A DNA stretch of 64,000 bases. It comes from Pseudomonadota bacterium. GTDB lineage: Bacteria > Myxococcota_A > Bradymonadia > UBA4248. The stretch covers positions 45 to 64,044 of the forward strand of contig JAFUEE010000163.1 in assembly GCA_017464085.1 (NCBI GenBank), in the 5' to 3' direction. Position numbers and translations under genes: made by a program. Numbering within the stretch: the first letter of the stretch is position 1; every line of letters begins with the position of its first letter. Below the pieces are notes generated by a model. It was not told the origin of the DNA and made no database searches. It saw only the letters and a list, made by a program, of their open reading frames with translations. Of this stretch, positions 1-64,000 are shown in pieces.

Positions 1-373
1 TTTAGCATATCGAACACCACAAGAAGTTTTGCTTGAATACCAAGCAGCCCTAACGTAAGCTAGTAATTACTGTCTACTAAAACAGGGATACCTCAATCCA
101 TAGGGGGGCCTGCGCTTCGGATATCCGGAAGCAGGCGCGCTGGAAGCACTGTCCGGGAGGATGACGGCTCATGCGCTGTGCCATTAAAGCCGCTTGGGGC
201 TGCACCATGAGGCACGGATGCCGGGCTGTGGGCCGGGATCGGGGGAGTTATGCTGTCTGTTCCTGAAAATCATAGACGCATCATGCTTTTTGTGAGAAAA
301 TAAGGAGCCCTGTTTTGGGGTATCACAGGCGCTGTTTTAAGGGCGTTGAGCGCGTCATTTTTAAGGATATCGT

Positions 374-1834
374 ATGATTGGACTGAAGATTTATGATACT
401 GCAGAGAAGAGCAAGGTCGATTTCAAGCCGCTTGTAGACGGCAAAGTGTCGATCTATGTGTGCGGACTGACGGTGTATGACCTGCCGCATATCGGCCATG
501 CGCGCACGTTTGTCGTGTTCGATGTGTTCCGCCGGTTTCTGAAGAAAGTGGGCTATGAAGTCAAGTTCGTGCGCAACCACACGGATATCGATGACAAGAT
601 CATCCGCCGTTCGTGCGAGGAAGGGACGACGCCGGAGGAGCTTGCGACGCGCATGATCGACGCGCTTCACGAGGACATGGCCTCGATCGATGTGGAACAG
701 GCGGACATCGAGCCGCGCGTGACGCAGCATATTCCCGACATCATCGCGTTCATACAGAAGCTGTTTGACAACGGCTATGCGTATCAGGCTGGCGGGGATG
801 TGTATTTCCGCGTGTCTGCGTTCAAGGATTACGGGAAGCTTTCTCACCGGAATCTCGACGAGATGATCAACGGCGTGCGCATCGAGGTGAATGAGGCGAA
901 GGAAGCTGCCGGGGATTTCGCGCTTTGGAAAGGGGAGCTTTCCGAGGACAAGCCTGCTTGGGATTCGCCGTGGGGCAGGGGGCGTCCGGGCTGGCATATC
1001 GAATGCTCGTGCATGAGCACCAAGTATCTTTCGCCGTCGTTCGACATTCACGGCGGGGGCCGCGACCTGATTTTCCCGCATCATGAGAACGAGATCGCGC
1101 AGGCCAAGGGCGCGCAGGAAGGTGATTTCGCGCGTTATTGGATGCATGTCGGCATGGTCGAGATCAATGGCGAGAAGATGAGCCACTCGCTGAAGAATTT
1201 CTGGACCGTGCGAGATATCCGCAAGCAGGTGCATCCCGAGGCGCTGCGTTATTTCTTCCTGACGACGCATTATCGCAACAACATCAATTTCTCGCACGAC
1301 ACGATTCAGGAAGCGACGCTCCGCATCACGTCGCTGTACCGAACGCTTGAGGCAGCCGACCGCATGTGCGCGCCGGCGCTTGCAAAAGACGCGTCGCTCG
1401 TGGCGGATGATGGATTTGTGGCTTCCCAGGTCGATCCTTTTGTCGAGGCGATGGCGGATGACCTGAACACCCCGAAGGCGCTTGCTGTGATGGCGCAGAC
1501 TGCCAAGCTCGCGAACGAGATCATTGATGCGCGCGGCAAGAAGAAGCCGGAACAGATCCGGATGCTGCTCGGCTGCCGCAAGGCGCTTCAGATCATGGGC
1601 GACCACTGCGGCCTTTTCAGCCGTGCGCCTGAGACTGCGCTGCTCGAGCTCCGCGAAAATGCTGTGCGCCGTCTCAACCTCGATGTCGCCGAGATCGAAA
1701 AGCTTCTCGCGGAGCGTGCTCAGGCGCGCCAGGAGAAGAATTGGGCGGTTTCCGACCAGATCCGCGACAGGCTTGCGGAAATGGGTGTTCAGATTCTGGA
1801 CCGCCCCGAGGGCACGACCTGGCAGGTGAGCTGA
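374..1834 (+). CDS. cysS: Cysteine--tRNA ligase
   Basis: 486 aa with a HIGH-type motif (PHIGHARTF) and a KMSKS-type motif (KMSHSLKNF). Length and layout are typical of class I CysRS. Confidence 0.95.
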   Translation: MIGLKIYDTAEKSKVDFKPLVDGKVSIYVCGLTVYDLPHIGHARTFVVFDVFRRFLKKVGYEVKFVRNHTDIDDKIIRRSCEEGTTPEELATRMIDALHEDMASIDVEQADIEPRVTQHIPDIIAFIQKLFDNGYAYQAGGDVYFRVSAFKDYGKLSHRNLDEMINGVRIEVNEAKEAAGDFALWKGELSEDKPAWDSPWGRGRPGWHIECSCMSTKYLSPSFDIHGGGRDLIFPHHENEIAQAKGAQEGDFARYWMHVGMVEINGEKMSHSLKNFWTVRDIRKQVHPEALRYFFLTTHYRNNINFSHDTIQEATLRITSLYRTLEAADRMCAPALAKDASLVADDGFVASQVDPFVEAMADDLNTPKALAVMAQTAKLANEIIDARGKKKPEQIRMLLGCRKALQIMGDHCGLFSRAPETALLELRENAVRRLNLDVAEIEKLLAERAQARQEKNWAVSDQIRDRLAEMGVQILDRPEGTTWQVS

Positions 1835-1943
1835 CTTTTTTGAGGCGCTGCGGCGGCTGATCGGGATGCCGCAGCGCATGTGATCGCCCCGGCTGGCCTG
1901 GATGCTGGCGCATGGGGCTTCTCTTTTATGGAAGGAGGAAAAA

Positions 1944-2405
1944 ATGAAAAGTGCTTATAAGATTCTGGCAAGTATAGGCATGATCGCGCTTTCGACCGCA
2001 GTGGGGCTCGGCGTGCGCCATCTTGTCGCTGCCCTCAAACGCCGCAAAGGCCAGGACTGCTGTGATGCGCCTGAAAATACGGATATCGTTGATTCACAGG
2101 GTGCTGAGGATGATGCCGAGTCTGAGGATGCCGAGGACGCTGAGGATAGCGCGGATGATGCTGCGGATGAGGCCGATGATGCCGAGGCGGATGAGGCCGA
2201 TGATGCCGAGGCGGATGAGGCCGACGAAGCCGAGGCGGATGACGCCGACGAAGCCGAGGCGGATGACGCCGATGATGCCGATGAAGATGCCAGCGAGATT
2301 CCGCCCATTTCTGAGGATGGGGAGATCATTGAGGCTGAGACGGAAATCCATCCGGACACGGTTTCGTCTTCGGATGACGCGGGTGCCTCGGATGCCGAAG
2401 CCTGA
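1944..2405 (+). CDS. Small membrane-anchored protein with an acidic (D/E/A) repeat tail
   Basis: ATG at 1944 follows a GGAAGGAGG RBS. One N-terminal hydrophobic helix, then repeats of the EADDAEAD type encoded by a 24-bp tandem DNA repeat. The minus-strand Ser/Ala ORF is its mirror image. Confidence 0.5.
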   Translation: MKSAYKILASIGMIALSTAVGLGVRHLVAALKRRKGQDCCDAPENTDIVDSQGAEDDAESEDAEDAEDSADDAADEADDAEADEADDAEADEADEAEADDADEAEADDADDADEDASEIPPISEDGEIIEAETEIHPDTVSSSDDAGASDAEA

Positions 2406-2485
2406 GCGTTTGTTTTCATATAGTGTTTTTGCGGGTTAGCCCGTTGTTTGAAAGGCCGGAGCTTTGAGTTTCGGCCTTTTTTAGG

Positions 2486-3640
2486 ATGGTAGAAATGCTC
2501 AAAGGCGCGGAACTGAACCTGTTGTTTTCGCAGGTATTCGGCTATTCGGCATCAGAGTTTGGCCACCGGATTGGATTTTTGGTGGATGTGCCTTCGGCTG
2601 CCTCGGAGGATACGCCGCAGTGGCGCGAACGCCGCATTCTTGCGATGCAGTGGGCACGCGCGCTTGCGAAGACATCGTTTCATGCGTGCATGGTGTATGC
2701 CTACGAGTCTGTGGGGCGCGGCAGCGATTTCATTCATCTGGTGTACAATATCCCGCTTTTGAGCGAGATTCCCGATCACGCGAGCCAGCTGGGATCTGTG
2801 GGGACAGAGATGGTTCCCGTGGGGGATGTGTATTCCCGGGCGGAATTCTGGATCGCGCTGACACAGGTTTCTGTGACGGGGATATTGAAGATAGCGGCGG
2901 CGCGTTACGGTTTTCGCGCGGCAGCGCTTCCAGGCTTTTCAAATGCGATGCTTCCGTCGCTCTGCGTGGATGTCTCTGTTGTGGATCTTCGCACGCGGAA
3001 GCTCGCGCAGGTGCTCACGGATGCGCAGTGGGCGTCGCTCGATTTCGATGTGAAAGGGCGGAAATACAGTCTGACGCTTGATTTGCGCTATCGCATGGGG
3101 TTCGCGTCGAACGGGCGTTTCCGGCGCAACGGTCAGACGGGCAATCTTCCGGGCGGGGAGGCTTATATCGTGCCTTACGAGGGGGAGAAGATCGGGATTG
3201 TGTCGATGACGGAGGGGATACTTCCGGTCAGCCATGAGGGCGATATCGCGCTCTGCGAGGTGTCTGAGAACCGTGTGGTGTGCATTGACGGGCGCAGCGC
3301 TTGGGCGGAGTCTCTCCGAAAGTCGATCGAGGAGGAGCCGGCGCGCGCGAATGTCGCGGAACTCGGACTCGGGATTCTCGGGGAATGGGACATCCGGCCT
3401 GTCGGGTATGCGATGCATGACGAGCTTCTCGGGATCCATGTCGCGCTCGGCCGTTCGGAGCATATCGGTGGCGTGACCTCTCCGGCGGATTTCAAGTCCC
3501 CGGGGCATGTGCAGCATGTCGATTACATCTTTCATCACTCGATCATGCCGGAAATCCGCATTGTGCGCGGCACGCTTGGGTACGAGGATCGCGAGGCTGT
3601 GTTTTACCTGAATGACCGGTATGTCTATGATGAGCTTTGA
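2486..3640 (+). CDS. Putative M29-family (AmpS/aminopeptidase T-like) aminopeptidase
   Basis: C-terminal motifs 'GNLPGGEAYIVPYEGE' and 'GIHVALGRSEHIGGV...HVDYIF' resemble the conserved M29 aminopeptidase blocks. I am relying on recall of these motifs, not an alignment. Confidence 0.5.
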   Translation: MVEMLKGAELNLLFSQVFGYSASEFGHRIGFLVDVPSAASEDTPQWRERRILAMQWARALAKTSFHACMVYAYESVGRGSDFIHLVYNIPLLSEIPDHASQLGSVGTEMVPVGDVYSRAEFWIALTQVSVTGILKIAAARYGFRAAALPGFSNAMLPSLCVDVSVVDLRTRKLAQVLTDAQWASLDFDVKGRKYSLTLDLRYRMGFASNGRFRRNGQTGNLPGGEAYIVPYEGEKIGIVSMTEGILPVSHEGDIALCEVSENRVVCIDGRSAWAESLRKSIEEEPARANVAELGLGILGEWDIRPVGYAMHDELLGIHVALGRSEHIGGVTSPADFKSPGHVQHVDYIFHHSIMPEIRIVRGTLGYEDREAVFYLNDRYVYDEL

Positions 3641-3678
3641 GTGATCTGTGTGCCCGCAGTCTGGGCATCTGTGGAAAA

Positions 3679-3750
3679 GGCCTATCCTTTCGGATACGGC
3701 CTTTGGCGTGCGTCGCTATCGGCCGGTGGCCGATACGCGCCGCTTTTTTT
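3679..3750 (+). terminator. Two tandem REP-like palindromes; the second ends in T7 and looks like an intrinsic terminator
   Basis: GGCCTATCC-tttc-GGATACGGCC (3679-3701) and CGCTATCGGCC-ggt-GGCCGATACGCG (3714-3739), followed by ccgc and TTTTTTT (3744-3750). Confidence 0.6.
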
Positions 3751-4156
3751 ATCTGTCTGTTATGTTTTCCTGGTGTTTCCTGCGGAAGACAAGTCTGCCA
3801 GGCAGGAAATCGTGGCGCGCGTATCCGCTCGCTTGAGAGAGAAGGATCCGAAGTATATCGTGATGATCAAGATCGAGCAGATTATATTTAAGCATCAGTG
3901 ATGGCAGACAGTCATGCGGCAAAAACTAGTCGTGCCGTGCGCTTTGCATTCTGGCGCAGGGATAGCGTGTCGGCGCGAATGTGAGGGATCGATGCGATTT
4001 TTTTTGATAAAATATGGGGATAACGACAAGATAAGCGTAAGAAAATCATGTAATGTGATATCTCTTGCGCTGGAAGTGTGTGAACTCCTGGCTGTTCTAG
4101 GGGGAAGGCTGATGTTTGGGTCGTATGGCGTACCTGATTAACGGGAGAAAGAGGCT

Positions 4157-6994
4157 GTGAGACGTGGATATATACTGAGTGTGGTGGCAGTGTCGTGGAT
4201 GTGCGGCGCATTTGTGACATCGTGCGGAGACGAGGGCGGGGAAAATAAAAAGGCGGAAGGCTGTGCATCGGGCAGCGTGATGTGCGGGGATGCATGCTGT
4301 GAATTCGAGTGCGTGGAGGGCGCCTGTATCGATGTGAAGACGGATCCTCAGAACTGCGGTTCAGCGGGCACGGTCTGTGACAAGGACGAGTCCTGCGAGT
4401 CCGGGAAATGTGTGAAACAGGGTGTTTCATGCACAGCGCCCTTGGAGCTTTGCGGTTCGGCGTGTGTGGATATGCAGACGGATGCGCTCCACTGCGGCAA
4501 GTGCGATCATGCGTGTCTCGGCAGTGAGTCTTGCGAGGGCGGCGAATGCGTGATCAAGTGCGCGGAAGGCTTGACGCTTCTGAAAGATGGCACATGCGTG
4601 GACCTGATGACGGACGGCGCGCATTGCGGGCGCGAAGGCAATGTATGCGCAGATCAGATGTACTGCAATGCCGGTGTCTGTGAATGCGTGGCAAATCATT
4701 ATGATTGCGATGGCGATCCATCGAATGGCTGCGAGTCAATCTTGATCTGCAAGGCCGGGTGTTCGGAAACGCAGACAGTCTGCGGTGATGCTTGCTGTGA
4801 TGATGGGATGATCTGCTGCGGGGATTCATGTATGGATGCGAGTGATCCGCGTCATTGCGGCGGCTGTGAGACGATATGCAGCCTTTCGCAGCGCTGCGAT
4901 GCCGGTACATGCGTGGACATGCCCGAGGGATTTGCCTGTGAGACGGCAGAAGCGCCGGATCTCTGTTGGGGGGCGTGTGTCGATCTTTCATCCGATGACA
5001 AGAATTGCGGCTCTTGCGGCGATGTCTGCGGCGAAAGCGAGACGTGCAAGGAAGGCGTGTGCCGTTCGAACAAAACTTCGAAATGCGGGGAAGATGAGCT
5101 CGAATGTTATGGCACGTGCCGAGCCGTGCTCGAGGATGACGATAACTGCGGCGCTTGCCTGAATGCCTGTGGCGCGAATGAGAAGTGCGTTCAGGGCAGC
5201 TGCGAGCTTCAGTGCGGCGATCTCATGAGATGCGGTCAGAAATGCGTGGACGCGCAGACAGATGCCAGTCATTGCGGAAACTGCGGGGAGGCCTGCAAGG
5301 CCGGAGAAGCTTGCAGCGGCGGCGTGTGCGGCTGCGCGGAAGGTCATTTTGATTGCGACGGCGATGCGTCGAATGGCTGTGAAGCCACTGAGGCGTGCCC
5401 GTGTTCTCCGGGCGCGGAACAGGCATGCTGGCGCGGTTCTGAGGCCAATATCGATCCGGAAACGAAGAAACCCTATGGCGAATGCCGGTTCGGCACGCAG
5501 AAATGCGATGCGTCAGGCAAGTTCTGGGGGCCTTGCGAGGGCGGTGTCTATCCGTCTGCGATCTCGTGCAATCAGTATGGCGACCTCAACGGCAAGGATA
5601 ATGACTGTGACGGCAAGATCGACACGGAATGCCGTTCGGAATGCGAGCTCAAGGCCGGGGAGATGTCGTATATCGGCTGCGAGTACTGGTCAGTCTATCT
5701 GTACAACCTCGTCACGACGAACCATACGCTCGTGTTCAGCAACCCGAGCGATACGGATACGGCGACGATCTATATTTATGACAAGAAACGCAACGAGAAT
5801 GTTTCCCAGCAGCCGGTTCACACGCTGGAGCTTGCGCCCAAGAAGGTGCTCGTGCAGCAGATGAATACCGGGAGCACGAATATGTGCGTCTCGACGAGCT
5901 ATATCCAGAATGCGTATCGCATCCGCTCGACATCTCCAATCACCGCCTATCAGTTCAACCCGTGGGACAAGGCGACGGCCAATTCGAACGATGCGTCATT
6001 GCTCTTGCCCGCGAATGTTCTCGGGAAAGACTATATCGGCATGACATGGCACAGCGAGAGCGGCGGCGACCATACGTCCTATCTGACGGTGGTGGCGACC
6101 TCTCCGGGCAAGACAAAGGTCAAGATCAAGACGACTGCGAATGTGGTGAAGGGCACGGCGATTGACGCGATGAAACCCGGAGAGGAACGCGAGTTCATGC
6201 TGGACCGTTATGGCGTTCTGACGCTCAACGCGCCCGCCAGTGAATCGGAAGAGCAGACGGGCACGCGAATCACTGCGGACAAGAATATCGCCGTGTTCGG
6301 CGGTTCGCGTTCGTCTTATGTGCCCAATGCGGCCAGTTCCGGGTGTTGCCGCGACCACATCGAGGAACAGCTCTTCCCGCTCCAGGCCTGGGGCAAATCG
6401 TATTATGCAGTTGCGGCGTATTCAAAGGGGAAGGCGGGGGACTTCTGGCGCATCATTGCGCGCGATGACGATACGAAAGTCACGATATCCGGGTCGCCGA
6501 CGATCCAGGACAAGACCTTCACGCTCAAGGCCGGGGAGGCCTATCCTGTGTTTGAGTCGCGCGGCGGCTTTATCGTCAAGGCGGACAAGCCGATCAGCCT
6601 CGGGCAGTTCTTGCCGAGCAAGGGCTATAACAAGCCCACGGACAATATCGGCGACCCGTCCTTTATCCTGACGGTTCCCTATGAGCAGTACCGCGATAAT
6701 TATGCTTTCCAGGTGCCGAATTCCTACAGCCAGAATTATATCACGATCATCTCTCCGGCAGATGCAAAGGTGAGTTTGGACGGAAAGATCTTGCAGGCCT
6801 CGAATTATGTGAACGGGGGCACGGAGAAGATCGGCTCGACGGGATTTGTCTATGGCTATGTCTCTGTGAGCGTGGGCGTGCACAGGGTTGAGGCGGATCA
6901 GCCGGTCGGGGTGTATGGCTATGGGTATCAGAACATCAGCTCTTACGGATATCCTGTGGGTCTTGACCTCAAAGATCTGAACAGTACGAACTGA
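4157..6994 (+). CDS. Giant Cys-rich repeat lipoprotein, paralog A, with a conserved C-terminal roughly 450-aa domain
   Basis: GTG at 4157 after a GAGAAAGAGG RBS; lipobox-like signal (VTSCG). About 10 repeats of D-x2-H-C-G-x-C-x3-C-x2-G/S-E-x-C-x2-G-x-C. The C-terminal region (YIGCEYW ... GYPVGLDLKDLNSTN) is shared with paralog B. Confidence 0.8.
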   Translation: MRRGYILSVVAVSWMCGAFVTSCGDEGGENKKAEGCASGSVMCGDACCEFECVEGACIDVKTDPQNCGSAGTVCDKDESCESGKCVKQGVSCTAPLELCGSACVDMQTDALHCGKCDHACLGSESCEGGECVIKCAEGLTLLKDGTCVDLMTDGAHCGREGNVCADQMYCNAGVCECVANHYDCDGDPSNGCESILICKAGCSETQTVCGDACCDDGMICCGDSCMDASDPRHCGGCETICSLSQRCDAGTCVDMPEGFACETAEAPDLCWGACVDLSSDDKNCGSCGDVCGESETCKEGVCRSNKTSKCGEDELECYGTCRAVLEDDDNCGACLNACGANEKCVQGSCELQCGDLMRCGQKCVDAQTDASHCGNCGEACKAGEACSGGVCGCAEGHFDCDGDASNGCEATEACPCSPGAEQACWRGSEANIDPETKKPYGECRFGTQKCDASGKFWGPCEGGVYPSAISCNQYGDLNGKDNDCDGKIDTECRSECELKAGEMSYIGCEYWSVYLYNLVTTNHTLVFSNPSDTDTATIYIYDKKRNENVSQQPVHTLELAPKKVLVQQMNTGSTNMCVSTSYIQNAYRIRSTSPITAYQFNPWDKATANSNDASLLLPANVLGKDYIGMTWHSESGGDHTSYLTVVATSPGKTKVKIKTTANVVKGTAIDAMKPGEEREFMLDRYGVLTLNAPASESEEQTGTRITADKNIAVFGGSRSSYVPNAASSGCCRDHIEEQLFPLQAWGKSYYAVAAYSKGKAGDFWRIIARDDDTKVTISGSPTIQDKTFTLKAGEAYPVFESRGGFIVKADKPISLGQFLPSKGYNKPTDNIGDPSFILTVPYEQYRDNYAFQVPNSYSQNYITIISPADAKVSLDGKILQASNYVNGGTEKIGSTGFVYGYVSVSVGVHRVEADQPVGVYGYGYQNISSYGYPVGLDLKDLNSTN

Positions 6995-7076
6995 GGTGGG
7001 CATATCTGGGGGATGAAATCAAGGGTTGTATTTGAAAAGAATCGGCAAGTGCCGGTCTGGTTTTAGAGGAGCAAAT

Positions 7077-10000
7077 ATGAACGTGAAGAAACAGGCGCGT
7101 GCTGCTGCCATATTTTTGGCTTCAGCGCTGGCATTCTATGGCTGTAGTGACAGTTCTGGCTCGGCTTCTGGCGGCGGAAGCGGAGATGCGTGCGACAAAG
7201 GCACGAAATGCGGCGATGTATGCTGCGAGGGCGCATGCGAGGGCGATGTGTGCATCGACACGTCTGCAGACCGCGAGAATTGCGGAGAAGTCGGTCATGC
7301 ATGTGAGTCCGGGGAGAAGTGCGAGTCCGGGGAATGTCAGCCGGAAAAAGTCACGTGCGGCACGGATGAGATGACGTGCGACGGCGTATGCGTCAATGTG
7401 AAGAATGATATCAATCACTGCGGCGGTTGCGGCCAGGCTTGCGAGGACAGCGAGGTGTGCGCGAACGGGCAGTGTTCGACGTCTTGCCCGGAGGGATATG
7501 CGCCGCTGAGCACTGGCGGCTGTGCCGATATGAAGACGGACAGCGACCATTGCGGTGCGGAGAACAACCGCTGCGAGACGAATTCGTTCTGCGAGGATGG
7601 CAGATGCGCGTGCACGGATGGCTGGTATGATTGCGACAATGTCAAGTCGAACGGCTGCGAATCGAACCGCACCTGCAATTTTGCTTGCGCGGAAGGGCTC
7701 AAGACTTGCGGGGAGCATTTGTGCTGCCCTGAAGCGGAAACGTGCTGTGGCGAAGGGTGCTGTGCGGTCGGGACGACCTGTTGTGGCGGCGATACGTGCT
7801 ACGACCTGCAGAATGATGCGGAGCATTGCGGCGGGTGTGATATCGGCTGCCGTGCCTCCGAAATCTGTGTGGAGGGGGCCTGCGTCGAGAATACGACGCC
7901 CTGCGAGACTGAAAATGAGATCGCCTGCTGGGGCAAGTGCACGGCCATTCAGAGCGATGTGAACAACTGCGGCGACTGCGGCAATGTCTGTCGCGAAGGC
8001 TGGTCTTGCGATGAAGGCATCTGCACGCTTCATTGCGAGGATCCGAAGACGCTTTGCGGCGATGCCTGCTATGACTTGTCCAATGACTTTTTGCACTGCG
8101 GAAGCTGCGAGACGGTCTGCGGACCGTCTCAGGTCTGCCAGGACAGCGCATGCGTGGAAATCTCCACGGTCATGCCAGACCTTGCGTGCGATCAGGAGAG
8201 CGGGGAGTCGTTATGCTGGGGCAGCTGTTACAAGCTTCAGGAAGACCGCGAGCACTGCGGCGCGTGCGATAACCGCTGCAATGAGGATCAGGATTGCACG
8301 GAAGGCAGCTGTGTCGATCGGATACCGCCCAACCCATACGGATGCGAGAATCAGGAAATTCTCTGTTATGGCAAATGCACCGATGTGTTCAGCGATGACA
8401 AGAACTGCGGGGCTTGCCTGAATGCATGTGGGGCAAATGAGAAATGCAGCCAGGGTATCTGCGAGATCCAGTGCGGGGAGCTGACGCGATGCGGCAGCAA
8501 GTGCGTGGATATACAGAGCGATGCGAAGTTCTGCGGCAGCTGTGAGACGGCCTGTGCCGATGGCCAGGTATGCACGGAGGGCGGCTGCGCCTGCGCGCCT
8601 GGCCGCTATGAGTGCGACAATGTTGCGGAAAATGGCTGCGAGTCGACGGAAGCGTGCAACTGTGTGCCGGGCTCGAAACAGGCATGCTGGCCTGGCTCCC
8701 CTGAGAATCGCCACAAAGGTATCTGCAAGGATGGCGAACAGGTCTGCGATGCATCCGGGCAGTTCTGGGGACCCTGTGTCGGCGGTGTGCTGCCTTCAAA
8801 AGTCACCTGCTCGGATGACGGCGTTCTCAACGGACTGGACAACGACTGCGACGGCAAGGTGGATGACGTGTGCTACACGACCTGCGACAATATCGCCGGC
8901 GAAAATTCCTACATCGGCTGCGAATATTGGCCCGTCTATCTCGAGAATTACTCCCCGTCCACGAAGAATCACGGGATCGTCATCAGCAACCCCAGCGAGA
9001 CGCGCACGGCGACGGTCAAGATTTTCAACCAGGCAGGCCAGAATGCCAAGCCGCCCAAGCCGCTCCATACGCTGAGCGTCAAGCCTGGCGGCCTTGCGTC
9101 CCTCGTCCTCTCCGAGGGCACGACAAACATGGTGATGAACACTGGCATCCAGGCAAAAGCGTATGTCGTCCGCACGAATACGCCGATCACGGTCTATCAG
9201 TTCAATCCCTGGGGCAAGGCATCCGTGTGCTCCAATGACGCATCGCTGCTGCTGCCAAGGAACGTGCTCGGCAAGAAATATCGCGGCATGACCTGGCAGA
9301 GCGAGAAGAGCTCGCTGCAGTCCTACCTGACTGTCGTTGCCGTGGAGCCCGGAAAGACAGCCGTTTCGTTCGACACGCGCTCGACGATCGTCGCAGGCAC
9401 CGGCGTCGCGCAGCTCGTTGCGAATGCGATCGGCAAATATGTCCTCAACCAGTTCGAGGTGCTCAATATGCTCTCGACGACGAATTCCGAGCAGACGGGC
9501 TCGTACATTGAGGCCGATCGCAAGATCGCCGTGTACGGCGGCTCGCAGTGCTCGTTCATTCCCAATAATATTTACGCATGCGACCATCTCGAGGAGCAGC
9601 TCTTCCCGATTCAGGCATGGGGCAAGTCGTATTTTGCAGTCCGCAGCGTCGCGCTCGGTGACAAGGGCGATTTCTGGCGCATCCTCGCGCATGAGGACAA
9701 CACGCAGGTCACTTTGCCCGCGAAGCTCGGCGGGACGATCACGCTTAAAGCCGGACAGTACAAGGAACTCGTCACGACCGATTCCTTCGAGATCGATGCG
9801 AACAAGCCGATCTTGGTCGGCCAGTTCTTCCCCGGCCTCGACTATCATACGAGCAATCCCAAGCACGAAGGCGATCCGGCATTCATCCTCGATGTGCCCT
9901 ATGAGCAGTATCGCTCGGAATATGCATTCATGATTCCCGACAGCTACCGCGACAACTATGTGACGATTATATCGCCAAAGGACAACGTCATCCACTACAC

Positions 10001-10328
10001 AGGGGAGGGCTATTGCAAGAGCGGCTGCAGCAACCTCGATCACTCCAAGCATGTGATGAACCCGTTCAGCAATGTCGATATCAATTCGCTGACGAGCATC
10101 GTCAAGCCGAAGAACGACAACGACGTTTCCTACACGTCTGAGAAATTGTTCACGGGCTTCAAGGAATTCGGCACGAAGGGCTATGTGTATGGCTATCTCA
10201 AGCTTGACGGCGGCACGCACAAGCTTGTCGGCGAGAAACCGTTCGGCGTCATCGGCTATGGGTTTTATGCATACACGTCCTATGGCTATCCGATCGGCCT
10301 CGACCTGAGGGTCCTCAATACCAACTGA
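7077..10328 (+). CDS. Giant Cys-rich repeat lipoprotein, paralog B
   Basis: ATG at 7077 after an AGAGGAG RBS; signal peptide with lipobox AFYGC. About 12 HCGxCG-type Cys repeats. The C-terminal domain aligns block-for-block with paralog A and ends GYPIGLDLRVLNTN. Confidence 0.8.
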   Translation: MNVKKQARAAAIFLASALAFYGCSDSSGSASGGGSGDACDKGTKCGDVCCEGACEGDVCIDTSADRENCGEVGHACESGEKCESGECQPEKVTCGTDEMTCDGVCVNVKNDINHCGGCGQACEDSEVCANGQCSTSCPEGYAPLSTGGCADMKTDSDHCGAENNRCETNSFCEDGRCACTDGWYDCDNVKSNGCESNRTCNFACAEGLKTCGEHLCCPEAETCCGEGCCAVGTTCCGGDTCYDLQNDAEHCGGCDIGCRASEICVEGACVENTTPCETENEIACWGKCTAIQSDVNNCGDCGNVCREGWSCDEGICTLHCEDPKTLCGDACYDLSNDFLHCGSCETVCGPSQVCQDSACVEISTVMPDLACDQESGESLCWGSCYKLQEDREHCGACDNRCNEDQDCTEGSCVDRIPPNPYGCENQEILCYGKCTDVFSDDKNCGACLNACGANEKCSQGICEIQCGELTRCGSKCVDIQSDAKFCGSCETACADGQVCTEGGCACAPGRYECDNVAENGCESTEACNCVPGSKQACWPGSPENRHKGICKDGEQVCDASGQFWGPCVGGVLPSKVTCSDDGVLNGLDNDCDGKVDDVCYTTCDNIAGENSYIGCEYWPVYLENYSPSTKNHGIVISNPSETRTATVKIFNQAGQNAKPPKPLHTLSVKPGGLASLVLSEGTTNMVMNTGIQAKAYVVRTNTPITVYQFNPWGKASVCSNDASLLLPRNVLGKKYRGMTWQSEKSSLQSYLTVVAVEPGKTAVSFDTRSTIVAGTGVAQLVANAIGKYVLNQFEVLNMLSTTNSEQTGSYIEADRKIAVYGGSQCSFIPNNIYACDHLEEQLFPIQAWGKSYFAVRSVALGDKGDFWRILAHEDNTQVTLPAKLGGTITLKAGQYKELVTTDSFEIDANKPILVGQFFPGLDYHTSNPKHEGDPAFILDVPYEQYRSEYAFMIPDSYRDNYVTIISPKDNVIHYTGEGYCKSGCSNLDHSKHVMNPFSNVDINSLTSIVKPKNDNDVSYTSEKLFTGFKEFGTKGYVYGYLKLDGGTHKLVGEKPFGVIGYGFYAYTSYGYPIGLDLRVLNTN

Positions 10329-10351
10329 TCCTTTGTGGTTTGTGTGGGTGC

Positions 10352-10417
10352 TGCTATCGGCCTTGGCCGATACGCAGCGCAAGGAAGCCGGCTATCTTGC
10401 GATACGCCGGCTTTTTT
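10352..10417 (+). terminator. Two tandem REP-like palindromes; the second ends in T6 (terminator after paralog B)
   Basis: GCTATCGGCC-tt-GGCCGATACGC (about 10352-10380) and GCCGGCTATC-ttgc-GATACGCCGGC (10387-10411), followed by TTTTTT (10412-10417). Confidence 0.6.
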
Positions 10418-10508
10418 ATTGTCCCCGTCGCCCTTGGTTTTCACACAGACGTTGAACACAGCCATAATCAAGGGGGGCATCTGACTCATTGCGTCAACAT
10501 TTGCGTGA

Positions 10509-10608
10509 TTTTTCCGTTTGCAGAAAATGGCCAAAGTGGGCTTACGGAATTTTTCCGTTTGCAGAAAATGGCCAAAGTGGGCTTACGGAATTTTTCCGTT
10601 TGCAGAAG
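10509..10608. repeat. 41-bp direct repeat, about 2.4 copies, each unit containing an inverted repeat TTCCGT...ACGGAA
   Basis: The unit TTTTTCCGTTTGCAGAAAATGGCCAAAGTGGGCTTACGGAA starts at 10509, 10550 and 10591 (the third copy is truncated). It is intergenic, about 200 bp upstream of the first YGPP gene. Confidence 0.8.
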
Positions 10609-10821
10609 GCTCTGTTCTGCATGCGTGGATATGAATTGAGTGCTTTTCGAATCCGTGATGTGTTATCATGCATGCGTGAGAAAGATGGGGAGGTGTAAGC
10701 GCGTGTAAAAAATCTGTGTAAACGGTCATCAGGCTTTTCTGGCATGGTTTTCTGGCCGAAGGTATTTCATCAGAGCCGATGATATGAGCTGCCGGATGAT
10801 GGGCAGCAAGCGGAGGGAGAG

Positions 10822-11247
10822 ATGAAGCGAATAACGCGAGTGATCAGCATGATCAGCGGTGCGGTTGCGTCGCTGTTCACTGTGGGATGTATGAAGCCTG
10901 CCGGGGATGTGTACGGTCCGCCCGACAGTTTCGACAGGTATCGTGAGACGGCCGAGAGCGATCAGGAGGCGCCAGGGGCGGAAGGCGAAGGAAAACTTGA
11001 CCGCGAGCCTGCGCCGGAATTTCCCCAGAGCGAGGAGGAGCCCAAGAAGATTTATGGGCCACCGGAGATGCTGGAGGTCATGCCGGAGCCGCAGGTCATG
11101 CCGGATGCGCCTGACAAGCAGGCGTCTGACAGTCAGGAGGCTGAGGATGAAAAGGCTCAGAAGAGGGACTTTGAGACGCTTAAAGAGATTAATAAGTATC
11201 GCAGGGAAGGCAAGAAGGTCTATGGCCCGCCGCCTGCTCGTAAATAA
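10822..11247 (+). CDS. YGPP-motif acidic lipoprotein 1
   Basis: Signal peptide MKRITRVISMISGAVASLFTVGC (lipobox). Contains VYGPPDSF, IYGPPEML and VYGPPPA motifs and a low-complexity acidic linker. Confidence 0.6.
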   Translation: MKRITRVISMISGAVASLFTVGCMKPAGDVYGPPDSFDRYRETAESDQEAPGAEGEGKLDREPAPEFPQSEEEPKKIYGPPEMLEVMPEPQVMPDAPDKQASDSQEAEDEKAQKRDFETLKEINKYRREGKKVYGPPPARK

Positions 11248-11298
11248 ATAATGATATCAGGAATGTCCTGATGACGATCTGTCGAAGGAGAGTGCGAC

Positions 11299-11778
11299 AT
11301 GAAACGGATCACGCGCGTGATCGGTATGATCACTGGGGCGATTTCTTCATTGTTTGTCATAGGGTGTGACAGGCCTGGGGGGAAGATTTATGGTCCGCCC
11401 GATATGCTGGACGAATATCAGAGAACTGGGGAGATCAAATCGGATGCACTGGATCGTGCGTCTGATGTGTCCGACAAGCCTGAAATCGAAGCGCCTCCGT
11501 CGGCGATCTATGGTCCGCCAGAGATGCTGGATGGCGGCTTGGAAAATGCGGATATTCCAGAGTCTGAGGGCGTGCCTGCCGATATCTATGGCCCGCCTGA
11601 GATGTTCGAGGCGCCCGTGGTGGAAACGGAGCCTTCCGGAGCTTCGATGGCTGCGCAAAATAAGGATGAATCCGAGGATGATGCGGATAAAAAGGTTCGA
11701 GACAAGGACTTTGAGACGCTCAAGAAAGTCAATCACAAGCAGGCAAAGAAAACAATCTATGGTCCGCCTAAGCGGTGA
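11299..11778 (+). CDS. YGPP-motif acidic lipoprotein 2 (paralog of the preceding gene)
   Basis: Near-identical signal peptide MKRITRVIGMITGAISSLFVIGC. Four (I/V)YGPP(D/E)ML motifs and a conserved C-terminal 'KDFETLKK' block shared with gene 1. Confidence 0.6.
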   Translation: MKRITRVIGMITGAISSLFVIGCDRPGGKIYGPPDMLDEYQRTGEIKSDALDRASDVSDKPEIEAPPSAIYGPPEMLDGGLENADIPESEGVPADIYGPPEMFEAPVVETEPSGASMAAQNKDESEDDADKKVRDKDFETLKKVNHKQAKKTIYGPPKR

Positions 11779-11960
11779 TGCTGCAGGGTTCATGCGGCCC
11801 ATGGGGCTGGGGGATTGGTACGAGGGCACCGAATATGGTGGCGCGGCGTATTGGCAATGCCAATAGCCGCGCCCGCGACACGTATGCGCCGCAGGCGCAT
11901 AGGGGCGCGTTAAAGACATGATACGGAACGTTTACTGACGCAGGGATATGAGGTGCAGTC

Positions 11961-12620
11961 ATGAAAGGGATAAAGTTTACATATTGCGGCGCAGATGGCG
12001 AAAAACATTCATTTTTATTTGACCGTTCAGTGACGGAAGCATGGATCGGGGCTGGTCCGGAATGCGCGATCTGCGTGTCGGGCAAGTCGGTTCTGGCGCG
12101 TCATGCGAGGCTGTTTTGGCGGAATGGTCATGTCTTTGCAGCCTGTGTGCCGGGATGCGACCGGACGCTTGCGCCCAAAGTCGATGGGATGAGGCTTGAT
12201 GAGGGCGGGGATGAAGTGTTTCTGTGCAGCGAGCTTGTGGTGGGGGACGTGGTGATTTTCGCGTGCGCGATGGAGGAGGGCTCGCAGGCGTCCGAGGCGG
12301 AAGCTCAGCCGCAGCCGGAGCCTCCATGCTGTATTTATGGCCCGCCGTCACGGCTTTCCTGCCCGAAGCCGACTGAAAGAGATGAGGAGGAGAATGCGCG
12401 CGTAATGAAGATGCTGCAGGAGATTCGGGATACGCCGATGGTGACTTATGGCCCGCCTCAGGCATTTGCTGACGCTTGGATAGGTCAGGGCATGAAGCCG
12501 GTGCCTGCGCAGGCGTCCGGGGATGAAGGGCGAGGCAAAAGATCCGGCAGACCCCGCAGAAGGCCTGCGCAGGCGTCCGGGGATGAAGGCGAAGGCCGGT
12601 CGGGAGACGGAAAGAAATAG
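11961..12620 (+). CDS. FHA-domain protein with YGPP motifs
   Basis: No signal peptide. The N-terminal FHA-like region ends in '...KVDGMRL', the same ending as the FHA domain at 21739. Then CCIYGPPSRL and MVTYGPPQAF, followed by a duplicated 'PAQASGDEG.G' block encoded by a 26-bp direct repeat. Confidence 0.5.
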   Translation: MKGIKFTYCGADGEKHSFLFDRSVTEAWIGAGPECAICVSGKSVLARHARLFWRNGHVFAACVPGCDRTLAPKVDGMRLDEGGDEVFLCSELVVGDVVIFACAMEEGSQASEAEAQPQPEPPCCIYGPPSRLSCPKPTERDEEENARVMKMLQEIRDTPMVTYGPPQAFADAWIGQGMKPVPAQASGDEGRGKRSGRPRRRPAQASGDEGEGRSGDGKK

Positions 12621-12662
12621 GCTTGCAGAGGCCGCGTTGCGGCTCCCTTTGGATGTTTGTGC

Positions 12663-12760
12663 CGGCAGTCCGTCAGACTGCCGATGAAAAAAATGCATTC
12701 AGCGGCTTGTCATTGGAAAGGATGTGCATACTCTGGGAAGCCGTTTGACGGAGGCAGCCG
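12663..12760 (+). promoter_or_regulatory. groES leader with two perfect hairpins; no CIRCE element
   Basis: CGGCAGTC-cgtca-GACTGCCG (12663-12683) and GGAGGCA-gccgaa-TGCCTCC (12741-12760) lie just upstream of the groES RBS (AAGGAGAA, 12785-12792). I could not find a TTAGCACTC-N9-GAGTGCTAA (CIRCE) match. Confidence 0.4.
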
Positions 12761-12800
12761 AATGCCTCCGCATTTTCATTCATCAAGGAGAATAAGCATT

Positions 12801-13088
12801 ATGTTGAAACCATTGAACGACCATATTGTTGTGCAGCGACTTGAGCAGGAATCCGTGAGCAAGGGCGGGATCATCATTCCTGACACGGCGAAAGAAAAAC
12901 CCGCGAAGGGCGTTGTGATGGCAGTGGGTTCTGGCAAGCGCGCAAAAGACGGTTCGCGCATCGCGATGGATGTCAAGGCCGGTGATGTCGTTCTGTTTGG
13001 CAAATATTCAGGGTCCGAAGTGAAGCTTAACGGCAAGGAATATATGATCCTGCGCGAGGATGATGTGCTTGCGGTTGTCGAAGAATAA
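12801..13088 (+). CDS. groES: Co-chaperonin GroES
   Basis: 95 aa, MLKPLNDHIVVQRLEQE...GDVVLFGKYSG...; ATG at 12801 follows an AAGGAGAA RBS. Confidence 0.95.
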   Translation: MLKPLNDHIVVQRLEQESVSKGGIIIPDTAKEKPAKGVVMAVGSGKRAKDGSRIAMDVKAGDVVLFGKYSGSEVKLNGKEYMILREDDVLAVVEE

Positions 13089-14759
<1,671 letters not shown>

Positions 14760-14782
14760 TCCTGAAACATCTCGCTTCAGTT

Positions 14783-14856
14783 GCCGCGCTATCGGCCGTT
14801 TGCCGATACGCGCGGCGTGAATGCCGCTATTCCTTCTGAATACGCGGCATTTTTTT
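14783..14856 (+). terminator. Two REP-like palindromes after groEL; the second ends in T7
   Basis: GCCGCGCTATCGGCCG-ttt-GCCGATACGCGCGGC (14783-14816) and GCCGCTATTCC-ttctg-AATACGCGGC (14823-14848), followed by T-run 14850-14856. Confidence 0.65.
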
Positions 14857-15132
14857 GGCTTTGTTCAACGGCTGAGGATATGGCAAATCGATGGCATCCT
14901 TTCTGGGGGGTGGCCTGGGGGCGATTGCAAATGCAAACTGCTCGTATGACACGCAGCATTTCAGCCCACGCAGATGGAACCTGGCTTTTTTCCGTTTTCC
15001 AGAAGCCAGATCTCGCCTCTTTATTGAACACGCTCGACGCGATATAATAAGCAGCGGGGAGATTGTGGCTTTTTATGGATATGAGGCCGGGATGTATGAA
15101 ACAGTTAAGTTCTGTGCATCGGTTCGGCGCAT

Positions 15133-15393
15133 TTGGGGATTTGGAAAATGAAGACCGGCTACTCACTGTATCGGACATTTGACACAGCGACGGACAAGGA
15201 ATTCCGGCATTTGAGGACACAGGGCGTGCGCGGGGATATCCGCTATGTTTCAGATTGTGCAGTCGCCTATCTGAAATATGCGGCTGAGGGGACGTATCGC
15301 GTGGCGGAGCTGTATCTGAGCGACGGGAAGTTCAGGTATGCGATCAGCGGCAAGAGCGGATCGGCGCAGTTCTGCGAGCGTCCCGAAAGATAG
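15133..15393 (+). CDS. Hypothetical small protein
   Basis: 86-aa ORF with no recognisable motifs. It lies in an otherwise unassigned region and coding status is uncertain. Confidence 0.2.
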   Translation: MGIWKMKTGYSLYRTFDTATDKEFRHLRTQGVRGDIRYVSDCAVAYLKYAAEGTYRVAELYLSDGKFRYAISGKSGSAQFCERPER

Positions 15394-15410
15394 ACGAGCG
15401 CCACATATAG

Positions 15411-15502
15411 CGCGCCATGAATCCCGATGTAACGCGACGTATACCGCATGTATAGACGCGCCATGAATCCCGATGTAACGCGACGTATGCCGCATGCGTA
15501 GG
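15411..15502. repeat. 46-bp tandem direct repeat, 2 copies
   Basis: CGCGCCATGAATCCCGATGTAACGCGACGTAT(A/G)CCGCATG appears twice (15411-15455 and 15457-15502), 3' of the Cys-rich lipoprotein gene. Confidence 0.8.
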
Positions 15503-15531
15503 CGCGCCCCCATACATGATATGCGTGGATA

Positions 15532-16233
15532 TTAAAGTTCCTGGCAGGTGCAGAGCCCGTCGGTGCAGATGGCCAGTGCGCCTGGTTTGAATTTGTCGCA
15601 GATTTTGCTGCATCTGGCGGCTGCGTCGTCGCCGGTGCATGCGAGCGTTTCGCGGCTGAGGCACTGGCACTTGTCGTTCTGGCAGACGGACATGACGGCG
15701 CCGATGGCCTGGCATGAGACTTCGCAGTCTGCGTCGGACTTGCAGTCGTTCGACTGGCATTCGCATGTGTTATTTTGGCAGATTGCAGTCGAGTTTGGCC
15801 GATAGATGTCGCAGATTGCGGCGCAGGCGGAGGAGATGCCTGAGCCTTCGCAGGAGAGTTCGGATGCCTGAATGCAGCTGCAGATGCCGTCGTTGCAAGC
15901 GGTCATGGCAGCATCCGGGCATTTGGCATCGCAGTCGGTATTTGCTGAACACTCGCGTGCCTGGCATTCGCAATAGCCTTCTGCGCAGACGCCCTTTGTT
16001 TCGGGCTGGTATGTGGCGCAGATCGTGTCGCATTTGTCTTCTGCGGTGCCGGTGCATGCGAGCGCGTCTTTCGAGATGCATTTGCAGGCATTGTCCTGGC
16101 AGTCGAACATGATGGTATTGAGATCGTAAGCGCGGCAGAAGACCTCGCAGTCTGCTTTGGCTTTGCAGAGGCTGTTGTCGTCACAGGCGGTCAGGAGAAG
16201 AAGGGGGATGAGGGGCAGCAGAAGTTTTTTCAT
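15532..16233 (-). CDS. Secreted Cys-rich lipoprotein with four roughly 57-aa modules
   Basis: Signal peptide MKKLLLPLIPLLLLTAC (lipobox). Four repeats of the pattern C-x-A/S-x-DC-EV/x-C-x...-C-x-N/D-x-C-x-C, about 35 Cys in 233 aa. Confidence 0.7.
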   Translation of the reverse strand: MKKLLLPLIPLLLLTACDDNSLCKAKADCEVFCRAYDLNTIMFDCQDNACKCISKDALACTGTAEDKCDTICATYQPETKGVCAEGYCECQARECSANTDCDAKCPDAAMTACNDGICSCIQASELSCEGSGISSACAAICDIYRPNSTAICQNNTCECQSNDCKSDADCEVSCQAIGAVMSVCQNDKCQCLSRETLACTGDDAAARCSKICDKFKPGALAICTDGLCTCQEL

Positions 16234-16259
16234 GTGAGATCAAGTGCTATGGCTGGCAG

Positions 16260-17864
16260 TCATTTGTAGAGAACAGATTCGATATCGTTCCAGTCGGTTC
16301 TGGGCTTATCGAGCAGATGTGCGGCGATATTCTGGATATGCGACTGGATCTGGTGGCAGTTGTCGCGGATGAGTTCGTTGAGGATGTTATTTTGGTGATC
16401 GAGCTCGCTTTGGAACGCGGATCTGAGGGATTCGGCATGAATGCTGATGTCTTTTTCCGCGAGTTTTCTGAGCATTTCCCGGCGCGGTCGTTCGGCGCGT
16501 CCGGAGAGCAGGATGGGGACCGGGGTGAAGAACATGGCGACATTCTCGGCGGTGTCGAAAGCGCCGGTGCGCGTCGGGGTGTTCAGGAGATTGCAGATTT
16601 TCTGGAGATGGAACTCAAATCGGGGAAGCGCGTCGGTATCTGGGATAAAGTCATTCCAGAGCTTGTGCATCAGGTCATCGAGGCTATCGAGGATGATGTG
16701 ATAAGTATTTCTGGCAAATTCGAGGCAGGAATCCCGGATGAAGTCTTCGAGGTATTTTTCGACATCTTCGAGGAAGACCTTGTTGATCTCCCGGGGAATT
16801 GCTTTGAGGAACGCCTGTTCGAAACGGTCGGTATCATCGGTGACGAGCTGTTTGAGGTGAGCGATGTGCTGTGAGATGCGGTGGAGGATATCCGCGATGA
16901 CAAGCGGTGTCATCTGTCGCTCGGGTGTCTGGTCGAGTTTTTTGAGCGCGCGCAATGCGGGGACGTCGAGCTGTTCAAGCGCACGGTAAATGGGGTAGAA
17001 GCCTTCGAGCGTGTTGGAGAGCTGGCTGCCGAGTTTTTCAGAATTTCTGGCTTCGTAAGACTGTTTTCCGGCCTCGATCTCGTCGTGTATGCGCTTGCGC
17101 AGGAGCGCCCAGTCGCCTGATTTTTTCTTGGAGGAAATCATGTAAAACGGCTCGTTTGCGACGGGAAAGTCGAGGCATGTTTCGATGTAGTGGCAGACTT
17201 CGAGGGTTTCTTCTTCGTCGAGCCTGTCGCATTTGTTGATGACGATTGCGCGAGCATGCGGCGGCTGATCGAGGGAGAGCTTCGAGAGGAGATTCTGTTC
17301 CGTGTGCGTCAAGGCCTGGTTGGCGTCGAGCAGGAAGAGGAGCAGGTCGGCTCTTCGGATGTAGCGGTTGAGGAAGCTTTCCCTGACGAAGGATGCCTCG
17401 TTCAGGCCAGGCGTGTCGATGAACACGCATTCGCGGTCAAAGATGTCGAGATCGAGGTCGATGTCAATCCTGTCGGCGGATTTTTTGATCAGGATATCCG
17501 GGAGCTTGTTTCGTGAGGCTTTTTGCCAGTCATCCCAGCGCCACTGCGCGATCTGTTCATTCCCGGCGCTGGCGGTGACTGCTCGCCTGCCAGTGCCGAA
17601 GTGCAGATAGGTGTCGATCTGAGTGGTCGGCGTGACGCCGTAGGGGAGGATATTTTCCCCGACGAGCGCATTGATCAGCGAAGATTTTCCGTGATTGAAC
17701 TCTCCGAGGAAAATCACGAAAATCTCTTTTTTGCTGAGCGTCTGTTCGAAGCTGTTCCGCCATTGCGAAGCGAAACTCGCTAGGCCCATATTTTCAGCAG
17801 TCGCGAGCAGTTCTCTGATGTGTTCGGGCATCTGGATGTCAGCAGACATGTTGAATGGATCCAT
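16260..17864 (-). CDS. Dynamin-family / LeoA-like large GTPase
   Basis: G1 GEFNHGKSSL, G2 TPTTQ, G3 DTPGL and G4 NKCD motifs in the N-terminal half, followed by a roughly 300-aa helical region. Its 5' end overlaps the recF stop by about 26 nt. Confidence 0.6.
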   Translation of the reverse strand: MDPFNMSADIQMPEHIRELLATAENMGLASFASQWRNSFEQTLSKKEIFVIFLGEFNHGKSSLINALVGENILPYGVTPTTQIDTYLHFGTGRRAVTASAGNEQIAQWRWDDWQKASRNKLPDILIKKSADRIDIDLDLDIFDRECVFIDTPGLNEASFVRESFLNRYIRRADLLLFLLDANQALTHTEQNLLSKLSLDQPPHARAIVINKCDRLDEEETLEVCHYIETCLDFPVANEPFYMISSKKKSGDWALLRKRIHDEIEAGKQSYEARNSEKLGSQLSNTLEGFYPIYRALEQLDVPALRALKKLDQTPERQMTPLVIADILHRISQHIAHLKQLVTDDTDRFEQAFLKAIPREINKVFLEDVEKYLEDFIRDSCLEFARNTYHIILDSLDDLMHKLWNDFIPDTDALPRFEFHLQKICNLLNTPTRTGAFDTAENVAMFFTPVPILLSGRAERPRREMLRKLAEKDISIHAESLRSAFQSELDHQNNILNELIRDNCHQIQSHIQNIAAHLLDKPRTDWNDIESVLYK

Positions 17865-18963
17865 TATCGACGGAGAACATCCTGGCTACGCTGTCGACGT
17901 GCACATGTTCGCGTGAGGTTGTGGTCAGGAATGTCTGAGTTGTCAGTTGGTTGAGGTATTCAAAAAGCCGTTTGTGCCGTACCGGGTCGAGTTCGCTGGA
18001 GACATCGTCGAGCAGGAAGACCGGTTCGATATCTGCTTCGGCCTTGAGGCATGCGATTTCTGCCATTTTGATCGCGAGGCTCATGGCGCGCTGCTGTCCC
18101 TGGCTGGCATAGAGTTTTGCAGGTCGTCCGTTGAGTGCGATGGACCAGTCGTCGCGGTGAGGTCCTTCGATCATCTGCTGTCGCGCGAGCTCTCTTTCGC
18201 GAGCTTTTGACATCGCATTTCGGTAGGCGTCGAGCACCTGAGCGAGCGGTATTTCGTGTCCGGAGCCGAGCTGGATGTCGTCGCGCATGTTCGCGTTGTG
18301 ATAGACCGGGAGGCATTCCAGGCTCTGATCGAATATCGAGGCGAAGACATGCCGGATGTGCGGGGCGATCAGCCGCAGGTAATCGTACCGCGCTTCGATG
18401 AGCCTGCATCCGATTGGCAGGAGCTGCGCGTCATAGACATCGAGGAGGGAAAGATCGGGTGTTTCGCTGCGAAGGACAGCGGATTTCTGTTTCTGGATTT
18501 TCTGATATTGCTCGAGGTCGATGAGGTATGCGGGTCTGAGGTTGAACACCATCCGGTCGAGGGCGGTTCTGCGGAGCTGTGGCGGAGCCTGCAGGAAGGC
18601 GACATCCATGGGGACGAAGAGGATGGTCCTGAGGATGCCGAGATAATCGCGCGCGCGGGCGCATGGCATGCCGTCGACGAATGGCCTGCGAAGTTTTTGG
18701 TCGAGCTCGAGCCCGAGCCTGACAGTGGCATGATTGTTCTGGACGACGGCCGCGAGCTGTGCCTTCTGTGCATCGAATTCGATGAGGTCGCAGAGCCTGT
18801 CGGCTCGGAATCCTTTGAGAAACGCGAGCGTGTAAATCGCCTCGAGCAGATTGCTTTTTCCCTGTGCATTTGCGCCATAGAAGACATTGAAGCCTTCGGA
18901 GAACTCCAGGCTGATCTGCGAGAGGTTGCGGAAGTGCAGGATATCGAGCGAAGCGAGGTGCAT
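17839..18963 (-). CDS. recF: DNA replication and repair protein RecF
   Basis: LDILHFRNLSQISLEF...FYGANAQGKSNLLEAIY Walker A and overall RecF layout. I chose the start at Met 18963, which has a GGAGGT RBS; the ORF itself extends to 18987. Confidence 0.88.
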   Translation of the reverse strand: MHLASLDILHFRNLSQISLEFSEGFNVFYGANAQGKSNLLEAIYTLAFLKGFRADRLCDLIEFDAQKAQLAAVVQNNHATVRLGLELDQKLRRPFVDGMPCARARDYLGILRTILFVPMDVAFLQAPPQLRRTALDRMVFNLRPAYLIDLEQYQKIQKQKSAVLRSETPDLSLLDVYDAQLLPIGCRLIEARYDYLRLIAPHIRHVFASIFDQSLECLPVYHNANMRDDIQLGSGHEIPLAQVLDAYRNAMSKARERELARQQMIEGPHRDDWSIALNGRPAKLYASQGQQRAMSLAIKMAEIACLKAEADIEPVFLLDDVSSELDPVRHKRLFEYLNQLTTQTFLTTTSREHVHVDSVARMFSVDNGSIQHVC

Positions 18964-18964
18964 A

Positions 18965-19513
18965 TCAGGGGGTGACCTCCACGCCATGTTCGATCACGTT
19001 TCCGTCGATTTCGATCGGTGCCGGGAGCGGGCGTGTAATGTCCGTTGGCAGTGCCTTGGGTTCGATGCGCGGCGGATAGGACTCGTGGACCTCGAGCCCG
19101 AAGCCTTCGTCTGTGATGGAGACGGTGACATCGGCGGCCGGCGCGGAGCCGCGCAGTCTGAACGTCCGGACGGCGCGCTGGCCTCTGACAGGTTTTTCGA
19201 GGTTCAGGTCTGGCGCGCCTTCGGTGAGTTCGGTGTCGCCTTTGAGATCTAGATGCATGCGCGGTGCGCTGTTGAGGTCATCGTGATAGGTAACAGTCGC
19301 AGTCAGCAGCGTGATGTCCGCTTCCTGTTTGGCGGACAGCTCAAGCGTGTATGGGAGCACGAGCGCAGGCATTTCAGCGGCTTGAGCTGCGGTCTCAGAC
19401 GGGGCAGTTGTCGGGGCGTTTGCTTCGGGCGTATCATTTTTTCCTGTGCAGCAGCTTGTGCATAGCAGGAGGGACAGCGCTGGGAGGATGACATATCTTT
19501 TCATGGTAGGCAT
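18965..19513 (-). CDS. Hypothetical lipoprotein
   Basis: Signal peptide MPTMKRYVILPALSLLLCTSCC. No recognisable domain. Abuts recF. Confidence 0.45.
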   Translation of the reverse strand: MPTMKRYVILPALSLLLCTSCCTGKNDTPEANAPTTAPSETAAQAAEMPALVLPYTLELSAKQEADITLLTATVTYHDDLNSAPRMHLDLKGDTELTEGAPDLNLEKPVRGQRAVRTFRLRGSAPAADVTVSITDEGFGLEVHESYPPRIEPKALPTDITRPLPAPIEIDGNVIEHGVEVTP

Positions 19514-19532
19514 ATCCGTGTCAATCTGTCAG

Positions 19533-20120
19533 TCATTTGGGGGCGTCTGCCCATCTGATGCGTGCGCGCGTCGCATCGGTCAGGCGCGTCCTGATTTCGT
19601 CTTCGAGGTCAGCTTCGAAGCTGAGCCGGAAGTCGACGCCGTTCGGCGTGTAAGACTCGCTTTCTTTTATCAGTTTTCTTTGCGCGATGATGCCATAAAC
19701 CGCATGCGTATCAGAAAAATCTACAGAAAACGCGAGTTCCGTGCGCATGACGCGGAGTTTTTTTTCGGCGGTCCGGAGGCATTCCGCGACAGTGTTTCCG
19801 TATGCGCGCACGAGGCCGCCCACGCCGAGCTTGATGCCTCCGAAATAGCGGACGACATGCGCGAGCACATTGTCGAATTCCTGCCCGTCTATTGCCGCGA
19901 GGATTGGCCTTCCCGCGCTGCCGCCGGGCTCCCCGTCGTCATTGAAGCGGTAAGCGCCGCCGATGCGGTAAGCCCAGCAGTTGTGCGTCGCATCTGGGCA
20001 TTCGAGGCGTTTGACGGCCTCGAGGGCGGCTTCTGGGGTGTCGACGTGGACGCATGTCGCGATGAAGCGCGATTTTTTGATCTCGACGGCAAGTTGAGGT
20101 TCTCCAAGGAGTTCGTACAT
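19533..20120 (-). CDS. yigZ: IMPACT/YigZ-family protein
   Basis: MYELLGEPQLAVEIKKSRFIA...HNCWAYRIGG...DDGEPGGSAG is the UPF0029/IMPACT signature. I placed the start at Met 20120, immediately after the upstream gene's stop; the longer ORF (to 20483) overlaps that gene. Confidence 0.8.
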   Translation of the reverse strand: MYELLGEPQLAVEIKKSRFIATCVHVDTPEAALEAVKRLECPDATHNCWAYRIGGAYRFNDDGEPGGSAGRPILAAIDGQEFDNVLAHVVRYFGGIKLGVGGLVRAYGNTVAECLRTAEKKLRVMRTELAFSVDFSDTHAVYGIIAQRKLIKESESYTPNGVDFRLSFEADLEDEIRTRLTDATRARIRWADAPK

Positions 20121-20127
20121 GAGGGCC

Positions 20128-21210
20128 TCAGTTCTGGACAGTGAATTTCCAGCACCTGTGTATGCGGTGCGCTTTGAAGTCTTCTGGGATGGAGCGTTCG
20201 GTGATATCCTGCACGTCGTATGTCCTGCCGGCAGCCTTTTCGGGGAGTCGTTCGCGGTCGAATGAGAGTTTGCGGCTGTTTGTCGAGAAGTATAGCGAGC
20301 CGCCGTCCGCGAGCAGCGCGAGGCAGCCTGAGACGAGCGAAGGCCACTGCCTGTTTGTGTCGAGCACGTCGTCAGTCTTTTTGGAATTGGAGAACGTCGG
20401 GGGATCGAGGAGGATGATGTCAAAGCCCGGTGCGTTGTGATGCGCGCGCTTTCGCGACTCGATCTGGAGGAATTCGACGACATCGAAACGCGTGCGGGGA
20501 TAACGCTTTGGATCGGTGAAGCCGTTGAGCTCGAGGTTGTGGCCAGCCCATTCGAGATAGGTGTTGGATAGGTCGACGGTTTGCACGAAGTCGGCGCCGC
20601 CCTTTGCCGCCGCGCAGCTCAGGGAGCCCGTATAGCCGAACAGGTTGAGGACGCGCTTGTGTTCGGAGATTTTGGTGAGTTGTTGCCTGAGCGGCCTGTG
20701 GTCGAGGAAAAGGCCTGTGTCGAGGTATTCGCTGAGGTTTACGCCGAATTCGAGGGTGTTTTCGCGCACGACGCCCGAGATGGCATCGCTGGTGCGCGTC
20801 CGGACGTATTGTTCAGATCCTTTCTGGCGTCTGCGTGTCCTGACGATGATGTGGTCGCTTGGGAGGCCGAGCGTCAGCGCGGCCTGTTCGCGCATGCGCG
20901 CGAGCCATGCGTCCTCTTCGAGCGGGTCTTTTTCGTAGGGGCGTTCAAAGAGCGCCATGCATGCATATTGGTCTGCGACGCTGCCGTCGTTTCCGATGAG
21001 CCCGTAGAGGTCGATGCACAGCGGGATTTCAGGGATGTCGCGGTCATAGACGCGATAGGCGGTAAGATTTTGGCGTGCGGCCCATTTTTTAAGGAAGAGG
21101 GCGCGTTTTTTGAGCCGGTTGGCGAACATGGTCGCCTGCGATTGAAGTTTGTCCATAAGATCCTTCCTGGCGTTGGACCGCATCTGGCGGCCGGAGGGGG
21201 AGACTATCAC
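20128..21210 (-). CDS. Class I SAM-dependent rRNA methyltransferase (RlmI/RlmK-like)
   Basis: LNLFGYTGSLSCAAAKGGA (motif I), DIILLDPPTFSNSK (motif IV, DPPxF), plus an N-terminal PUA-like region. Confidence 0.75.
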   Translation of the reverse strand: MIVSPSGRQMRSNARKDLMDKLQSQATMFANRLKKRALFLKKWAARQNLTAYRVYDRDIPEIPLCIDLYGLIGNDGSVADQYACMALFERPYEKDPLEEDAWLARMREQAALTLGLPSDHIIVRTRRRQKGSEQYVRTRTSDAISGVVRENTLEFGVNLSEYLDTGLFLDHRPLRQQLTKISEHKRVLNLFGYTGSLSCAAAKGGADFVQTVDLSNTYLEWAGHNLELNGFTDPKRYPRTRFDVVEFLQIESRKRAHHNAPGFDIILLDPPTFSNSKKTDDVLDTNRQWPSLVSGCLALLADGGSLYFSTNSRKLSFDRERLPEKAAGRTYDVQDITERSIPEDFKAHRIHRCWKFTVQN

Positions 21211-21248
21211 AAGATGGATGCAAATTTAAGTGGGATGACAGTTTCTTT

Positions 21249-21479
21249 GGGCGTCGCTATGGCCTGTGGCCATACGCGCCGTGTCTGGCGTCGCTATGGC
21301 CTGTGGCCATACGCGCCGCCTGTGTTTTGCGGTATCAGCAATATGGATGGTGCGGATATTCAATGGTGTGCATATTCATAGAGTTTCAGGGACGTGATGT
21401 GTGCGGCTGAGCGTATGCGCAGGGCGCATAGCGAAGCTCTGTGCGAGCGTATGCGCCCTGCGCATAGCGAGCGCTTTTT
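21249..21479. repeat. Four REP-like palindromes in the divergent intergenic region, including an exact 37-bp tandem duplication
   Basis: GGCGTCGCTATGGCC-tgt-GGCCATACGCGCC appears twice (21249-21280 and 21287-21320). GAGCGTATGCGC-agg-GCGCATAGCG (21408-21436) and GAGCGTATGCGCC-ctg-CGCATAGCGAGCGC followed by T5 (21444-21479) are in inverted orientation. Confidence 0.7.
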
Positions 21480-21738
21480 GATATGGAGGTTTTGGCGCTG
21501 CAAGACTTGTATGTGTCTTGTGCATGGCGCTGGTTCCGGAAAAGTCGTCTGTCCGAGGCTGTTCCTCGGGTGATTAAGCGCATGCTCTGAGCTGCGCGGA
21601 AGCAGTGTGGGGGGATTGGAATTTGTTGGATTGATAAGGATTGTCAATTCTGTTATGCGTTGCGGCTGATGTGGTCGCTCGGGAGACGGGGATGCAGTCA
21701 GGGCGAAAAAATGTAAATGACACTTTTTTCAACGCGAT

Positions 21739-23826
21739 GTGGACAAACAGACCGGAATTGCATTAAAACGGCATCAGGTTTCCTTTTGCGCGAACTTTGA
21801 GAACGCGAACTATGAAGAAGGAGAGAAGTCCTTGGTAAAGTTAGTTTACAGCGATCAGAGTGGTTGGGAGAAATCGGTAGAGGTCAATGAGCTCAATCCG
21901 ACGATAATGATTGGACGCAATCCGGACTGTGCGGTTCAGACCTCGAATGCTTCAGTATCGCGCGTTCATGCAATGGTGACCTGGAAGGGCGGGAAGGTTT
22001 ATGTTCAGGATCCGCCGAACAGCCATCCGACGAACGGGACGAAAGTCGATGGCATGCGTCTCCAGCCAGGCCAGGTGCTTGAGCTGATGGCAAACAGCGA
22101 GCTTTTGTGCGGCAATTTTGCGATACGCGTGGAGAGCGAGGGGCCAGGCGACCGCGTGTCACACATGGGGGATCAGGGGGCGCTTCCGCAGGGGGGCCCG
22201 ATGTATCAGCAGGGATATAATGGCTATCAGCCGCAGGGGCGTGGCGCGGCAGGCTGGATGCAGCCGGGGCAGGCGCAGCCGAATATACCGCAGCCGGGCG
22301 CGATGATACCGCCGCCGCAGCCTACTCAGATGCCGCAGCAGCAGCCGGTGATGCCGCAGCAGCAACCGGTGATGCCGCCGCAGCAGCCGGTGATGCCGCC
22401 GCAGCCGGCCCAGATGATGCCGCCGCAGCAGCAGGCGGCACAGAATCCGCCGGATTTGAACCGGAAGTCGCGGAGCAACAATGCGCGCGGCTATATGCAG
22501 GGGCGCGATCGCGGCGCGATGTCGGCGGGAGTCATTCCGCATGGCGGCGATGAGGCGCTCAGGCTTCAGGAAGAGATATCTCGACTTCAGGAAGAGAATT
22601 CCCGCCTGCAGGCCGACAATCAGCTTGCTCGCCAGGAGATTGAGGAGCTTCGCTCCAACGGGACTGGAGAGAATTCCGTGAAGGAGCTTCAGGACAAGCT
22701 GGAGGAGCGCGACCAGATATTGACGGATTATGAGCGCCGCATCGAATACCACGAGACAGTCGTGACTGGCCTCAAGGATATGATCGACAAGCTCAAGGAG
22801 CAGATCGACCACCAGAAAGACCAGTATCAGGAATGCCGCCGCGACCTTGTGGCGTCTCAGGAAGAGGCGGAGTCGCTCCGTATGGAACTGTCGACGCTCA
22901 AGGAGACGCTTGATTCGAAGGGGATGGCGACCTCGAATGCTGAGACGACGATCGCGGACTTGAAAGTCCAGCTTCAGCAGAAGAACCGTCTTCTTTCGGA
23001 TCTTCAGCGCGATCTGGATATCGCGCAGTATTCGTGCAAGGAAGAGCGCGACAATGTGGAGCACCTGAAGGAGAATGTGGACAAGCTGAATGCCGAGCTT
23101 GAGGAAAGCCAGCGTCGCAACCGCGACATGAAGAAGGTCGTGGAGCAGCATGAGATGATGTTCAATGAGCTCAAGGGCAACCTGAACGACCGTGCGCGTG
23201 AGATTCGGCAGCTTCAGGATGCGCTGAGAAAACAGGGCGGCGGAGACAACGCGGCGCTGATGCAGGAGCTTGCGCAGGTGCGCGACAGCCTGACGAAGCG
23301 CAACAGCGAGGCGGAGATGCTCCAGAAGCAGCTCGAGGAGGCGCTCAAGGCGGCATCTGGCGCGGAGGCGGCGAATGTGACGCTCAAGGCGCGCGTGTCG
23401 GAGCTTGAAAAGGATGCGGGCGGCGATGCCTCCTTGAAGGCGCGAGTCAGCGTCCTGGAACGTGAGAAAGCGGCGCTCGAAGAGAAGCTTTCCGCCGGAG
23501 CCGGTTCGGGCGGCGGCGTGGACAGCGGCCTGATGGAGCGCATCCGCGGGCTTTACAGCGACATGAATGATGTTGTGAGCCAGTGGCGCGAAGATCTGGG
23601 CATACTTGATTCCAGCCTTTCCGAGCTTCAGACAGTGTTCAAGGCGTATGTGAAGATCGACGTGTCGAAGCTTCAGGAAAAGGATCGCAAGAGGTTGGAC
23701 AAGATTGCCGATCTCGATCCTCGCCTGATTTTTGATGACATCGGGAATTCGCTCTATTCGAGCCAGAATTCATTAGCGTCGATTAAAGAGAAATTGAAAG
23801 ATTTGAGGGGTGCGCTTCAGGCATGA
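21739..23826 (+). CDS. FHA-domain protein with a Pro/Gln-rich linker and a long coiled-coil
   Basis: GTG start. FHA core 'IMIGRNPDCAVQ...VSRVHAMV...KVDGMRL'; the (QQQPVMP)n repeat is encoded by a 21-bp tandem repeat (about 22327-22395). The C-terminal roughly 400 aa has heptad-rich, SMC-like coiled-coil character. Confidence 0.75.
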   Translation: MDKQTGIALKRHQVSFCANFENANYEEGEKSLVKLVYSDQSGWEKSVEVNELNPTIMIGRNPDCAVQTSNASVSRVHAMVTWKGGKVYVQDPPNSHPTNGTKVDGMRLQPGQVLELMANSELLCGNFAIRVESEGPGDRVSHMGDQGALPQGGPMYQQGYNGYQPQGRGAAGWMQPGQAQPNIPQPGAMIPPPQPTQMPQQQPVMPQQQPVMPPQQPVMPPQPAQMMPPQQQAAQNPPDLNRKSRSNNARGYMQGRDRGAMSAGVIPHGGDEALRLQEEISRLQEENSRLQADNQLARQEIEELRSNGTGENSVKELQDKLEERDQILTDYERRIEYHETVVTGLKDMIDKLKEQIDHQKDQYQECRRDLVASQEEAESLRMELSTLKETLDSKGMATSNAETTIADLKVQLQQKNRLLSDLQRDLDIAQYSCKEERDNVEHLKENVDKLNAELEESQRRNRDMKKVVEQHEMMFNELKGNLNDRAREIRQLQDALRKQGGGDNAALMQELAQVRDSLTKRNSEAEMLQKQLEEALKAASGAEAANVTLKARVSELEKDAGGDASLKARVSVLEREKAALEEKLSAGAGSGGGVDSGLMERIRGLYSDMNDVVSQWREDLGILDSSLSELQTVFKAYVKIDVSKLQEKDRKRLDKIADLDPRLIFDDIGNSLYSSQNSLASIKEKLKDLRGALQA

Positions 23827-23925
23827 AGCCTGAGCGGCCTATGGGTTATGGGTGCGCTGTGTCGCATGAGTCATGGGTGCAGCGCGAGCCTGATTTGTGA
23901 AATATTAGACGGGAGCAGACGGATT

Positions 23926-25479
23926 ATGGAAGGAATTCGGGCGAATGTTTCTTCAGAAGAAGAAATCGAGTATTTGATTCGAGCGAGATATCCGCTTATG
24001 TATGTCACAAGTACGGAAGAGGAGCGCGTGGAGAAGAATCTGCGCATCATTTGCGAGCGCCGCAACCGTCGATTTGTGACGTGGTCCTGCACAGAAGGCT
24101 TCCAGGGCGGCGACGGAGACACGTTCAATGATATCCGTGACCCTCAGCGTGCGATGGAGCATATTTTCCGTTATGAGAACGACGCGCTGTTCTGCATGAG
24201 GGATTTTCATCCGTATCTTTCGGATCCGCAGGTCACGCGCCGTCTTCGCGATCTCAGCCGCGAATTCAAGACGAGCCGATACAAGAAGCACGTGCTCCTT
24301 CTGAGCCCGACGTTCAAGATTCCGGTCGAGCTTGAGAAAGAGATGAGCGTGATTGATTACGATCTCCCGAACAGGACGGTCATCAATGAGCTTGTCCTTC
24401 AGGTTCTCAAGAGCGTTCCCGATGAGCTTTGCCAGCAGGTCCGCAACGATCCTCTTTTCCGTGAGAAAGTCGTTGAAGCGGCGCTCGGCCTGACTGCTGT
24501 CGAGGCATCGAACGTGTTTTCCAAGTCTCTGATCATCAAGAAAGACTTTGATATCGAGACGATTGTCGATGAGAAGAAGAATCTGATCCGCAAGAACGGG
24601 TTGCTTGAGTTCTATCAGTCGGATCTGAAGCTTCGCGACATCGGCGGCCTTGAGATTCTCAAGAGCTGGCTCAAGACGCGTAACCTTGCGTTCAGCTCGA
24701 AAGCGCGCGAGTTCGGTCTGCCGCTTCCGAAGGGCATTCTTCTTCTCGGTCTTCCCGGCTGCGGCAAGTCTCTGACTGCAAAATCGGTCGGCGCGCTCTG
24801 GAAGATGCCGCTTCTCCGCCTGGATGTCGGCAAGGTCTTTTCATCGCTCGTCGGTTCGTCAGAAGAGAACATGCGCAAGGCCATTGCAACAGCAGAAGCG
24901 GTCGCGCCGTGCATTCTCTGGATGGATGAGCTTGAAAAAGGCTTCTCCGGCACGAAGTCTTCCGGCCAGACGGATGGCGGTACGGGCGCGCGTGTTTTCG
25001 GTTCGTTCATCACGTGGCTTCAGGAAAAGACGAGCCCTGTATTCGTTATCGCGACGGCAAACGACGTGTCGATGCTTCCGCCGGAACTTCTCCGTAAAGG
25101 CCGTTTTGATGAGATTTTCTTCGTCGATCTTCCGAGCCCCGCAGAGCGCAAGACAATCATCGAGATTCATATCATCAAGAAGAACCGCAAGGTTGCTGAT
25201 TTTGATATTCCTCGTATCGTTGCGGCCACACAGGGCTTTTCAGGGTCTGAAATCGAGCAGGCGATTGTATCCGCACTGTTCGATGCCTATGAGGCGAAAA
25301 AAGATATCGATACGGAAAGCGTGATCCGTTCATGCAACGAAATCATCCCGCTCTCCTATCAGATGAAGGAACGCATCGACTACATGCGTGACTGGGCGAA
25401 GAGCCGCGCTCGCCGTGCCTCTCTCGATGAAGAAGGCGCGCATGAAGAGGACAAACAGATCCGTCATCTTGAGATGTAA
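23926..25479 (+). CDS. Ycf46-like AAA+ ATPase (N-terminal roughly 280-aa domain plus one AAA module)
   Basis: Walker [12 protein letters not shown], Walker [10 protein letters not shown], sensor/arginine-finger region; ATG at 23926 after a GGGAG RBS. The architecture and the N-terminal '[13 protein letters not shown]' block resemble cyanobacterial and plastid Ycf46 (from recall). Confidence 0.8.
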
Positions 25480-25496
25480 TTCAGAGGGAGATAATT

Positions 25497-25892
25497 ATGA
25501 GTCACTTTTCAACCGTTGAATCCAAAATGAAAGACCTCGAGTGCATTCTTGAGGCGATCAAAGATCTAGGCATGGAATGCGTGCATTCCGAAGAAGGCGT
25601 GAATGTGCGCGGATATAATCAGCAGCTGGAAAAAGCTGATATCTCGATCAAAGTCAGCGGCAAATATGATGTCGGCATTCGCCTGACAGAAAATGGCTGC
25701 GAGCTTTTGGCGGACTGGTGGGGCGTGGAAGCGACGCGTGGCGTGAACGAACAGCAGTTCACGAATCAGCTTCAGCAGCGCTATGCCTATCACAAAGTCG
25801 TGAAAGAGCTCAAAGCGAAGCACTACACGCTTGATATGAACGAAGACAAGACCACGAACGTGATCAAGCTTACGGCTACCAAATGGGGCTGA
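25497..25892 (+). CDS. DUF1257 (Ycf35-like) protein
   Basis: 131 aa; 'LECILEAIKDLGMEC ... YDVGIRLTENG ... WWGVEA' matches my recollection of the DUF1257/Ycf35 family. It starts 17 bp after the AAA ATPase. Confidence 0.7.
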   Translation: MSHFSTVESKMKDLECILEAIKDLGMECVHSEEGVNVRGYNQQLEKADISIKVSGKYDVGIRLTENGCELLADWWGVEATRGVNEQQFTNQLQQRYAYHKVVKELKAKHYTLDMNEDKTTNVIKLTATKWG

Positions 25893-25924
25893 TGCCCGAT
25901 TGAAGCATTATTGAGGAAAATCAA

Positions 25925-26140
25925 ATGGCAACAAAACAGGAAATCGAATTTACCATCAATCCCGACGGCTCTGTGGAGATTCATCCTGTGGGCTTCAAAG
26001 GCAAGAAGTGCACGGAAGTGACCAAGGAGATTGAGGAAGCTCTCGGTATCGTTAAAAACGTCAATTACACGAGCGAGTACTATCAGCAGGAAGAAGAAGT
26101 CCATACCCAGATCAAGGTCGGTGGCGACAGCGACAAGTAA
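25925..26140 (+). CDS. DUF2997 mini-protein
   Basis: 71 aa; 'EIEFTINPDGSVEIHPVGFKGKKCTEVTKEIEEALG...YTSEYYQ' is the DUF2997 signature as I recall it. The family is characteristically encoded next to DUF1257. Confidence 0.7.
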   Translation: MATKQEIEFTINPDGSVEIHPVGFKGKKCTEVTKEIEEALGIVKNVNYTSEYYQQEEEVHTQIKVGGDSDK

Positions 26141-26144
26141 AGGG

Positions 26145-26178
26145 AAGCCTTTCGGGCATGCATGCGCCTGAAAGGCTT
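26145..26178 (+). terminator. Perfect 9-bp stem hairpin after the DUF2997 gene (terminator or attenuator)
   Basis: AAGCCTTTC-gggcatgcatgcgcc-GAAAGGCTT followed by gttattct. The T-tract is weak, so it may be an RNA processing or attenuation hairpin and not a strong terminator. Confidence 0.4.
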
Positions 26179-26197
26179 GTTATTCTGGAATAAGATC

Positions 26198-26962
26198 ATG
26201 ACGGAAGAAATTGCGGAAATGCTGGATCAGTCTTGTTTGGATCTGTCTATCGTTCAGATAGATCTCGGACCGGAGAAGTTTGTTCCGCATCAGAGACCGT
26301 CGAGCGGGTTTTGGCGTGCGTCTTATGCAGATGGCGATATGGCTGTCGGCGTGCGCCATTTGGTCGATATTCATATCGACAAGCCGATATCTCGCGATAT
26401 GAGCGGGTTTTGTGACCGGATTTTCGAGCTTCACAAGATGGATCTCGAATCTATTGCAGAGCCCGAAAATATCGAGCGCCCGAACGAAGTCGATGATCAG
26501 GTCGTCGAATGTACGCCTCAGTTTATATTGAGAAACATTCCGAAAATTGAACGATATTATGATCTTGACCGCGTTCTGCCGTTTGAAGTGACCGATATGC
26601 CTAAAATGGAGGCGGATGACCTCCTGGCAGATGCCAAGAAAGTGCATCTCGGGGATATTGAATTCATTGAGGTCGAAAGCGTCAACTTTATCAATGACTT
26701 CAGATCGTTCCTCGAAGAGATATTTTATTTGTGTCCGTGGGATCAGATCACACGTCAGGAACCGGATGAAGACAGCCCGTGGCATATCAAGAATTCAACT
26801 ACGAAGCTTGCCCAGGATTTGCTCTCGCGCAAGAATACCCTCTTTATCTTCAGTGCCAAGGGTATGACGCAGATGGGCATGAAAGCTTACAAGCCACGCG
26901 AGGAAAAGAATGAGCCTACCGAAGCGCGGCCGGATTTTGTGCGAAGCTACGGGCCGGGTTGA
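26198..26962 (+). CDS. Hypothetical protein
   Basis: ORF 26162-26962. I preferred ATG 26198 because the first 36 nt lie inside the upstream hairpin. No recognisable domain. Confidence 0.4.
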   Translation: MTEEIAEMLDQSCLDLSIVQIDLGPEKFVPHQRPSSGFWRASYADGDMAVGVRHLVDIHIDKPISRDMSGFCDRIFELHKMDLESIAEPENIERPNEVDDQVVECTPQFILRNIPKIERYYDLDRVLPFEVTDMPKMEADDLLADAKKVHLGDIEFIEVESVNFINDFRSFLEEIFYLCPWDQITRQEPDEDSPWHIKNSTTKLAQDLLSRKNTLFIFSAKGMTQMGMKAYKPREEKNEPTEARPDFVRSYGPG

Positions 26963-27031
26963 TGCTAAAAGTGCTCAGAGCTTGCTCTTTGTTGCTCGGA
27001 TGTTTGTCCGGCATGTGGGCTTTTTTGAATT

Positions 27032-27370
27032 GTGAACAGGGGATATAGGTGTACTGTTCATGGGGATGTTATTTTTAACGTGATGAATATTGACGGGCTT
27101 GTCGTTGCATTTGCTTCATTCTTTATTATTGGCCTGTTTCATCCGATTGTGATTAAGGCTGAATATCATTTTGGAACAAGATGCTGGCCGGTATTCTGTC
27201 TGGCTGGAATCTGTTCGATCGCGGTGTCGGTTTTTGTGACATCTACTTTTTTGTCTTCTGTGTTCGGCGTGCTCGGATGCACGTGTTTCTGGAGCATCCT
27301 TGAGCTGTTCCACCAGAAAAAAAGAGTGGAGAAAGGCTGGTTTCCTAAAAATCCGAATCGGAAATATTAA
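27032..27370 (+). CDS. Hypothetical small membrane protein
   Basis: Two or three predicted TM helices (LVVAFASFFIIGLF..., ICSIAVSVFVTSTFLSSVFGVLG). The start is uncertain, and the 3' end converges on and overlaps the TPR gene. Confidence 0.3.
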   Translation: MNRGYRCTVHGDVIFNVMNIDGLVVAFASFFIIGLFHPIVIKAEYHFGTRCWPVFCLAGICSIAVSVFVTSTFLSSVFGVLGCTCFWSILELFHQKKRVEKGWFPKNPNRKY

Positions 27371-30300
27371 ATTCTGGGTATTGGGCGTATATTTCCGTGA
27401 GCATGTTTTTGGGATATTGATGTTCCGGCAGGATATGAATGAGCGCGCGGTAGATTGTCGCGGCCTCTTTGGGCTGGTTGCATTTATGATATAGAATATC
27501 GGCATATTCGCGGAGCGAATTGCTGGCTGCCGAGATATTGGCATCATGGAGATGCTTTTCAAAATGTTCATGTATTTCAGCGCTGGGCTGTTTGAGCAGG
27601 CAGGCGATTTCGGTCTTTAGGATTTCCAGCAGCTCAGTCCATTCATCCCGTTCGCGGCAGAGATGTTTGTAAATCTCGATGATTGCAAGCTTGTCGACAA
27701 AATCATTGCTTTCGAGAAGTTTGTTGATCTCTGTTTTGGCCGTTTCTATATGCCCAGTTTCGATATGAAGCTTGAGCAGGCGGATCTGGTGCTGTGCCAT
27801 CTGCTTCGAGCCGGGCACGCGGTATTTGCTGATTTCGTTGAGAATCTGAATGGCATTTTCAAAATCCCTTGTGTCGATATAGATTTGCGCCAGAAGCTGC
27901 AGCGCTGTTTCATTGTCTGGAGTTTTGTTGATGATATTTTTGAGCGTTTGAATTGCGAGATCTGTTTCTTTGAGATGTTCATATCTGAGCTGTGCCAGTC
28001 GGAGTTCATATTTTTTGCATTCCTTGGATATCGTGAGTATTTTGCATTTTTTCTGATAGATATCAGCGAGTTCGTGGAAGCATTTGAGTGACTGGTAGAT
28101 GGCTTCAAGGGCGTTGAGCGTCTGTTCGCCGTTTGCGACTTCCGGGCTGATTTGGGATGCGCGTTCCAGAAAAATGCGTGCAGCCTGCGGATCGTGTCGA
28201 TCGTACAGATAAATGCAGCCGATTTCCTGGAGGATTCTTGGCGGCTGTTCCATTTCCGGTATGTCCGAAATGGACTGCAGGAGATGCGCAAGCAGGGCTT
28301 CCGTGTCTCCGCGCAGGCGGGCCCGCATGATCAGGTCTTGTATCGGGGAGGTTTCATCTGAGTCTTCGCTTGAGAGCGTAGATGTATCCGACTGGAAAGC
28401 TGTGGTGACGATCGCAGCCGAAGAAGAGGAGATAATTTCTGAAGATACGGATATGTCGGATGCAGGCAGCTGTGTATAGTCCTGAGTCTTAGGTGCGTTT
28501 GAAAGCGCCGGAATTTCTGAGATAGAGAGCGATCTGGAACTGAGCAGGATAGATGTGAGTGAGGATATGGGATCGAGCGTATTGGAACGGACGGAAAAGC
28601 CGGGTTTGATATCGTTCGGAATGAAGTCGAATTTGTCCGGGTTGATCGGACTGCAGAGTTGGGCTTCGTGATAGAGCGATTGCGCGAGCTGTGTATTGCC
28701 AAGCTTTTCGTTTGTTTCGCTTGCCTCGAGGAGAAGATTCTTTTTTGTCTGGAGATCTTTGGTCGCGCGCGCGAGCTTTTCCAGAACGATTGCAAGCTCG
28801 AAGAATTGGCCGCATTTTCTGAGATACTGGCGCAGCTCGAGAAGGATCGGCATCTGGTTGGGATATCTGTTGTTTACTTTCCTGAGGATGTCGAGAATTT
28901 TTTGTGATCTGGCATTGAGTGATTCCAGGAGTTTGACGAGTTCGAGCGTCTGTTCGACTGCTTTTGCGTTTGGAAGGCTATCGATCAGCTCGATCATTAA
29001 GGCGATCTGTTCATTTGGCTGGTTGTGGCGCTTGCAGCTTTCGATTTGTGTGAGCAGGACGCGAGGATCGTGTCTGGAGATTTTTTGTGCGGCTTCCAGG
29101 TGTTTCTGCGCCTCATCTGGCAGATTGAACTCGCAGTCATAGATATTGTGCAGCGTGAGATGGAGCGTGAGAGCGTCTTCCGGCTGGATGCTGTCCTGGT
29201 TGATTCGAAGGAAATCCAGGCAGGCTTGTATCATTTCAGGAAAGGCATGTTTTTGAGCGAGGATGTCCAGACGTTTGGATAGAAGTGTCATGTCGCCCGG
29301 AATGAGTTTTTGGTGAAGCCCTAAGATGCGGCTGTATGCGGGGTAATCTGGGAGCTTTTCGATCAGGTGTTCGAGCGCGATTGCGGCCTTGATCGCATTT
29401 TGTCTTGTCAGTTCCAGGGCCTGAGCATTGGCTTCAGAGGGGGAATGTTCATCGCGCAGCTTGGCCTGTTCCCAGATGGATATGAGCAAGTCGAAACAGA
29501 GGAGATAGGTATCGACAGCTTCTTCAAAGTTGTCAGAATTTTCGAGGCATTGTGCCAACAGCGAGAGCGTGTCCAGGTTTTGCGGGTCGACATCAAGGAC
29601 TTTTCGGCAGACATTGATGATGGACTGGAGCGGGTCGTTGTGCTCGAACATGGTGTGCGCAAGGCAGACACCGTATTTTGCGATCAGCCGGGGCTTGTCC
29701 GCCTGATTGAGCCAGAGCTGGAGATACTGAATGGCGGTATTGTGGTATTGTGCAAGACAATAGGCATTTGCGAAGGCGATTTTTTCCTCGGGTGTGGAGA
29801 CGCTCTGAATAAGCGGCTTGAGCGATTCGAGGATGGAAACGGCAGAATCGATGCGCTGGAAGCTCTGTGAGAGGATATTGGCGGCATCGAGCATAAGTCG
29901 GATGCGCATGTGAGGCGCATGGGCGCAATCGTGCGCGCGCTGTTGTATGAGAGCGAGCAGCATATCCTCGTCATTTTGCTGCTGGTAGATTTTTTTAAGG
30001 ATATCGAATGCCAGTGGAAACTGTGTAGTGGTGCTGGCTTTGTCGGTCAGCAGGTACAGGCGCACGAGATTTGCGGCATCCGGCGCCCATTTGTTGATGA
30101 AATAGAGCAGCACCTGAAGCCGGCACGGCGATTGAGAAGCTTGTGCTTCGCGGATGGCATTGAGGATGTCTGTTTCCGGCAATGGCTGTCGTGAGCTTGC
30201 CAGAGCATGAATGCGCTCGATGGCTGGGCTTTTGGAAGGCGTGGGCTTGAACTGGAGGGATGCTGTGGAGAACGCCTGTATCTGTGGTGTTTCTGGCAGA

Positions 30301-30968
30301 AAGCTTGTGATGCGGATTGGGGAGCGCGCGGAGCTTGACGCATGGCATTGTTTTCTGTCGAATCGGAGGCGCAGGCCGGAACTGCGCATTTGAAGGGAGA
30401 GCTGTCCTTGCGTGCAGTCGATCGTGCCGCATTCCAGGGCATTGAACAGCCATGCAATCAGATTGAGCGAGAACGTGGCTTTGTCAGGCTGGAAGCTGGC
30501 ATGGACAGCATTTGGCATATCGTGTTCGAAAGACTGCGCCATATTGGCGAGCAGGTCGCATGCGAGATCGTATGGAGCGCGAGGTGACAGGCCGAAAACC
30601 GTGATGGCGGATATGGCAAATGTGAGAACGGAGGGGGAGGGCGTTTTGATGTGCCATAGGATTTCCAGAGCGTAATCGCCGCAGATGCTGAGGCTGGCAA
30701 GCGCGTGATCGCGTGTGAGGTAAAATCGCGTGCTGGGGTGGAAATCGTCTATGGAGGAGTCTGTCAGCCGTTCATAAAGCTGTGAGATGAGGCCTGAAGC
30801 GAGTATTGCGTGAAAGGTGATGAGTCTTGGCGTATGCCCGGGCTTGTTCTCGACAGTCAGTTCCTGAATGAAGAGCTGCGGGGAGCATGCATAGTTCTGC
30901 AGGACTAGCCTTGGGATTGCTCTGTGGTGTTCTGTTCGGATCGGGAATGCTGGCGGGAATAGTGACAT
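27345..30968 (-). CDS. Large tetratricopeptide-repeat (TPR) protein
   Basis: 1207 aa. Many 34-residue TPR-like repeats with the W-LG-Y/A-F-A-P pattern throughout the C-terminal 800 aa, plus a Ser-rich linker. Confidence 0.7.
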   Translation of the reverse strand: MSLFPPAFPIRTEHHRAIPRLVLQNYACSPQLFIQELTVENKPGHTPRLITFHAILASGLISQLYERLTDSSIDDFHPSTRFYLTRDHALASLSICGDYALEILWHIKTPSPSVLTFAISAITVFGLSPRAPYDLACDLLANMAQSFEHDMPNAVHASFQPDKATFSLNLIAWLFNALECGTIDCTQGQLSLQMRSSGLRLRFDRKQCHASSSARSPIRITSFLPETPQIQAFSTASLQFKPTPSKSPAIERIHALASSRQPLPETDILNAIREAQASQSPCRLQVLLYFINKWAPDAANLVRLYLLTDKASTTTQFPLAFDILKKIYQQQNDEDMLLALIQQRAHDCAHAPHMRIRLMLDAANILSQSFQRIDSAVSILESLKPLIQSVSTPEEKIAFANAYCLAQYHNTAIQYLQLWLNQADKPRLIAKYGVCLAHTMFEHNDPLQSIINVCRKVLDVDPQNLDTLSLLAQCLENSDNFEEAVDTYLLCFDLLISIWEQAKLRDEHSPSEANAQALELTRQNAIKAAIALEHLIEKLPDYPAYSRILGLHQKLIPGDMTLLSKRLDILAQKHAFPEMIQACLDFLRINQDSIQPEDALTLHLTLHNIYDCEFNLPDEAQKHLEAAQKISRHDPRVLLTQIESCKRHNQPNEQIALMIELIDSLPNAKAVEQTLELVKLLESLNARSQKILDILRKVNNRYPNQMPILLELRQYLRKCGQFFELAIVLEKLARATKDLQTKKNLLLEASETNEKLGNTQLAQSLYHEAQLCSPINPDKFDFIPNDIKPGFSVRSNTLDPISSLTSILLSSRSLSISEIPALSNAPKTQDYTQLPASDISVSSEIISSSSAAIVTTAFQSDTSTLSSEDSDETSPIQDLIMRARLRGDTEALLAHLLQSISDIPEMEQPPRILQEIGCIYLYDRHDPQAARIFLERASQISPEVANGEQTLNALEAIYQSLKCFHELADIYQKKCKILTISKECKKYELRLAQLRYEHLKETDLAIQTLKNIINKTPDNETALQLLAQIYIDTRDFENAIQILNEISKYRVPGSKQMAQHQIRLLKLHIETGHIETAKTEINKLLESNDFVDKLAIIEIYKHLCRERDEWTELLEILKTEIACLLKQPSAEIHEHFEKHLHDANISAASNSLREYADILYHKCNQPKEAATIYRALIHILPEHQYPKNMLTEIYAQYPEFNISDSDF

Positions 30969-31110
30969 ATCGGGAGGAAAGTTTTGCCGGCCGAGGGCCG
31001 GATGTAAAAAAACGCGTTCGTATTGAGGCGGAACGCCGAAATAGAACGCGCAAAGCGCCGCGTATCGGGCATTGCCCGATAGCGGTGTACCAAAATCGAA
31101 ATGCGGATGA

Positions 31111-32598
31111 TCAGCGGATCGGCTTGCCCTGTGCGGACCAGAATTCTGGATCGGGGAGTTTGAGGTTGTCGATATCCTTGAGTTGTTCGAGGATGGCCGC
31201 CTTGTCGCCGACGAGTACGATCAATGCCTGATCGAGCGTTGGAAATTCGCGCGCAACGGCGTTGAATTCATCAGGCGTGAACGTTTCGATCTGGCGCGCG
31301 AAATCGTTGATTGCATTGACAGGCTTGCGGTTGAGATAGAGGCCGGCGATGGTCGTGAGCGCCCCGAAGTGTGTCTCGAAGGACTGCACGAATTCAGATT
31401 TCCAGGTTTCGCGGGCGCGCTCGAATTCTTCCTTGGTGAAGTCTCCGGTGGGGAGCTTTCCGAGCTCATAGATGAATTCGCGGAGCGCGAGGCCAGTGAC
31501 CTTGGTCTCGACAGAGGATGAGGAGAGCAGGACGCCAGAGAGTTTCATGGGGGAAACGGCTGAGTTGGCGCCGTATGCGAAGCCTTTGTCTTCGCGGATA
31601 TTCTGCATGAGCCTGCTGGTGAACGAGCCGCCGAACGGGATGTTGAGGAACTGCCATGGGAGCGTCTTGAGCGAAGTGGCGGGAATCGCGGGCTGATAGA
31701 TGCGGATGACGGTCTGTGGTGCGGCGGGCTTGTCCACGATGATCAGGCGCATTTTTTCCTGCCGGCTGACGAACATTTCTGGCTGGGACTGCGCGGGTTC
31801 GGGGAGCTTTTGAACGCCGAAGCGTTTGTCGAGCATGTCGCGCACGGTTTCTGCGGGCAGATTGCCGACAGCGAAGAATGCCGGGGGCGTGTTTTGGAAG
31901 ATGGCCTGATAATCGGCGCGGATATCCTCGATCGAGAGCGCGGCGATGCTGGCTTCGGTGCCGTCTGCGGATCGCGCATAGGGATGGCCTTCGAAATAGG
32001 CTGCATTGGAGACGATTTTGGCGATCGCGTTGGGATTGTCCTGCTGCTGTTTGAGGCCGTTGAGGACAAGTTTCTGGATGCGTTCGAAGGATTCCTGCGT
32101 GAAGTCCGGATGGTGCCAGATTTCGTCGAGGATATCGAGGGAACGCTCGAAGAACTGCGAGAGGACCTGGATGGTGATGTGCGCGTTGTCCTGGGTGACA
32201 TTCGGGGAGATGGTGGCGCCGATGAATTCGATATCGTCGGAAATCTGCTGGGCCGTCCTGCCGTTCGCGCCTTCCTTGAGCAGTGCGGCAGTCATGTTTG
32301 CGCAGCCGGTTTTTGCGGGATCGTCGCTTGAAGCGCCGCGCTCGAAGATGACGCGCATGGTCATGAGCGGCACGAGTTCGTTCTGGATGTACCAGAAGTG
32401 CGCGCCGTTGCTGAGTGTCATCTGGATCGGGAGCGGATGCTGAAACGTTTTTGCAGGCGGTATCTCGGGGAGGTCGAAATCTGTATTCTGAGTCATGGGT
32501 GCGGTTTCCTGAGTGGCATGTTGTGGAGACGGCTTGGCGGCGCATGCGCAGAGCAGCGCGCCGGAGATCATGAGGAGCGCAGCGGTCCTGAAGTTCAT
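31111..32598 (-). CDS. M16-family (pitrilysin-like) peptidase subunit, lipoprotein; no HxxEH motif (probably the non-catalytic partner)
   Basis: Signal peptide and lipobox LLCAC. M16 N- and C-domain architecture. I did not find an HxxEH zinc motif. Confidence 0.7.
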   Translation of the reverse strand: MNFRTAALLMISGALLCACAAKPSPQHATQETAPMTQNTDFDLPEIPPAKTFQHPLPIQMTLSNGAHFWYIQNELVPLMTMRVIFERGASSDDPAKTGCANMTAALLKEGANGRTAQQISDDIEFIGATISPNVTQDNAHITIQVLSQFFERSLDILDEIWHHPDFTQESFERIQKLVLNGLKQQQDNPNAIAKIVSNAAYFEGHPYARSADGTEASIAALSIEDIRADYQAIFQNTPPAFFAVGNLPAETVRDMLDKRFGVQKLPEPAQSQPEMFVSRQEKMRLIIVDKPAAPQTVIRIYQPAIPATSLKTLPWQFLNIPFGGSFTSRLMQNIREDKGFAYGANSAVSPMKLSGVLLSSSSVETKVTGLALREFIYELGKLPTGDFTKEEFERARETWKSEFVQSFETHFGALTTIAGLYLNRKPVNAINDFARQIETFTPDEFNAVAREFPTLDQALIVLVGDKAAILEQLKDIDNLKLPDPEFWSAQGKPIR

Positions 32599-34025
32599 GG
32601 CCTGTCCTCTCCTTTTTTCGGAATGACAGTGATGACCGCTCTCCGTGAATCATCGGAGAACATCATGCGGACGGTGTCCGTGAGCGTTTCGACGGAGGCG
32701 TTTCTGTACCTGTTGAGGTCGCCTGCGGGGAAATCGGTATCATGCGCGTAGAAATAATAGCTGTTGAAGTTGTCTGCGCGAGTGCCGATGGACTGGAGCT
32801 GCATGACGAAAGCGGTCTCGATCGAGTTTCGCGTGCGCGCGAATTCGTCTTTGGAGATGCCGTTTGCGAGCAGGTCTTTGAATTCCGCGAGGATTTCGGC
32901 TTCAAGCGTGTCTGTGGAGACTCCGGGAAGCGGAATCGCATCCACGATGAAGACGGATGCTTCGCCGGACATCTGCCCGCAAGAGAGGTTTGAAGCGAGC
33001 TGTTTGTCATAGATGAGGCGCTTGATGAGGCGAGAGTTTTTCCCCTTGCAGAGGATATTGGAGAGGATGTCGAGCTCGGCGTCGCCTTTTTCCATGATTG
33101 CCGGGGAATGGAAGAGCATGGTCAGTCGCGGGAGCTGGACCGTTTCGTCCTCGATGGTTGCGCGTGTTGTGACGGGCGCAGTGAGCTGCGGTATTGCGAC
33201 GGGCGCGGGTTTCGGCTTTTTGGGAATGGCGCCGAAATATTTTTCGATGAGCGCGCGCGCGTTTGCCTTGTCAAAATCGCCGCCGACGACGAGCGTGGCA
33301 TTGGCGGGGACATAATAGGTGTTGAAGAAATCGATGACATTTTCGAGCGTGGCGGCCTTGATATCTTCGACGGAGCCGATGACGGGATGCCCGTAGGGGT
33401 GCGATTCGGGATAGAGGATGCGGGGCATTTCGAGCCAGATTTTGCCATAGGGCTGATTTTCGTAAGATTCCCGGCGTTCGTTGAGGACGACATCGCGCTG
33501 TTTGTCGAGCTTTTCCTGAGTCATGGCATCGGGGAGATGTGCGAAGCGGTCTGCCTCGATGAACAGGACTGTCTCGAGCATATTTTCGGGGGCGACGGTG
33601 TAATAGTTCGTCACATCTTCGCGCGTGGACGCATTGTTGGAGCCGCCGCCGCTTTCGAGGAGCAGGTCGATGTTCGGGACTTTGTCGGTGCCCATGAACA
33701 TGAGGTGTTCGAAGAGGTGCGCGAAGCCGGTGCGGCCCGGCGCTTCATTCTTGGAGCCGACGTTGAACCAGAGGTTGACGGCGATGATAGGCAGTGAATT
33801 GTCCTGAAGCAGAAAGACTTTGAGACCATTTTCGAGCGTGAACTGATCAAATGGGATAGTGATATTTTCCTGGACCATTGGGATCTCCTGTGCGTCGGAT
33901 CTGGCCGTGATCCGGGCGTTCTGAGTCGTTGTGTCCGGCGCGGCGTGATCTGTGTCACCCGCGTGCGCCGGGGATGCAAGAGCGAGCGTTGCCATGAGGC
34001 TGAGCAGCAGGTGTTTGAGTTTCAT
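32595..34025 (-). CDS. M16-family zinc peptidase (HxxEH)
   Basis: GFAHLFEHLMFMGT is an inverted zincin HxxEH motif. I chose the start at Met 34025 (MKLKHLLLSLMATLALASPAHA signal peptide); the longer ORF (to 34142) would run through a REP-like element. Confidence 0.8.
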   Translation of the reverse strand: MKLKHLLLSLMATLALASPAHAGDTDHAAPDTTTQNARITARSDAQEIPMVQENITIPFDQFTLENGLKVFLLQDNSLPIIAVNLWFNVGSKNEAPGRTGFAHLFEHLMFMGTDKVPNIDLLLESGGGSNNASTREDVTNYYTVAPENMLETVLFIEADRFAHLPDAMTQEKLDKQRDVVLNERRESYENQPYGKIWLEMPRILYPESHPYGHPVIGSVEDIKAATLENVIDFFNTYYVPANATLVVGGDFDKANARALIEKYFGAIPKKPKPAPVAIPQLTAPVTTRATIEDETVQLPRLTMLFHSPAIMEKGDAELDILSNILCKGKNSRLIKRLIYDKQLASNLSCGQMSGEASVFIVDAIPLPGVSTDTLEAEILAEFKDLLANGISKDEFARTRNSIETAFVMQLQSIGTRADNFNSYYFYAHDTDFPAGDLNRYRNASVETLTDTVRMMFSDDSRRAVITVIPKKGEDRP

Positions 34026-34096
34026 AAAAATCCTTGAACGGTATGTATATTTTGTGCGGCTTGCTTTCTGCGCACGCGCAGATACGCTCGCCAGGT

Positions 34097-34124
34097 GGCG
34101 GCTATCACTTCGTGATACGCCGCC
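34097..34124. repeat. REP-like palindrome
   Basis: GGCGGCTATCAC-ttc-GTGATACGCCGCC, between xseB and the M16 gene. Confidence 0.6.
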
Positions 34125-34156
34125 ACTGAACATCCGGAACATCTGCCGGCTGGATG

Positions 34157-34366
34157 TCAGGCATCTTTCATGGCGTTGAGCTTATCGAGCGCCGCATTGA
34201 TCTTTATGCCTGTGCTGACGAGTTTGTTCTGGCATTTTTCGATGAGCGCGGTGGCTTCATTGACGAGCTCGAGCATTTTGTCGATATCGCAGTCTTTCTG
34301 CCCGAGGAGGTCAACGATCTGCTGGATTCGCTGTATATCCTGTGTGTAAGTCGATTGTTCTTCCAT
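34157..34366 (-). CDS. xseB: Exodeoxyribonuclease VII small subunit
   Basis: 69 aa, MEEQSTYTQDIQRIQQIVDLLGQ...LELVNEATALIEKCQNKL, matching the XseB helical-hairpin pattern. It starts at an internal Met of a longer ORF. Confidence 0.8.
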   Translation of the reverse strand: MEEQSTYTQDIQRIQQIVDLLGQKDCDIDKMLELVNEATALIEKCQNKLVSTGIKINAALDKLNAMKDA

Positions 34367-34443
34367 ATTTGTTCTCTGGTGCGTGGCCCGCAGAAACGCA
34401 CGTGTGGATGCGGGTGCGGGGCTGAAATCATGGTGTGTCTGAA

Positions 34444-36297
34444 TTAAGAGCGTTCGATTTGTTCGATGGTGACGCGCAGTTTTCCGTCCCTGAGGCGGAT
34501 GATCAGCGTATCGTTCTGCTTGACGTGTTCGACGGAGGCGACAGGGCGCCCGTCGGCCGTGCTGACGGCGGCGAAGCCCCTGACGAGTATCGCCTCGGGG
34601 CTGAGCTGTTTGATCGATCGGGCGCACTGCGCGAGTGTTTCTTCGGCGTTTGCGGAGCCTTTTTGGAGGCGTTCGGCGCACATGGCCGCGAGCTGGCAGG
34701 TCAGTCCGCGCGCAGCCTGCAGGCGATTGTCTGTGATATTCTTGATATCCGCGACGAGCGCATCGAGGTCATGCGCCTCGGATGTGCGTTTCTGGAATGC
34801 GAGCGATGCGATCTTGAATTTTACGTCCTGAAGCATGGCGCTCTGCATGTTGGCATGAGCAGTCACGTTGTCCCTGAGCCTGGCATTGCAGGTTCTGAGC
34901 TGCGTGTCTTTGGCGTGCAGCATGTCGAGCGTGGCAGTCCGGAGGTCGGACTGGAGCCTGGAGAGGGTTTGCTGTGCATAGAGGCGATGGTCTGCCAGCA
35001 TGCTTCTGCACTGGCTGGATAGGCTGTTGAGCCTGTTGGCGGTGTCTTCGAGTGCTTTGACGGTGCGATCCTCGATTTTATGGCGAGATTCGTCGAGCGT
35101 CTGTTTGACGGCGGATGCTTTGTCGATCAGGTAATTGCAGACCATGCTCGGCGTGGACATGCTGATTGAGATGTCGTCGATGATCGTCGTGTCTTTTTCG
35201 TGCCCGATGCCGCAGATGAACTTGAGATTGGATCGCGCGATATATTCTGCGACTTTGAGGTTGTTGAAATCCCAAAGGTCTGCAGAACTTCCGCCGCCGC
35301 GCAGGATGATGCCGTAGTCGAATTGCTGTATGCCGATTTTTTCGAGCAGTTCAAATGCGGCCAGAAAGCTCGGTTCGAGATCGGCGCCCTGGAGCGTGAC
35401 ATTGAATAGCGTGATTTCGAAATTATAGCCGCCGCGCCTGAGATTTTTGTAAAAATCTTCGTTTCCTGCCGCAGTCATGTTCGAAAAGACCGCGAGCCTG
35501 AGGGGCAGGTAGGGTTCGGACAGTGTCTTGTTTCGGTCGTAGATGCCGAGGCTGATGAGCCTGGCACGTATCTGTTCGCGTTGCCGGAGCTTTTCTTCAG
35601 TGGCGAAGGTCTCGTCAATTTCCTCGATATAGAAAGACATCTGGCCTCTGGCCGGATAATAGCCGAGCTTACCGAGCACGCGGATGGCTTCCCTGTCTTT
35701 GAATGGTCTCAGCTTTCCGGCGGAGATCCGTGACTGGAACTCGCTGTATTTGGAGCTCCAGATGACAGCATAGAGCTTGTCGGTCGTGGATGTATTGTGA
35801 GTGTCCAGCGTTTCGAGCTGATTGTCAGAATAATGGAGCATTGTCAGGTAGATATGCCCGTTGTTCTTGAAGTCAGTGACGATGCCTTTGATCCATACAG
35901 GTTTGGGGAATGATGTGGCGATGCAGTTTTTGATGAGGGTTGAGAGCTCCTGGATAGAATAGGTCCTGTCCGTCGTGCGTGGAGGCGGTTGCATGAGAGT
36001 TTTTGTTGCGGTAGTCCTGTATGCCGTCTGTGCCGGTGCATTGTGCTGTCCAGTCGGCGTGGCGGGGAGATATTCCGAATAGCCGGAAGCGTCCAGAATG
36101 ATTCTGAGCTGTTCAAATGCGGGAGGTTGTGCGCACCAGTAGCCTTTCTGGTTGTGTTCGTTGAATTTATATACGGCACCGGCAGCCTGAATGGCATTGA
36201 GCACGGTCTGGTCGTCGCAGCACGCGATGACCCAGACCTGTCCCTGGAGCATATATTTTCTACTGTCGTTAGATTTAATCCTGTCTGCCATGATCAT
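34444..36297 (-). CDS. xseA: Exodeoxyribonuclease VII large subunit, possibly with a roughly 100-aa N-terminal extension
   Basis: OB-fold start 'YSIQELSTLIKNCIATSFPKPVWIKGIVTDF', the catalytic region, and a long helical C-terminus. The ORF extends about 100 aa upstream of the canonical start (alternative Met at about 35994). Confidence 0.8.
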   Translation of the reverse strand: MIMADRIKSNDSRKYMLQGQVWVIACCDDQTVLNAIQAAGAVYKFNEHNQKGYWCAQPPAFEQLRIILDASGYSEYLPATPTGQHNAPAQTAYRTTATKTLMQPPPRTTDRTYSIQELSTLIKNCIATSFPKPVWIKGIVTDFKNNGHIYLTMLHYSDNQLETLDTHNTSTTDKLYAVIWSSKYSEFQSRISAGKLRPFKDREAIRVLGKLGYYPARGQMSFYIEEIDETFATEEKLRQREQIRARLISLGIYDRNKTLSEPYLPLRLAVFSNMTAAGNEDFYKNLRRGGYNFEITLFNVTLQGADLEPSFLAAFELLEKIGIQQFDYGIILRGGGSSADLWDFNNLKVAEYIARSNLKFICGIGHEKDTTIIDDISISMSTPSMVCNYLIDKASAVKQTLDESRHKIEDRTVKALEDTANRLNSLSSQCRSMLADHRLYAQQTLSRLQSDLRTATLDMLHAKDTQLRTCNARLRDNVTAHANMQSAMLQDVKFKIASLAFQKRTSEAHDLDALVADIKNITDNRLQAARGLTCQLAAMCAERLQKGSANAEETLAQCARSIKQLSPEAILVRGFAAVSTADGRPVASVEHVKQNDTLIIRLRDGKLRVTIEQIERS

Positions 36298-36557
36298 TGC
36301 CCATATTCAAATCTGTGAACAATCTAACTTATTTATATGAAAAGGACAATTTGAATCACGATGTGCGCGGATGTGGTACAGATGATTTGGGGATTATTTT
36401 GCTGTGCGAAAACGATGATTTCATATTGCGTGCGTTTGTAGAGATATGATAATACAGTAATGCTATATAGGTTGCGGCCTGGATTTGGGCCGTAGAAAGG
36501 TTGCGGCTTAAGGTATGGCCGTATTTATTTGACACGAGAAAGGAAGTTTAGAGGTTC

Positions 36558-37202
36558 ATGAGGCGGCGTCAGACAGGCCCCGGCGTTCCGGGCGAGGAGA
36601 ATCAGTACAGAATCAACCACCAGATTCGCATCGCGCAGATTCTGGTTATTGGCCCAGAGGGGGACAAGCTTGGTGTGATGAGTCCCGATGAGGCGCGTTC
36701 AATTGCGTCCGAGCACGGGCTTGATCTTGTAGAAGTCGCGCCGAATGCCAAGCCGCCAGTCTGCCGAATCATGGATTTTGGCAAGTTTAGATATGAGCAG
36801 GCCAAAAAAGCTTCCAGCTCGAAGGCTGCGAAAGTCGACTTGAAAGAGCTTCGTCTCCGTCCCAAGACGGATGACCACGATATGGAAACTATGGTTCGCA
36901 AGGCCAAAGGGTTCATCGCGCATGGCGACCGTGTGCGCCTCGTCATGAGACTGCGCGGGCGTGAGCAGTCCCATGCGGAGCTCTGGCTCGACAAAATGGT
37001 CGAGATCATCAATATGTTCACCGATTGCGCCTCTGTCGCTCAGCCGGCCAAAGTCGAAGGCAAAATGATCACGGCGACAATCGAGCCCATGAATAATGCC
37101 GATAAGGACAAGGCTGAAAAAGCCGCGAAGGCTGACAAGCCTGCTGTGTCTGAAAAATCAGACAAGCCGGCGAAAACGCCTGAAAAAACGGACGGCAAGT
37201 AG
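36558..37202 (+). CDS. infC: Translation initiation factor IF-3 with a Lys/Ala-rich C-terminal tail
   Basis: RINHQIRIAQILVIGPEGDKLGVMSPDEARSIASEHGLDLVEVAP...; C-terminal 'DKDKAEKAAKADKPAVSEKSDKPAKTPEKTDGK'. The exact start is uncertain (infC often uses AUU); ATG 36558 has a GAAAGGAAG RBS. Confidence 0.85.
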   Translation: MRRRQTGPGVPGEENQYRINHQIRIAQILVIGPEGDKLGVMSPDEARSIASEHGLDLVEVAPNAKPPVCRIMDFGKFRYEQAKKASSSKAAKVDLKELRLRPKTDDHDMETMVRKAKGFIAHGDRVRLVMRLRGREQSHAELWLDKMVEIINMFTDCASVAQPAKVEGKMITATIEPMNNADKDKAEKAAKADKPAVSEKSDKPAKTPEKTDGK

Positions 37203-37223
37203 CTTTTCAGAGCCATTCATCCA

Positions 37224-37262
37224 GAAGCCCTCTCGCATTGTGAGAGGGCTTCTTTCTTAGTG
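37224..37262 (+). terminator. Intrinsic terminator after infC
   Basis: AGAAGCCCTCTC-gcattgt-GAGAGGGCTTCT followed by TTCTT. Confidence 0.6.
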
Positions 37263-37341
37263 TGCTTGACGTCTGTGCGTTTTTATGGGGTGAGGCTATT
37301 GTGAATGCGCTCCTGAGCCGCCTGAGTTGTGATGTGTATCA

Positions 37342-39537
37342 TCAGGCAGCTGAAAATGTCGCGATGACGATGCTTGTCGGCCAGTCGCATGTCTGACCGC
37401 GCAGATTTATCTGTGCCCATTGCGTGATTGACTCGCACGATTCACGTGACAGATACTGTCCAAGACGGTCGATATAGCTCGGCGTTTCGGCATTGTGGCT
37501 GAACCAGTAAGTGAAAATGGATGGCGTGATTGTCATGCGTCCCGAAAGGTCGAGCTTGCGTATATGCATGTGCATGTCGGATTCTCGGCAGGCCTGTTCG
37601 AGAACCTGCAATGAGAAAATGCGTTCGTGGTCTTGGCTCAGGAGCGTCTCTTCAGCATTTTTCCATGCCGTGACGAGATGCTGGTCGAGTTTTCCTGTGG
37701 GATCGGCCAGGCTGTATATGCGTGGCATTTCAGAGGGCAGCGTGTTCGCGAACGCGATCTTTCCTGTGGGAGATAGGCGAGCCTGTGCGGCGCGCAGTAA
37801 CTCGCCCAGGTCATGGCAGGTGTGCATGAAATTGCGCCCGATGATCGCATCGAATTCGATGTCACCGAACGCGTTGAGCGCATCCGGGGTGATATCGTCC
37901 ACGCGCGCGATTGCGGCGCGTTCGAGTTCAGGACGTTTTGATATGAGTGCTTCAAAGCTGTCTGCCATTGCGGACGGTGTGATGACGGAGAACACGCCGC
38001 CATCCGGACATCTTCTGAGTGCTTCGAATGAAAGCAGTCCGGAGGCTGCATTCAGGTCGAGGATGCGTGCGTTCGGTTGTGGGGAGACGAAGTCGAAGAG
38101 CTCGTTCCGGACGAGGTCGGCGCGCGCGGCTGCGCCGTCAAATGTCCTTCCGATCCATTTTTCTTCGGATGTCGATCGTGCGTCGAGTTCTCTCCGCTCT
38201 TCAAACAGCGCGAGCTGAGCCTCGCGGTTCCGCGAGACTTTTGCGGCAATGGTTGCCTCATACCCGATGTCTGTCGGATGATAGAATATACGTCCCTGAA
38301 GGCCGTCAGGGAGGTATTGCTGTGCGACCCAGTGGTCGCGGTAGGCATGCGGATAGAGATAGCCCTGCCCGTGCCCGAGTCCGTCCTTGTCGCGCGAGGC
38401 ATCCTTGAGCGGGTCAGGGATGTCATAAGAAGCTTCTTTCTGGACGACAGAGAGCGCGTCAAAAAAGGCCATTGCGGAGTTCGATTTGGGCGCGGTGGAG
38501 AGATAGATCGTGGCATGCGCGAGGTGGTAACGGCCTTCGGGCAGCCCGATGCGATCAAACGCCTGAGCGCAGGATTCCACGACGGAAACGGCATGTGGGT
38601 CTGCCATGCCGATATCTTCGCACGCGCTGATGAGCAGCCTGCGGAAGATGAAGTTAGGGGATTCCCCGGCCTGTACCATTCTCGCGAGCCAGTAGAGCGC
38701 GGCATCCGGGTCGCTTCCACGGATGCTTTTGATAAAAGCGCTGATCGTGTCGAAGTGCGCGTCACCTTCTTTGTCATAGAGGACTGCGCGCTGCTGTATG
38801 GATTCCTCGGCGACAGCGAGCGTGATTTCGATCTGTCCGGAACTGTCGGGCTCCGTGGTGACGACTGCGAGCTCGAGGGCATTGAGCAGCGCGCGTGCAT
38901 CGCCGTTTGCGACATTGACAAGATGCGCCAGGGCTTCTTCTCGCATATTGATGTTGAGCAGCCCGAAGCCCCTGTCGGGATCGCTGAGTGCCTGGAGCGC
39001 GATTCCGCGCAGATCGGAAGTTCCGAGCGGCCTGAGCTGGAAGATTCTGGATCGGCTGACGAGCGCCTTGTTGACTTCGAAATACGGATTTTCAGTTGTG
39101 GCGCCGATCAGGGTGATCGTGCCATTTTCGACCCACGGGAGAAGCGCGTCCTGCTGGCTTTTGTTAAAGCGGTGCACTTCGTCGACGAACAGGATGCTCT
39201 TTCGGTTGACCAGAGAGAAGTTCTGTTTGGCGGAGTCGATGGCTTCGCGGATATCCTTGACGCCCGCGAGCACGGCGTTGAGCGACAGGAACTTGCATCG
39301 CGTTGTGTTTGCGATGATGCGCGCGAGCGTTGTTTTTCCCGTTCCGGGCGGGCCGTAAAAGATGACGCTTGAGAGCTGGTCGGCTTCGATTGCTCTGCGG
39401 AGCAGCCTGCCTTTCGCAAGTATGTGCGCCTGTCCCCAGAATTCGTCCAGCGAGCGTGGGCGCATTCTGGCTGCAAGGGGTTCATGGGGTCTGTCGGGGA
39501 CGGGCTTGGGGGCAGGGCGGTCAAAAAGGGAGGGCAT
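37342..39537 (-). CDS. rarA: Replication-associated recombination protein A (RarA/MgsA) fused to a C-terminal class I SAM-methyltransferase-like domain
   Basis: N-terminal roughly 440 aa = RarA (FYGPPGTGKTTLARIIA Walker A, ILFVDEVHRFNK Walker B, MgsA C-terminal helical domain). The C-terminal roughly 290 aa carries 'ARILDLNAASGLLS' (motif I-like), 'VFSVI' and 'FDAIIGRNF' (motif IV-like). Confidence 0.8.
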   Translation of the reverse strand: MPSLFDRPAPKPVPDRPHEPLAARMRPRSLDEFWGQAHILAKGRLLRRAIEADQLSSVIFYGPPGTGKTTLARIIANTTRCKFLSLNAVLAGVKDIREAIDSAKQNFSLVNRKSILFVDEVHRFNKSQQDALLPWVENGTITLIGATTENPYFEVNKALVSRSRIFQLRPLGTSDLRGIALQALSDPDRGFGLLNINMREEALAHLVNVANGDARALLNALELAVVTTEPDSSGQIEITLAVAEESIQQRAVLYDKEGDAHFDTISAFIKSIRGSDPDAALYWLARMVQAGESPNFIFRRLLISACEDIGMADPHAVSVVESCAQAFDRIGLPEGRYHLAHATIYLSTAPKSNSAMAFFDALSVVQKEASYDIPDPLKDASRDKDGLGHGQGYLYPHAYRDHWVAQQYLPDGLQGRIFYHPTDIGYEATIAAKVSRNREAQLALFEERRELDARSTSEEKWIGRTFDGAAARADLVRNELFDFVSPQPNARILDLNAASGLLSFEALRRCPDGGVFSVITPSAMADSFEALISKRPELERAAIARVDDITPDALNAFGDIEFDAIIGRNFMHTCHDLGELLRAAQARLSPTGKIAFANTLPSEMPRIYSLADPTGKLDQHLVTAWKNAEETLLSQDHERIFSLQVLEQACRESDMHMHIRKLDLSGRMTITPSIFTYWFSHNAETPSYIDRLGQYLSRESCESITQWAQINLRGQTCDWPTSIVIATFSAA

Positions 39538-39594
39538 GTCGTATCACGTCTTGTGAGCGATTGTGTTGGGTTGTCGTTGGCTTCGGCTATCGCG

Positions 39595-39621
39595 CTTAGG
39601 CGCGATACGCCTTCGCGCCGG
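39595..39621. repeat. REP-like palindrome
   Basis: GGCTATCGCGC-tta-GGCGCGATACGCC, between rarA and the PFOR-like gene. Confidence 0.6.
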
Positions 39622-39647
39622 CGCTTTTCTGGCGAATGCGCGCCGGC

Positions 39648-42600
39648 CTATTCGCAGTGTATGCATCCGGCCGGGCATGTGTCAGCCGCGTCGCGGCAGT
39701 CTTCTGGTGTCGCATCGTCTCTGAGGATTACAGCCTGGCCGTCGTCATTGAAGCCGAAAGTCCTGTCGTCCAGCGAGATGCATGCGCCGCATGAGAGGCA
39801 TTTTGCAGAGTCCAGCCAAGGGGCGCGAGGTTTGTCTTCAGCAGATGCTGCACGTGCATCTTGTGTCTGCGGGCTTTGCGTCGGCACGAGTGATTGATGC
39901 GTATCTTGAGCAGGTGTGGCCGTTATGGCGATCTGTGCGGGCGGTTCGCCTGCCAGCCCTTCGATATATGCAGATTCATCGCGAATGGCTTCGTTGAAAT
40001 CTGGCTCGGAAGCAGTAGGATGTCCGAGATGTGCGTGCAGAGAGCTGAGGCATTGCTCAAGGGTTTCGGCTGTTTTTCGGATGATTTCCTGAGACGCATC
40101 GTATTGCATGGAAGCCTGTTCGACAGCCTTCTGCGAGGCTTCGAGCTGCTTGAGATGGAGAGCGGTGCGGGCATCTTGCGCGAGCTGAAGCTGAGCTTTT
40201 GTGGAGAGCGAAAGTTCTCGCAGGGTCTTCCAACGCTGCATGCGGTCGATGCATGCATTGACGACATCGCGTGTCATGATGCATTTGCGGAGCGTGGAGT
40301 CGACGACGCCCCAGATGAACGGGATATGCGGCCTGTCGAAGGATGGGGATTTTAGAAATTCGCCGATCTCGACGAGTTCGTCATTCCATGCGTCATTTGG
40401 GAGGATACGGAAATACTGATGATATCCAGGTTCGAGCGCAAGCGCGTGCGCGTAGGTGAATGTTCCGGACATCTGCCTGATATTGCCGTCTGCATCGATA
40501 TAGGAGAACTGGCAGGTCGGCCAGACCTGGTCGATCTGCGGATTTTCGTCGACGTTGAAGCGTTCGACGCGAGTTTCTCCGATGCTCGGGTCATACTGGA
40601 ACATGGGAGCGGTGCGCGCGTAGTGCGCGGCTTCGAGCTGGACACGCGGCGGGAGTCGCCAGGACCATGTCGGACAAGCGACGACAGTGATTGCGGGGCG
40701 CAGCATTCGGTTCATGCGCGTGAGGGTTTTGACGAGATGTTCCGGACGCGCGAGCGATGACTGCGCGACGAATGCTTCGCGGAATGCCGTTGCGAGGTAG
40801 CTGAAGCCGGGGTCGTAGTTTGCGTGGTCTTTGCTGTTGCCTGTATTTTGCGAAGTTGATTCGAACGCGAGCACGACGATGGGCTTTCCTGCGCGGATGA
40901 TGCGCGAGAGCGGGGAGAGCTGCGCGTAGATCCGTTCTGTTGTTTCTGCGATGCAGAGAACGGGCAGCAGCCTGAGTTCGTCTTCAGACAGATCCTGCCA
41001 CGTGAATTGCTCGAGGATGTCTGCATGAAAGACCGGATCGTATGCATTGTCGATATCAAGTCTCGCCATGCGCATGGCTTTGAACGCCTCGACATGTTTC
41101 TGGCTGATTGCGTCGAAGAGTCCGGTCGCGACGGCGATGGGCTCTTCGTGGCAGATGCTTCGCACGCGGTCATAGGAGGTTTTGACCTGGACTTCTGGCG
41201 GATAGATAAAGATGAGGTCGTCTGAGGAGTCGAGGTGCTTGAGGAAGTTTTCGAGCGTGTCGAGGGATGCGGTCATTCTGCTGATGCGCTCGGGGTCGTG
41301 CTGGACGTGTCCTCTGTGCTGATGCGAGAGGTCTTTGGAGATTTCGTGGATGTCTAGCAGTCCATCGGCAGCATCCCCAAACGCATCTCTGAGCGCGTCT
41401 TCGGACATGCCGAACGGGCCGTATGCGTCGTCGAGCCTGAGTGATTCGCGCAGCTGCGTGATGAGTCCTCGTATTTCTGCGCGAACATCACGGATGCGGC
41501 TTCTCCGCGCAGCGCGTACTGCAAGGACATAAAGGTCGAGCAGGGTGTGCGTGTTGAGCCCGATAAGATAGCACTCATCGGGCAGGGCTGTGATGAATTC
41601 TCGGATGCTGCTTCGTATAGCAGGTGAAAATCCCGGATCGGCAGTCGTTGAAGCTGTCAAAGCCTCGTCGAGGAGTTTTCTTGCCGGGGTGATGAGCAGT
41701 GTGTCGTCGGAGATTTTTTCGGCATACGCGAGGAAGCTCGTCAGGCTTCGCTCTGCGGTGGAATCATCGGGGAGTGTTGAGAATTTTTGGCGGAGCGCTT
41801 CGTCGAGCCGGCTGGCCTGCAGTGAGGGATTGCCCGAGATGCGGGTCGCAAGCAGCGGGTAGTGATGTTCCTGATTGAGCGCTTCGAGGTAGGGATTGAG
41901 CGCAGCCGGACGGATGGAGAGACCTGGGAGCGGATGATGGTGCGCGTCTGAGGATTGGCCGCGCACGAAGAAATTACGTATGATTGTTCGCCATGTAGAG
42001 GCATCTGAACGGTTTTGTACGGCAGGCAGCATTCTGGGGAGCTTGATCTGCGGGGCGAAATAGGGGTCAAACCTGTCGGAATACTGAATGGAGCGGTCGA
42101 CTTCTCGAACTTCCTGCATGCCGGTCATAAGCCGTGCGTAAGCATCTTTTGATATGAGACGGTTCTGAAGTATCTCGTCAGAATTGATTTGTGCGCCAGT
42201 ATGTATCTGAATGAGTCTGAGAAGCGCGCCGTGGACGGCATAGCTGCCGTACCTGTCGATTGTGCTGTATTCGTCGATGAGCGCGCCCGCGAGCGAGTAA
42301 ATGCCGATCTGTTTTTTCTCGATGAAGGTCTGCATGGCGGGGCTGAAAAGCGGCCAGATGGAGGCTTCTTCGACGCTTCTCCCAAGGACGAGGACAATCG
42401 CGTGATCGGAGAGCGGCTGGAGTATATTTTCAATGTCAAGAAGGCCCGGATGCGAGAGGAAGAGCACGTCAATTGGCAAATTTTCGCGTTCAGAGTGTTC
42501 GACATGGACTTTTTCCAGCCCGAGCGCGCTGATCTGCGGGTGAGTGCATTTGACAGGAAATGCGGAGAGTCCGTTTGATTTTTCGAGGTATGATGCGAGA

Positions 42601-43586
42601 TCGAACAGCAGGCCTCGGCTCATCTGGCCGCCTGGCGCGGCGCCGATGACGAGCGGTCTGTCTTCTTTTGGGCTTGTGAACGTGATGGAATCCTCAACAG
42701 CTTGCGCGTCGATGCCGACAGTTTCTGCAATTGTCTCGATCGAGTCGTCAGACGGCATGCTGATATAGCGGAATGAGCGGTTTGAGAGCGCCTGCGCGAG
42801 AGGCGCATGAAAGTCTGACTGTTCGTATGTGTCAGTTTCATCGAGGATGAGGATTATCTTCTGATTTGCGAGGCAGTCCAGGACTGTTTTTTCAGGGAAG
42901 GGGCGCATGACTTTCGGACAGACATAGCTTGCGCAGAGGTTATGTTTTTCAAGCAAGCCTGTGAGCGCGCGGGCTTCATCGATGTATCGTCCTGAGGAGA
43001 GTATGCAGATGCCGTGGGGGCTGGCATGGCTGGCTTCAACGCTGGCGATGGGGAGGCCGAATCTGTTCTGGAAGCGCGTGAAGCTTTCCTCGATTGTCCT
43101 GAGTATCAGCGCATCATCGAGGATGTCTCGTGTTTTGGCGCCAATGGGGGAGATGGCGTCGAGCATTTCTCGGGAGATCATGCGAGCGCCTTCGAGGCGC
43201 GCGGCATGCCTGTCGTCGATGGTGCAGAGGCCTGGCAGACCGAGCCGTGCGGCGACATCATGGGCGATAAGGCAGTGATAGACTGCTTCCTGAGCGGAGG
43301 TCGCCTGAAGTTCGAAAGGCAGGCGGATTCTGAGCGGATCGGCGCATTTGCGTTCCCTGTGGCAGACGAGCGTGGAAGGCATGGAAGGCAGCGTGAGATC
43401 TGGATTATTCTTGTCGCTGAAAAGCGCGGCGGCGCGCTGGTTGAGCAGTGCAAAACCTTCGGCTTCGGCGATTGAAAATCTGGCGCCGGAGCGGCAGATC
43501 AGCGCTTCGGAGATGTTGATGTGCCTGCGCGTAGCGCGGACTAGCCATTTGTCGAGCAGTTCGAATGATTCCATGACGAAACGCAC
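39648..43586 (-). CDS. Highly divergent pyruvate:ferredoxin oxidoreductase (PFOR/NifJ)-like protein with a C-terminal single-cluster ferredoxin domain
   Basis: 1312 aa. A PFOR domain II / transketolase-C-like block (GICILSSGRYIDEARALTGLLEKHNLCASYVCPKVMRPFPE...ILILDETD). A POR domain III block (VIGAAPGGQMSRGLL...IDVLFLSHPGLL...AIVLVLGRS). A domain VI-like block (PIVVLAFESTSQNTGNSKDHANYDPG...RPAITVVACPTW) with no GDG TPP/Mg motif. A C-terminal CLSCGACI...CPAGCIHCE 4Fe-4S motif. Confidence 0.45.
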   Translation of the reverse strand: MRFVMESFELLDKWLVRATRRHINISEALICRSGARFSIAEAEGFALLNQRAAALFSDKNNPDLTLPSMPSTLVCHRERKCADPLRIRLPFELQATSAQEAVYHCLIAHDVAARLGLPGLCTIDDRHAARLEGARMISREMLDAISPIGAKTRDILDDALILRTIEESFTRFQNRFGLPIASVEASHASPHGICILSSGRYIDEARALTGLLEKHNLCASYVCPKVMRPFPEKTVLDCLANQKIILILDETDTYEQSDFHAPLAQALSNRSFRYISMPSDDSIETIAETVGIDAQAVEDSITFTSPKEDRPLVIGAAPGGQMSRGLLFDLASYLEKSNGLSAFPVKCTHPQISALGLEKVHVEHSERENLPIDVLFLSHPGLLDIENILQPLSDHAIVLVLGRSVEEASIWPLFSPAMQTFIEKKQIGIYSLAGALIDEYSTIDRYGSYAVHGALLRLIQIHTGAQINSDEILQNRLISKDAYARLMTGMQEVREVDRSIQYSDRFDPYFAPQIKLPRMLPAVQNRSDASTWRTIIRNFFVRGQSSDAHHHPLPGLSIRPAALNPYLEALNQEHHYPLLATRISGNPSLQASRLDEALRQKFSTLPDDSTAERSLTSFLAYAEKISDDTLLITPARKLLDEALTASTTADPGFSPAIRSSIREFITALPDECYLIGLNTHTLLDLYVLAVRAARRSRIRDVRAEIRGLITQLRESLRLDDAYGPFGMSEDALRDAFGDAADGLLDIHEISKDLSHQHRGHVQHDPERISRMTASLDTLENFLKHLDSSDDLIFIYPPEVQVKTSYDRVRSICHEEPIAVATGLFDAISQKHVEAFKAMRMARLDIDNAYDPVFHADILEQFTWQDLSEDELRLLPVLCIAETTERIYAQLSPLSRIIRAGKPIVVLAFESTSQNTGNSKDHANYDPGFSYLATAFREAFVAQSSLARPEHLVKTLTRMNRMLRPAITVVACPTWSWRLPPRVQLEAAHYARTAPMFQYDPSIGETRVERFNVDENPQIDQVWPTCQFSYIDADGNIRQMSGTFTYAHALALEPGYHQYFRILPNDAWNDELVEIGEFLKSPSFDRPHIPFIWGVVDSTLRKCIMTRDVVNACIDRMQRWKTLRELSLSTKAQLQLAQDARTALHLKQLEASQKAVEQASMQYDASQEIIRKTAETLEQCLSSLHAHLGHPTASEPDFNEAIRDESAYIEGLAGEPPAQIAITATPAQDTHQSLVPTQSPQTQDARAASAEDKPRAPWLDSAKCLSCGACISLDDRTFGFNDDGQAVILRDDATPEDCRDAADTCPAGCIHCE

Positions 43587-43871
43587 CTCCTGGATGATGC
43601 GGCAGGACCTGGCCGCAGGGTGTGAGGGGTTTAATCCTTTTAAAGAAGTGTGTGAACAGAAAAAAGCGCACTCAGAGACGCGGCAAAGGTGAGGAGCATG
43701 AGTGGCGAAACCGTGACTGATGACTGGGCATCTGTGTGCCCGTTGCGTGCAAGCGTGAGCGTGTGTCGTTTGTCGTATCTGGGTGATGTAAAAAAATCAC
43801 ATGTCGGAGGCTGCCGCGCTTGAGTGTAAGCGATGGCGCCGGCGTATTGAGCGCAGCGAGGAGCCGGCGCC

Positions 43872-43905
43872 CGCGCGCGTATCGCCATGGGGCGATAGCG
43901 CGCGG
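43872..43905. repeat. REP-like palindrome (inverted orientation)
   Basis: CGCGCGCGTATCGCC-atgg-GGCGATAGCGCGCGG, in the 640-bp ORF-free region upstream of the kinase gene. Confidence 0.6.
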
Positions 43906-44230
43906 ATAAGGAAATGAATGCAGATGCGTATGAGAAACAGATGCGGAAAAAAAGATCGTCAGGCAAATGTCAGAAAAAGTAAGATTTTGGTGCTTAGATG
44001 TCTGATGTGGCATGAAATGTGCTTGGAAATATCGTTTGGTGTGCGGAAATTGCCGCATTTCGTGTTTCAAATTTGTCCCATTATGCCTCGTATGCGTGAG
44101 TTTGCGATTAGAAGTGGAAAATGCATGCGAGATAAGTTACAAAGCAGACGGTTATGTGTCTTTGTGATGCTGAATCGTTATAGAGCGCATGTTATGGCTT
44201 TCTGACGGCGCGTGATGCAGGTAGTTTTGG

Positions 44231-46234
44231 ATGTTTCAACGATATGGGCAGTTTCCTGGCTATACGATTCAGGAAAGGGTTGATTCGCCGCGATATTACG
44301 AGCGATTTTTGGCGACAGAGAATTCAGATCCCCGCAATTGGTGCATGATCAGGTGTTTGAACAAGGAACTTGCGGGAACAGCGGAGCTTCGCCTGTGCTA
44401 CCAGGATGCGTGCCGTCACTATGCTCACTTTCATCTGGATGGATTGGTGCCGGTCCGCGAGATGGGTATGAGCCGGACGCACGGTTTTTATATCGCGTAT
44501 GCGTATGATTTCAGCTATCTGTCGCTTGGGGAGATATCAGCGCTGTTTCAGCGAGATGAGATTCGCGTGAATCCGGCATTTATGATGAGCGTTCTTCTGG
44601 ATGCGGTGCGAATTTTGGAGACTGCGCATGCGAACAGGCTCGATCATTTTGGCGTGCTTCCGCCCGACATCATTGTGTCGCCGAATGGCGAGGTGTATGT
44701 GAAGGGCTTTGTGGAAGTGGCGATGCGCCGTCGGTATCATTTTGAGACGGAGATGCTGGAGAAATTTGAAGCGCCCGAATGGCGTCGTCACGAGACGGTG
44801 GGTGTTGAGAGCGATGTGTATGCGATCTCATCATTTTTGTATCAGAGCCTGACGAACGAGCTTCAGCCTGACGAATGGGAGCCGCGCTGGATGGGCATGA
44901 TGGATGTGCTGAACCGATCCGGTGTGCCCGGGGAAGCCTTGAGCGCGATGATGTCGTTTTTCCAGCACACGCTTGCGGAGCGCCCGCAGCAGAGGCTTTC
45001 GAGTTATGGTCAGCTCGCGCAGTCTCTGGAGCGTCTTGTCGGGGAGTTTGGCGGTTATCAGCCGCGTGAGGTGCGCGCGGAGGTTCTTGATGGGCATTTT
45101 GATGATTTTCCGCCGCGCATGCGCGCTGACAGCTGCGAGTTCCGCAGCGATGTGATCAACCTGATTACCGGGGAGTTGCCGACGATCTCGGCGGAGATTC
45201 CGGAGCCCAGCGAGGAACATGCGGTGCTGACTGGCCTGACGGGCATGCAGCGCCGGGAGGCGCCGCCGGAGTCTTCAGGCGGCAGCGGCGGGGATATCAG
45301 TTTTGAAGAGACGCTCACGTCTTCGCCGATCATGGAGGGGATCGAGACGCGCGTGCTTCACCGGAGCTCGAACAGTTTCCGGACGATCAATCCGAATTTG
45401 CGCGCGTCGATTCATGCATCGCCGCTGGAAGTCCTGGCGCGTTCGCGCTATCAGATTCTGGACGAGCTTGGATCGGGTGGGACTGGGACGGTGTACAAGG
45501 TGCTCGACACGACGCTGACGGAAGTGCTCGCGCTCAAGGTGCTCAAGCCGGAACTGGTGTCGGACGCGGCATGGCTGCAGAGGTTCAAGCGCGAGCTGAA
45601 GATCACGCGCGACCTGGAGCATGCGTATATTCTTCCCGCATACCACCTGGAACAGCTCGAAGGCTTGTATTTCTTCACGATGCGCTATATCGACGGGAAG
45701 AATCTGAGCGAGCATCTGCATGAATCGTCGCTTCCGCTGATGATGAGCATGCGGATACTGACGCAGGTCGCGGAGGCGCTTGTCGCGGCGCACGACCGAG
45801 GTGTGATCCATCGCGATCTCAAGCCTGCCAACATCATGGTGGAAACGGGGACATATCATCCATATCTGATGGATTTCGGCATCGCGAGCACGCTGGACAT
45901 GCCTTCGCTCACGATCGAGGGCCAGGGCATCGGCACGCCGTACTATATGGCGCCGGAGCAGTCGCGCGGGGAGCAGATCACGATTCAGGCGGATGTCTAT
46001 TCGTTCGGCGTGGTGTGCTATGAGTGTTTCACTCAGAAGCTTCCTTTTACAGGATCGACGGCTGTGGCGATTTATACGGCGCAGCAGTCTGGGATATTTG
46101 AGCCGATCCGGAACCTGAATCCGATGGTCCCGCCCTCGATTGCGAAGGTGGTGGAGAGCTGTCTTGCGCCGCAGGCGCAGAACAGGCCGGCCTCGATGCG
46201 CGTGGTTCTGGATGGCCTTGGACGAATGGGATAA
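44231..46234 (+). CDS. Ser/Thr protein kinase with an N-terminal degenerate kinase-like (pseudokinase) domain
   Basis: The C-terminal domain has GSGGTGTVYKV (Gly loop), ALKVLK (VAIK), HRDLKPANIMV, DFGIA and APE. The N-terminal roughly 330 aa is kinase-like (..GVLPPDIIVSPNGEVYVKGF..) but lacks the canonical catalytic motifs. Confidence 0.8.
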   Translation: MFQRYGQFPGYTIQERVDSPRYYERFLATENSDPRNWCMIRCLNKELAGTAELRLCYQDACRHYAHFHLDGLVPVREMGMSRTHGFYIAYAYDFSYLSLGEISALFQRDEIRVNPAFMMSVLLDAVRILETAHANRLDHFGVLPPDIIVSPNGEVYVKGFVEVAMRRRYHFETEMLEKFEAPEWRRHETVGVESDVYAISSFLYQSLTNELQPDEWEPRWMGMMDVLNRSGVPGEALSAMMSFFQHTLAERPQQRLSSYGQLAQSLERLVGEFGGYQPREVRAEVLDGHFDDFPPRMRADSCEFRSDVINLITGELPTISAEIPEPSEEHAVLTGLTGMQRREAPPESSGGSGGDISFEETLTSSPIMEGIETRVLHRSSNSFRTINPNLRASIHASPLEVLARSRYQILDELGSGGTGTVYKVLDTTLTEVLALKVLKPELVSDAAWLQRFKRELKITRDLEHAYILPAYHLEQLEGLYFFTMRYIDGKNLSEHLHESSLPLMMSMRILTQVAEALVAAHDRGVIHRDLKPANIMVETGTYHPYLMDFGIASTLDMPSLTIEGQGIGTPYYMAPEQSRGEQITIQADVYSFGVVCYECFTQKLPFTGSTAVAIYTAQQSGIFEPIRNLNPMVPPSIAKVVESCLAPQAQNRPASMRVVLDGLGRMG

Positions 46235-46237
46235 GTG

Positions 46238-46768
46238 ATGTCAAAACCGAGCGTGATATGTATCGATCTGGACGGTGTCCTTGTGGACATGCATTGGGGG
46301 CTTGTGCGCCTGTTTGGGGATGATCCCGATAAGTACACGGAGACGCAGTGGGCGGAAGTCGGCGAATGGGGGCTTTCGATTCCGAAGGGGGATTTCTGGG
46401 GGAAAGTCCGAAGCCAGGGCATCCAGTGGTGGCTCAACCTTCCGAAGCTTCCGTGGACGGATGAGCTCTGGGCGGCAGCCCAGGCGACGGGCGCGACATG
46501 CGTGGTGCTGACGACCCCCGCGCCGTTTCCCGAGTCCTCGTATGGCAAATGGCAGTGGGTGAATGAGAACCTTCACACGCAGAACATATTGATCGGCAGG
46601 CCGAAGGAAATCTGCGCGCAGCCGGGGACATGGCTGATCGATGACCGCGCTGGGTATGGCCCGCGCTGGGAAGGCCGGGGCGGCCGGCTGTTGTCTTTGA
46701 AACGTCCGTGGAACAAGGACGGTCTGTCGATTGGGGAAATATTGAAGATTTTGAAGGAGGCCTGTTGA
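46238..46768 (+). CDS. HAD-superfamily 5'(3')-deoxyribonucleotidase-like protein (NT5C family)
   Basis: ICIDLDGVLVD DxDG(T/V) motif at the N-terminus, size about 176 aa. It starts 3 nt after the kinase stop. Confidence 0.55.
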   Translation: MSKPSVICIDLDGVLVDMHWGLVRLFGDDPDKYTETQWAEVGEWGLSIPKGDFWGKVRSQGIQWWLNLPKLPWTDELWAAAQATGATCVVLTTPAPFPESSYGKWQWVNENLHTQNILIGRPKEICAQPGTWLIDDRAGYGPRWEGRGGRLLSLKRPWNKDGLSIGEILKILKEAC

Positions 46769-46769
46769 T

Positions 46770-47627
46770 ATGACCGCTGAATTACTCGATGGCAAGGCCG
46801 TATCTGCCGCCATACAGGCGGAGATCCGCGAGCGTGTGAACGCGCATTTCACGCCGGAAACGGCGCCGAGGCTTTGCGTGATTTTGGTGGGTGACAATCC
46901 CGCGAGCGCAAGCTATGTGCGCACGAAGTGCAGGATGGCGGAAAAGCTCGGTTTCCGCCATGAAATCTATCACTTTGATGCCGATGTGTCGCAGGCTGAG
47001 GTTGAGGCGCGCATCGATGCATGCAATGCGGATCCGATGTGTGACGCGGTGTTCGTGCAGCTTCCGCTGCCCAGGCATCTGGATGCGGTCGCGCTTCCCA
47101 ACAGGGTGCGCGCGGACAAGGATGCGGACGGCCTGACACGCGCGGCGATGGGCGCGCTGCTTTTGGGCGAAACGAATGCCTTTCAGCCATGCACGCCTCG
47201 CGGGATCATCCGGCTGCTCGATGCCTATCATATCGATATGACCGGGATGGATGCGGTCGTGATCGGGCGCAGCAATATCGTCGGCAAGCCGATGAGCCTG
47301 ATGCTCCAGCGGCGCAACGCGACCGTGACGATGTGCCACACGCGCACGAAAGACCTCGCATCTCATGTCATGCGCGCGGATCTGCTCGTCGTCGCTGCCG
47401 GAAGCCCCGAACTCGTCAAGGGGGAATGGATCAAGCCGGGCGCGGTCATCGTCGATGCCGGGTTTACCAAAACGCCTGACGGCGTCATTCACGGCGATGT
47501 CGAGTTTGAACCTGCGCGCGAGCGTGCGAGCTATATCACCCCGGTGCCGGGGGGCGTCGGCCCTATGACCGTGATCAGCCTCATGGAACAGACGCTTGAA
47601 AGCGCGCTCGCACATCGGTGTAGGTAA
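46770..47627 (+). CDS. folD: Bifunctional methylenetetrahydrofolate dehydrogenase/cyclohydrolase
   Basis: MTAELLDGKAVSAAIQAEIRERV..., the PRGIIRLL...GRSNIVGKP...VVAAGSPELVKGEWIKPGAVIVDAG Rossmann region, and the GGVGPMTV motif. Confidence 0.9.
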   Translation: MTAELLDGKAVSAAIQAEIRERVNAHFTPETAPRLCVILVGDNPASASYVRTKCRMAEKLGFRHEIYHFDADVSQAEVEARIDACNADPMCDAVFVQLPLPRHLDAVALPNRVRADKDADGLTRAAMGALLLGETNAFQPCTPRGIIRLLDAYHIDMTGMDAVVIGRSNIVGKPMSLMLQRRNATVTMCHTRTKDLASHVMRADLLVVAAGSPELVKGEWIKPGAVIVDAGFTKTPDGVIHGDVEFEPARERASYITPVPGGVGPMTVISLMEQTLESALAHRCR

Positions 47628-47773
47628 ATGTGCGGCATTGTGCGCGAAATGCTGCATGAATCCTTGATTTGGCATTGTTTTTTTGTTGTTTCGTTTGAGA
47701 AAAAAGCCCTATAAAAGGTCTCGTTGTCTTGCGCATCAGCGCATTTTTTACTCTTTTTTCAGGAGCAGGGAAC

Positions 47774-48511
47774 ATGAGCGATACTTTTGATCACATCATT
47801 ATCAATGGACGTCCCGGCGGTGGCAAATCTGAATTGATTGATTTCATCCGCAATACGCCGCTCGAAAAGCGCAAGGAGCTTTTCCATATCGGGGAGATGG
47901 TGTTCGAGGATGACTTTGTCTGGCTTTGGGAAAAATTCCAGGAAGATGATATGTGGGAATCGCTCGGCTATGAACGCCTTTACTCCCGTACGCACAAGCT
48001 CGGCTATGTCCAGTTTGACGATCAGAAGTCTGGCCATCCGCTTCTCGACCTCTGCTGCCAGAAATTCAACGTCGCGATCAAGAAAAAATACCTTTCCAAT
48101 CCCGATTTCTACAAAGATCACACGCTGTTCATCGAGTTCGCGCGCGGCATGGCGGATGGCGGCTACAAGCATGTCTATGACCTGCTGGATGACGAGATTC
48201 TGAAACGCTCCGTGATTCTCTACATCAAGGTTTCATTTGAAGAATCGAAGCGCAAGAATGATGCGCGTTACAAAGAGTGGGAAAAAGGTTCGATCCTTTC
48301 GCACAGCCTTCCCGAAGAGAGCCTGCTTCGCTTCAGCAGCGCGGACGACTGGGAAGAGCTGACCGGCGGCAAAGAGACCGGTTTCATCAATATCCGTGGC
48401 ATCGAGATCCCGTTTGTGACGATGCCGAACGAGCCAGAACTCACCAGCGGTCCGGAGCTTGACGCGCGTTACAGTCGCGCCCTGACGCTTCTCAAGAATC
48501 TCGTCAAGTAA
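47774..48511 (+). CDS. P-loop NTPase/kinase-like hypothetical protein
   Basis: Walker A IINGRPGGGKSELID near the N-terminus; ATG 47774 after an AGGAGCAGGGAAC RBS. No further assignable family. Confidence 0.5.
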   Translation: MSDTFDHIIINGRPGGGKSELIDFIRNTPLEKRKELFHIGEMVFEDDFVWLWEKFQEDDMWESLGYERLYSRTHKLGYVQFDDQKSGHPLLDLCCQKFNVAIKKKYLSNPDFYKDHTLFIEFARGMADGGYKHVYDLLDDEILKRSVILYIKVSFEESKRKNDARYKEWEKGSILSHSLPEESLLRFSSADDWEELTGGKETGFINIRGIEIPFVTMPNEPELTSGPELDARYSRALTLLKNLVK

Positions 48512-48527
48512 GCAGCTGCGCTGTATT

Positions 48528-48555
48528 TTAAGCCCCCGCATGGGGGCTTTTTTTA
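48528..48555 (+). terminator. Intrinsic terminator
   Basis: AGCCCCC-gcat-GGGGGCT followed by TTTTTTT. Confidence 0.7.
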
Positions 48556-48568
48556 TGTCTTTTTTTGA

Positions 48569-49717
48569 GTGATCAGTATGATTCATAAATTCTGGCCGTT
48601 CCTGTTCTTTCTGACGGGATGTGCGTCTGTGACAGCAAGCTCCCCGGATGCCTTTGAAACACCGACGTCTGCGCTCGGACAGTCATTGTCTGAGTCATCC
48701 GAGCCTGATTCGATGATGATTCCCGAGGGGGCCAGGCGCACGCCGTCCGGATATGCCTACGTGACGCTCCGCGCGGGGCGCGAAAAGCCTCTGGCGACGG
48801 ATGCGGTTCGCGTGCATCTCAAGGTCCTCACGGTCGAGGGCGCAGTCGTCGACGAGAACGATGCGACGCTCGCGGTTTCCCATTCGACGCCTTTTTTTGA
48901 AGAGTTTCTTCCGCAGATGGCGATCGGGGAGAAAATCCGCGTATGGGGCGACCGCGCGAGGATCTGGGAGATAGAGATGCTGTCTGTCGATGAGCATTTC
49001 CGGGCGCCTGAAGATGTCGCGTCTGCGCCTGCGGATGCGCTGACTGTTCCCGGCACGGAGGAGGTCCGCTATCGGATCCTGGAGCCCGGACATGGCGCAA
49101 AGCCGAAGGCTGGGCAGGCGTTGCGCGTGCAGGCGACGCGCTGGAAAGATTCCGGGGAAATTTTGGAAAGCAACCGGGATAGCAGGGGGATGGTCATCTT
49201 TCTGACGCAGGAGGCCACGCAGGTCGATCCAGTGCATGATGCCGTGCTGCGCGAACTGAATGAGGGGGCGCATGCGCGGCTTTGGATACCTGCATCGATG
49301 CTCGGGGCTGAGTTCGGCATGACGGAAGATCTTTGGCTAGTGGAGTTTTTGCATGATCTGGATGTGCCAGCTGAGCTTGAAGCGCCAGACGATGCTCAGA
49401 TTGTCGAGCCTGATGCCGCCTGGATGCGCTTTGAAGCGCGCTCCGAGAGCGCTGATGCGGCAAAACTTGCTGAAAATGAAGCTGTCGCCGTCGAGATGAC
49501 TTGCTGGAACGGTCAGACCGGTGCGCTTGTCGATTCCAGTCTTATCCGTGACAAACATGATATTATGGAAATCAAGCCAGCGCTCGGTATTTGGCAGAAG
49601 ATTATGATGACGGCATCCGTGGGGGATATATTTATGGCTTGGATTAAGGCTGCGGCATTGCCGGAACAGGTGAATATGGACCTGGTCTGCCGCGTGAAAA
49701 TATTTGAAAAAGTATAA
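48569..49717 (+). CDS. Hypothetical lipoprotein (possibly degenerate FKBP-like repeats)
   Basis: Signal peptide and lipobox FLTGC. Two internally similar segments; no firm domain call. Confidence 0.45.
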   Translation: MISMIHKFWPFLFFLTGCASVTASSPDAFETPTSALGQSLSESSEPDSMMIPEGARRTPSGYAYVTLRAGREKPLATDAVRVHLKVLTVEGAVVDENDATLAVSHSTPFFEEFLPQMAIGEKIRVWGDRARIWEIEMLSVDEHFRAPEDVASAPADALTVPGTEEVRYRILEPGHGAKPKAGQALRVQATRWKDSGEILESNRDSRGMVIFLTQEATQVDPVHDAVLRELNEGAHARLWIPASMLGAEFGMTEDLWLVEFLHDLDVPAELEAPDDAQIVEPDAAWMRFEARSESADAAKLAENEAVAVEMTCWNGQTGALVDSSLIRDKHDIMEIKPALGIWQKIMMTASVGDIFMAWIKAAALPEQVNMDLVCRVKIFEKV

Positions 49718-49726
49718 TTTGTGGGC

Positions 49727-49787
49727 GCGGGCTATGCCTGCGGCATACGCCCTGCGCGCGCGGCTATTGCTTCGCAATACGCCGCGC
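49727..49787. repeat. Pair of REP-like palindromes at the high-GC/low-GC boundary
   Basis: GCGGGCTATGCC-tgc-GGCATACGCCC (49727-49752) and GCGCGGCTATTGC-ttc-GCAATACGCCGCGC (49757-49787). They are immediately followed by a 40-bp run of tandem ATTAAT palindromes (49793-49832). Confidence 0.7.
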
Positions 49788-50002
49788 GTGGTTATTAATA
49801 TAATTAATATTAATATTAATAATATTAATTAAGTGTGTCCAGAGGCGTTGATAAATCGTTTTGTATGTAAAAAAAACAGTAGAGTTACTGTTGATTTATG
49901 CAATTTAATATACTATATACTTTATTGATGGTTCTCATCGCTAGATATTGATGTCAGTTGAGTGATGAGATTATCTCTTACTTTTATAAGGAGAGAAAAA
50001 AT

Positions 50003-50416
50003 ATGATTTTCGATGGTTACAAAATAAAAATTGGTGAGGTGGTAATCGGTAAAAAGGTCGTGCCAATATTTGTTAAAGGCGGTGAACATAACCCACCACA
50101 TGTTCATGTCGATGTGGACAAGAAATTTGGACTTGTCGAGATTAAGAATGGTAATTTGTACAGAGGGAATCTAACGCCTAAACAATTGGATGTCGTATCT
50201 GGTTGGCCTAAGAAGAATAGGAAGAAAGCAAAAGAAGTTTGGAATTCGATAAATCCGTCGCTACGACTTGATTCCTTGTCGCGAATGATTAGCACACTTG
50301 AATATCAGATGGCGCATGTCAAACGATTAAGGCAGAGTGGGGGAAGAACACAATTAGTTAAAGCGATGTGTCAGTTGGCTCGTACATTGAATATGGTTAC
50401 AAAATTAGGAGGCTGA
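50003..50416 (+). CDS. DUF4160-family protein
   Basis: 'GEHNPPHVHV' is the DUF4160 hallmark. ATG 50003 after an AAGGAGAG RBS. Low-GC codon usage. Confidence 0.6.
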   Translation: MIFDGYKIKIGEVVIGKKVVPIFVKGGEHNPPHVHVDVDKKFGLVEIKNGNLYRGNLTPKQLDVVSGWPKKNRKKAKEVWNSINPSLRLDSLSRMISTLEYQMAHVKRLRQSGGRTQLVKAMCQLARTLNMVTKLGG

Positions 50417-50417
50417 T

Positions 50418-50798
50418 ATGGGCAAAATCATATATGCACCCAAAAGAGAGGGGAAAGAACGTAAAATTTGGCTTAAATCATTTGCGCAATACAAAGAATG
50501 GAAAGAATGTGTGGACTATCATCACAACATTGTTTCCGTGGAAGTCATTGAGCCGTTAGTTCTTCGCGTGACGTTTGATGATGGCAAAGTAACCAGATAT
50601 CATGTCATCGATACAGCTAGAAAATCTGGTGGGTACATACCGGATAACATTGAGATACTGAGTGAAGACCCGGAGCTGTTTAACAGTATGAAAGTTACAT
50701 GCTGGGACGTTGACTGGACGGAAGATATTGGTCTTGGCTGTGAGGAGTTGTATCACAGTGGCGAAGAACTCGTGCCGCCCAGGGCGAAAAATCATTGA
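50418..50798 (+). CDS. DUF2442-like protein (partner of DUF4160)
   Basis: Starts 1 nt after the upstream stop, with an AGGAGG RBS. The core 'VSVEVIEPLVLRVTFDDGKVTRYHV' fits the DUF2442 beta-rich pattern. It carries a roughly 30-aa N-terminal extension. Confidence 0.55.
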   Translation: MGKIIYAPKREGKERKIWLKSFAQYKEWKECVDYHHNIVSVEVIEPLVLRVTFDDGKVTRYHVIDTARKSGGYIPDNIEILSEDPELFNSMKVTCWDVDWTEDIGLGCEELYHSGEELVPPRAKNH

Positions 50799-50844
50799 TG
50801 GCGTTTGTTATTATGTGATAAAATTAAAAAGCTGTCTGGTAGTT

Positions 50845-50876
50845 GGCGTATTGCTTTGCAATACGCCGCGTTTTTT
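50845..50876 (+). terminator. Fully symmetric REP-like palindrome followed by T6 (terminator of the DUF4160/DUF2442 pair)
   Basis: GGCGTATTGC-ttt-GCAATACGCC, then gcg and TTTTTT. Confidence 0.65.
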
Positions 50877-50926
50877 CGGTGATAGCCTAAACTTATGGCT
50901 AGGTGATTTTAGGAGTGAGCAAATTC

Positions 50927-53884
50927 ATGAATAAGAGTGGCAAACGAGTATTAGTCTTGGCGTTGTGTGCTGGAATCATCGGGTTTTCTGGCTGTGCCAA
51001 AAAAAGTGGCGATTTGAATGTACAGGATCCTGCAAATGAGGCGAACGCTGCTGGACAGGAGGCTGTTGCTTCAGGAAAGCTGAGTGATACCGATGGAAAG
51101 CCTTGCACATCTCACAAGATGTGTTCGCCTGGTTCTGCCTGTGTTCAGGATAAATGCGTGAGGATTGATGCAATTTCGTGTAAAACGAATCTCGACTGTC
51201 CGGAATTTGATAAGTGTAGCAATGGGCATTGCGTGGGATGTGTATCCGATAACGATTGTACAAAAGATTTTACATGCAACAGTCATGAGGTATGTGTGCC
51301 GAAACATTTTGGTGTTCCGCTTTGCAGTTCATCTATGGATTGTAACAATGGCGAAGTCTGTCGCGATGGCATGTGTCAGGCTTTTTGTACGAGTTCTTGG
51401 GGGGATTGCGAAGATGGCGCTACATGCATATCCGAGAATAATATGCTTATCGGGGTGTGTCTCAATCAGAATATCATAAGCCATAGCTCAATGTGTGGTG
51501 CTGAGGATTGTGAATATCAATGCGGTGAGGGGAAATTCTTATCAAATGGGGTTTGTTATCCTGAAAATTGCAGATCAGATTCTGATTGTGATGAAGAAAA
51601 ATATTGTGCAGATAACACCTGCAAGAAAAAAGAGTGTGAATCTGATGATGACTGTAGCGAAGGTGTTTGTCGGCATTTTGTCTGTGGATGCAATACGAAT
51701 GCTGACTGTTCTGAAGAACAATATTGTGATAAGGGAAAATGTCAGGACTATCAGTGTGAAACCGATGACGACTGTTCGTTCTATGATATGGTATGCCATG
51801 ACCGAAAGTGTGTAGGTTGTCGGAGTGATAATGACTGTGAAGAAGGCAAACACTGCAGGGAAATATATTCGTATTCATCAAGAAGCTGTGGGAATCACGG
51901 CTGTAAGTTTGGTGGAAAGTCAGAAAAGCCAGACAGTGTGAAATGTGTGGAATGTAAGGAAGATAAGGATTGTCCGAGTGAACGGTCACATTGTGATTTA
52001 ATGGAAAATGTCTGTGTTGCATGTATGACGGATAGTGATTGTCAGGAGGGATATGAATGCGAGATAGATCATACATGCGTTAAAGATGAGAATGCACAGC
52101 CTCGTAAACAGGAGCAGACATGTTCGGTCAATGCAGATTGCGGAGAAGGAAATTATTGCTCGTATGAGCAAAAATGTAGCCCGATGGCGAAAAAATGCGC
52201 TTCAGATAGCGATTGCGAGGATGGTGTGTCCTGTAATCGACATGGTTATTGCAGTGCAAAACCGATCAAATTTTGGGGATTTCCGTTGCCCGAAATATGT
52301 TCGACAGATGAGCATTGCGGGCGTATGGGCGGATCTGTGTGCACAGCGCGCTTGAGAAAGGTCTATGATCCTGTGAAAGGTGAAAACATAAACGGACACG
52401 CCTGTGGCTATGTATGTACCAAGTCAGCGGATTGTGAAAAGGGCGAAACTTGTATATTTGGGGAATGCGCTTTAGATTATGAGCGTCATTTCTGTGATGC
52501 AACATCGGACTGTCCGAGCGGATATGAATGCAATACATTCTATCATGAATGCATTACGCCCAAGAAGGTCGATGAGACAATGGATATGGAAAAAGCCATG
52601 AGTCTCATGAATGATATGAAGAAGTATTTCCATGTGGCGAAGACACCTGTTGAATGTATGCAAAACAGTGAGTGCAAGGATGGTTTGGTCTGTTTGGCCG
52701 ATGGTAGTTGTGGATGTACAACAAATGAACAATGTCCAGATGGCAATATGTGCAATGCACAATTATCATGTGAATGTATTTCTGACAACGGTTGTCATCC
52801 CGGTTTTACCTGTGTGGAAAAGAAGTCAAGCAGTATGAGTTCGAGTCGGGTATGTGTTTGTGGTAGTGATGACGTATGCGGCGAAAATAAGATTTGTAAT
52901 ATGGAGGGCGTATGTGTTGACAGCAACGACGTGCGTGAAACGTATGCACGAGCCTTGGATTATCATTATGGCTATGTCCATGTTGCCGATCTTAAGAAAG
53001 CGGTTGAATACTATCAGAAATCTGAATCGCTTGGAAATTCATTTGCAACCATACAGTTGGCTCTGATTGATTTTGAAAAAACCAAGGATGCTAAAAAGTG
53101 GAATGATAAAGTTAAGAGTGCACTTGATACTATTAATGCGCAAGAAAATTCATCTGACACTTCTTCGGATGATCCAATCACATCGTTATTCAAATCTTTG
53201 TTGAGAAACAAGAGCCATATTAATTATTTGAAAGCCATGCTCATGATATATGGTATTGGGGTAAATAAGGATGTGAACAAGGGTATCCAGACGCTGACGG
53301 AGGCTTCGGAGCATTATTCTGTATTTGCCAGAGCTGAACTTGTCGATTTATATGTTTCGGGGAATTTCGTTCCTAAGAATCTGGAAAAGGCGAAGAAAAT
53401 TCTCGAAGATTCTCAGGGTAATTATGTTAATCCAGAATCAGGATATGGCTACTACAGAATTGCCAAAATACTTGCTAAAACGCCCAAACTTATGGGGGAT
53501 AAAGCGTCTGAAAAGTTCGTGGAATACTTGGCTCAAGCTTCATCCATGGGTCTTCTTGAAGCAAAATATCAGATTTCTGCATTTTATGGCGTAAATGATT
53601 TGAGACGTTGGGATCTTGATCGGGATGCCGATAGCAAAAAACTATTAGAATATGCTAAAAAAATGGGACACCCCGAAGCCGCAAAGCGACTTGAAATCGT
53701 GAAGACTTTTAGCGTCGAGGATGGCGATAGCGATGCATCTAAAGACGTGCTTTTGAAAGAGGCAAAACAAGGGAATGCGGTTGCCTGCTATTTACTACAG
53801 AAAAAATATAAAGACAGTAAATGTGCTCAGGCGCTTTCAAAACAGGGGTTGCTTGTCGGTGATTATCTTATGATGCTGAAATAG
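50927..53884 (+). CDS. Secreted Cys-rich repeat protein with C-terminal Sel1/TPR-like repeats (low-GC gene)
   Basis: ATG 50927 after an AGGAGTGAG RBS; signal and lipobox (FSGC). About 20 modules of C-x-SD-x-DC-x5-C-x4-C-x-C. C-terminal Sel1-like units (…GYVHVADLKKAVEYYQKSESLGN…, …IYGIGVNKDVNKGIQTLTEASEH…). Confidence 0.75.
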   Translation: MNKSGKRVLVLALCAGIIGFSGCAKKSGDLNVQDPANEANAAGQEAVASGKLSDTDGKPCTSHKMCSPGSACVQDKCVRIDAISCKTNLDCPEFDKCSNGHCVGCVSDNDCTKDFTCNSHEVCVPKHFGVPLCSSSMDCNNGEVCRDGMCQAFCTSSWGDCEDGATCISENNMLIGVCLNQNIISHSSMCGAEDCEYQCGEGKFLSNGVCYPENCRSDSDCDEEKYCADNTCKKKECESDDDCSEGVCRHFVCGCNTNADCSEEQYCDKGKCQDYQCETDDDCSFYDMVCHDRKCVGCRSDNDCEEGKHCREIYSYSSRSCGNHGCKFGGKSEKPDSVKCVECKEDKDCPSERSHCDLMENVCVACMTDSDCQEGYECEIDHTCVKDENAQPRKQEQTCSVNADCGEGNYCSYEQKCSPMAKKCASDSDCEDGVSCNRHGYCSAKPIKFWGFPLPEICSTDEHCGRMGGSVCTARLRKVYDPVKGENINGHACGYVCTKSADCEKGETCIFGECALDYERHFCDATSDCPSGYECNTFYHECITPKKVDETMDMEKAMSLMNDMKKYFHVAKTPVECMQNSECKDGLVCLADGSCGCTTNEQCPDGNMCNAQLSCECISDNGCHPGFTCVEKKSSSMSSSRVCVCGSDDVCGENKICNMEGVCVDSNDVRETYARALDYHYGYVHVADLKKAVEYYQKSESLGNSFATIQLALIDFEKTKDAKKWNDKVKSALDTINAQENSSDTSSDDPITSLFKSLLRNKSHINYLKAMLMIYGIGVNKDVNKGIQTLTEASEHYSVFARAELVDLYVSGNFVPKNLEKAKKILEDSQGNYVNPESGYGYYRIAKILAKTPKLMGDKASEKFVEYLAQASSMGLLEAKYQISAFYGVNDLRRWDLDRDADSKKLLEYAKKMGHPEAAKRLEIVKTFSVEDGDSDASKDVLLKEAKQGNAVACYLLQKKYKDSKCAQALSKQGLLVGDYLMMLK

Positions 53885-53897
53885 GCTAGTAAGCACA

Positions 53898-53947
53898 TGC
53901 ATTGAGGTTTTTCTGGCTTTGGTTGTATAGAACAGGAAACCTCAATG
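53898..53947. terminator. Long-stem hairpin between convergent genes (candidate bidirectional terminator)
   Basis: GCATTGAGGTTT ... AAACCTCAATGC, a 12-bp perfect stem with a 26-nt loop. Confidence 0.45.
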
Positions 53948-54040
53948 CTATGTGTATTGTTTGCAAAAATGGCAAGCGCGTGGTTGCGTAATACCTGTTG
54001 TCATCTTTAGAATAAGTTTCTGGTTGATATCGAGCATCCG

Positions 54041-55150
54041 TTAATTTGTAATCTGTATTTCCTCGCGATAGGGCGACCACCAAGGTTCGGTATTCTTGGG
54101 CGCATTTAAGTCAATGATATCTCCAATGACTGGCGTTAAGAGATGATACGGCTTTTCTTTAGACGCAAGATATATATTTTCGAGGGGATCATACCAGTTG
54201 TGGTTGGAAAGTGTGAATTTTGCGTGGTGATAGGTCATGACATATTGGGGAGCTAATATATCTATCGCTTTGACGAGACCATCGGGCAGCAGATGTATCT
54301 GATTCCAGGATTGGTTATATTGTCCATTCTCCATGATGGCGAAATCGATAGATTTGAATTGCTCGCTAATTTTTTGGAAATGATCTCCAAAACCTGTGTC
54401 GCCAGATATATATATATTTCTTGGGCCGGCAATCATAAAGGATGCCCAGAGCGTCGGATTGCCCGACAGACGCCCGGAAAAATGGCGCGCTTCGAGCGCA
54501 TAGAGTTTTGTATCTTTGTCGATATCGATAGATTCGCCCCAGTCAAGCTCGTGTATTTTTTCTAATGGATAGCCCCAATACTCAAAGTGCTGGCCGACGC
54601 CAAGGCCGCATACGACATGCTTGACGCGGTCTTTGAGTTCGAGAACGGTCTTGTAGTCGAGATGATCCCAATGGTCATGCGTGATGATGAGATAATCGAT
54701 GTCGGGAATGTCCTCGGCGGTGTAAATTTCAGTGCCCTTGTATGGCTTGAGAGAAAAATTGATCGGAAATCTGTAGTTAAAGACTGGGTCTATCAGATAT
54801 CGGATGCCGTCTTGTTGTATTAATACCGAGGAATGACCGAACCAGATGACGAGATCTCTGTCGCGCTCGAGAGTTTTGAGGTCTGTTTTGATGGCTGGCA
54901 GCGGCTTTGAGGGGGCTTTTTCGACGCGGCCGGTTGGAGGTTCACGCATTTGAGATGAATCGCCTGATGTAAACATCTTGGAGGGCGGATCATTCTGAAA
55001 AGCGCCATCCTTATAATTCGGTGATTGCTGAATGCGCGCAAGGCGCTTCCCTTTGGGACGTTGGCCGAGCTCTTTCCACATGAGGATGCCGATAATCGTG
55101 AGGAAAAGGACGATGAGGAGGAGCAGGGCGAGGAGTATTTTTTTGATCAT
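54041..55150 (-). CDS. Membrane-anchored MBL-fold metallo-hydrolase
   Basis: N-terminal TM helix (ILLALLLLIVLFLTIIGILMW) and the HxHxDH motif 'ITHDHWDHLD'. Confidence 0.75.
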   Translation of the reverse strand: MIKKILLALLLLIVLFLTIIGILMWKELGQRPKGKRLARIQQSPNYKDGAFQNDPPSKMFTSGDSSQMREPPTGRVEKAPSKPLPAIKTDLKTLERDRDLVIWFGHSSVLIQQDGIRYLIDPVFNYRFPINFSLKPYKGTEIYTAEDIPDIDYLIITHDHWDHLDYKTVLELKDRVKHVVCGLGVGQHFEYWGYPLEKIHELDWGESIDIDKDTKLYALEARHFSGRLSGNPTLWASFMIAGPRNIYISGDTGFGDHFQKISEQFKSIDFAIMENGQYNQSWNQIHLLPDGLVKAIDILAPQYVMTYHHAKFTLSNHNWYDPLENIYLASKEKPYHLLTPVIGDIIDLNAPKNTEPWWSPYREEIQITN

Positions 55151-55420
55151 TGATGCTTTTTTGAAAGGATTTTGTTGAGGTATTGAGGATGGCTGTGTTC
55201 AACGTCTGTGGATATGAAATGCAAGGCAGTAGGCAATAGAAGGTAGGCAGTAGTGCGCATGATAACGGCTATAGTTTTTATGCAGAGTACAGTCGTTGCT
55301 CGATTGCGACAATACATGGCTATTTTATCCACTCTTGTTGAACAGAGCCTTGAAGATTCTAGGCGGTAGTGCGTGTAATTGAGGACTGAATGCGAATAGG
55401 TGCTTGGAGGTTATGATTTG

Positions 55421-56860
55421 TTAACTCTCTGTTTGCATGAGGCGTTCGAGGCGCTTTTGGGAAGCGCGCGCGATGATGGCTTTCTCGCCACGGATTTCGA
55501 CTTTGCCATCGGGTGCGCCTTTGGGTTTGCGCACATATTTGACCTGTGTGAGATGCACTTCGGCAGCTTCTGACTTCGAGCGTTTGGAATAGTGCATTGC
55601 GAGCAGGGCTGCATCCAGGATTGTCTCCTGTGAAGGCTCTGCGGATTTGATGACGATATGCGATCCGGGTATGCCCGACACATGGAGCCAGTAGTCATTG
55701 CCGCGCGTGTGATGGAACGTGAGGTCGTCGTTGTCTTTTGCAGATTTGCCAACGAGGATGAGCGTGCCATCGGCCGATTTGAATGTCTTATAGGGCTTAT
55801 GTACGGTGACTTTTGGCTTTTTGGGCTGTGCGGGGGCTGGTTTGCCGTCTGTGCCGCAGAGCTCGTCGATCTGTGTGCCAAGCTCGAGGATTTGTGAGGA
55901 ATCTTTGGCGTTGAGGACTGTTTTTTCGAGATCTTCAAGCGCGGCGCGCTTTTGGAAAGTCTGGTCGAGGCGTGCTTTGACCTGCTCGCGTGAGCGCGTC
56001 ATGCGCTTGCTGTGGGCGTATCGCTTTTCGATATTCTCGCGGATGGATATGGCCGGATCGAGCGTGATTCGCATAGGTTCGCCGGTTTCGAAGTCTGGGA
56101 GTTCCGCGTAGATCATGCCCTGTTTGAGTTTGTAGGCATAAGCGTTGAGCAGGTCTGCTTCGGCGCGCTCTCGCTCGGCATTGTCTGCGCGCATCAGCTC
56201 TTTGGAAAGGTTTTCGTAGAGCTTGTTTGCGCGAGCGAGCGTCTTGCGTATGCGCTTGAGCGCCTGATTTCTGTGAAAGTCTATCCGCTCTTTTTCATCT
56301 CTTGCGGCAAACTCGCCATCGAGCGCGGTATAAAGGTCTTCGCGATCGAGACTGTCAAAACGGTCCGTGTCGCTTTTGCGCGCCGGCGGTTCGGGCGGCG
56401 TATAGATGCCGTGAATCTTTCGCGTGTCATCCTGACCGATCATGCCCAGAACCTTTCGGGATTCGGATTCGATGAGGAAGATATGGGGGGAGCGCCCAGT
56501 GAGTTCGGCAATGAACTCGAAGAACGGGGCATTGTCAAAGCCGAACTCGAAGGTGACAATGCGGTCGTCGTCGGCGATGCGCAGCCCTGTGAGCATCGTG
56601 TTGCCGATGTATTTGCGCAGAAGCATCGTGAATGCCTGAGGCACAGGCGGCGCTTTTTTAGGCCGCGTGGTGGGATAGATGTCGAGATGTGCCGGCAAAA
56701 AATCAATGACGAGGAAAAACCGCGCGCGCGTATCTTCATCGCCATATTTTTTGAACGTGAACTGGAGTTTGTTCTCCCCGTCCGCGATGTGTTCCAGGCG
56801 CGCGTCCATGAGGTCGAAGGAAAGCTTTTCGATGAGATGGCGAAGTTCTGGGTAGTTCAT
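55421..56860 (-). CDS. NFACT-family (RqcH/FbpA-like) protein
   Basis: NFACT-N region (MNYPELRHLIEKL...), a coiled-coil middle, and the C-terminal NFACT-R/DUF814 motif 'YWLHVSGIPGSHIVIK'. I chose the start at Met 56860; the ORF extends to 56986. Confidence 0.65.
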   Translation of the reverse strand: MNYPELRHLIEKLSFDLMDARLEHIADGENKLQFTFKKYGDEDTRARFFLVIDFLPAHLDIYPTTRPKKAPPVPQAFTMLLRKYIGNTMLTGLRIADDDRIVTFEFGFDNAPFFEFIAELTGRSPHIFLIESESRKVLGMIGQDDTRKIHGIYTPPEPPARKSDTDRFDSLDREDLYTALDGEFAARDEKERIDFHRNQALKRIRKTLARANKLYENLSKELMRADNAERERAEADLLNAYAYKLKQGMIYAELPDFETGEPMRITLDPAISIRENIEKRYAHSKRMTRSREQVKARLDQTFQKRAALEDLEKTVLNAKDSSQILELGTQIDELCGTDGKPAPAQPKKPKVTVHKPYKTFKSADGTLILVGKSAKDNDDLTFHHTRGNDYWLHVSGIPGSHIVIKSAEPSQETILDAALLAMHYSKRSKSEAAEVHLTQVKYVRKPKGAPDGKVEIRGEKAIIARASQKRLERLMQTES

Positions 56861-57125
56861 AGTTTTTAGGCAGTATGCAATAGGCAGCAATAGCCGCGTA
56901 AAGGTGTGTTGAGGTATTGAGGCGTTTAAGGCAGTGGTGAGCGTGATGGATGTGTTTGCAAGGGTCTGATGATTTCCTTGGCGCATTTTGCGCCGCCCTT
57001 TCCTTTGGAAGGGATTTGGGTTCGCTTGTGCGCGACTGGCTTATAGCTGTGTGCACGGAAGAGCGTCAATCATTTTGCCAGATTGAGGTGTGGTGATGAA
57101 ATTTGGTACATAGTGTAAAAAAAAG

Positions 57126-57154
57126 TTGACAATTGAATTTGATTGTCATATGGA
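57126..57154 (+). promoter_or_regulatory. Predicted sigma70-type promoter with an overlapping 7-bp inverted repeat, upstream of the S8 protease gene
   Basis: TTGACA (57126-57131), then a 17-nt spacer, then TATGGA. The inverted repeat TGACAAT...ATTGTCA (57127-57133 / 57142-57148) spans the spacer and could be an operator. Confidence 0.35.
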
Positions 57155-57211
57155 TGGAGATAGGTATTGAGCCATCAATGATGGCTAAGGTGTGTAAGAC
57201 AAGGAGGATGT

Positions 57212-59155
57212 ATGACGCGAGTTTTTATACCCTGTGTAGTTGGAATGTTGCTTTTTGGGGAAGTTGCGTGGGCTGAGGATGTTGATATTGTTTCTCGTGC
57301 GGGAACAGAGGGACTAAGGCAACAGTTGGTTGATAGAGATAAAAGTGTTGAGACTGATGGGGTTGTCTTTTGGAAAGATGGAAATGGTAATAAGGGAAGT
57401 TATCGATTAGATAATTATGTTCCCAAGAGAGCATCGGTTCCTGATTATAATGATTTAGTAAAAAATAGTAGCCATAGGACTGTAAAAGAGAGAGCAAGTG
57501 AGGAATTGCTGAGCAAATTAGCAAATAGTAAGGATGATGATGAAATTGAAGTGTTGGTCTTGTTTGTGGATGATGTTCCGATTCCAAAATTGGCTTCATA
57601 TCATGAAACTGAACCAGAGACCTCTGTTTTTAATCTTAGTACGAAATTGTATAATGAAAAAACGTTAGATATCCTTTTGGATGTTAGAAAAAAAGAAATA
57701 CCTGTTCACTTGGAATTAGCTGGAATTGATAGTTATGAGATGGTGAATGTTTATACAGTTATCAACGCCTGTATTATTCGGACAAGTGTTAGAAATGTTA
57801 AATTGCTTGTAAAACAGGGTGATGTTCAATATATAGCATTGCCAGATGAATCAAGCCCTGCTTTCTTTCTTGATGGGGGGGATAAGCAGCTTTCAGTAAA
57901 AGCACCAACTGATACATTGGATTATATATCGAATGCACGTGCGCTTATTAAAACAGATCCATATTATAGTTATGGTTCTGGGTATATTGCACAATTGGAT
58001 GGTGGGGCTGATACGACTGGTCATGTTTTGTTGACAAATGTATACCATATTACACACGATTGTTATCATGGTACGGGGACTTTGTGTTCAGGAACTAATT
58101 TAGATCCAAGTGATTCAACTCGACATGGTCCAGCGGTTGCTTCAATTTTATCGGGAACATCTGCTTTAGGAAATGCATCAAGAGGTATGACGAATATGCA
58201 GCTTGATAGTTACAAGATTACATATTTTAATACATCAACTAATGACTGGCGTGTCTCAAGCCAAGCTGTTTTAAATGCATATAATGCATTAATTCATAGG
58301 AATGCAATGACAGTAATTGCTGAGATGCAGCAAAATGAACCTTATTATGGAACTGTTTCTACTTTGGCAAGTGGTGCGTTTTTATTAGGTTTTGCAACAA
58401 TTGCGGCAGCTGGTAACTTTGGAAGTACTGCTATGAGTGTGAGGGCTCCGGGAAATTCCAAAAATGCGATTGCTGTTGGGGCATATCATGTCCTTTCGCC
58501 ATATAACTTAGAGGATTATTCTGGGCGTGGACCCACAACTGATTCACGTATGAAGCCAGAAGTTACGGCACCTACATGGACGAGAGCAGCCAATCCTCTT
58601 GTTTCAACAACATATATAAGTCCGTTTAATGGAACAAGCGGGGCAACGCCTTATGTCGCTGGAGCGGCTGCACTCTTTAGAGGTTGGAATTCTAATTATA
58701 GTATTAATAACAATGAACCAGGTGCTATTTATGCAACATTGATTAATGCAGCAACTAGACGGCAGTCTACTCAATTTGATAATAATGAGGGTGCGGGAAG
58801 GGCAAGATTGCCGTTGTCTGCCAAGGCGTGGACTGGTAAGGCTACTGTTAATCAGAACTATGTTAGCGTGACAATTCCTATTGGAACGACTTCTTATCAA
58901 GATATTGCATTCACAATTTGGTGGCCGGAAAATCCTTCGGAAACACATAAATCATTTAGAATGGGACTCATGAATTATAATTGCGGAAGTTGGATGGGAT
59001 ATTTTCCTAATTATATTGAAGATAATAATTGGCAAAAGTATGTGATTAGTCAACAATGCACTGGAGATTGGAAATTGCGCATTATTCCTGAGAATGATGT
59101 GGATCGTGATCAGACTGTTTACTATAGTGTTATAGCATGGCAGAATGGTCACTAA
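57212..59155 (+). CDS. Secreted subtilisin-family (S8) serine peptidase (low-GC gene)
   Basis: Signal peptide MTRVFIPCVVGMLLFGEVAWA. Asp (AQLDGGAD), His (RHGPAVASIL) and Ser (NGTSGATPYVAGAAAL) catalytic-triad blocks. GC about 38%, against about 60% for the flanks. Confidence 0.85.
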   Translation: MTRVFIPCVVGMLLFGEVAWAEDVDIVSRAGTEGLRQQLVDRDKSVETDGVVFWKDGNGNKGSYRLDNYVPKRASVPDYNDLVKNSSHRTVKERASEELLSKLANSKDDDEIEVLVLFVDDVPIPKLASYHETEPETSVFNLSTKLYNEKTLDILLDVRKKEIPVHLELAGIDSYEMVNVYTVINACIIRTSVRNVKLLVKQGDVQYIALPDESSPAFFLDGGDKQLSVKAPTDTLDYISNARALIKTDPYYSYGSGYIAQLDGGADTTGHVLLTNVYHITHDCYHGTGTLCSGTNLDPSDSTRHGPAVASILSGTSALGNASRGMTNMQLDSYKITYFNTSTNDWRVSSQAVLNAYNALIHRNAMTVIAEMQQNEPYYGTVSTLASGAFLLGFATIAAAGNFGSTAMSVRAPGNSKNAIAVGAYHVLSPYNLEDYSGRGPTTDSRMKPEVTAPTWTRAANPLVSTTYISPFNGTSGATPYVAGAAALFRGWNSNYSINNNEPGAIYATLINAATRRQSTQFDNNEGAGRARLPLSAKAWTGKATVNQNYVSVTIPIGTTSYQDIAFTIWWPENPSETHKSFRMGLMNYNCGSWMGYFPNYIEDNNWQKYVISQQCTGDWKLRIIPENDVDRDQTVYYSVIAWQNGH

Positions 59156-59170
59156 TTATAGGAGGCGATT

Positions 59171-59656
59171 ATGAAAAAATTAGTATCACTGCTGGCGATC
59201 ACGTTAGGTTTGGGACTGACGGCATGCGGTTCGGACGGCGCAAATGGTGTAGATAACGGTACTAAAGCCAACAAAGCGCAGGCAATAACTTCGGATGTTA
59301 TCACTTGTTATAATGTTGAAGATAATTGCCCTGCTGGGTATGCTTGCATCAATCATATTTGCGTGCAAGTCGATTTTGATCCTTTGCCAGAACAGCCAAA
59401 ACCGGTACCAGAAGATGAAGATCGCATTCGCTGCGATGAGTTTTCGTGCGAATGTGATGAGACCACATGTAACAATAAAGATTCATGTTGGCAGGTTGCC
59501 AATTACCAACCCAATATGATTTGTGTGGATGACGGACGAATTATAGATGCCGTTTGTGAGGGAAAAGCTTGGACCTGTGGCACCGGTGGCGAGTGTGATG
59601 TCAGCAAGTGCCATAGTGGAGAAGTCTGCAAAGACGGCAAGTGCGTAGAAGAGTAA
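59171..59656 (+). CDS. Small Cys-rich lipoprotein
   Basis: Signal and lipobox LGLTACGS; 18 Cys in the mature part (CYNVEDNCPAGYACINHICV...). Confidence 0.55.
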   Translation: MKKLVSLLAITLGLGLTACGSDGANGVDNGTKANKAQAITSDVITCYNVEDNCPAGYACINHICVQVDFDPLPEQPKPVPEDEDRIRCDEFSCECDETTCNNKDSCWQVANYQPNMICVDDGRIIDAVCEGKAWTCGTGGECDVSKCHSGEVCKDGKCVEE

Positions 59657-59787
59657 TAATGTCGGCTGGCCAGATTGCCAGCCGACAGCGAAGCTTTGCT
59701 TTCTTGTTTTGATTTTGTATCTGTGAGGATTTGCCTTTTGTGATTTGCTTGCGCGTATGTTCATCATAGCTGCGTGCATAGAGAGAG

Positions 59788-59852
59788 GCGCCGGCGTATC
59801 GCGGAAGCGATAGGCGGCGCGAATCGGCGCGCGTATTGTTCAATAGCGCGCC
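59788..59852. repeat. Pair of REP-like palindromes (inverted orientation) at the low-GC/high-GC boundary
   Basis: GCGCCGGCGTATCGC-gga-AGCGATAGGCGGCGC (59788-59820) and GGCGCGCGTATTG-ttc-AATAGCGCGCC (59826-59852). Confidence 0.65.
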
Positions 59853-59960
59853 CCAAAAGGAAAATTATATTTGTATGTTTGAATATTGTTGTATATGTGT
59901 TTATAAATTTTTAAATGTTTATATAAAATATAAGATTCAAGTTGCAAATTGTGCAGATAT

Positions 59961-59987
59961 AAAAAAGCCCGCTCGGAGGGAGCGGGC
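59961..59987 (-). terminator. Intrinsic terminator of ackA (minus strand)
   Basis: GCCCGCTC-ggagg-GAGCGGGC hairpin, preceded on the plus strand by AAAAAA (that is, followed by a U-run on the minus-strand transcript). Confidence 0.7.
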
Positions 59988-60008
59988 AGCGATGGCTATA
60001 TATAATTA

Positions 60009-61199
60009 TTATTTATTGACGAGCGCGTAGGTCTGCTGAGCGATTGCGAGCTCTTCGTTTGTCGGGACAATCCAGACTTCGACTTTGGATTTGTCCGTGG
60101 AGATTTTGCGTTCTTTGCCGTGGCAGTCGTTGGCGGCGAGGTCGATATCGACGCCGAGGAGGCCGAGCTTCTTGCATACAGCTTCGCGGACGTAGGGGCT
60201 GTTCTCCCCGATGCCGGCGGTGAAGATGATGGCATCGACGTGGCCGAGGACCATCGCGTAAGCGCCGATGTACTTGACGATGCGATAGACGAAGACGTCC
60301 ATGGCGCGGATGCAGGCGGGATTGTTTTCGGCGACGCCGTCTTCGATGACGCGGCAGTCATTGGAGATGCCGGAGAGGCCGAGGAGGCCGGACTGTTTGT
60401 TGATGAGGTTGTCAAGCTGGTCGGCGTTCATGCCTTTGGTGCGGCCGAGATAGGTGAGGACGGCGGGGTCGATGTCGCCGCAGCGCGTGCCCATGCAGAG
60501 GCCTTCGAGCGGCGTGAGTCCCATCGAGGTGTCGACGGATTTGCCGCCCTGGACGGCCGTGATCGAGGAGCCGCTGCCGAGGTGGCAGCTGATGATGTTC
60601 ATGTCCTTGATGTCGCGGCCCAGGAGGTTCGCGAGGCGGTTCGAGACGAACTCATGGGACGTGCCGTGCGCGCCGTAACGGCGGATGTGGTCTTCCGTGT
60701 AGAGTTTGTAGGGAATCGCATAGAGATAGGCGTATTCGGGGATTGTCTGATGGAAAGACGTGTCGAAGACGGTGACGTTCGGAACGCCGGGAAGTAGCTT
60801 CTGGGCGACTTTGAGGCCGATGACATGCGCGGGGACATGGAGCGGATCGAGGGGATAGACGCGCTCGATTTCGTCGATGATGCTCTGGTCGACGAGGCAG
60901 GTTTTGGTGAGTTTTTCGCCGCCGTGAACGACGCGGTGACCGACGGCCTTGATTTCGTCGAGGGATTTGATCGTGCCGTCGAGGAGGAGTTCGAAGACGC
61001 GCTTGAGGCCGGCTTCGTGGGTCGGGAAGACTTCGTCGGTGATCTCGACTTTTTTGCCGTCGGCTGTCTTGTGCTTGAGGATGCCGACTTCTTCGCCGAT
61101 GCGCTCGACGTTGCCCTTGGCGAGCACGTCGCCGGCAGGCATATCGAGGAGCTGATATTTGACTGTAGAGGAACCGCAGTTGATGACGAGTAATTTCAT
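60009..61199 (-). CDS. ackA: Acetate kinase
   Basis: MKLLVINCGSSTVKYQLLDM..., with the HLGSGSS and FTAGIGEN motifs. Confidence 0.93.
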   Translation of the reverse strand: MKLLVINCGSSTVKYQLLDMPAGDVLAKGNVERIGEEVGILKHKTADGKKVEITDEVFPTHEAGLKRVFELLLDGTIKSLDEIKAVGHRVVHGGEKLTKTCLVDQSIIDEIERVYPLDPLHVPAHVIGLKVAQKLLPGVPNVTVFDTSFHQTIPEYAYLYAIPYKLYTEDHIRRYGAHGTSHEFVSNRLANLLGRDIKDMNIISCHLGSGSSITAVQGGKSVDTSMGLTPLEGLCMGTRCGDIDPAVLTYLGRTKGMNADQLDNLINKQSGLLGLSGISNDCRVIEDGVAENNPACIRAMDVFVYRIVKYIGAYAMVLGHVDAIIFTAGIGENSPYVREAVCKKLGLLGVDIDLAANDCHGKERKISTDKSKVEVWIVPTNEELAIAQQTYALVNK

Positions 61200-61268
61200 G
61201 GTTTTCCTTGGGGAAGCACGCGCGGTCGCGCGCGCGCTGTTTAAGGGGCTGAGAGCAGCCGGTTGATA

Positions 61269-62045
61269 TTAGTTTGCAGATGTTTCGGTCGATTGAGAAT
61301 TATTCATCTCAAGCAGGACGCCGGGAATTTCAAGCTCCATTTCTTCAAGCTCGCCGGTGTCGAAATTTAGCATGCGAGCGCGGACGAAGCCGGGCTTTTC
61401 TGGGATTCTCTCGACCGGAATATATGGATGTTCGCGCAAATATTCGGTGTTGACATCGAGCGGCGGTATAAACATCTCGTACCAGCCGCCTTTTTTGTAG
61501 GTCAGGACGTGATATGCCTGCCAGACACTTGACCACCATTCGGGGATCGCGCCGAGTTCGTCATTGCCATCGCCATCGAGATCGCCGAGATTCGTGAGGT
61601 CGAGGTTGAGGCTGTTGACGACATGGGCTGGCGCAATCGTTTCGTCTTCAAAGTGGATCGTGCTGCCGCAGACATTGTTGGCGCAGGTTTGGTTCTGTAC
61701 GTCCGTGATGATGGCGGCGGCTGTCGCGGCGTGCGTGAACTTGCCGTCCAGCTTGAGCTCGACCTGATTGTAGAAAGCTTCTTTGACCGGGCGAGCTGTA
61801 TAGGACGGATTGAAGTGTGCCTCGAAATACTCGCGATTTTTCTGGTCTCGCGATTTATCGCTGTTTTGCGAATCGTCCGTTTGGGCGTCGTTTGCCTGAG
61901 GCTCAATGTTTGAGGCAGCTTCGGCCTGTGCGTTCGCGGCGGTTGCCGGGGAAGCCCCGTCAGCGGGCTCAGCATGTTTGCAACCCGTCATGCCAGCAAG
62001 CGCGAGCATGGCTGCGAGTGATAAAGCGAGTGTTGTAAGTTTCAC
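61269..62045 (-). CDS. Hypothetical lipoprotein inserted between pta and ackA
   Basis: Signal and lipobox LAGMTGC; a low-complexity N-terminus; a 'DLDGDGNDELG' Ca-binding-like loop. Confidence 0.5.
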   Translation of the reverse strand: MKLTTLALSLAAMLALAGMTGCKHAEPADGASPATAANAQAEAASNIEPQANDAQTDDSQNSDKSRDQKNREYFEAHFNPSYTARPVKEAFYNQVELKLDGKFTHAATAAAIITDVQNQTCANNVCGSTIHFEDETIAPAHVVNSLNLDLTNLGDLDGDGNDELGAIPEWWSSVWQAYHVLTYKKGGWYEMFIPPLDVNTEYLREHPYIPVERIPEKPGFVRARMLNFDTGELEEMELEIPGVLLEMNNSQSTETSAN

Positions 62046-62117
62046 TGCGGGTCTTCCTTATATTAATGATGTCGCGTGCGGCAGCCCGCGCTTTTGGCGC
62101 GGGCACTATCGAGGCGA

Positions 62118-63662
62118 TCAGCCCTGAGCCTGGATGGCTGTGACGATGACGGTGTTGACGATATCGGCAACAGTGGCGCCGCGGCTGAGGTCATTGACGG
62201 GCTTGTTGAGGCCCTGGAGGAGCGGGCCGATCGCGAGCGCGTTTGCGGAGCGCTGGACGGCTTTGTAGCCGATATTGCCGGCGTTGAGCGTCGGGAACAC
62301 GAAGACATTGGCCTTGCCTGCGACGGGGCTGTCGGGGAGCTTGGTCTTTGCGACGGAAGGGACGACGGCGGCATCGTATTGGATGGGGCCTTCAACGGCG
62401 AGATCCGGCGCGGCTTCGCGGACTTTCTCGGTGGCTTCGCGGACGGCATCGACATCTGGGCCGGAGCCGGATGTGCCGGTGGAGTAGGAGAGCATCGCGA
62501 TTTTGGGATCGATGCCGAAGGCTTTTGCCGTGGCTGCGGATGCGATCGCGACATCGCGGAGCTGGTCGGTCGTCGCATTGGGGATGACCGCGCAGTCGCC
62601 ATAAATATAGACGCGGTCCGCGAGGCTCATCAGGAACACGCCGGAAACAGTCTTGATGCCGGGTTTCGTCTTGATGAACTGGAGTGCCGGGCGGATGGTG
62701 TCGGCAGTCGAGGTCGTCGCGCCGGAGACCAGGCCGTCTGCAACGCCTTTATAGACCATCATCGTGCCGAAATAGGTCTTGTCGGCCATGAGCTTGCGTG
62801 CTTTGTCGAGCTCCATGCCTTTGGCTTTGCGGAGTTCGTAGAGCGTGTTGGCATAGTCTTCGAGGTCTGCGGATTTAGCGGGGTCGATAATCTTGATGCC
62901 GTCGAGGGAGACGCCGAGTTCTGCTGCATTGCGTTTGATCTCATCTTCGTTGCCGAGCAGGATGAGGTTGACGAGATCCTGAGCGCGGAGCTCAGCGGCG
63001 GCCTTGAGGATTCGGTCGAGCGCGCCTTCGGGGAGGACGATAGTCTTCTTGTCGGCGCGGCATTTGTCGTGCAGGCTGCGCATGAATTTGGTCGGCGTCG
63101 TGATGCTGCTGGAGGCGACGATCTTGTCTGCCGCGAGCTTGGCTGCGGACGGTTTGATGACTGTGAGCCCTTTGGCTTCGATGAGTTTGACGGCTGCATC
63201 GGAGCAGTTGGAGGCGACGACGGTCACGGTGATGCCGTCCTGCGCGAGCAGCTTGACATTGAGTTCAGCCGATGCGGCGACCTGCTCGTCGGTCTTGTCT
63301 TTGGCGCAGATTGCCGGAATGACGCAGGCATCGATATTTTTCGCGAGTGCGATGTTGAGACCATAGGCATCGCGGAGCGCGCCTTCATCGGCGATCGGAT
63401 GGAGAATGACGACATCGGCGTCTTTGCCGGCGGCTTCCACGCGGTCCACGAGAATCGACAGAAGCGCGTCTTTTTTGCCGTCCGCGATCATCTTGAGGGC
63501 TTCGCATTTGCAGAAGGAATCTCCGCAAGCTTCATCTTTGCAGCCCGCGAGCGGCGCGAGCAGGGCAACACGTTTTCCCTGAGCTTCGAGGTCGGCCTTG
63601 ATGCCGGCCGCCAGTTTCGGGGAACATGAATCACAGCACATGAGCAGGATCGATTTTGCCAT
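62118..63662 (-). CDS. pta: Phosphate acetyltransferase (N-terminal extra domain plus PTA_PTB domain)
   Basis: The C-terminal roughly 330 aa is a Pta catalytic domain (…SGVFLM…, GDCAVIPN, VFVFPTLNAGNIGYKAVQRS…). The N-terminal roughly 180 aa is a Cys-containing accessory domain. I chose the start at Met 63662 (GGAGAT RBS). Confidence 0.85.
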   Translation of the reverse strand: MAKSILLMCCDSCSPKLAAGIKADLEAQGKRVALLAPLAGCKDEACGDSFCKCEALKMIADGKKDALLSILVDRVEAAGKDADVVILHPIADEGALRDAYGLNIALAKNIDACVIPAICAKDKTDEQVAASAELNVKLLAQDGITVTVVASNCSDAAVKLIEAKGLTVIKPSAAKLAADKIVASSSITTPTKFMRSLHDKCRADKKTIVLPEGALDRILKAAAELRAQDLVNLILLGNEDEIKRNAAELGVSLDGIKIIDPAKSADLEDYANTLYELRKAKGMELDKARKLMADKTYFGTMMVYKGVADGLVSGATTSTADTIRPALQFIKTKPGIKTVSGVFLMSLADRVYIYGDCAVIPNATTDQLRDVAIASAATAKAFGIDPKIAMLSYSTGTSGSGPDVDAVREATEKVREAAPDLAVEGPIQYDAAVVPSVAKTKLPDSPVAGKANVFVFPTLNAGNIGYKAVQRSANALAIGPLLQGLNKPVNDLSRGATVADIVNTVIVTAIQAQG

Positions 63663-63818
63663 TCCTATATCTCCATTTGAAAAGCGCCAGATTTGGAAAA
63701 TATCTGGCAGTGTAAAGACGTTATGAGCCATTTCTGAGAAAACATGCCCAAAAATGGCGCAAGGCTTTTACTCCAAATCAAGCATTTGAGCGAGATATTT
63801 TATATATATTGTGTCGGG

Positions 63819-63947
63819 GCGCGGCTATCTGCGATACGCCGCTTGCGCTCGCCTATGCCTGACGGCATACGGCGCTCGGCGGCATGTGGGCGCGGCTATC
63901 TGCGATACGCCGCTTGGCGCGCGCCTATGCCTGACGGCATACGGCGC
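63819..63947. repeat. Four REP-like palindromes arranged as an approximately 71-bp tandem duplication
   Basis: The unit GCGCGGCTATC-tgc-GATACGCCGC + CGCCTATGCC-tgac-GGCATACGGCG occurs at 63819-63874 and is repeated at 63890-63947. Confidence 0.7.
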
Positions 63948-64000
63948 GTGAATCCCAGGGCGTCGACTGCGTGTACACCATTGGTGATGAATACAGAGGA

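Follow-up and report, generated by a model that had tools for sequence, protein, structure and literature searches.

Genes of the Ycf46 family of AAA+ ATPases occur in the genomes of cyanobacteria and plastids, and two of the conserved genes there, ycf46 and ycf35, still have no assigned biochemical function. The searchable literature offers cyanobacterial physiology and transcriptomics, with rare mention of DUF1257 and DUF2997, and holds no characterisation of the ycf46 and ycf35 products. The cyanobacterial ycf46 operon (slr0373-slr0374-slr0376 in Synechocystis; Synpcc7942_0416-0418) is induced by stress and ppGpp (bioRxiv 10.1101/2025.07.21.665879), and at a separate cyanobacterial locus DUF2997 pairs with ycf35, a DUF1257 gene, and the ferredoxin gene fed7 (PMC4284462).

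We have compared these systems with a locus in a 64,000-nucleotide stretch of DNA (the window) from a Bradymonadales-like bacterium. The ATPase encoded here is a full-length homologue of the cyanobacterial protein (residues 12-517 are 43% identical to ycf46 of Almyronema, locus L060); the two ATPases have in common a dead-D1/active-D2 layout and a C-terminal R-x-hydrophobic-E-hydrophobic tail, and in both loci a DUF1257 gene directly follows the ATPase gene (a 116-aa gene in L060). The first gene of the window locus differs, encoding an FHA/coiled-coil protein rather than a member of the slr0373 family, which is what lies upstream of ycf46 in L060 (NCBIfam NF052617, 141 bits against a cut-off of 100) in place of DUF2997. 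The window locus also adds DUF2997 and a lineage-specific fifth gene. In the photosynthetic cyanobacterial loci L057, L060 and L089 (L072 has the same layout), DUF1257 is the only one of the two small genes to adjoin ycf46. The initial annotation, which had placed both beside cyanobacterial ycf46, was thus right for DUF1257, but DUF2997 lies elsewhere except in one unclassified Cyanobacteriota MAG (L080, order DUF1257-DUF2997-AAA). The fed7 cluster has both small-protein families side by side, as in the window, but it contains a ferredoxin and no ATPase, whereas the window operon has an ATPase and no Fe-S protein. Since the host of the window is non-photosynthetic, the suggestion made for Synechocystis, a part in CO2 use, cannot carry over as such.

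Layout of the locus

The locus comprises five co-directional genes, with a conserved hairpin between the fourth and the fifth:

21832..23826, + strand: FHA / Pro-Gln-rich linker / long coiled-coil protein, 664 aa, start as on sister contigs
23926..25479, + strand: Ycf46-family AAA+ ATPase, 517 aa (Pfam AAA)
23953..24540, + strand: degenerate AAA-like domain ('dead D1', ~residues 10-205), lacking both Walker motifs
25435..25476, + strand: disordered acidic linker and conserved C-terminal tail ...R-H-L-E-M (pLDDT, conservation)
25497..25892, + strand: DUF1257 (Ycf35-like, PF06868) protein, 131 aa (Pfam)
25925..26140, + strand: DUF2997 (PF11211) protein, 71 aa (Pfam)
26145..26178, + strand: 13-bp GC-rich hairpin, directly 3' of DUF2997 and before the fifth gene
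26198..26962, + strand: fifth gene, 254 aa, acidic, no family match
27006..27020, + strand: short hairpin resembling a terminator, with a T-run, beyond the fifth gene (no more than a weak match to the consensus)

The four genes first described as an operon are real and co-directional, but the end assigned to that operon, 26962, takes in the fifth gene. Likewise, the strong hairpin said to close it is present just after DUF2997, but a further co-directional gene lies beyond. The short spacers that had been reported are borne out, measuring 99, 17 and 32 nt (FHA-AAA, AAA-DUF1257 and DUF1257-DUF2997, from ORF coordinates). The ORF of the FHA gene is open from a GTG at 21739, giving 695 aa, and the start at 21832 is the one called on identical sister contigs. 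The identical 517-aa ATPase is encoded on 24 public contigs, and related MAGs keep its gene in synteny, with 60-93% conservation. The surroundings consist of housekeeping genes (GroEL, M16 peptidases, exonuclease VII) that are syntenic across relatives. The host had been described as high-GC; the window is not really so, as its G+C content is 54% overall, and GC3 is just mildly lower than in the flanks.

Read from gene layout, the operon might in principle be a chance adjacency of unrelated genes. We find this hardly credible: nothing positive speaks for it, two of the spacers are only 17 and 32 nt, and different phyla, archaea and viruses have the same set of genes in shuffled order. The synteny survey described below effectively refutes it.

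A tandem AAA architecture for the ATPase

Full-length homologues of the ATPase, with 42-63% identity, are found in 80 genomes, including one cyanobacterial ycf46, and its sequence places it as a true member of the Ycf46 family. The protein scores 99.6 bits with Pfam AAA (cut-off 21.2), and its AAA_lid_3 match of 25.1 bits is below the Pfam cut-off of 27.2. The Walker A (GCGKS), Walker B (DE), sensor-1 Asn and RxxR arginine-finger motifs are invariant among 48 relatives and point to a single catalytically competent AAA module of the classic clade, and the best PDB sequence match is the D2 domain of Cdc48/p97 (E 1e-54). The structure model superposes on the tandem AAA proteins NVL and Rix7 over 415-444 residues, which makes it a tandem AAA protein with a dead D1 and an active D2, a new architectural fact about this enzyme. 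The N-terminal half has no P-loop or Walker B, with TSTEEERV and RDFHP at the equivalent positions. Of the Ycf46 layout originally proposed, the family and the single competent AAA module stand, but the N-domain is a degenerate AAA domain and not a novel one.

With the Type II AAA+ proteins (NVL/Rix7, Cdc48/p97/VAT, Pex1/6) the ATPase shares two AAA-fold domains in tandem and the D2-type catalytic motifs, but not a nucleotide-binding D1 or an N-terminal cofactor domain. Walker A, Walker B, sensor 1 and the arginine fingers are all gone from its first domain, which is preceded by only ~9 residues, with no double-psi-barrel cofactor-binding domain. Pore loop 1 reads S-L-V-G, placing Leu (in Leu-Val-Gly) where most unfoldases carry an aromatic residue, and instead of UBX or Ufd1-Npl4-type adaptors it has DUF1257 and DUF2997 as putative partners.

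At the other end of the protein, residues 504-517 have pLDDT below 50, and a C-terminal R-x-[LIM]-[ED]-hydrophobic motif is kept from Myxococcota to cyanobacteria (KRMEF). Among the cellular loci this tail is present in 31 of 42 DUF-linked ATPase genes and in none of 18 solo genes; it is also found in 23 of 31 viral loci without detectable DUF genes.

The DUF1257 and DUF2997 proteins

Pfam profile searches place the two small proteins, like the AAA module, above cut-off in the families to which they had been assigned. The DUF1257 protein scores 70.5 bits (cut-off 22.2) over profile positions 1-102 of 103. Its fold is KA1/TBP-like, of a kind that serves protein, lipid or RNA binding, and bears no resemblance to a catalytic site. 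The DUF2997 protein scores 66.7 bits (cut-off 24.1) over the whole profile (positions 1-47 of 47) and carries the conserved motifs G-x-K-G-x-x-C and T-x-E-Y-Y; a search for a solved structural relative found none.

Gene neighbourhoods in cells and viruses

We surveyed 80 cellular genomes and 80 viral contigs carrying homologues of the ATPase. DUF1257 and/or DUF2997 lie near the ATPase gene in 42 of the 80 cellular loci, from many phyla, and the small genes are kept in 29 of the 80 viral loci, which answers the question of conserved linkage that the initial annotation had raised. They are mostly co-directional with the ATPase gene (always so in the cellular table), and their order and position vary. 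Adjacency of the small proteins is not universal, since about 18 cellular loci with adequate flanks carry the ATPase alone. The core of ATPase and small proteins occurs across bacteria, in some archaea and in phages. Beyond what the initial annotation contained, the analysis adds the fifth gene, the common radical SAM partner and the copies in phages.

The radical SAM partner is an NrdG-like gene (Pfam Fer4_12; 85-123 bits with NCBIfam NrdG, below the 126-bit cut-off) present in 21 of 80 cellular and 18 of 80 viral loci, where it usually abuts DUF2997 or the ATPase gene, and it spans many bacteria, archaea and phages. Its frequency hints at chemistry beyond protein remodelling. One could regard the core as a radical-SAM- or ferredoxin-dependent system. 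The NrdG-like activase would modify, or ferredoxin would reduce, a substrate or carrier, namely DUF2997, with its conserved Gly and Cys, and/or DUF1257, which the ATPase would load, reset or extract; the window would then hold a derived version whose radical SAM gene was lost or lies elsewhere. The G-x-K-G-x-x-C motif and the clustering of cyanobacterial DUF2997 and ycf35 with fed7 (PMC4284462) agree with such a system. However, an HMM built from the 21 cellular genes found no radical SAM homologue in the six-frame translation of the 64-kb window, none of the FHA-type Myxococcota loci has such a gene, a glycyl-radical signature (RVxG[FWY]) is absent from both small proteins, and the DUF1257 fold is not of a redox-protein type. 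We regard this reading as possible though doubtful.

Other lineages have other accessories: Chloroflexota and Planctomycetota loci carry WD40, Hsp70-like and GrpE-like proteins, and in Kofleriaceae there are pentapeptide proteins and an eCIS_core (DUF4157) HExxH protein. Such variable neighbours, together with full-length phage homologues of the ATPase (phrog_8638 at 2e-139, Corndog gp96 and 314 IMG/VR stretches), PHROG matches for DUF1257 and DUF2997, inteins within ATPase genes and the resemblance of the AAA module to IetA, would suit a mobile system of biological conflict, akin to the IetA-type ATPase systems and equipped with variable effectors, either an anti-phage defence or its phage counterpart. 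We consider this quite unlikely. The family is present in plastids, the gene is conserved and syntenic in housekeeping surroundings with GC3 close to that of its flanks, and the small proteins have no PADLOC match. The cyanobacterial family, moreover, behaves as a stress-response operon (bioRxiv 10.1101/2025.07.21.665879).

The IetAS defence system itself was rejected as an identification. The matches to PADLOC IetA (8e-27) and NCBIfam IteA (2e-23) cover residues 284-520 only, that is, the generic AAA module; IetA has no degenerate N-terminal AAA domain, and ORFs and Pfam matches in the operon include no protease, and hence no IetS.

The FHA/coiled-coil gene

The FHA domain (PF00498) claimed for the first gene is confirmed at 47.1 bits (cut-off 20.7; residues 57-122 of the 695-aa ORF), and the residues with which such domains canonically bind phospho-Thr, GR, SxxH and NG, are intact (IGR, SRVH and NGT in the translation). 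The remainder of the protein gives coiled-coil-type matches, with a coiled coil of roughly 300 residues. In 12 Myxococcota loci an orthologue of the FHA gene directly precedes the AAA gene on the same strand, and Kofleriaceae have three to four FHA genes in a row. Outside Myxococcota no co-directional FHA gene was found among the 80 cellular genomes. The proposed FHA linkage therefore holds as a lineage-specific trait but not as a property of the family, and the FHA-linked version is a Myxococcota-specific variant of the known but uncharacterised ycf46 module.

An FHA-regulated AAA+ pathway is known from type VI secretion (Fha1/ClpV/PpkA), where, as in the window, an FHA protein is encoded beside an AAA+ ATPase. 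By analogy, this arrangement suggests control by Ser/Thr phosphorylation. The window ATPase is of a different clade, however, its FHA protein carries the long coiled coil, and there are no secretion-system genes at the locus and no kinase or phosphatase adjacent to the operon. The Ser/Thr kinase gene cited earlier, some 20 kb away, does exist (44231-46234), but no tie to the operon was found and it does not serve as evidence.

Proposed mechanism

Our leading reading, to which we give even odds, is that a Ycf46-type AAA+ machine for protein remodelling is encoded here, with small dedicated partners and an FHA accessory. The ATPase, whose N-terminal ring domain is catalytically dead and whose single active AAA domain is of the classic clade, would presumably be hexameric and unfold or disassemble client proteins through its pore. 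DUF1257 and DUF2997 would bind it as adaptor, regulator or obligate client, and the three proteins would make up a core of ancient origin that many phyla, and phages too, possess. To this core different lineages may have added input or accessory genes of their own: the NrdG-like radical SAM gene, slr0373 in cyanobacteria, or the WD40, Hsp70-like and GrpE-like proteins. The Myxococcota accessory, the FHA/coiled-coil protein, most likely tethers the machine to targets or sites marked by phospho-threonine, and from these sequences a phospho-regulated remodelling machine is a reasonable inference. The Leu in pore-loop 1, the solo ATPase loci, the confinement of the FHA linkage to one clade and the frequent radical SAM partner, whose chemistry the model leaves unexplained, count against the remodelling model.

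A bolder proposal, which we think unlikely, is that Ycf46, DUF1257 and DUF2997 are an ancient remodelling engine common to bacteria, archaea and phages, whose small subunits act as a redox or radical switch set in most lineages by the NrdG-like radical SAM protein or ferredoxin, and which Myxococcota have rewired to Ser/Thr phosphorylation through dedicated FHA/coiled-coil proteins. In that case ycf46 and ycf35, long without explanation in cyanobacteria and algae, would be parts of a single machine whose mechanism could be defined.

The survey makes the ATPase and the two small proteins one conserved module that extends far beyond photosynthetic organisms and into large phages. Its FHA-linked Myxococcota version offers experimental handles, namely phospho-peptide binding and pull-downs via the coiled-coil partner. 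Together with the module's synteny, the tandem architecture and the radical SAM partner, these could make the function of the family testable.

The downstream hairpin and fifth gene

The hairpin at 26145-26178 has a folding energy of -24.8 kcal/mol (z = -4.0), and none of 200 shuffles folds as well. It is a candidate intra-operon terminator or attenuator. The Kofleriaceae loci have no equivalent; equivalents occur in the relatives L002 and L006, where a U-run follows, and in L010. The fifth-gene protein gave no match in Pfam, NCBIfam, PADLOC, PHROGs or PDB, and its homologues are found only in Bradymonadales-like relatives (L001-L006 and L010).

Organization of the operon

ORF calling on the window places five ORFs in succession on the forward strand between 21.7 and 27.0 kb.

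Genes of the operon (coordinates count along the window)
21832-23826, + strand: FHA/coiled-coil protein, 664 aa, ORF open from 21739; 99 nt to the next gene
23926-25479, + strand: Ycf46-family AAA+ ATPase, 517 aa; 17 nt to the next gene
25497-25892, + strand: DUF1257 protein, 131 aa; 32 nt to the next gene
25925-26140, + strand: DUF2997 protein, 71 aa; 57 nt to the next gene, with a hairpin in this spacer
26198-26962, + strand: fifth gene, 254 aa

On sister contigs bearing an identical ATPase, gene callers place the FHA start at 21832. Pfam scores exceed the curated cut-offs for all four named families (FHA 47.1, AAA 99.6, DUF1257 70.5 and DUF2997 66.7 bits), and the family identities proposed in the initial annotation are upheld by these scores and, for Ycf46, by the cyanobacterial gene context described below. 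That annotation had also proposed a co-directional operon of four genes. The operon itself is confirmed, but it contains five genes, and the end coordinate originally assigned to it already takes in the fifth.

A 13-bp hairpin (26145-26178; -24.8 kcal/mol, z = -4.0) lies directly 3' of the DUF2997 gene. Among the surveyed loci carrying an ATPase homologue (L-numbers), the fifth gene is restricted to the Bradymonadales-like relatives L001-L006 and L010. These relatives also retain the preceding hairpin, followed in L002 and L006 by a U-run. Searches of Pfam, NCBIfam, PADLOC, PHROGs and the PDB with the fifth protein gave no match, and neither of the phage genes compared from the same position, Corndog gp95 and JP1_049, resembles it.

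The window has a G+C content of 54%, and the names borne by close homologues assign the host to the Bradymonadales (Myxococcota). The operon is flanked by housekeeping genes (GroEL, a dynamin-like GTPase with an SMC-like ATPase, a methyltransferase, a giant TPR protein, two M16 peptidases and exonuclease VII) in an arrangement that is syntenic in related metagenome contigs. The genes for the dynamin-like GTPase and its SMC_N/AAA_15 ATPase neighbor (16260-18987, - strand) lie a few kb upstream of the operon and are kept as a pair in sister contigs. After the fifth gene comes a DUF4491 membrane protein gene (27032-27370, + strand; Pfam 142 bits) which overlaps the 3' end of the convergent 1207-aa TPR gene and is conserved in sister contigs only.

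The ATPase has a degenerate first AAA domain

The N-terminal 225 residues of the ATPase alone retrieved 3224 50%-identity clusters (E ≤ 1e-3; 1.84 billion representatives searched), and the family is therefore large. Scanning one genome per species with a 12-sequence alignment of the ATPase gave 80 full-length relatives with 42-63% identity. Their hosts are Myxococcota, Spirochaetota, Armatimonadota, Omnitrophota, Planctomycetota, Verrucomicrobiota, Chloroflexota, Actinomycetota, Firmicutes, Cyanobacteriota (both photosynthetic lineages and Gastranaerophilales) and archaeal MAGs. Over residues 12-517 the window ATPase shares 43% identity with its homologue from the cyanobacterium Almyronema (L060). 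The gene before the Almyronema homologue scores 141 bits (cut-off 100) with the NCBIfam equivalog 'slr0373 family blue light stress response protein', and a 116-aa DUF1257 gene comes directly after it. This layout is the published slr0373-slr0374(ycf46)-slr0376 order, and so, judged by sequence and gene context, membership of the window ATPase in the Ycf46 family is established.

The closest solved sequences are the D2 domains of Cdc48/p97 (E ~1e-54). The Walker A (GCGKS) and Walker B (DE) motifs, the sensor-1 Asn and the RxxR arginine fingers do not vary across 48 relatives. In most cellular members pore-loop 1 has the sequence S-L-V-G, with Leu at a position that is aromatic in classic unfoldases; Y-V-G occurs in some phage copies. 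In a profile-profile comparison of the N-terminal half with the AAA half (hhalign E 9.5e-5, probability 59%), Walker B, sensor 1, the arginine-finger region and the lid all fall in register, and in the AlphaFold model (mean pLDDT 82.5) residues 10-205 form a beta-alpha-beta core with a helical lid. Both the P-loop and the Walker B acid pair are absent from the N-terminal half. The protein is therefore a type-II-like tandem AAA+ ATPase with a degenerate D1 and a catalytically intact D2, which gives a more precise identity to what had been described simply as a distinctive N-domain.

We also considered whether longer family members might be informative fusions. Many of those recovered with the N-terminal 225 residues (P0131, P0132, P0147, P0151, P0159 and P0253) instead contain inteins inside the AAA domain, comprising Intein_splicing with or without LAGLIDADG. 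The one fusion, P0204, has an N-terminal TerD domain in place of an intein.

Conserved partners in cellular genomes

ORFs called in the 80 cellular loci were searched with HMMs built up from the proteins of the operon, and all neighboring ORFs were clustered. DUF1257 and/or DUF2997 genes are found inside the fetched flanks of 42 of the 80 loci, mostly adjacent to and co-directional with the ATPase gene; in several loci that seemed to have DUF2997 only, the gap is occupied by a diverged DUF1257-like gene. The small genes can be found on either side of the ATPase gene, which argues for selection on the linkage and against inheritance of a single arrangement. Chance adjacency is excluded by this survey, and DUF1257 and DUF2997 are shown to be conserved genomic partners of the ATPase. 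The ATPase gene stands alone, with at least 3 kb on each side, in 18 loci, chiefly from Armatimonadota and Caldilineaceae.

In 12 loci from Myxococcota (Bradymonadales-like, Kofleriaceae and Haliangiales) a co-directional FHA/coiled-coil gene, orthologous along its length, lies immediately upstream of the ATPase gene. The FHA connection drawn in the initial annotation is thus real within Myxococcota, where the FHA protein joins DUF1257 and DUF2997 as a conserved partner, but is not general to the family. In Kofleriaceae this FHA gene is accompanied by a row of three more, and eCIS_core (DUF4157, HExxH) and pentapeptide-repeat proteins are encoded after DUF2997. This expansion is seen in L011, L013-L017, L024 and L031 (Kofleriaceae and related), which have up to four consecutive FHA genes before the operon and in which the eCIS_core and pentapeptide-repeat genes extend it past DUF2997.

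Other lineages have different companions. A radical SAM protein of ~195 aa and of glycyl-radical-activase type (Pfam Fer4_12 up to 129 bits; NCBIfam NrdG 85-123 bits, below the 126-bit cut-off) is encoded in 21 loci from Firmicutes, Actinomycetota, Gastranaerophilales, Spirochaetota, Planctomycetota, Chloroflexota and archaea. Chloroflexota and Planctomycetota additionally have WD40, GrpE-like and Hsp70-like genes. The extended cluster, in which the ATPase, DUF1257 and DUF2997 genes are joined by those for large WD40, GrpE-like and Hsp70-like proteins with or without the radical SAM gene, occurs in L058, L068, L074, L077 and L080-L082 (Planctomycetota, Chloroflexota and a Cyanobacteriota MAG). 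Photosynthetic cyanobacteria have the order slr0373 - ycf46 - DUF1257 and no DUF2997 gene nearby, contrary to the placement of DUF2997 beside cyanobacterial ycf46 in the initial annotation; the cyanobacterial DUF2997-ycf35-fed7 cluster is a separate locus from ycf46 (PMC4284462). The frequency of the radical SAM partner, together with fed7 in the cyanobacterial cluster, might suggest a core function centered on radical SAM or ferredoxin chemistry. We regard this as unlikely, and it is weakened by the finding that neither the 64-kb window nor any FHA-type locus contains a radical SAM homologue.

Phage and viral copies

The ATPase matches phrog_8638 end to end (2e-139), and DUF1257 and DUF2997 match phrog_20456 and phrog_23133, respectively. 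Full-length ATPase homologues occur in GenBank phages including Corndog-like mycobacteriophages and Agrobacterium phage JP1. A Pfam search of the ATPase neighbors in Corndog, JP1 and Javan368 detected neither DUF1257 nor DUF2997; the HMMs built here identify, downstream of the JP1 ATPase, a DUF2997 protein (JP1_052) and a weak DUF1257-like protein (JP1_051). DUF1257 is also present in cyanophages P-SSM2 and P-SSM5.

IMG/VR contains 314 stretches matching the ATPase. Among the best 80 of these, 29 have DUF1257 and/or DUF2997, 18 of them with radical SAM as well, so that the ATPase linkage to the two small proteins anticipated by the initial annotation holds for viral as well as cellular loci. 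The usual gene order in viral contigs of 60-180 kb is ATPase, a 247-aa RecA/KaiC-like protein, DUF2997, radical SAM and DUF1257. A common cassette is found in IMG/VR contigs of this size (L091, L094, L095, L098, L107, L109-L111 and L165), in which the radical SAM protein is NrdG-like and the DUF1257-like gene is followed by small membrane proteins. In a second viral context the ATPase is accompanied by families of ~265 aa and ~113 aa, found in 36 and 35 viral loci, respectively; examples are IMG/VR loci L154 and L137 and Mycobacterium phage Corndog (L007). Relationship of these two families to DUF1257 and DUF2997 was considered and is not shown by hhalign (probabilities ≤ 21%).

The phage copies, the variable accessory genes, the inteins in the ATPase and the IetA-like character of its AAA module speak for a defense or conflict system. 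Such a role is nevertheless improbable given the vertical conservation of the genes, their housekeeping context, partners that have no PADLOC match, and the distribution of the family in cyanobacteria and plastids.

A possible remodeling machine

The ATPase ends in a disordered acidic stretch followed by a conserved R-x-[LIM]-[ED]-hydrophobic tail (RHLEM in the window protein, KRMEF in cyanobacteria). In cellular loci this tail is found in 31 of 42 DUF-linked ATPases against 0 of 18 solo ones (Fisher p = 4e-8, uncorrected for phylogeny). The association reverses in viral contigs, where the tail is likewise present in 23 of 31 loci in which no DUF gene was detected, and we rejected the idea that the tail predicts the small partners. 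For this reason we do not claim that it docks DUF1257 or DUF2997, and treat docking as a lead only.

From its sequence pattern we judge DUF2997 to be a predicted beta-beta-alpha-beta unit of ~50 residues with conserved G-x-K-G-x-x-C and T-x-E-Y-Y motifs. Neither DUF1257 nor DUF2997 has a solved relative, and a viral fold search with DUF1257 returned one match, which is unnamed. The phospho-Thr-binding signature of the FHA protein (GR, SxxH, NG) is intact.

The searchable literature holds no biochemical function for Ycf46, DUF1257 or DUF2997. We give roughly even weight, for and against, to a model in which the ATPase would assemble into a hexameric remodeling machine, DUF1257 and DUF2997 would serve as its adaptor, regulator or dedicated client, and the FHA/coiled-coil protein would couple the machine to proteins or sites marked by phospho-threonine. 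The initial annotation had likewise favored a phospho-regulated AAA+ remodeling machine; the relevance it gave to a Ser/Thr kinase encoded 20 kb away we judge to be wrong or imprecise. The cyanobacterial ycf46 operon is induced by severe stress in a manner that requires ppGpp (bioRxiv 10.1101/2025.07.21.665879), which is compatible with a stress-remodeling role and is not in itself biochemical.

Other features of the window

A weak second FHA-like ORF of 222 aa (11952-12617, + strand) is detected by the FHA/coiled-coil HMM (E 1.6e-8) and has no Pfam match at 1e-5. Tandem genes at 4157-6994 and 7026-10328 (+ strand) encode giant proteins of 945 and 1100 aa, each with Stig1-like Cys-rich repeats and an IgGFc_binding domain. 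A 1312-aa ORF (39648-43586, - strand), whose sole recognized domain is a C-terminal 4Fe-4S ferredoxin (Fer4_13), adjoins an MgsA-type AAA+ gene at 37342-39537. The stretch from ~50000 to 60000 has a low G+C content (0.42-0.48 against ~0.57 in its flanks) and may be a foreign island; its genes include a 993-aa ORF without a Pfam match (50903-53884) and a subtilase (57212-59155).

Follow-up and report, generated by a model that had tools for sequence, protein, structure and literature searches.

Pyruvate:ferredoxin oxidoreductases (PFORs) of the NifJ/YdbK type are full-length, homodimeric enzymes, with structures available from Desulfovibrio africanus (1B0P) and Moorella thermoacetica (6CIN and 6CIQ); their active sites span the dimer interface, as seen in 1B0P and 6CIN. 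Two-subunit oxidoreductases of the KorAB/StOFOR type (5B46, 6N2N) are built from homologous domains and are catalytic without carrying a ferredoxin domain. Small single-cluster ferredoxins, such as those of Thermotoga maritima (1ROF/1VJW) and D. africanus (Fd I; 1DAX/1FXR), belong to PF13370. Here we describe a protein encoded in a 64,000-nucleotide stretch of DNA (the window) from a gut Myxococcota genome that shares features with all three. It has the PFOR fold and N-to-C domain order (I, II, III, IV, VI); relative to KorAB, which Foldseek also matches (5B46_A, E=3e-6; 6N2N_A, E=8e-7), it appears to be the reverse, with a ferredoxin and no catalysis. Its last 58 aa resemble the sequence of the small ferredoxins and have their CxxCxxC...CP motif; here, however, they account for no more than about 4% of the 1308 residues and are tethered to a PFOR-shaped body.

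A further point of comparison is a 1641-aa extended PFOR from a Bryobacterales MAG (L011:7034-11959), which lies beside an rnfB-like gene and has Fer4_13 at its C-terminus. Over 698 aa it is 24% identical to the window protein (E=1e-49), and the two have in common a helical insertion in domain VI, a C-terminal extension, a linker, and Fer4_13. Unlike the window protein, it keeps YPITPS, the activating Glu, two domain-V clusters, 'GGDGACLGCGEKT', 'GGDG...DTQVYSNTGGQ', and Pfam TPP_enzyme_C; since the TPP and cluster motifs are kept, this PFOR looks catalytically competent. In the literature searched we found no description of an extended PFOR clade of this type.

Gene and domain organization

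A sequence-only reading of this DNA had noted one long minus-strand ORF at 39648-43586, and the ORF list and translation agree that it is uninterrupted. The product is shorter than the 1312 aa given then: translation starts at ATG 43574, downstream of a Shine-Dalgarno sequence, and the protein is a 100% match to the 1308-aa database entry P0001, named 'MAG: ferredoxin [Proteobacteria bacterium]'. The start chosen by the ORF finder, GTG 43586, was rejected—it overlaps AGGAGG, and the aligned homologues all begin MES.... Features are collected in Table 1.

Table 1. Features of the gene and its product in the window
Feature	Position	Strand	Residues and basis
Complete gene, TPP-less PFOR-like protein with C-terminal ferredoxin	39648..43574	-	1308 aa + stop
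Shine-Dalgarno AGGAGG	43586..43591	-	sequence read; 11 nt 5' of ATG 43574
Domain I*, cut-down Pyr domain	43119..43574	-	aa 1-152; MAFFT vs L011 PFOR + P0021
Domain II, transketolase-C-like fold	42675..43118	-	aa 153-300; Pfam PFOR_II, family profile
Domain III, POR/gamma-like Rossmann	42090..42674	-	aa 301-495; alignment to L011 PFOR, BLASTP
'GAAPGGQ' loop of domain III	42624-42644	-	aa 311-317
Disordered hinge + domain-IV-like segment	41805..42089	-	aa 496-590; 'W..IRNFFVRGQS..HPLPGLSIRPAAL'
Cys-poor helical segment	41226..41804	-	aa 591-783; MAFFT, model helices
Former cluster-A CxxC position, now 'YLIGLNTHT'	41544-41570	-	MAFFT vs L011
Domain VI*, PP-domain core + clade-specific C-terminal extension	40182..41225	-	aa 784-1131
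Former GDG, now 'IAETTERIY'	40926-40952	-	domain VI*
Former Mg/Asn strand, now 'VVLAFESTSQNTGNS'	40833-40877	-	aa 900-914
Linker, predicted helices then Pro/Ala/Gln-rich tract	39825..40181	-	aa 1132-1250; sequence, alignment A1
Single-cluster ferredoxin domain	39651..39824	-	aa 1251-1308; Fer4_13
Cluster Cys 1259/1262/1265	39780-39800	-	ferredoxin domain
Cluster Cys 1300 in 'CP'	motif stretch 39651-39683	-	ferredoxin domain

Descent from PFOR

The window protein is a genuine PFOR homologue, by fold and by sequence. The best 18 Foldseek matches are all full-length PFORs, including 6CIQ, 6CIN, and 1B0P (E 4e-25 to 7e-21), with alignments of about 1200-1400 columns at a global TM-score of just 0.24-0.28. 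The family profile matches 6CIN (E=1.2e-9) in three collinear stretches; the match reaches significance over the chain as a whole and in domain II, and is weaker in domains III and VI. BLASTP against the L011 PFOR gives three collinear HSPs, pairing window residues 72-277 with 135-391, 368-573 with 553-779 (E=9e-4), and 658-1306 with 990-1618 (E=1e-49). These HSPs and the Foldseek alignment refute the rearranged domain order that had been proposed. The supposed insert of some 500 aa between the POR and VI-like blocks is also absent: the offset between profile and 6CIN changes from 110 at domain III to 87 at domain VI, which makes the spacing just ~23 aa longer than in PFOR, and the domain V region is shortened and without Cys.

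Individual domains differ in how clearly they are recognized. Domain II, which had been named from the letters, holds up: Pfam PFOR_II matches aa 194-255 (E=0.007, under the gathering score), and the family profile matches 6CIN 240-332 (whole-chain E 1.2e-9) and the oxalate oxidoreductase alpha chain (E=1.9e-8). The same is true of the domain III block, whose 'GAAPGGQ' aligns with the 'GGWGAITTG' loop of real PFOR (L011) and adjoins the second HSP; its beta-alpha-beta unit is modelled with pLDDT mostly 75-91, two loops dropping to 50-63. The domain-IV-like segment aligns to 'RFWEQTGTFYIAGKG..DPFIGLSFIPAAT' of the L011 PFOR and is conserved family-wide, and the helical segment that follows, with a Cys count of 1, stands where PFOR has dicluster domain V and the first part of domain VI. 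For the VI-like block, which has a profile stretch against 6CIN 981-1115, the earlier assignment stands in part—'VVLAFESTSQNTGNS' does align with 'VLILDTQVYSNTGGQ'; however, the 'NTG' part lies in a low-confidence loop and differs even in a homologue of 80% identity.

Loss of catalytic and cluster motifs

Relative to PFOR, the window protein lacks GDG...N, the Pyr loop, the activating Glu, the cluster-A Cys, and dicluster domain V, and its domain I is ~100 aa shorter; it gains the C-terminal linker and single-cluster ferredoxin. In MAFFT alignments with the TPP-competent L011 PFOR and P0021, domain I* has lost the 'YPITPS' loop, and in place of the TPP-activating Glu ('GEH' in real PFOR) it reads 'GAR'. 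The missing GDG-x-N motif of the sequence-only reading is borne out, the GDG column reading 'AETT'. The proximal cluster (cluster A) has likewise lost its four Cys ligands: L011 'GGDGACLGCGEKT' aligns with 'CYLIGLNTHT' and 'STGCTSVWG' with 'SSDDLIFIY'. Each TPP, Mg, and internal cluster ligand is thus replaced or deleted, and the PFOR-like body is predicted to bind neither thiamine diphosphate nor internal Fe-S clusters.

It is very unlikely, in our estimation, that the protein is still a catalytic oxidoreductase of new architecture, the other option of the sequence-only reading, with non-canonical residues that hold TPP or a different cofactor. The overall fold is preserved, a conserved acidic residue (E876) sits beside the former Asp of GDG, and the next strand keeps [DE][ST]; this 'AETT' site may retain some metal or diphosphate binding. 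However, the TPP site has degenerated in both halves, the Pyr loop and Glu being gone along with the GDG and N motifs, and no proximal cluster is left to accept electrons from a cofactor. A Pfam scan of the window protein returned no POR_N, POR, or TPP_enzyme_C match, and short members of the family have no Pyr domain at all.

The C-terminal ferredoxin

The single CxxCxxC...CP ferredoxin had been placed correctly at the extreme C-terminus: Pfam Fer4_13 (PF13370) scores 34.3 bits (E=3.8e-8; cut-off 24.5 bits), and the PDB ferredoxins 1ROF/1VJW (E=9e-6) and 1DAX (E=7e-5) match as well. It had also been taken as a motif displaced from between domains III and VI. We reject a relocated domain V—the L011 PFOR has both Fer4_13 and a domain V. 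The ferredoxin is an appended Fer4_13 domain and, judging by its motifs, the sole remaining redox centre. The linker in front of it (~120 aa) differs in length and sequence among homologues (alignment A1).

Family, conservation, and selection

This large family, as yet without a name, counts 1141 clusters at E<=1e-30 and 2859 at the looser limit of E<=1e-3. Its members come in two sizes, ~830 aa (short) and ~1300 aa (long); the short forms lack domains I-III, and hence the Pyr domain, and two of the long forms (P0018 and P0019) have the full architecture of the window protein at ~26% identity. None of the top 150 family representatives has GDG at the TPP column; CxxCxxC...C[PTAS], in contrast, is kept in 149 of the 150. 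The ferredoxin Cys are 99% conserved across 154 family sequences, the highest of any family residues. A C-terminal 'HPGxP...RA..FN' tail is present in 137 of the 150 representatives and absent from the window clade, and docking may therefore differ there.

Could the gene be a decaying, functionless remnant of PFOR? The catalytic motifs are all lost and the gene is solitary; however, every domain of the window-clade protein is under purifying selection, and we regard decay as scarcely credible. The reading frame is intact at ~1300 aa in 17 full-length homologues (identity 43-100%), dN/dS is 0.05-0.32 in every domain, a strong Shine-Dalgarno sequence lies upstream, and more than 1000 family clusters have conserved motifs. 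By part, dN/dS is 0.13 in domain I*, 0.05 in VI*, 0.26 in the linker, and 0.07 in the ferredoxin; VI* and the ferredoxin are the minima, and VI*, the most constrained part, is 92% identical to the protein of L001.

The pattern of conservation also bears on a structural role, in which the protein replaces one protomer of the obligate OFOR/PFOR dimer or hetero-oligomer and stabilizes or tunes a catalytic partner (for example, in oxygen tolerance or assembly), with the ferredoxin secondary. Long forms mimic a whole protomer and short forms just the beta/VI part, in keeping with active sites shared across the PFOR dimer interface. Most family-invariant residues are common to the TPP-competent L011 PFOR and are thus structural or interface residues, not a new active site. 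Against a secondary ferredoxin, the near-complete conservation of its Cys and its low dN/dS imply that the cluster is central to function. We consider this version unlikely; it overlaps the explanation we prefer and differs in emphasis alone.

Genomic context

Relatives of the window gene sit in redox operons. We refer to the korAB-linked family gene as X and to a second cofactor-less PFOR-like gene in the same operons as Y, which retains two CxxCxxCxxxCP motifs and has lost the TPP and cluster-A motifs. X and the window protein share VI*, its extension, and Fer4_13, and both lack the TPP and cluster-A motifs. Among 57 metagenome loci, 55 place X directly behind korAB, with korB adjoining on the same strand; downstream of X come rnfB-like (41/66 loci), Y (26/42), and rnfC (20/30), frequently in the order rnfB-like, Y, rnfCD; a korAB/rnf-type context also occurs in L008-L010, L012, L013, and L014. 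When scanned, the KorA/KorB pair of L008 showed POR_N and TPP_enzyme_C above Pfam cut-offs and no ferredoxin domain. In Candidatus Endoriftia persephone, KorA(3), KorB(3), and a 'PFOR-like ferredoxin' (WP_006475426.1, LOY14_RS16070) are listed in that order under consecutive locus tags, and their expression drops together (PMC11636981). This protein, placed in the X family by its description, was the sole trace of the family in our literature search.

In contrast to X, the window gene is solitary in its gut Myxococcota clade, outside any korAB-rnf operon. We found no korA, korB, rnfB-like, Y, or rnfC gene in the window or ~7 kb beyond, and none in the seven closest loci (L001-L007) within ~10 kb on each side where the contig permits (several loci have no upstream sequence). 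For this clade, the operon argument is borrowed from relatives at 24-27% identity.

The immediate neighbour—a Ser/Thr kinase gene, transcribed divergently in the window and in L001, L002, L005, and L006—would suit a regulatory or sensor pseudoenzyme, whose vestigial cleft or domain III binds a metabolite (CoA, acyl-CoA, a 2-oxoacid, or a nucleotide) and relays it, with the ferredoxin redox state, to another protein, perhaps via that kinase. Strong conservation of the 'IGAAPGGQMSRGLL' loop of domain III within the gut clade and the constraint on the VI* cleft region are consistent with this. However, the loop differs in P0018 and P0019 and is not kept family-wide, short forms entirely lack domains I-III, and the family context is mainly redox enzymes, not regulators. 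The kinase adjacency carries little weight, as it is confined to closely related, syntenic genomes; a sensor is improbable on balance.

A tethered ferredoxin on a PFOR-shaped body

Because the catalytic motifs are lost, the ferredoxin is kept, and relatives lie beside korAB and often the genes of the Rnf ion pump, an electron-transfer or docking protein is the most likely function, not an enzyme. Of the two options in the sequence-only reading, the non-catalytic PFOR paralogue that transfers electrons or serves as a scaffold fits these findings, and also the homology and purifying selection. We therefore favour, with moderate confidence, a non-catalytic PFOR descendant: a docking body with a tethered ferredoxin for electron transfer. 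The body (I*-II-III-IV-VI*) keeps the fold of full-length PFOR; as a docking module or pseudo-protomer, it would attach to a catalytic 2-oxoacid:ferredoxin oxidoreductase, to a redox partner further downstream, or to both, with physical docking and the direction of electron flow being inferred. In relatives, the first partner would be two-subunit KorAB, itself without a ferredoxin domain, and the downstream partner the Rnf complex with Y; in the gut Myxococcota genome, the gene having left the operon, a partner is presumed by analogy. The [4Fe-4S] ferredoxin, on its flexible linker, would swing between such partners, carrying single electrons.

Gene Model and Domain Architecture

The ORF finder called 1312 codons for the PFOR-like gene (39648-43586, minus strand), with a GTG first. 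This GTG at 43586 overlaps a perfect AGGAGG, and an ATG four codons on, at 43574, lies 11 nt past the Shine-Dalgarno sequence; 'MES...' opens every homologue, and P0001, a database protein of identical sequence, is 1308 aa long. On the strength of the ATG spacing, these starts, and the length of P0001, we place the start at the ATG. Residues are numbered on the 1308-aa protein except where the 1312-aa ORF is stated, and I* and VI* denote degenerate PFOR domains I and VI, the latter carrying the former TPP-binding core. Domains, alignments, and other features of the window are collected in the table below.

Coordinates of the PFOR-like protein, its alignments, and other window features (aa, residues; dN/dS by Nei-Gojobori, window gene vs the closely related locus L001, dS ~1)
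Feature	Position	dN/dS	Remark
PFOR-like ferredoxin gene	39648-43574 (-)		1308 aa
Domain I*	aa 1-152	0.13	
Domain II	aa 153-300	0.32	
Domain III	aa 301-495	0.12	contains 'GAAPGGQ'
Hinge and IV-like segment	aa 496-590	0.10 (IV and helical together)	
Helical segment	aa 591-783	0.10 (IV and helical together)	
VI* and clade-specific extension	aa 784-1131	0.05 (VI*)	
Linker	aa 1132-1250	0.26	helical, then Pro/Ala/Gln-rich
Ferredoxin	aa 1251-1308	0.07	CxxCxxC...CP: cluster Cys 1259, 1262, 1265, 1300 (C1300-P)
Cys 27	43494-43496		'LICR'
Cys 117	43224-43226		'PGLCTID'
Family profile vs 6CIN, domain II	161-252 vs 240-332		
Family profile vs 6CIN, domain III	349-437 vs 459-547		
Family profile vs 6CIN, domain VI	894-1010 vs 981-1115		
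Window protein vs L011 PFOR, HSP 1	72-277 vs 135-391		E=2e-3
Window protein vs L011 PFOR, HSP 2	368-573 vs 553-779		E=9e-4
Window protein vs L011 PFOR, HSP 3	658-1306 vs 990-1618		E=1e-49
MgsA/RarA-type AAA+ ATPase with C-terminal methyltransferase	37342-39537 (-)		731 aa
Intergenic region to kinase	43575-44230		~650 bp
132-aa ORF	43672-44070 (-)		no Pfam match
Acetate kinase	60009-61199 (-)		Pfam E=1e-151
Phosphotransacetylase	62118-63731 (-)		Pfam E=6e-129
Stig1-like/IgGFc_binding giant 1	4157-6994 (+)		945 aa; IgGFc_binding E=1e-69
Stig1-like/IgGFc_binding giant 2	7026-10328 (+)		1100 aa; IgGFc_binding E=5e-66
Dynamin-family GTPase adjoining SMC_N/RecF-like ATPase	16260-18987 (-)		
FHA-domain coiled-coil protein, then AAA+ ATPase	21739-25479 (+)		
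FolD (THF_DHG_CYH)	46770-47627 (+)		gene call on source scaffold (L095)
Probable shadow ORF	46782-47675 (-)		overlaps FolD; no Pfam match
Low-GC stretch	~50000-60000		42-48% GC vs ~57% in rest of window

At the C-terminus, Fer4_13 (PF13370) passes the Pfam gathering threshold (34.3 bits vs 24.5; aa 1259-1310 of the 1312-aa ORF), as does Fer4_15, and the motif cysteines are kept in 99% of family sequences—the terminal ferredoxin described by the sequence-only reading is well founded. Elsewhere the databases say little: PFOR_II is a sub-threshold Pfam match (E=0.007), the NCBIfam scan returned OFOR-alpha matches only, far below threshold, and neither scan found a family spanning aa 300-1250. A single-sequence search against PDB sequences matched small ferredoxins only.

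PFOR Ancestry

A profile of 20 family members matches the PFOR of M. thermoacetica (6CIN) at E=1.2e-9, in three collinear stretches; D. africanus PFOR and the alpha subunit of oxalate oxidoreductase are further matches. When an AlphaFold2 model of aa 1-1136 (mean pLDDT 80.9, pTM 0.74) was compared with the PDB using Foldseek, the top 18 matches were full-length PFORs (E 4e-25 to 7e-21, ~1200-1400 aligned columns), followed by OFOR alpha subunits and other transketolase-like folds. Global TM-scores against the PFORs are just 0.24-0.28; the domains match, but the insertions differ, and so does the way the domains are placed relative to one another in the monomer model.

In sequence, the best link to PFOR comes from a Bryobacterales MAG: a protein of 1641 aa (L011:7034-11959) that has POR_N, PFOR_II, POR, two Fer4 motifs, and TPP_enzyme_C, and reaches E=2e-94 to 6CIN. 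It is a bona fide PFOR and, by its motifs, looks catalytically competent. BLASTP of the window protein against this L011 PFOR gives three collinear HSPs. The window protein is indeed PFOR-like, as had been proposed, with a PFOR fold and domains I-II-III-(IV)-VI in canonical order. The L011 PFOR is probably close to the ancestor of X, the family of the window protein, and of Y, a second cofactor-less PFOR-like protein discussed below.

Several details of the sequence-only reading have to be given up. A rearranged domain order is contradicted by the collinear HSPs, and the supposed ~500-aa insert shrinks to a spacing between domain III and VI landmarks merely ~23 aa above that of 6CIN (offsets 110 and 87). 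The 'NTG' stretch thought to resemble PFOR lies in a low-pLDDT loop and is not conserved even in an 80%-identity homologue.

The L011 PFOR has domain V plus a C-terminal linker and Fer4_13; its gene is the next one after an rnfB-like gene, and korAB are divergent upstream. We also considered the C-terminal ferredoxin of the window protein as a transposed domain V and rejected this—it belongs to another Pfam family (Fer4_13), one that coexists with domain V in the L011 PFOR.

Loss of Catalytic Features

Losses were read from an alignment of the window protein to the L011 PFOR and other relatives. Domain I is ~100 aa shorter and has lost the 'YPITPS' loop; 'GEH' of L011, which holds the activating Glu for the TPP aminopyrimidine, aligns with 'GAR'. 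The PP-domain TPP/Mg2+ motif GDG-X(~25-30)-N is likewise gone ('SIGGDGAMYDIG...LDTQVYSNTGGQ' in L011 vs 'CIAETTERIY-A...FESTSQ--NTGNS'), so the earlier remark that a TPP motif was absent survives proper alignment, and a Pfam scan of the window protein found neither TPP_enzyme_C nor POR_N.

The internal clusters have fared no better. The CxxC of the proximal [4Fe-4S] cluster, which belongs to domain VI or the beta subunit, is gone ('GGDGACLGCGEKT' vs 'CYLIGLNTHT'; 'CLGCGEKT' vs 'LIGLNTHT'), as is a further proximal-cluster Cys ('STGCTSVWG' vs 'SSDDLIFIY'; 'TGC' vs 'SDD'), and near the fourth ligand position there is one Cys only, which is not conserved. The dicluster domain V (two CxxCxxCxxxCP motifs between IV and VI) is absent, with a shorter helical stretch in its place and ~125 aa fewer than in the L011 PFOR. 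One Cys only occurs across aa 496-783, and Pfam found no Fer4 match in the window protein outside aa 1255-1310. Judged by these motifs, the window protein lacks the features that define a catalytic PFOR/OFOR.

Selective Constraint and Extent of the Family

A protein stripped of cofactor sites might be a relic, a reading to which we give next to no credence: the frame is intact in 17 full-length homologues (43-100% identity), and dN/dS is 0.05-0.32 across the domains, with the strongest constraint on the degenerate domain VI*. The window gene is not a relic; it is under purifying selection.

The family is large. A word-indexed homologue search returned 21 relatives, an underestimate of family size; an exhaustive profile search (aa 505-1312) returned 2859 clusters at E<=1e-3; of these, 1141 reached E<=1e-30, and their matches to the IV-VI*-extension-Fd module were near full length (positions ~3-802 of 803). 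The best 150 representatives include 52 long forms (~1250-1430 aa), with an architecture like that of the window protein, and 96 short forms (~700-950 aa) that consist of IV-VI*-extension-Fd. Across these 150, CxxCxxC...C[PTAS] is kept in 149, and the aligned columns hold neither GDG nor the cluster-A CxxC in any of them. Regex matches to GDG-X(20-35)-N in 19/150 were rejected as TPP motifs, as the GDGs inside the aligned part are off the TPP column; in three short forms the regex GDG aligns with the 'DIG' that comes six residues after the true GDG. A 'CIHPGxP...RA..FN' tail follows the ferredoxin in 137/150, and the window clade is without it, the window protein ending 'CIHCE'.

Family-wide invariants include R838, H853, W862, E869, R935, R990, N1014, and W1021 (1312-aa ORF numbering). 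Most are common to X and the competent L011 PFOR, which points to inherited structural or interface features and no new active site; that the window protein is a non-canonical catalyst strikes us as very improbable. A pseudo-protomer with a chiefly structural role would sit with interface features of this kind, and next to the ferredoxin cysteines kept in nearly all representatives we rate it as rather unlikely.

Cys 27 and Cys 117 are almost invariant among the long forms and have counterparts in the L011 PFOR ('VIMCERE', 'PGICAQD') and none in 6CIN; a domain I disulfide or metal site peculiar to this clade is one possible role for them.

Family hosts are MAGs of Myxococcota, Acidobacteriota, Gammaproteobacteria, 'Deltaproteobacteria', and Riflebacteria, and the public names of members are 'ferredoxin' or 'hypothetical protein'. 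A search of the literature on PFOR pseudoenzymes, TPP-less PFOR-like proteins, and Rnf+OFOR clusters gave nothing specific except one Endoriftia entry. A table in PMC11636981, on the Riftia symbiont, lists KorA(3) (LOY14_RS16060), KorB(3) (RS16065), and a 'PFOR-like ferredoxin' (WP_006475426.1, RS16070), with a joint drop in expression of -2.62, -2.57, and -1.91, respectively. This entry fits the korAB-X order described below and is a lead, its ferredoxin being a candidate family member.

korAB-X-rnf Operons of Distant Members

More distant members lie in a recurrent gene order: korA (fused gamma-alpha, ~635 aa), korB (~317 aa, TPP_enzyme_C), then X, often followed 3' by an RnfB-like Fe-S protein, Y (1250-1570 aa), rnfC, rnfD, and rnfG. 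We found korA-korB-X at L008, L009, L010, L012, and L013, korB directly upstream of X at L014, and downstream rnf genes at L012 and L013. A scan of 80 metagenome loci, using an alignment of the more uniform relatives and counting loci with enough sequence, placed korB directly upstream on the same strand in 55/57, an rnfB-like gene <=2 kb downstream in 41/66, Y downstream in 26/42, and rnfC downstream in 20/30. Linkage of the relatives is thus near-obligate to korAB and frequent to rnf. A Pfam scan of the L008 KorA/KorB pair found no ferredoxin domain.

Y genes occur at L012:11448-16064, L013:7416-11705, and 19 further metagenome loci (e.g., L034, L048, L072). Y retains both domain-V CxxCxxCxxxCP motifs, has no C-terminal ferredoxin, and is without YPITPS, the activating Glu, the cluster-A Cys ('GDGAEPGSGE'), GDG, and the N motif, so X and Y look like complementary pseudo-PFORs. 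Going by the motif contents of KorAB, X, and Y, these operons combine a catalytic OFOR with two Fe-S proteins of PFOR shape that lack cofactors and complement each other, beside Rnf.

Genomic Context of the Window Gene

Members of the window clade belong to MAGs of Myxococcota from the rumen or animal gut (L001-L006, among them water-buffalo rectum, goat omasum, and UBA4248) and to a Bradymonadales MAG (L007). Housekeeping genes surround the PFOR-like gene in conserved synteny—a divergent Ser/Thr kinase, an MgsA-type AAA+/methyltransferase fusion, IF3, XseA, and M16 peptidases. With tblastn we found no korA, korB, rnfB-like gene, Y, or rnfC in the window and the L001-L007 loci, and tblastn with Pfam scans of most larger window ORFs found no korAB, canonical PFOR, or rnf. 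The ~7 kb of source scaffold past the window, in the neighbourhood of ack, hold cell-division genes and no OFOR/Rnf or other redox genes. The gene of the window clade has left the korAB/rnf operon.

The MgsA/RarA-type fusion lies directly 3' of the PFOR-like gene (110-bp gap), an adjacency kept in L001, L003, L005, and L006. The stretch that separates the PFOR-like gene from the divergent kinase is unusually long next to its counterparts in L001, L002, and L006 (200-340 bp); the 132-aa ORF within it was rejected as part of the system, as it has no Pfam match and is unconserved in related loci.

Acetate kinase and phosphotransacetylase genes lie near each other in the window. Together, these enzymes form the ATP-yielding branch from acetyl-CoA to acetate expected of a fermentative gut anaerobe; their presence is consistent with such an organism needing acetyl-CoA, possibly from a PFOR encoded elsewhere.

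Other genes in the window deserve brief mention. The two adjacent giants with Cys-rich Stig1-like repeats and IgGFc_binding may be secreted adhesins. The low-GC stretch, which holds a DUF4160 protein, a 993-aa protein almost without Pfam match, a metallo-beta-lactamase-fold protein, an NFACT/RqcH-like protein, and a subtilase, could be horizontally acquired.

Proposed Function and Significance

By its motifs, the window protein is a PFOR-derived body without TPP or internal-cluster ligands, joined to one conserved, tethered ferredoxin domain. The evidence favours the earlier suggestion of a non-catalytic PFOR paralogue with an electron-transfer or scaffold role, and the protein fits best as a long-form, solitary representative of an unnamed but large family of korAB/Rnf-associated, PFOR-derived ferredoxin proteins. 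We lean, by a little, towards a proposal in which the PFOR-shaped body would act as a pseudo-protomer or as a module for docking with an OFOR and/or an Rnf-side partner, and the ferredoxin domain would carry single electrons back and forth. A regulatory pseudoenzyme that senses a ligand or the redox state is a further reading of such a cofactor-less body, and we hold it to be improbable.

Docking with a shuttling ferredoxin can be extended to a bolder and doubtful model, in which X and Y would form a pseudoenzyme conduit that physically joins KorAB to the Rnf pump, and the lone copy of the gut Myxococcota would be a derived form attached to some other low-potential enzyme. If so, a supercomplex would tie 2-oxoglutarate/pyruvate oxidation to NAD+/NADH, bypassing the free ferredoxin pool; in reverse, reductive carboxylation would be driven by the ion gradient.

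PFOR/OFOR enzymes and Rnf are central in anaerobic energy metabolism and the reductive TCA cycle. The family bears on how low-potential electrons pass between PFOR/OFOR and Rnf, especially for a two-subunit KorAB without its own ferredoxin domain, and it exposes more than 1000 sequence clusters in which a whole PFOR is predicted to have become a cofactor-less body with one tethered cluster. For annotation, X-type genes should be kept apart from PFOR, nifJ, and por when pyruvate metabolism is inferred from MAGs. At the family level, the implication is that pseudoenzymes dedicated to the task may wire KorAB to Rnf. Should family members prove to be such wires, or docking subunits, they would clearly exemplify the reuse of a large metabolic enzyme as a pseudoenzyme, and direct KorAB-Rnf coupling would become testable by experiment.
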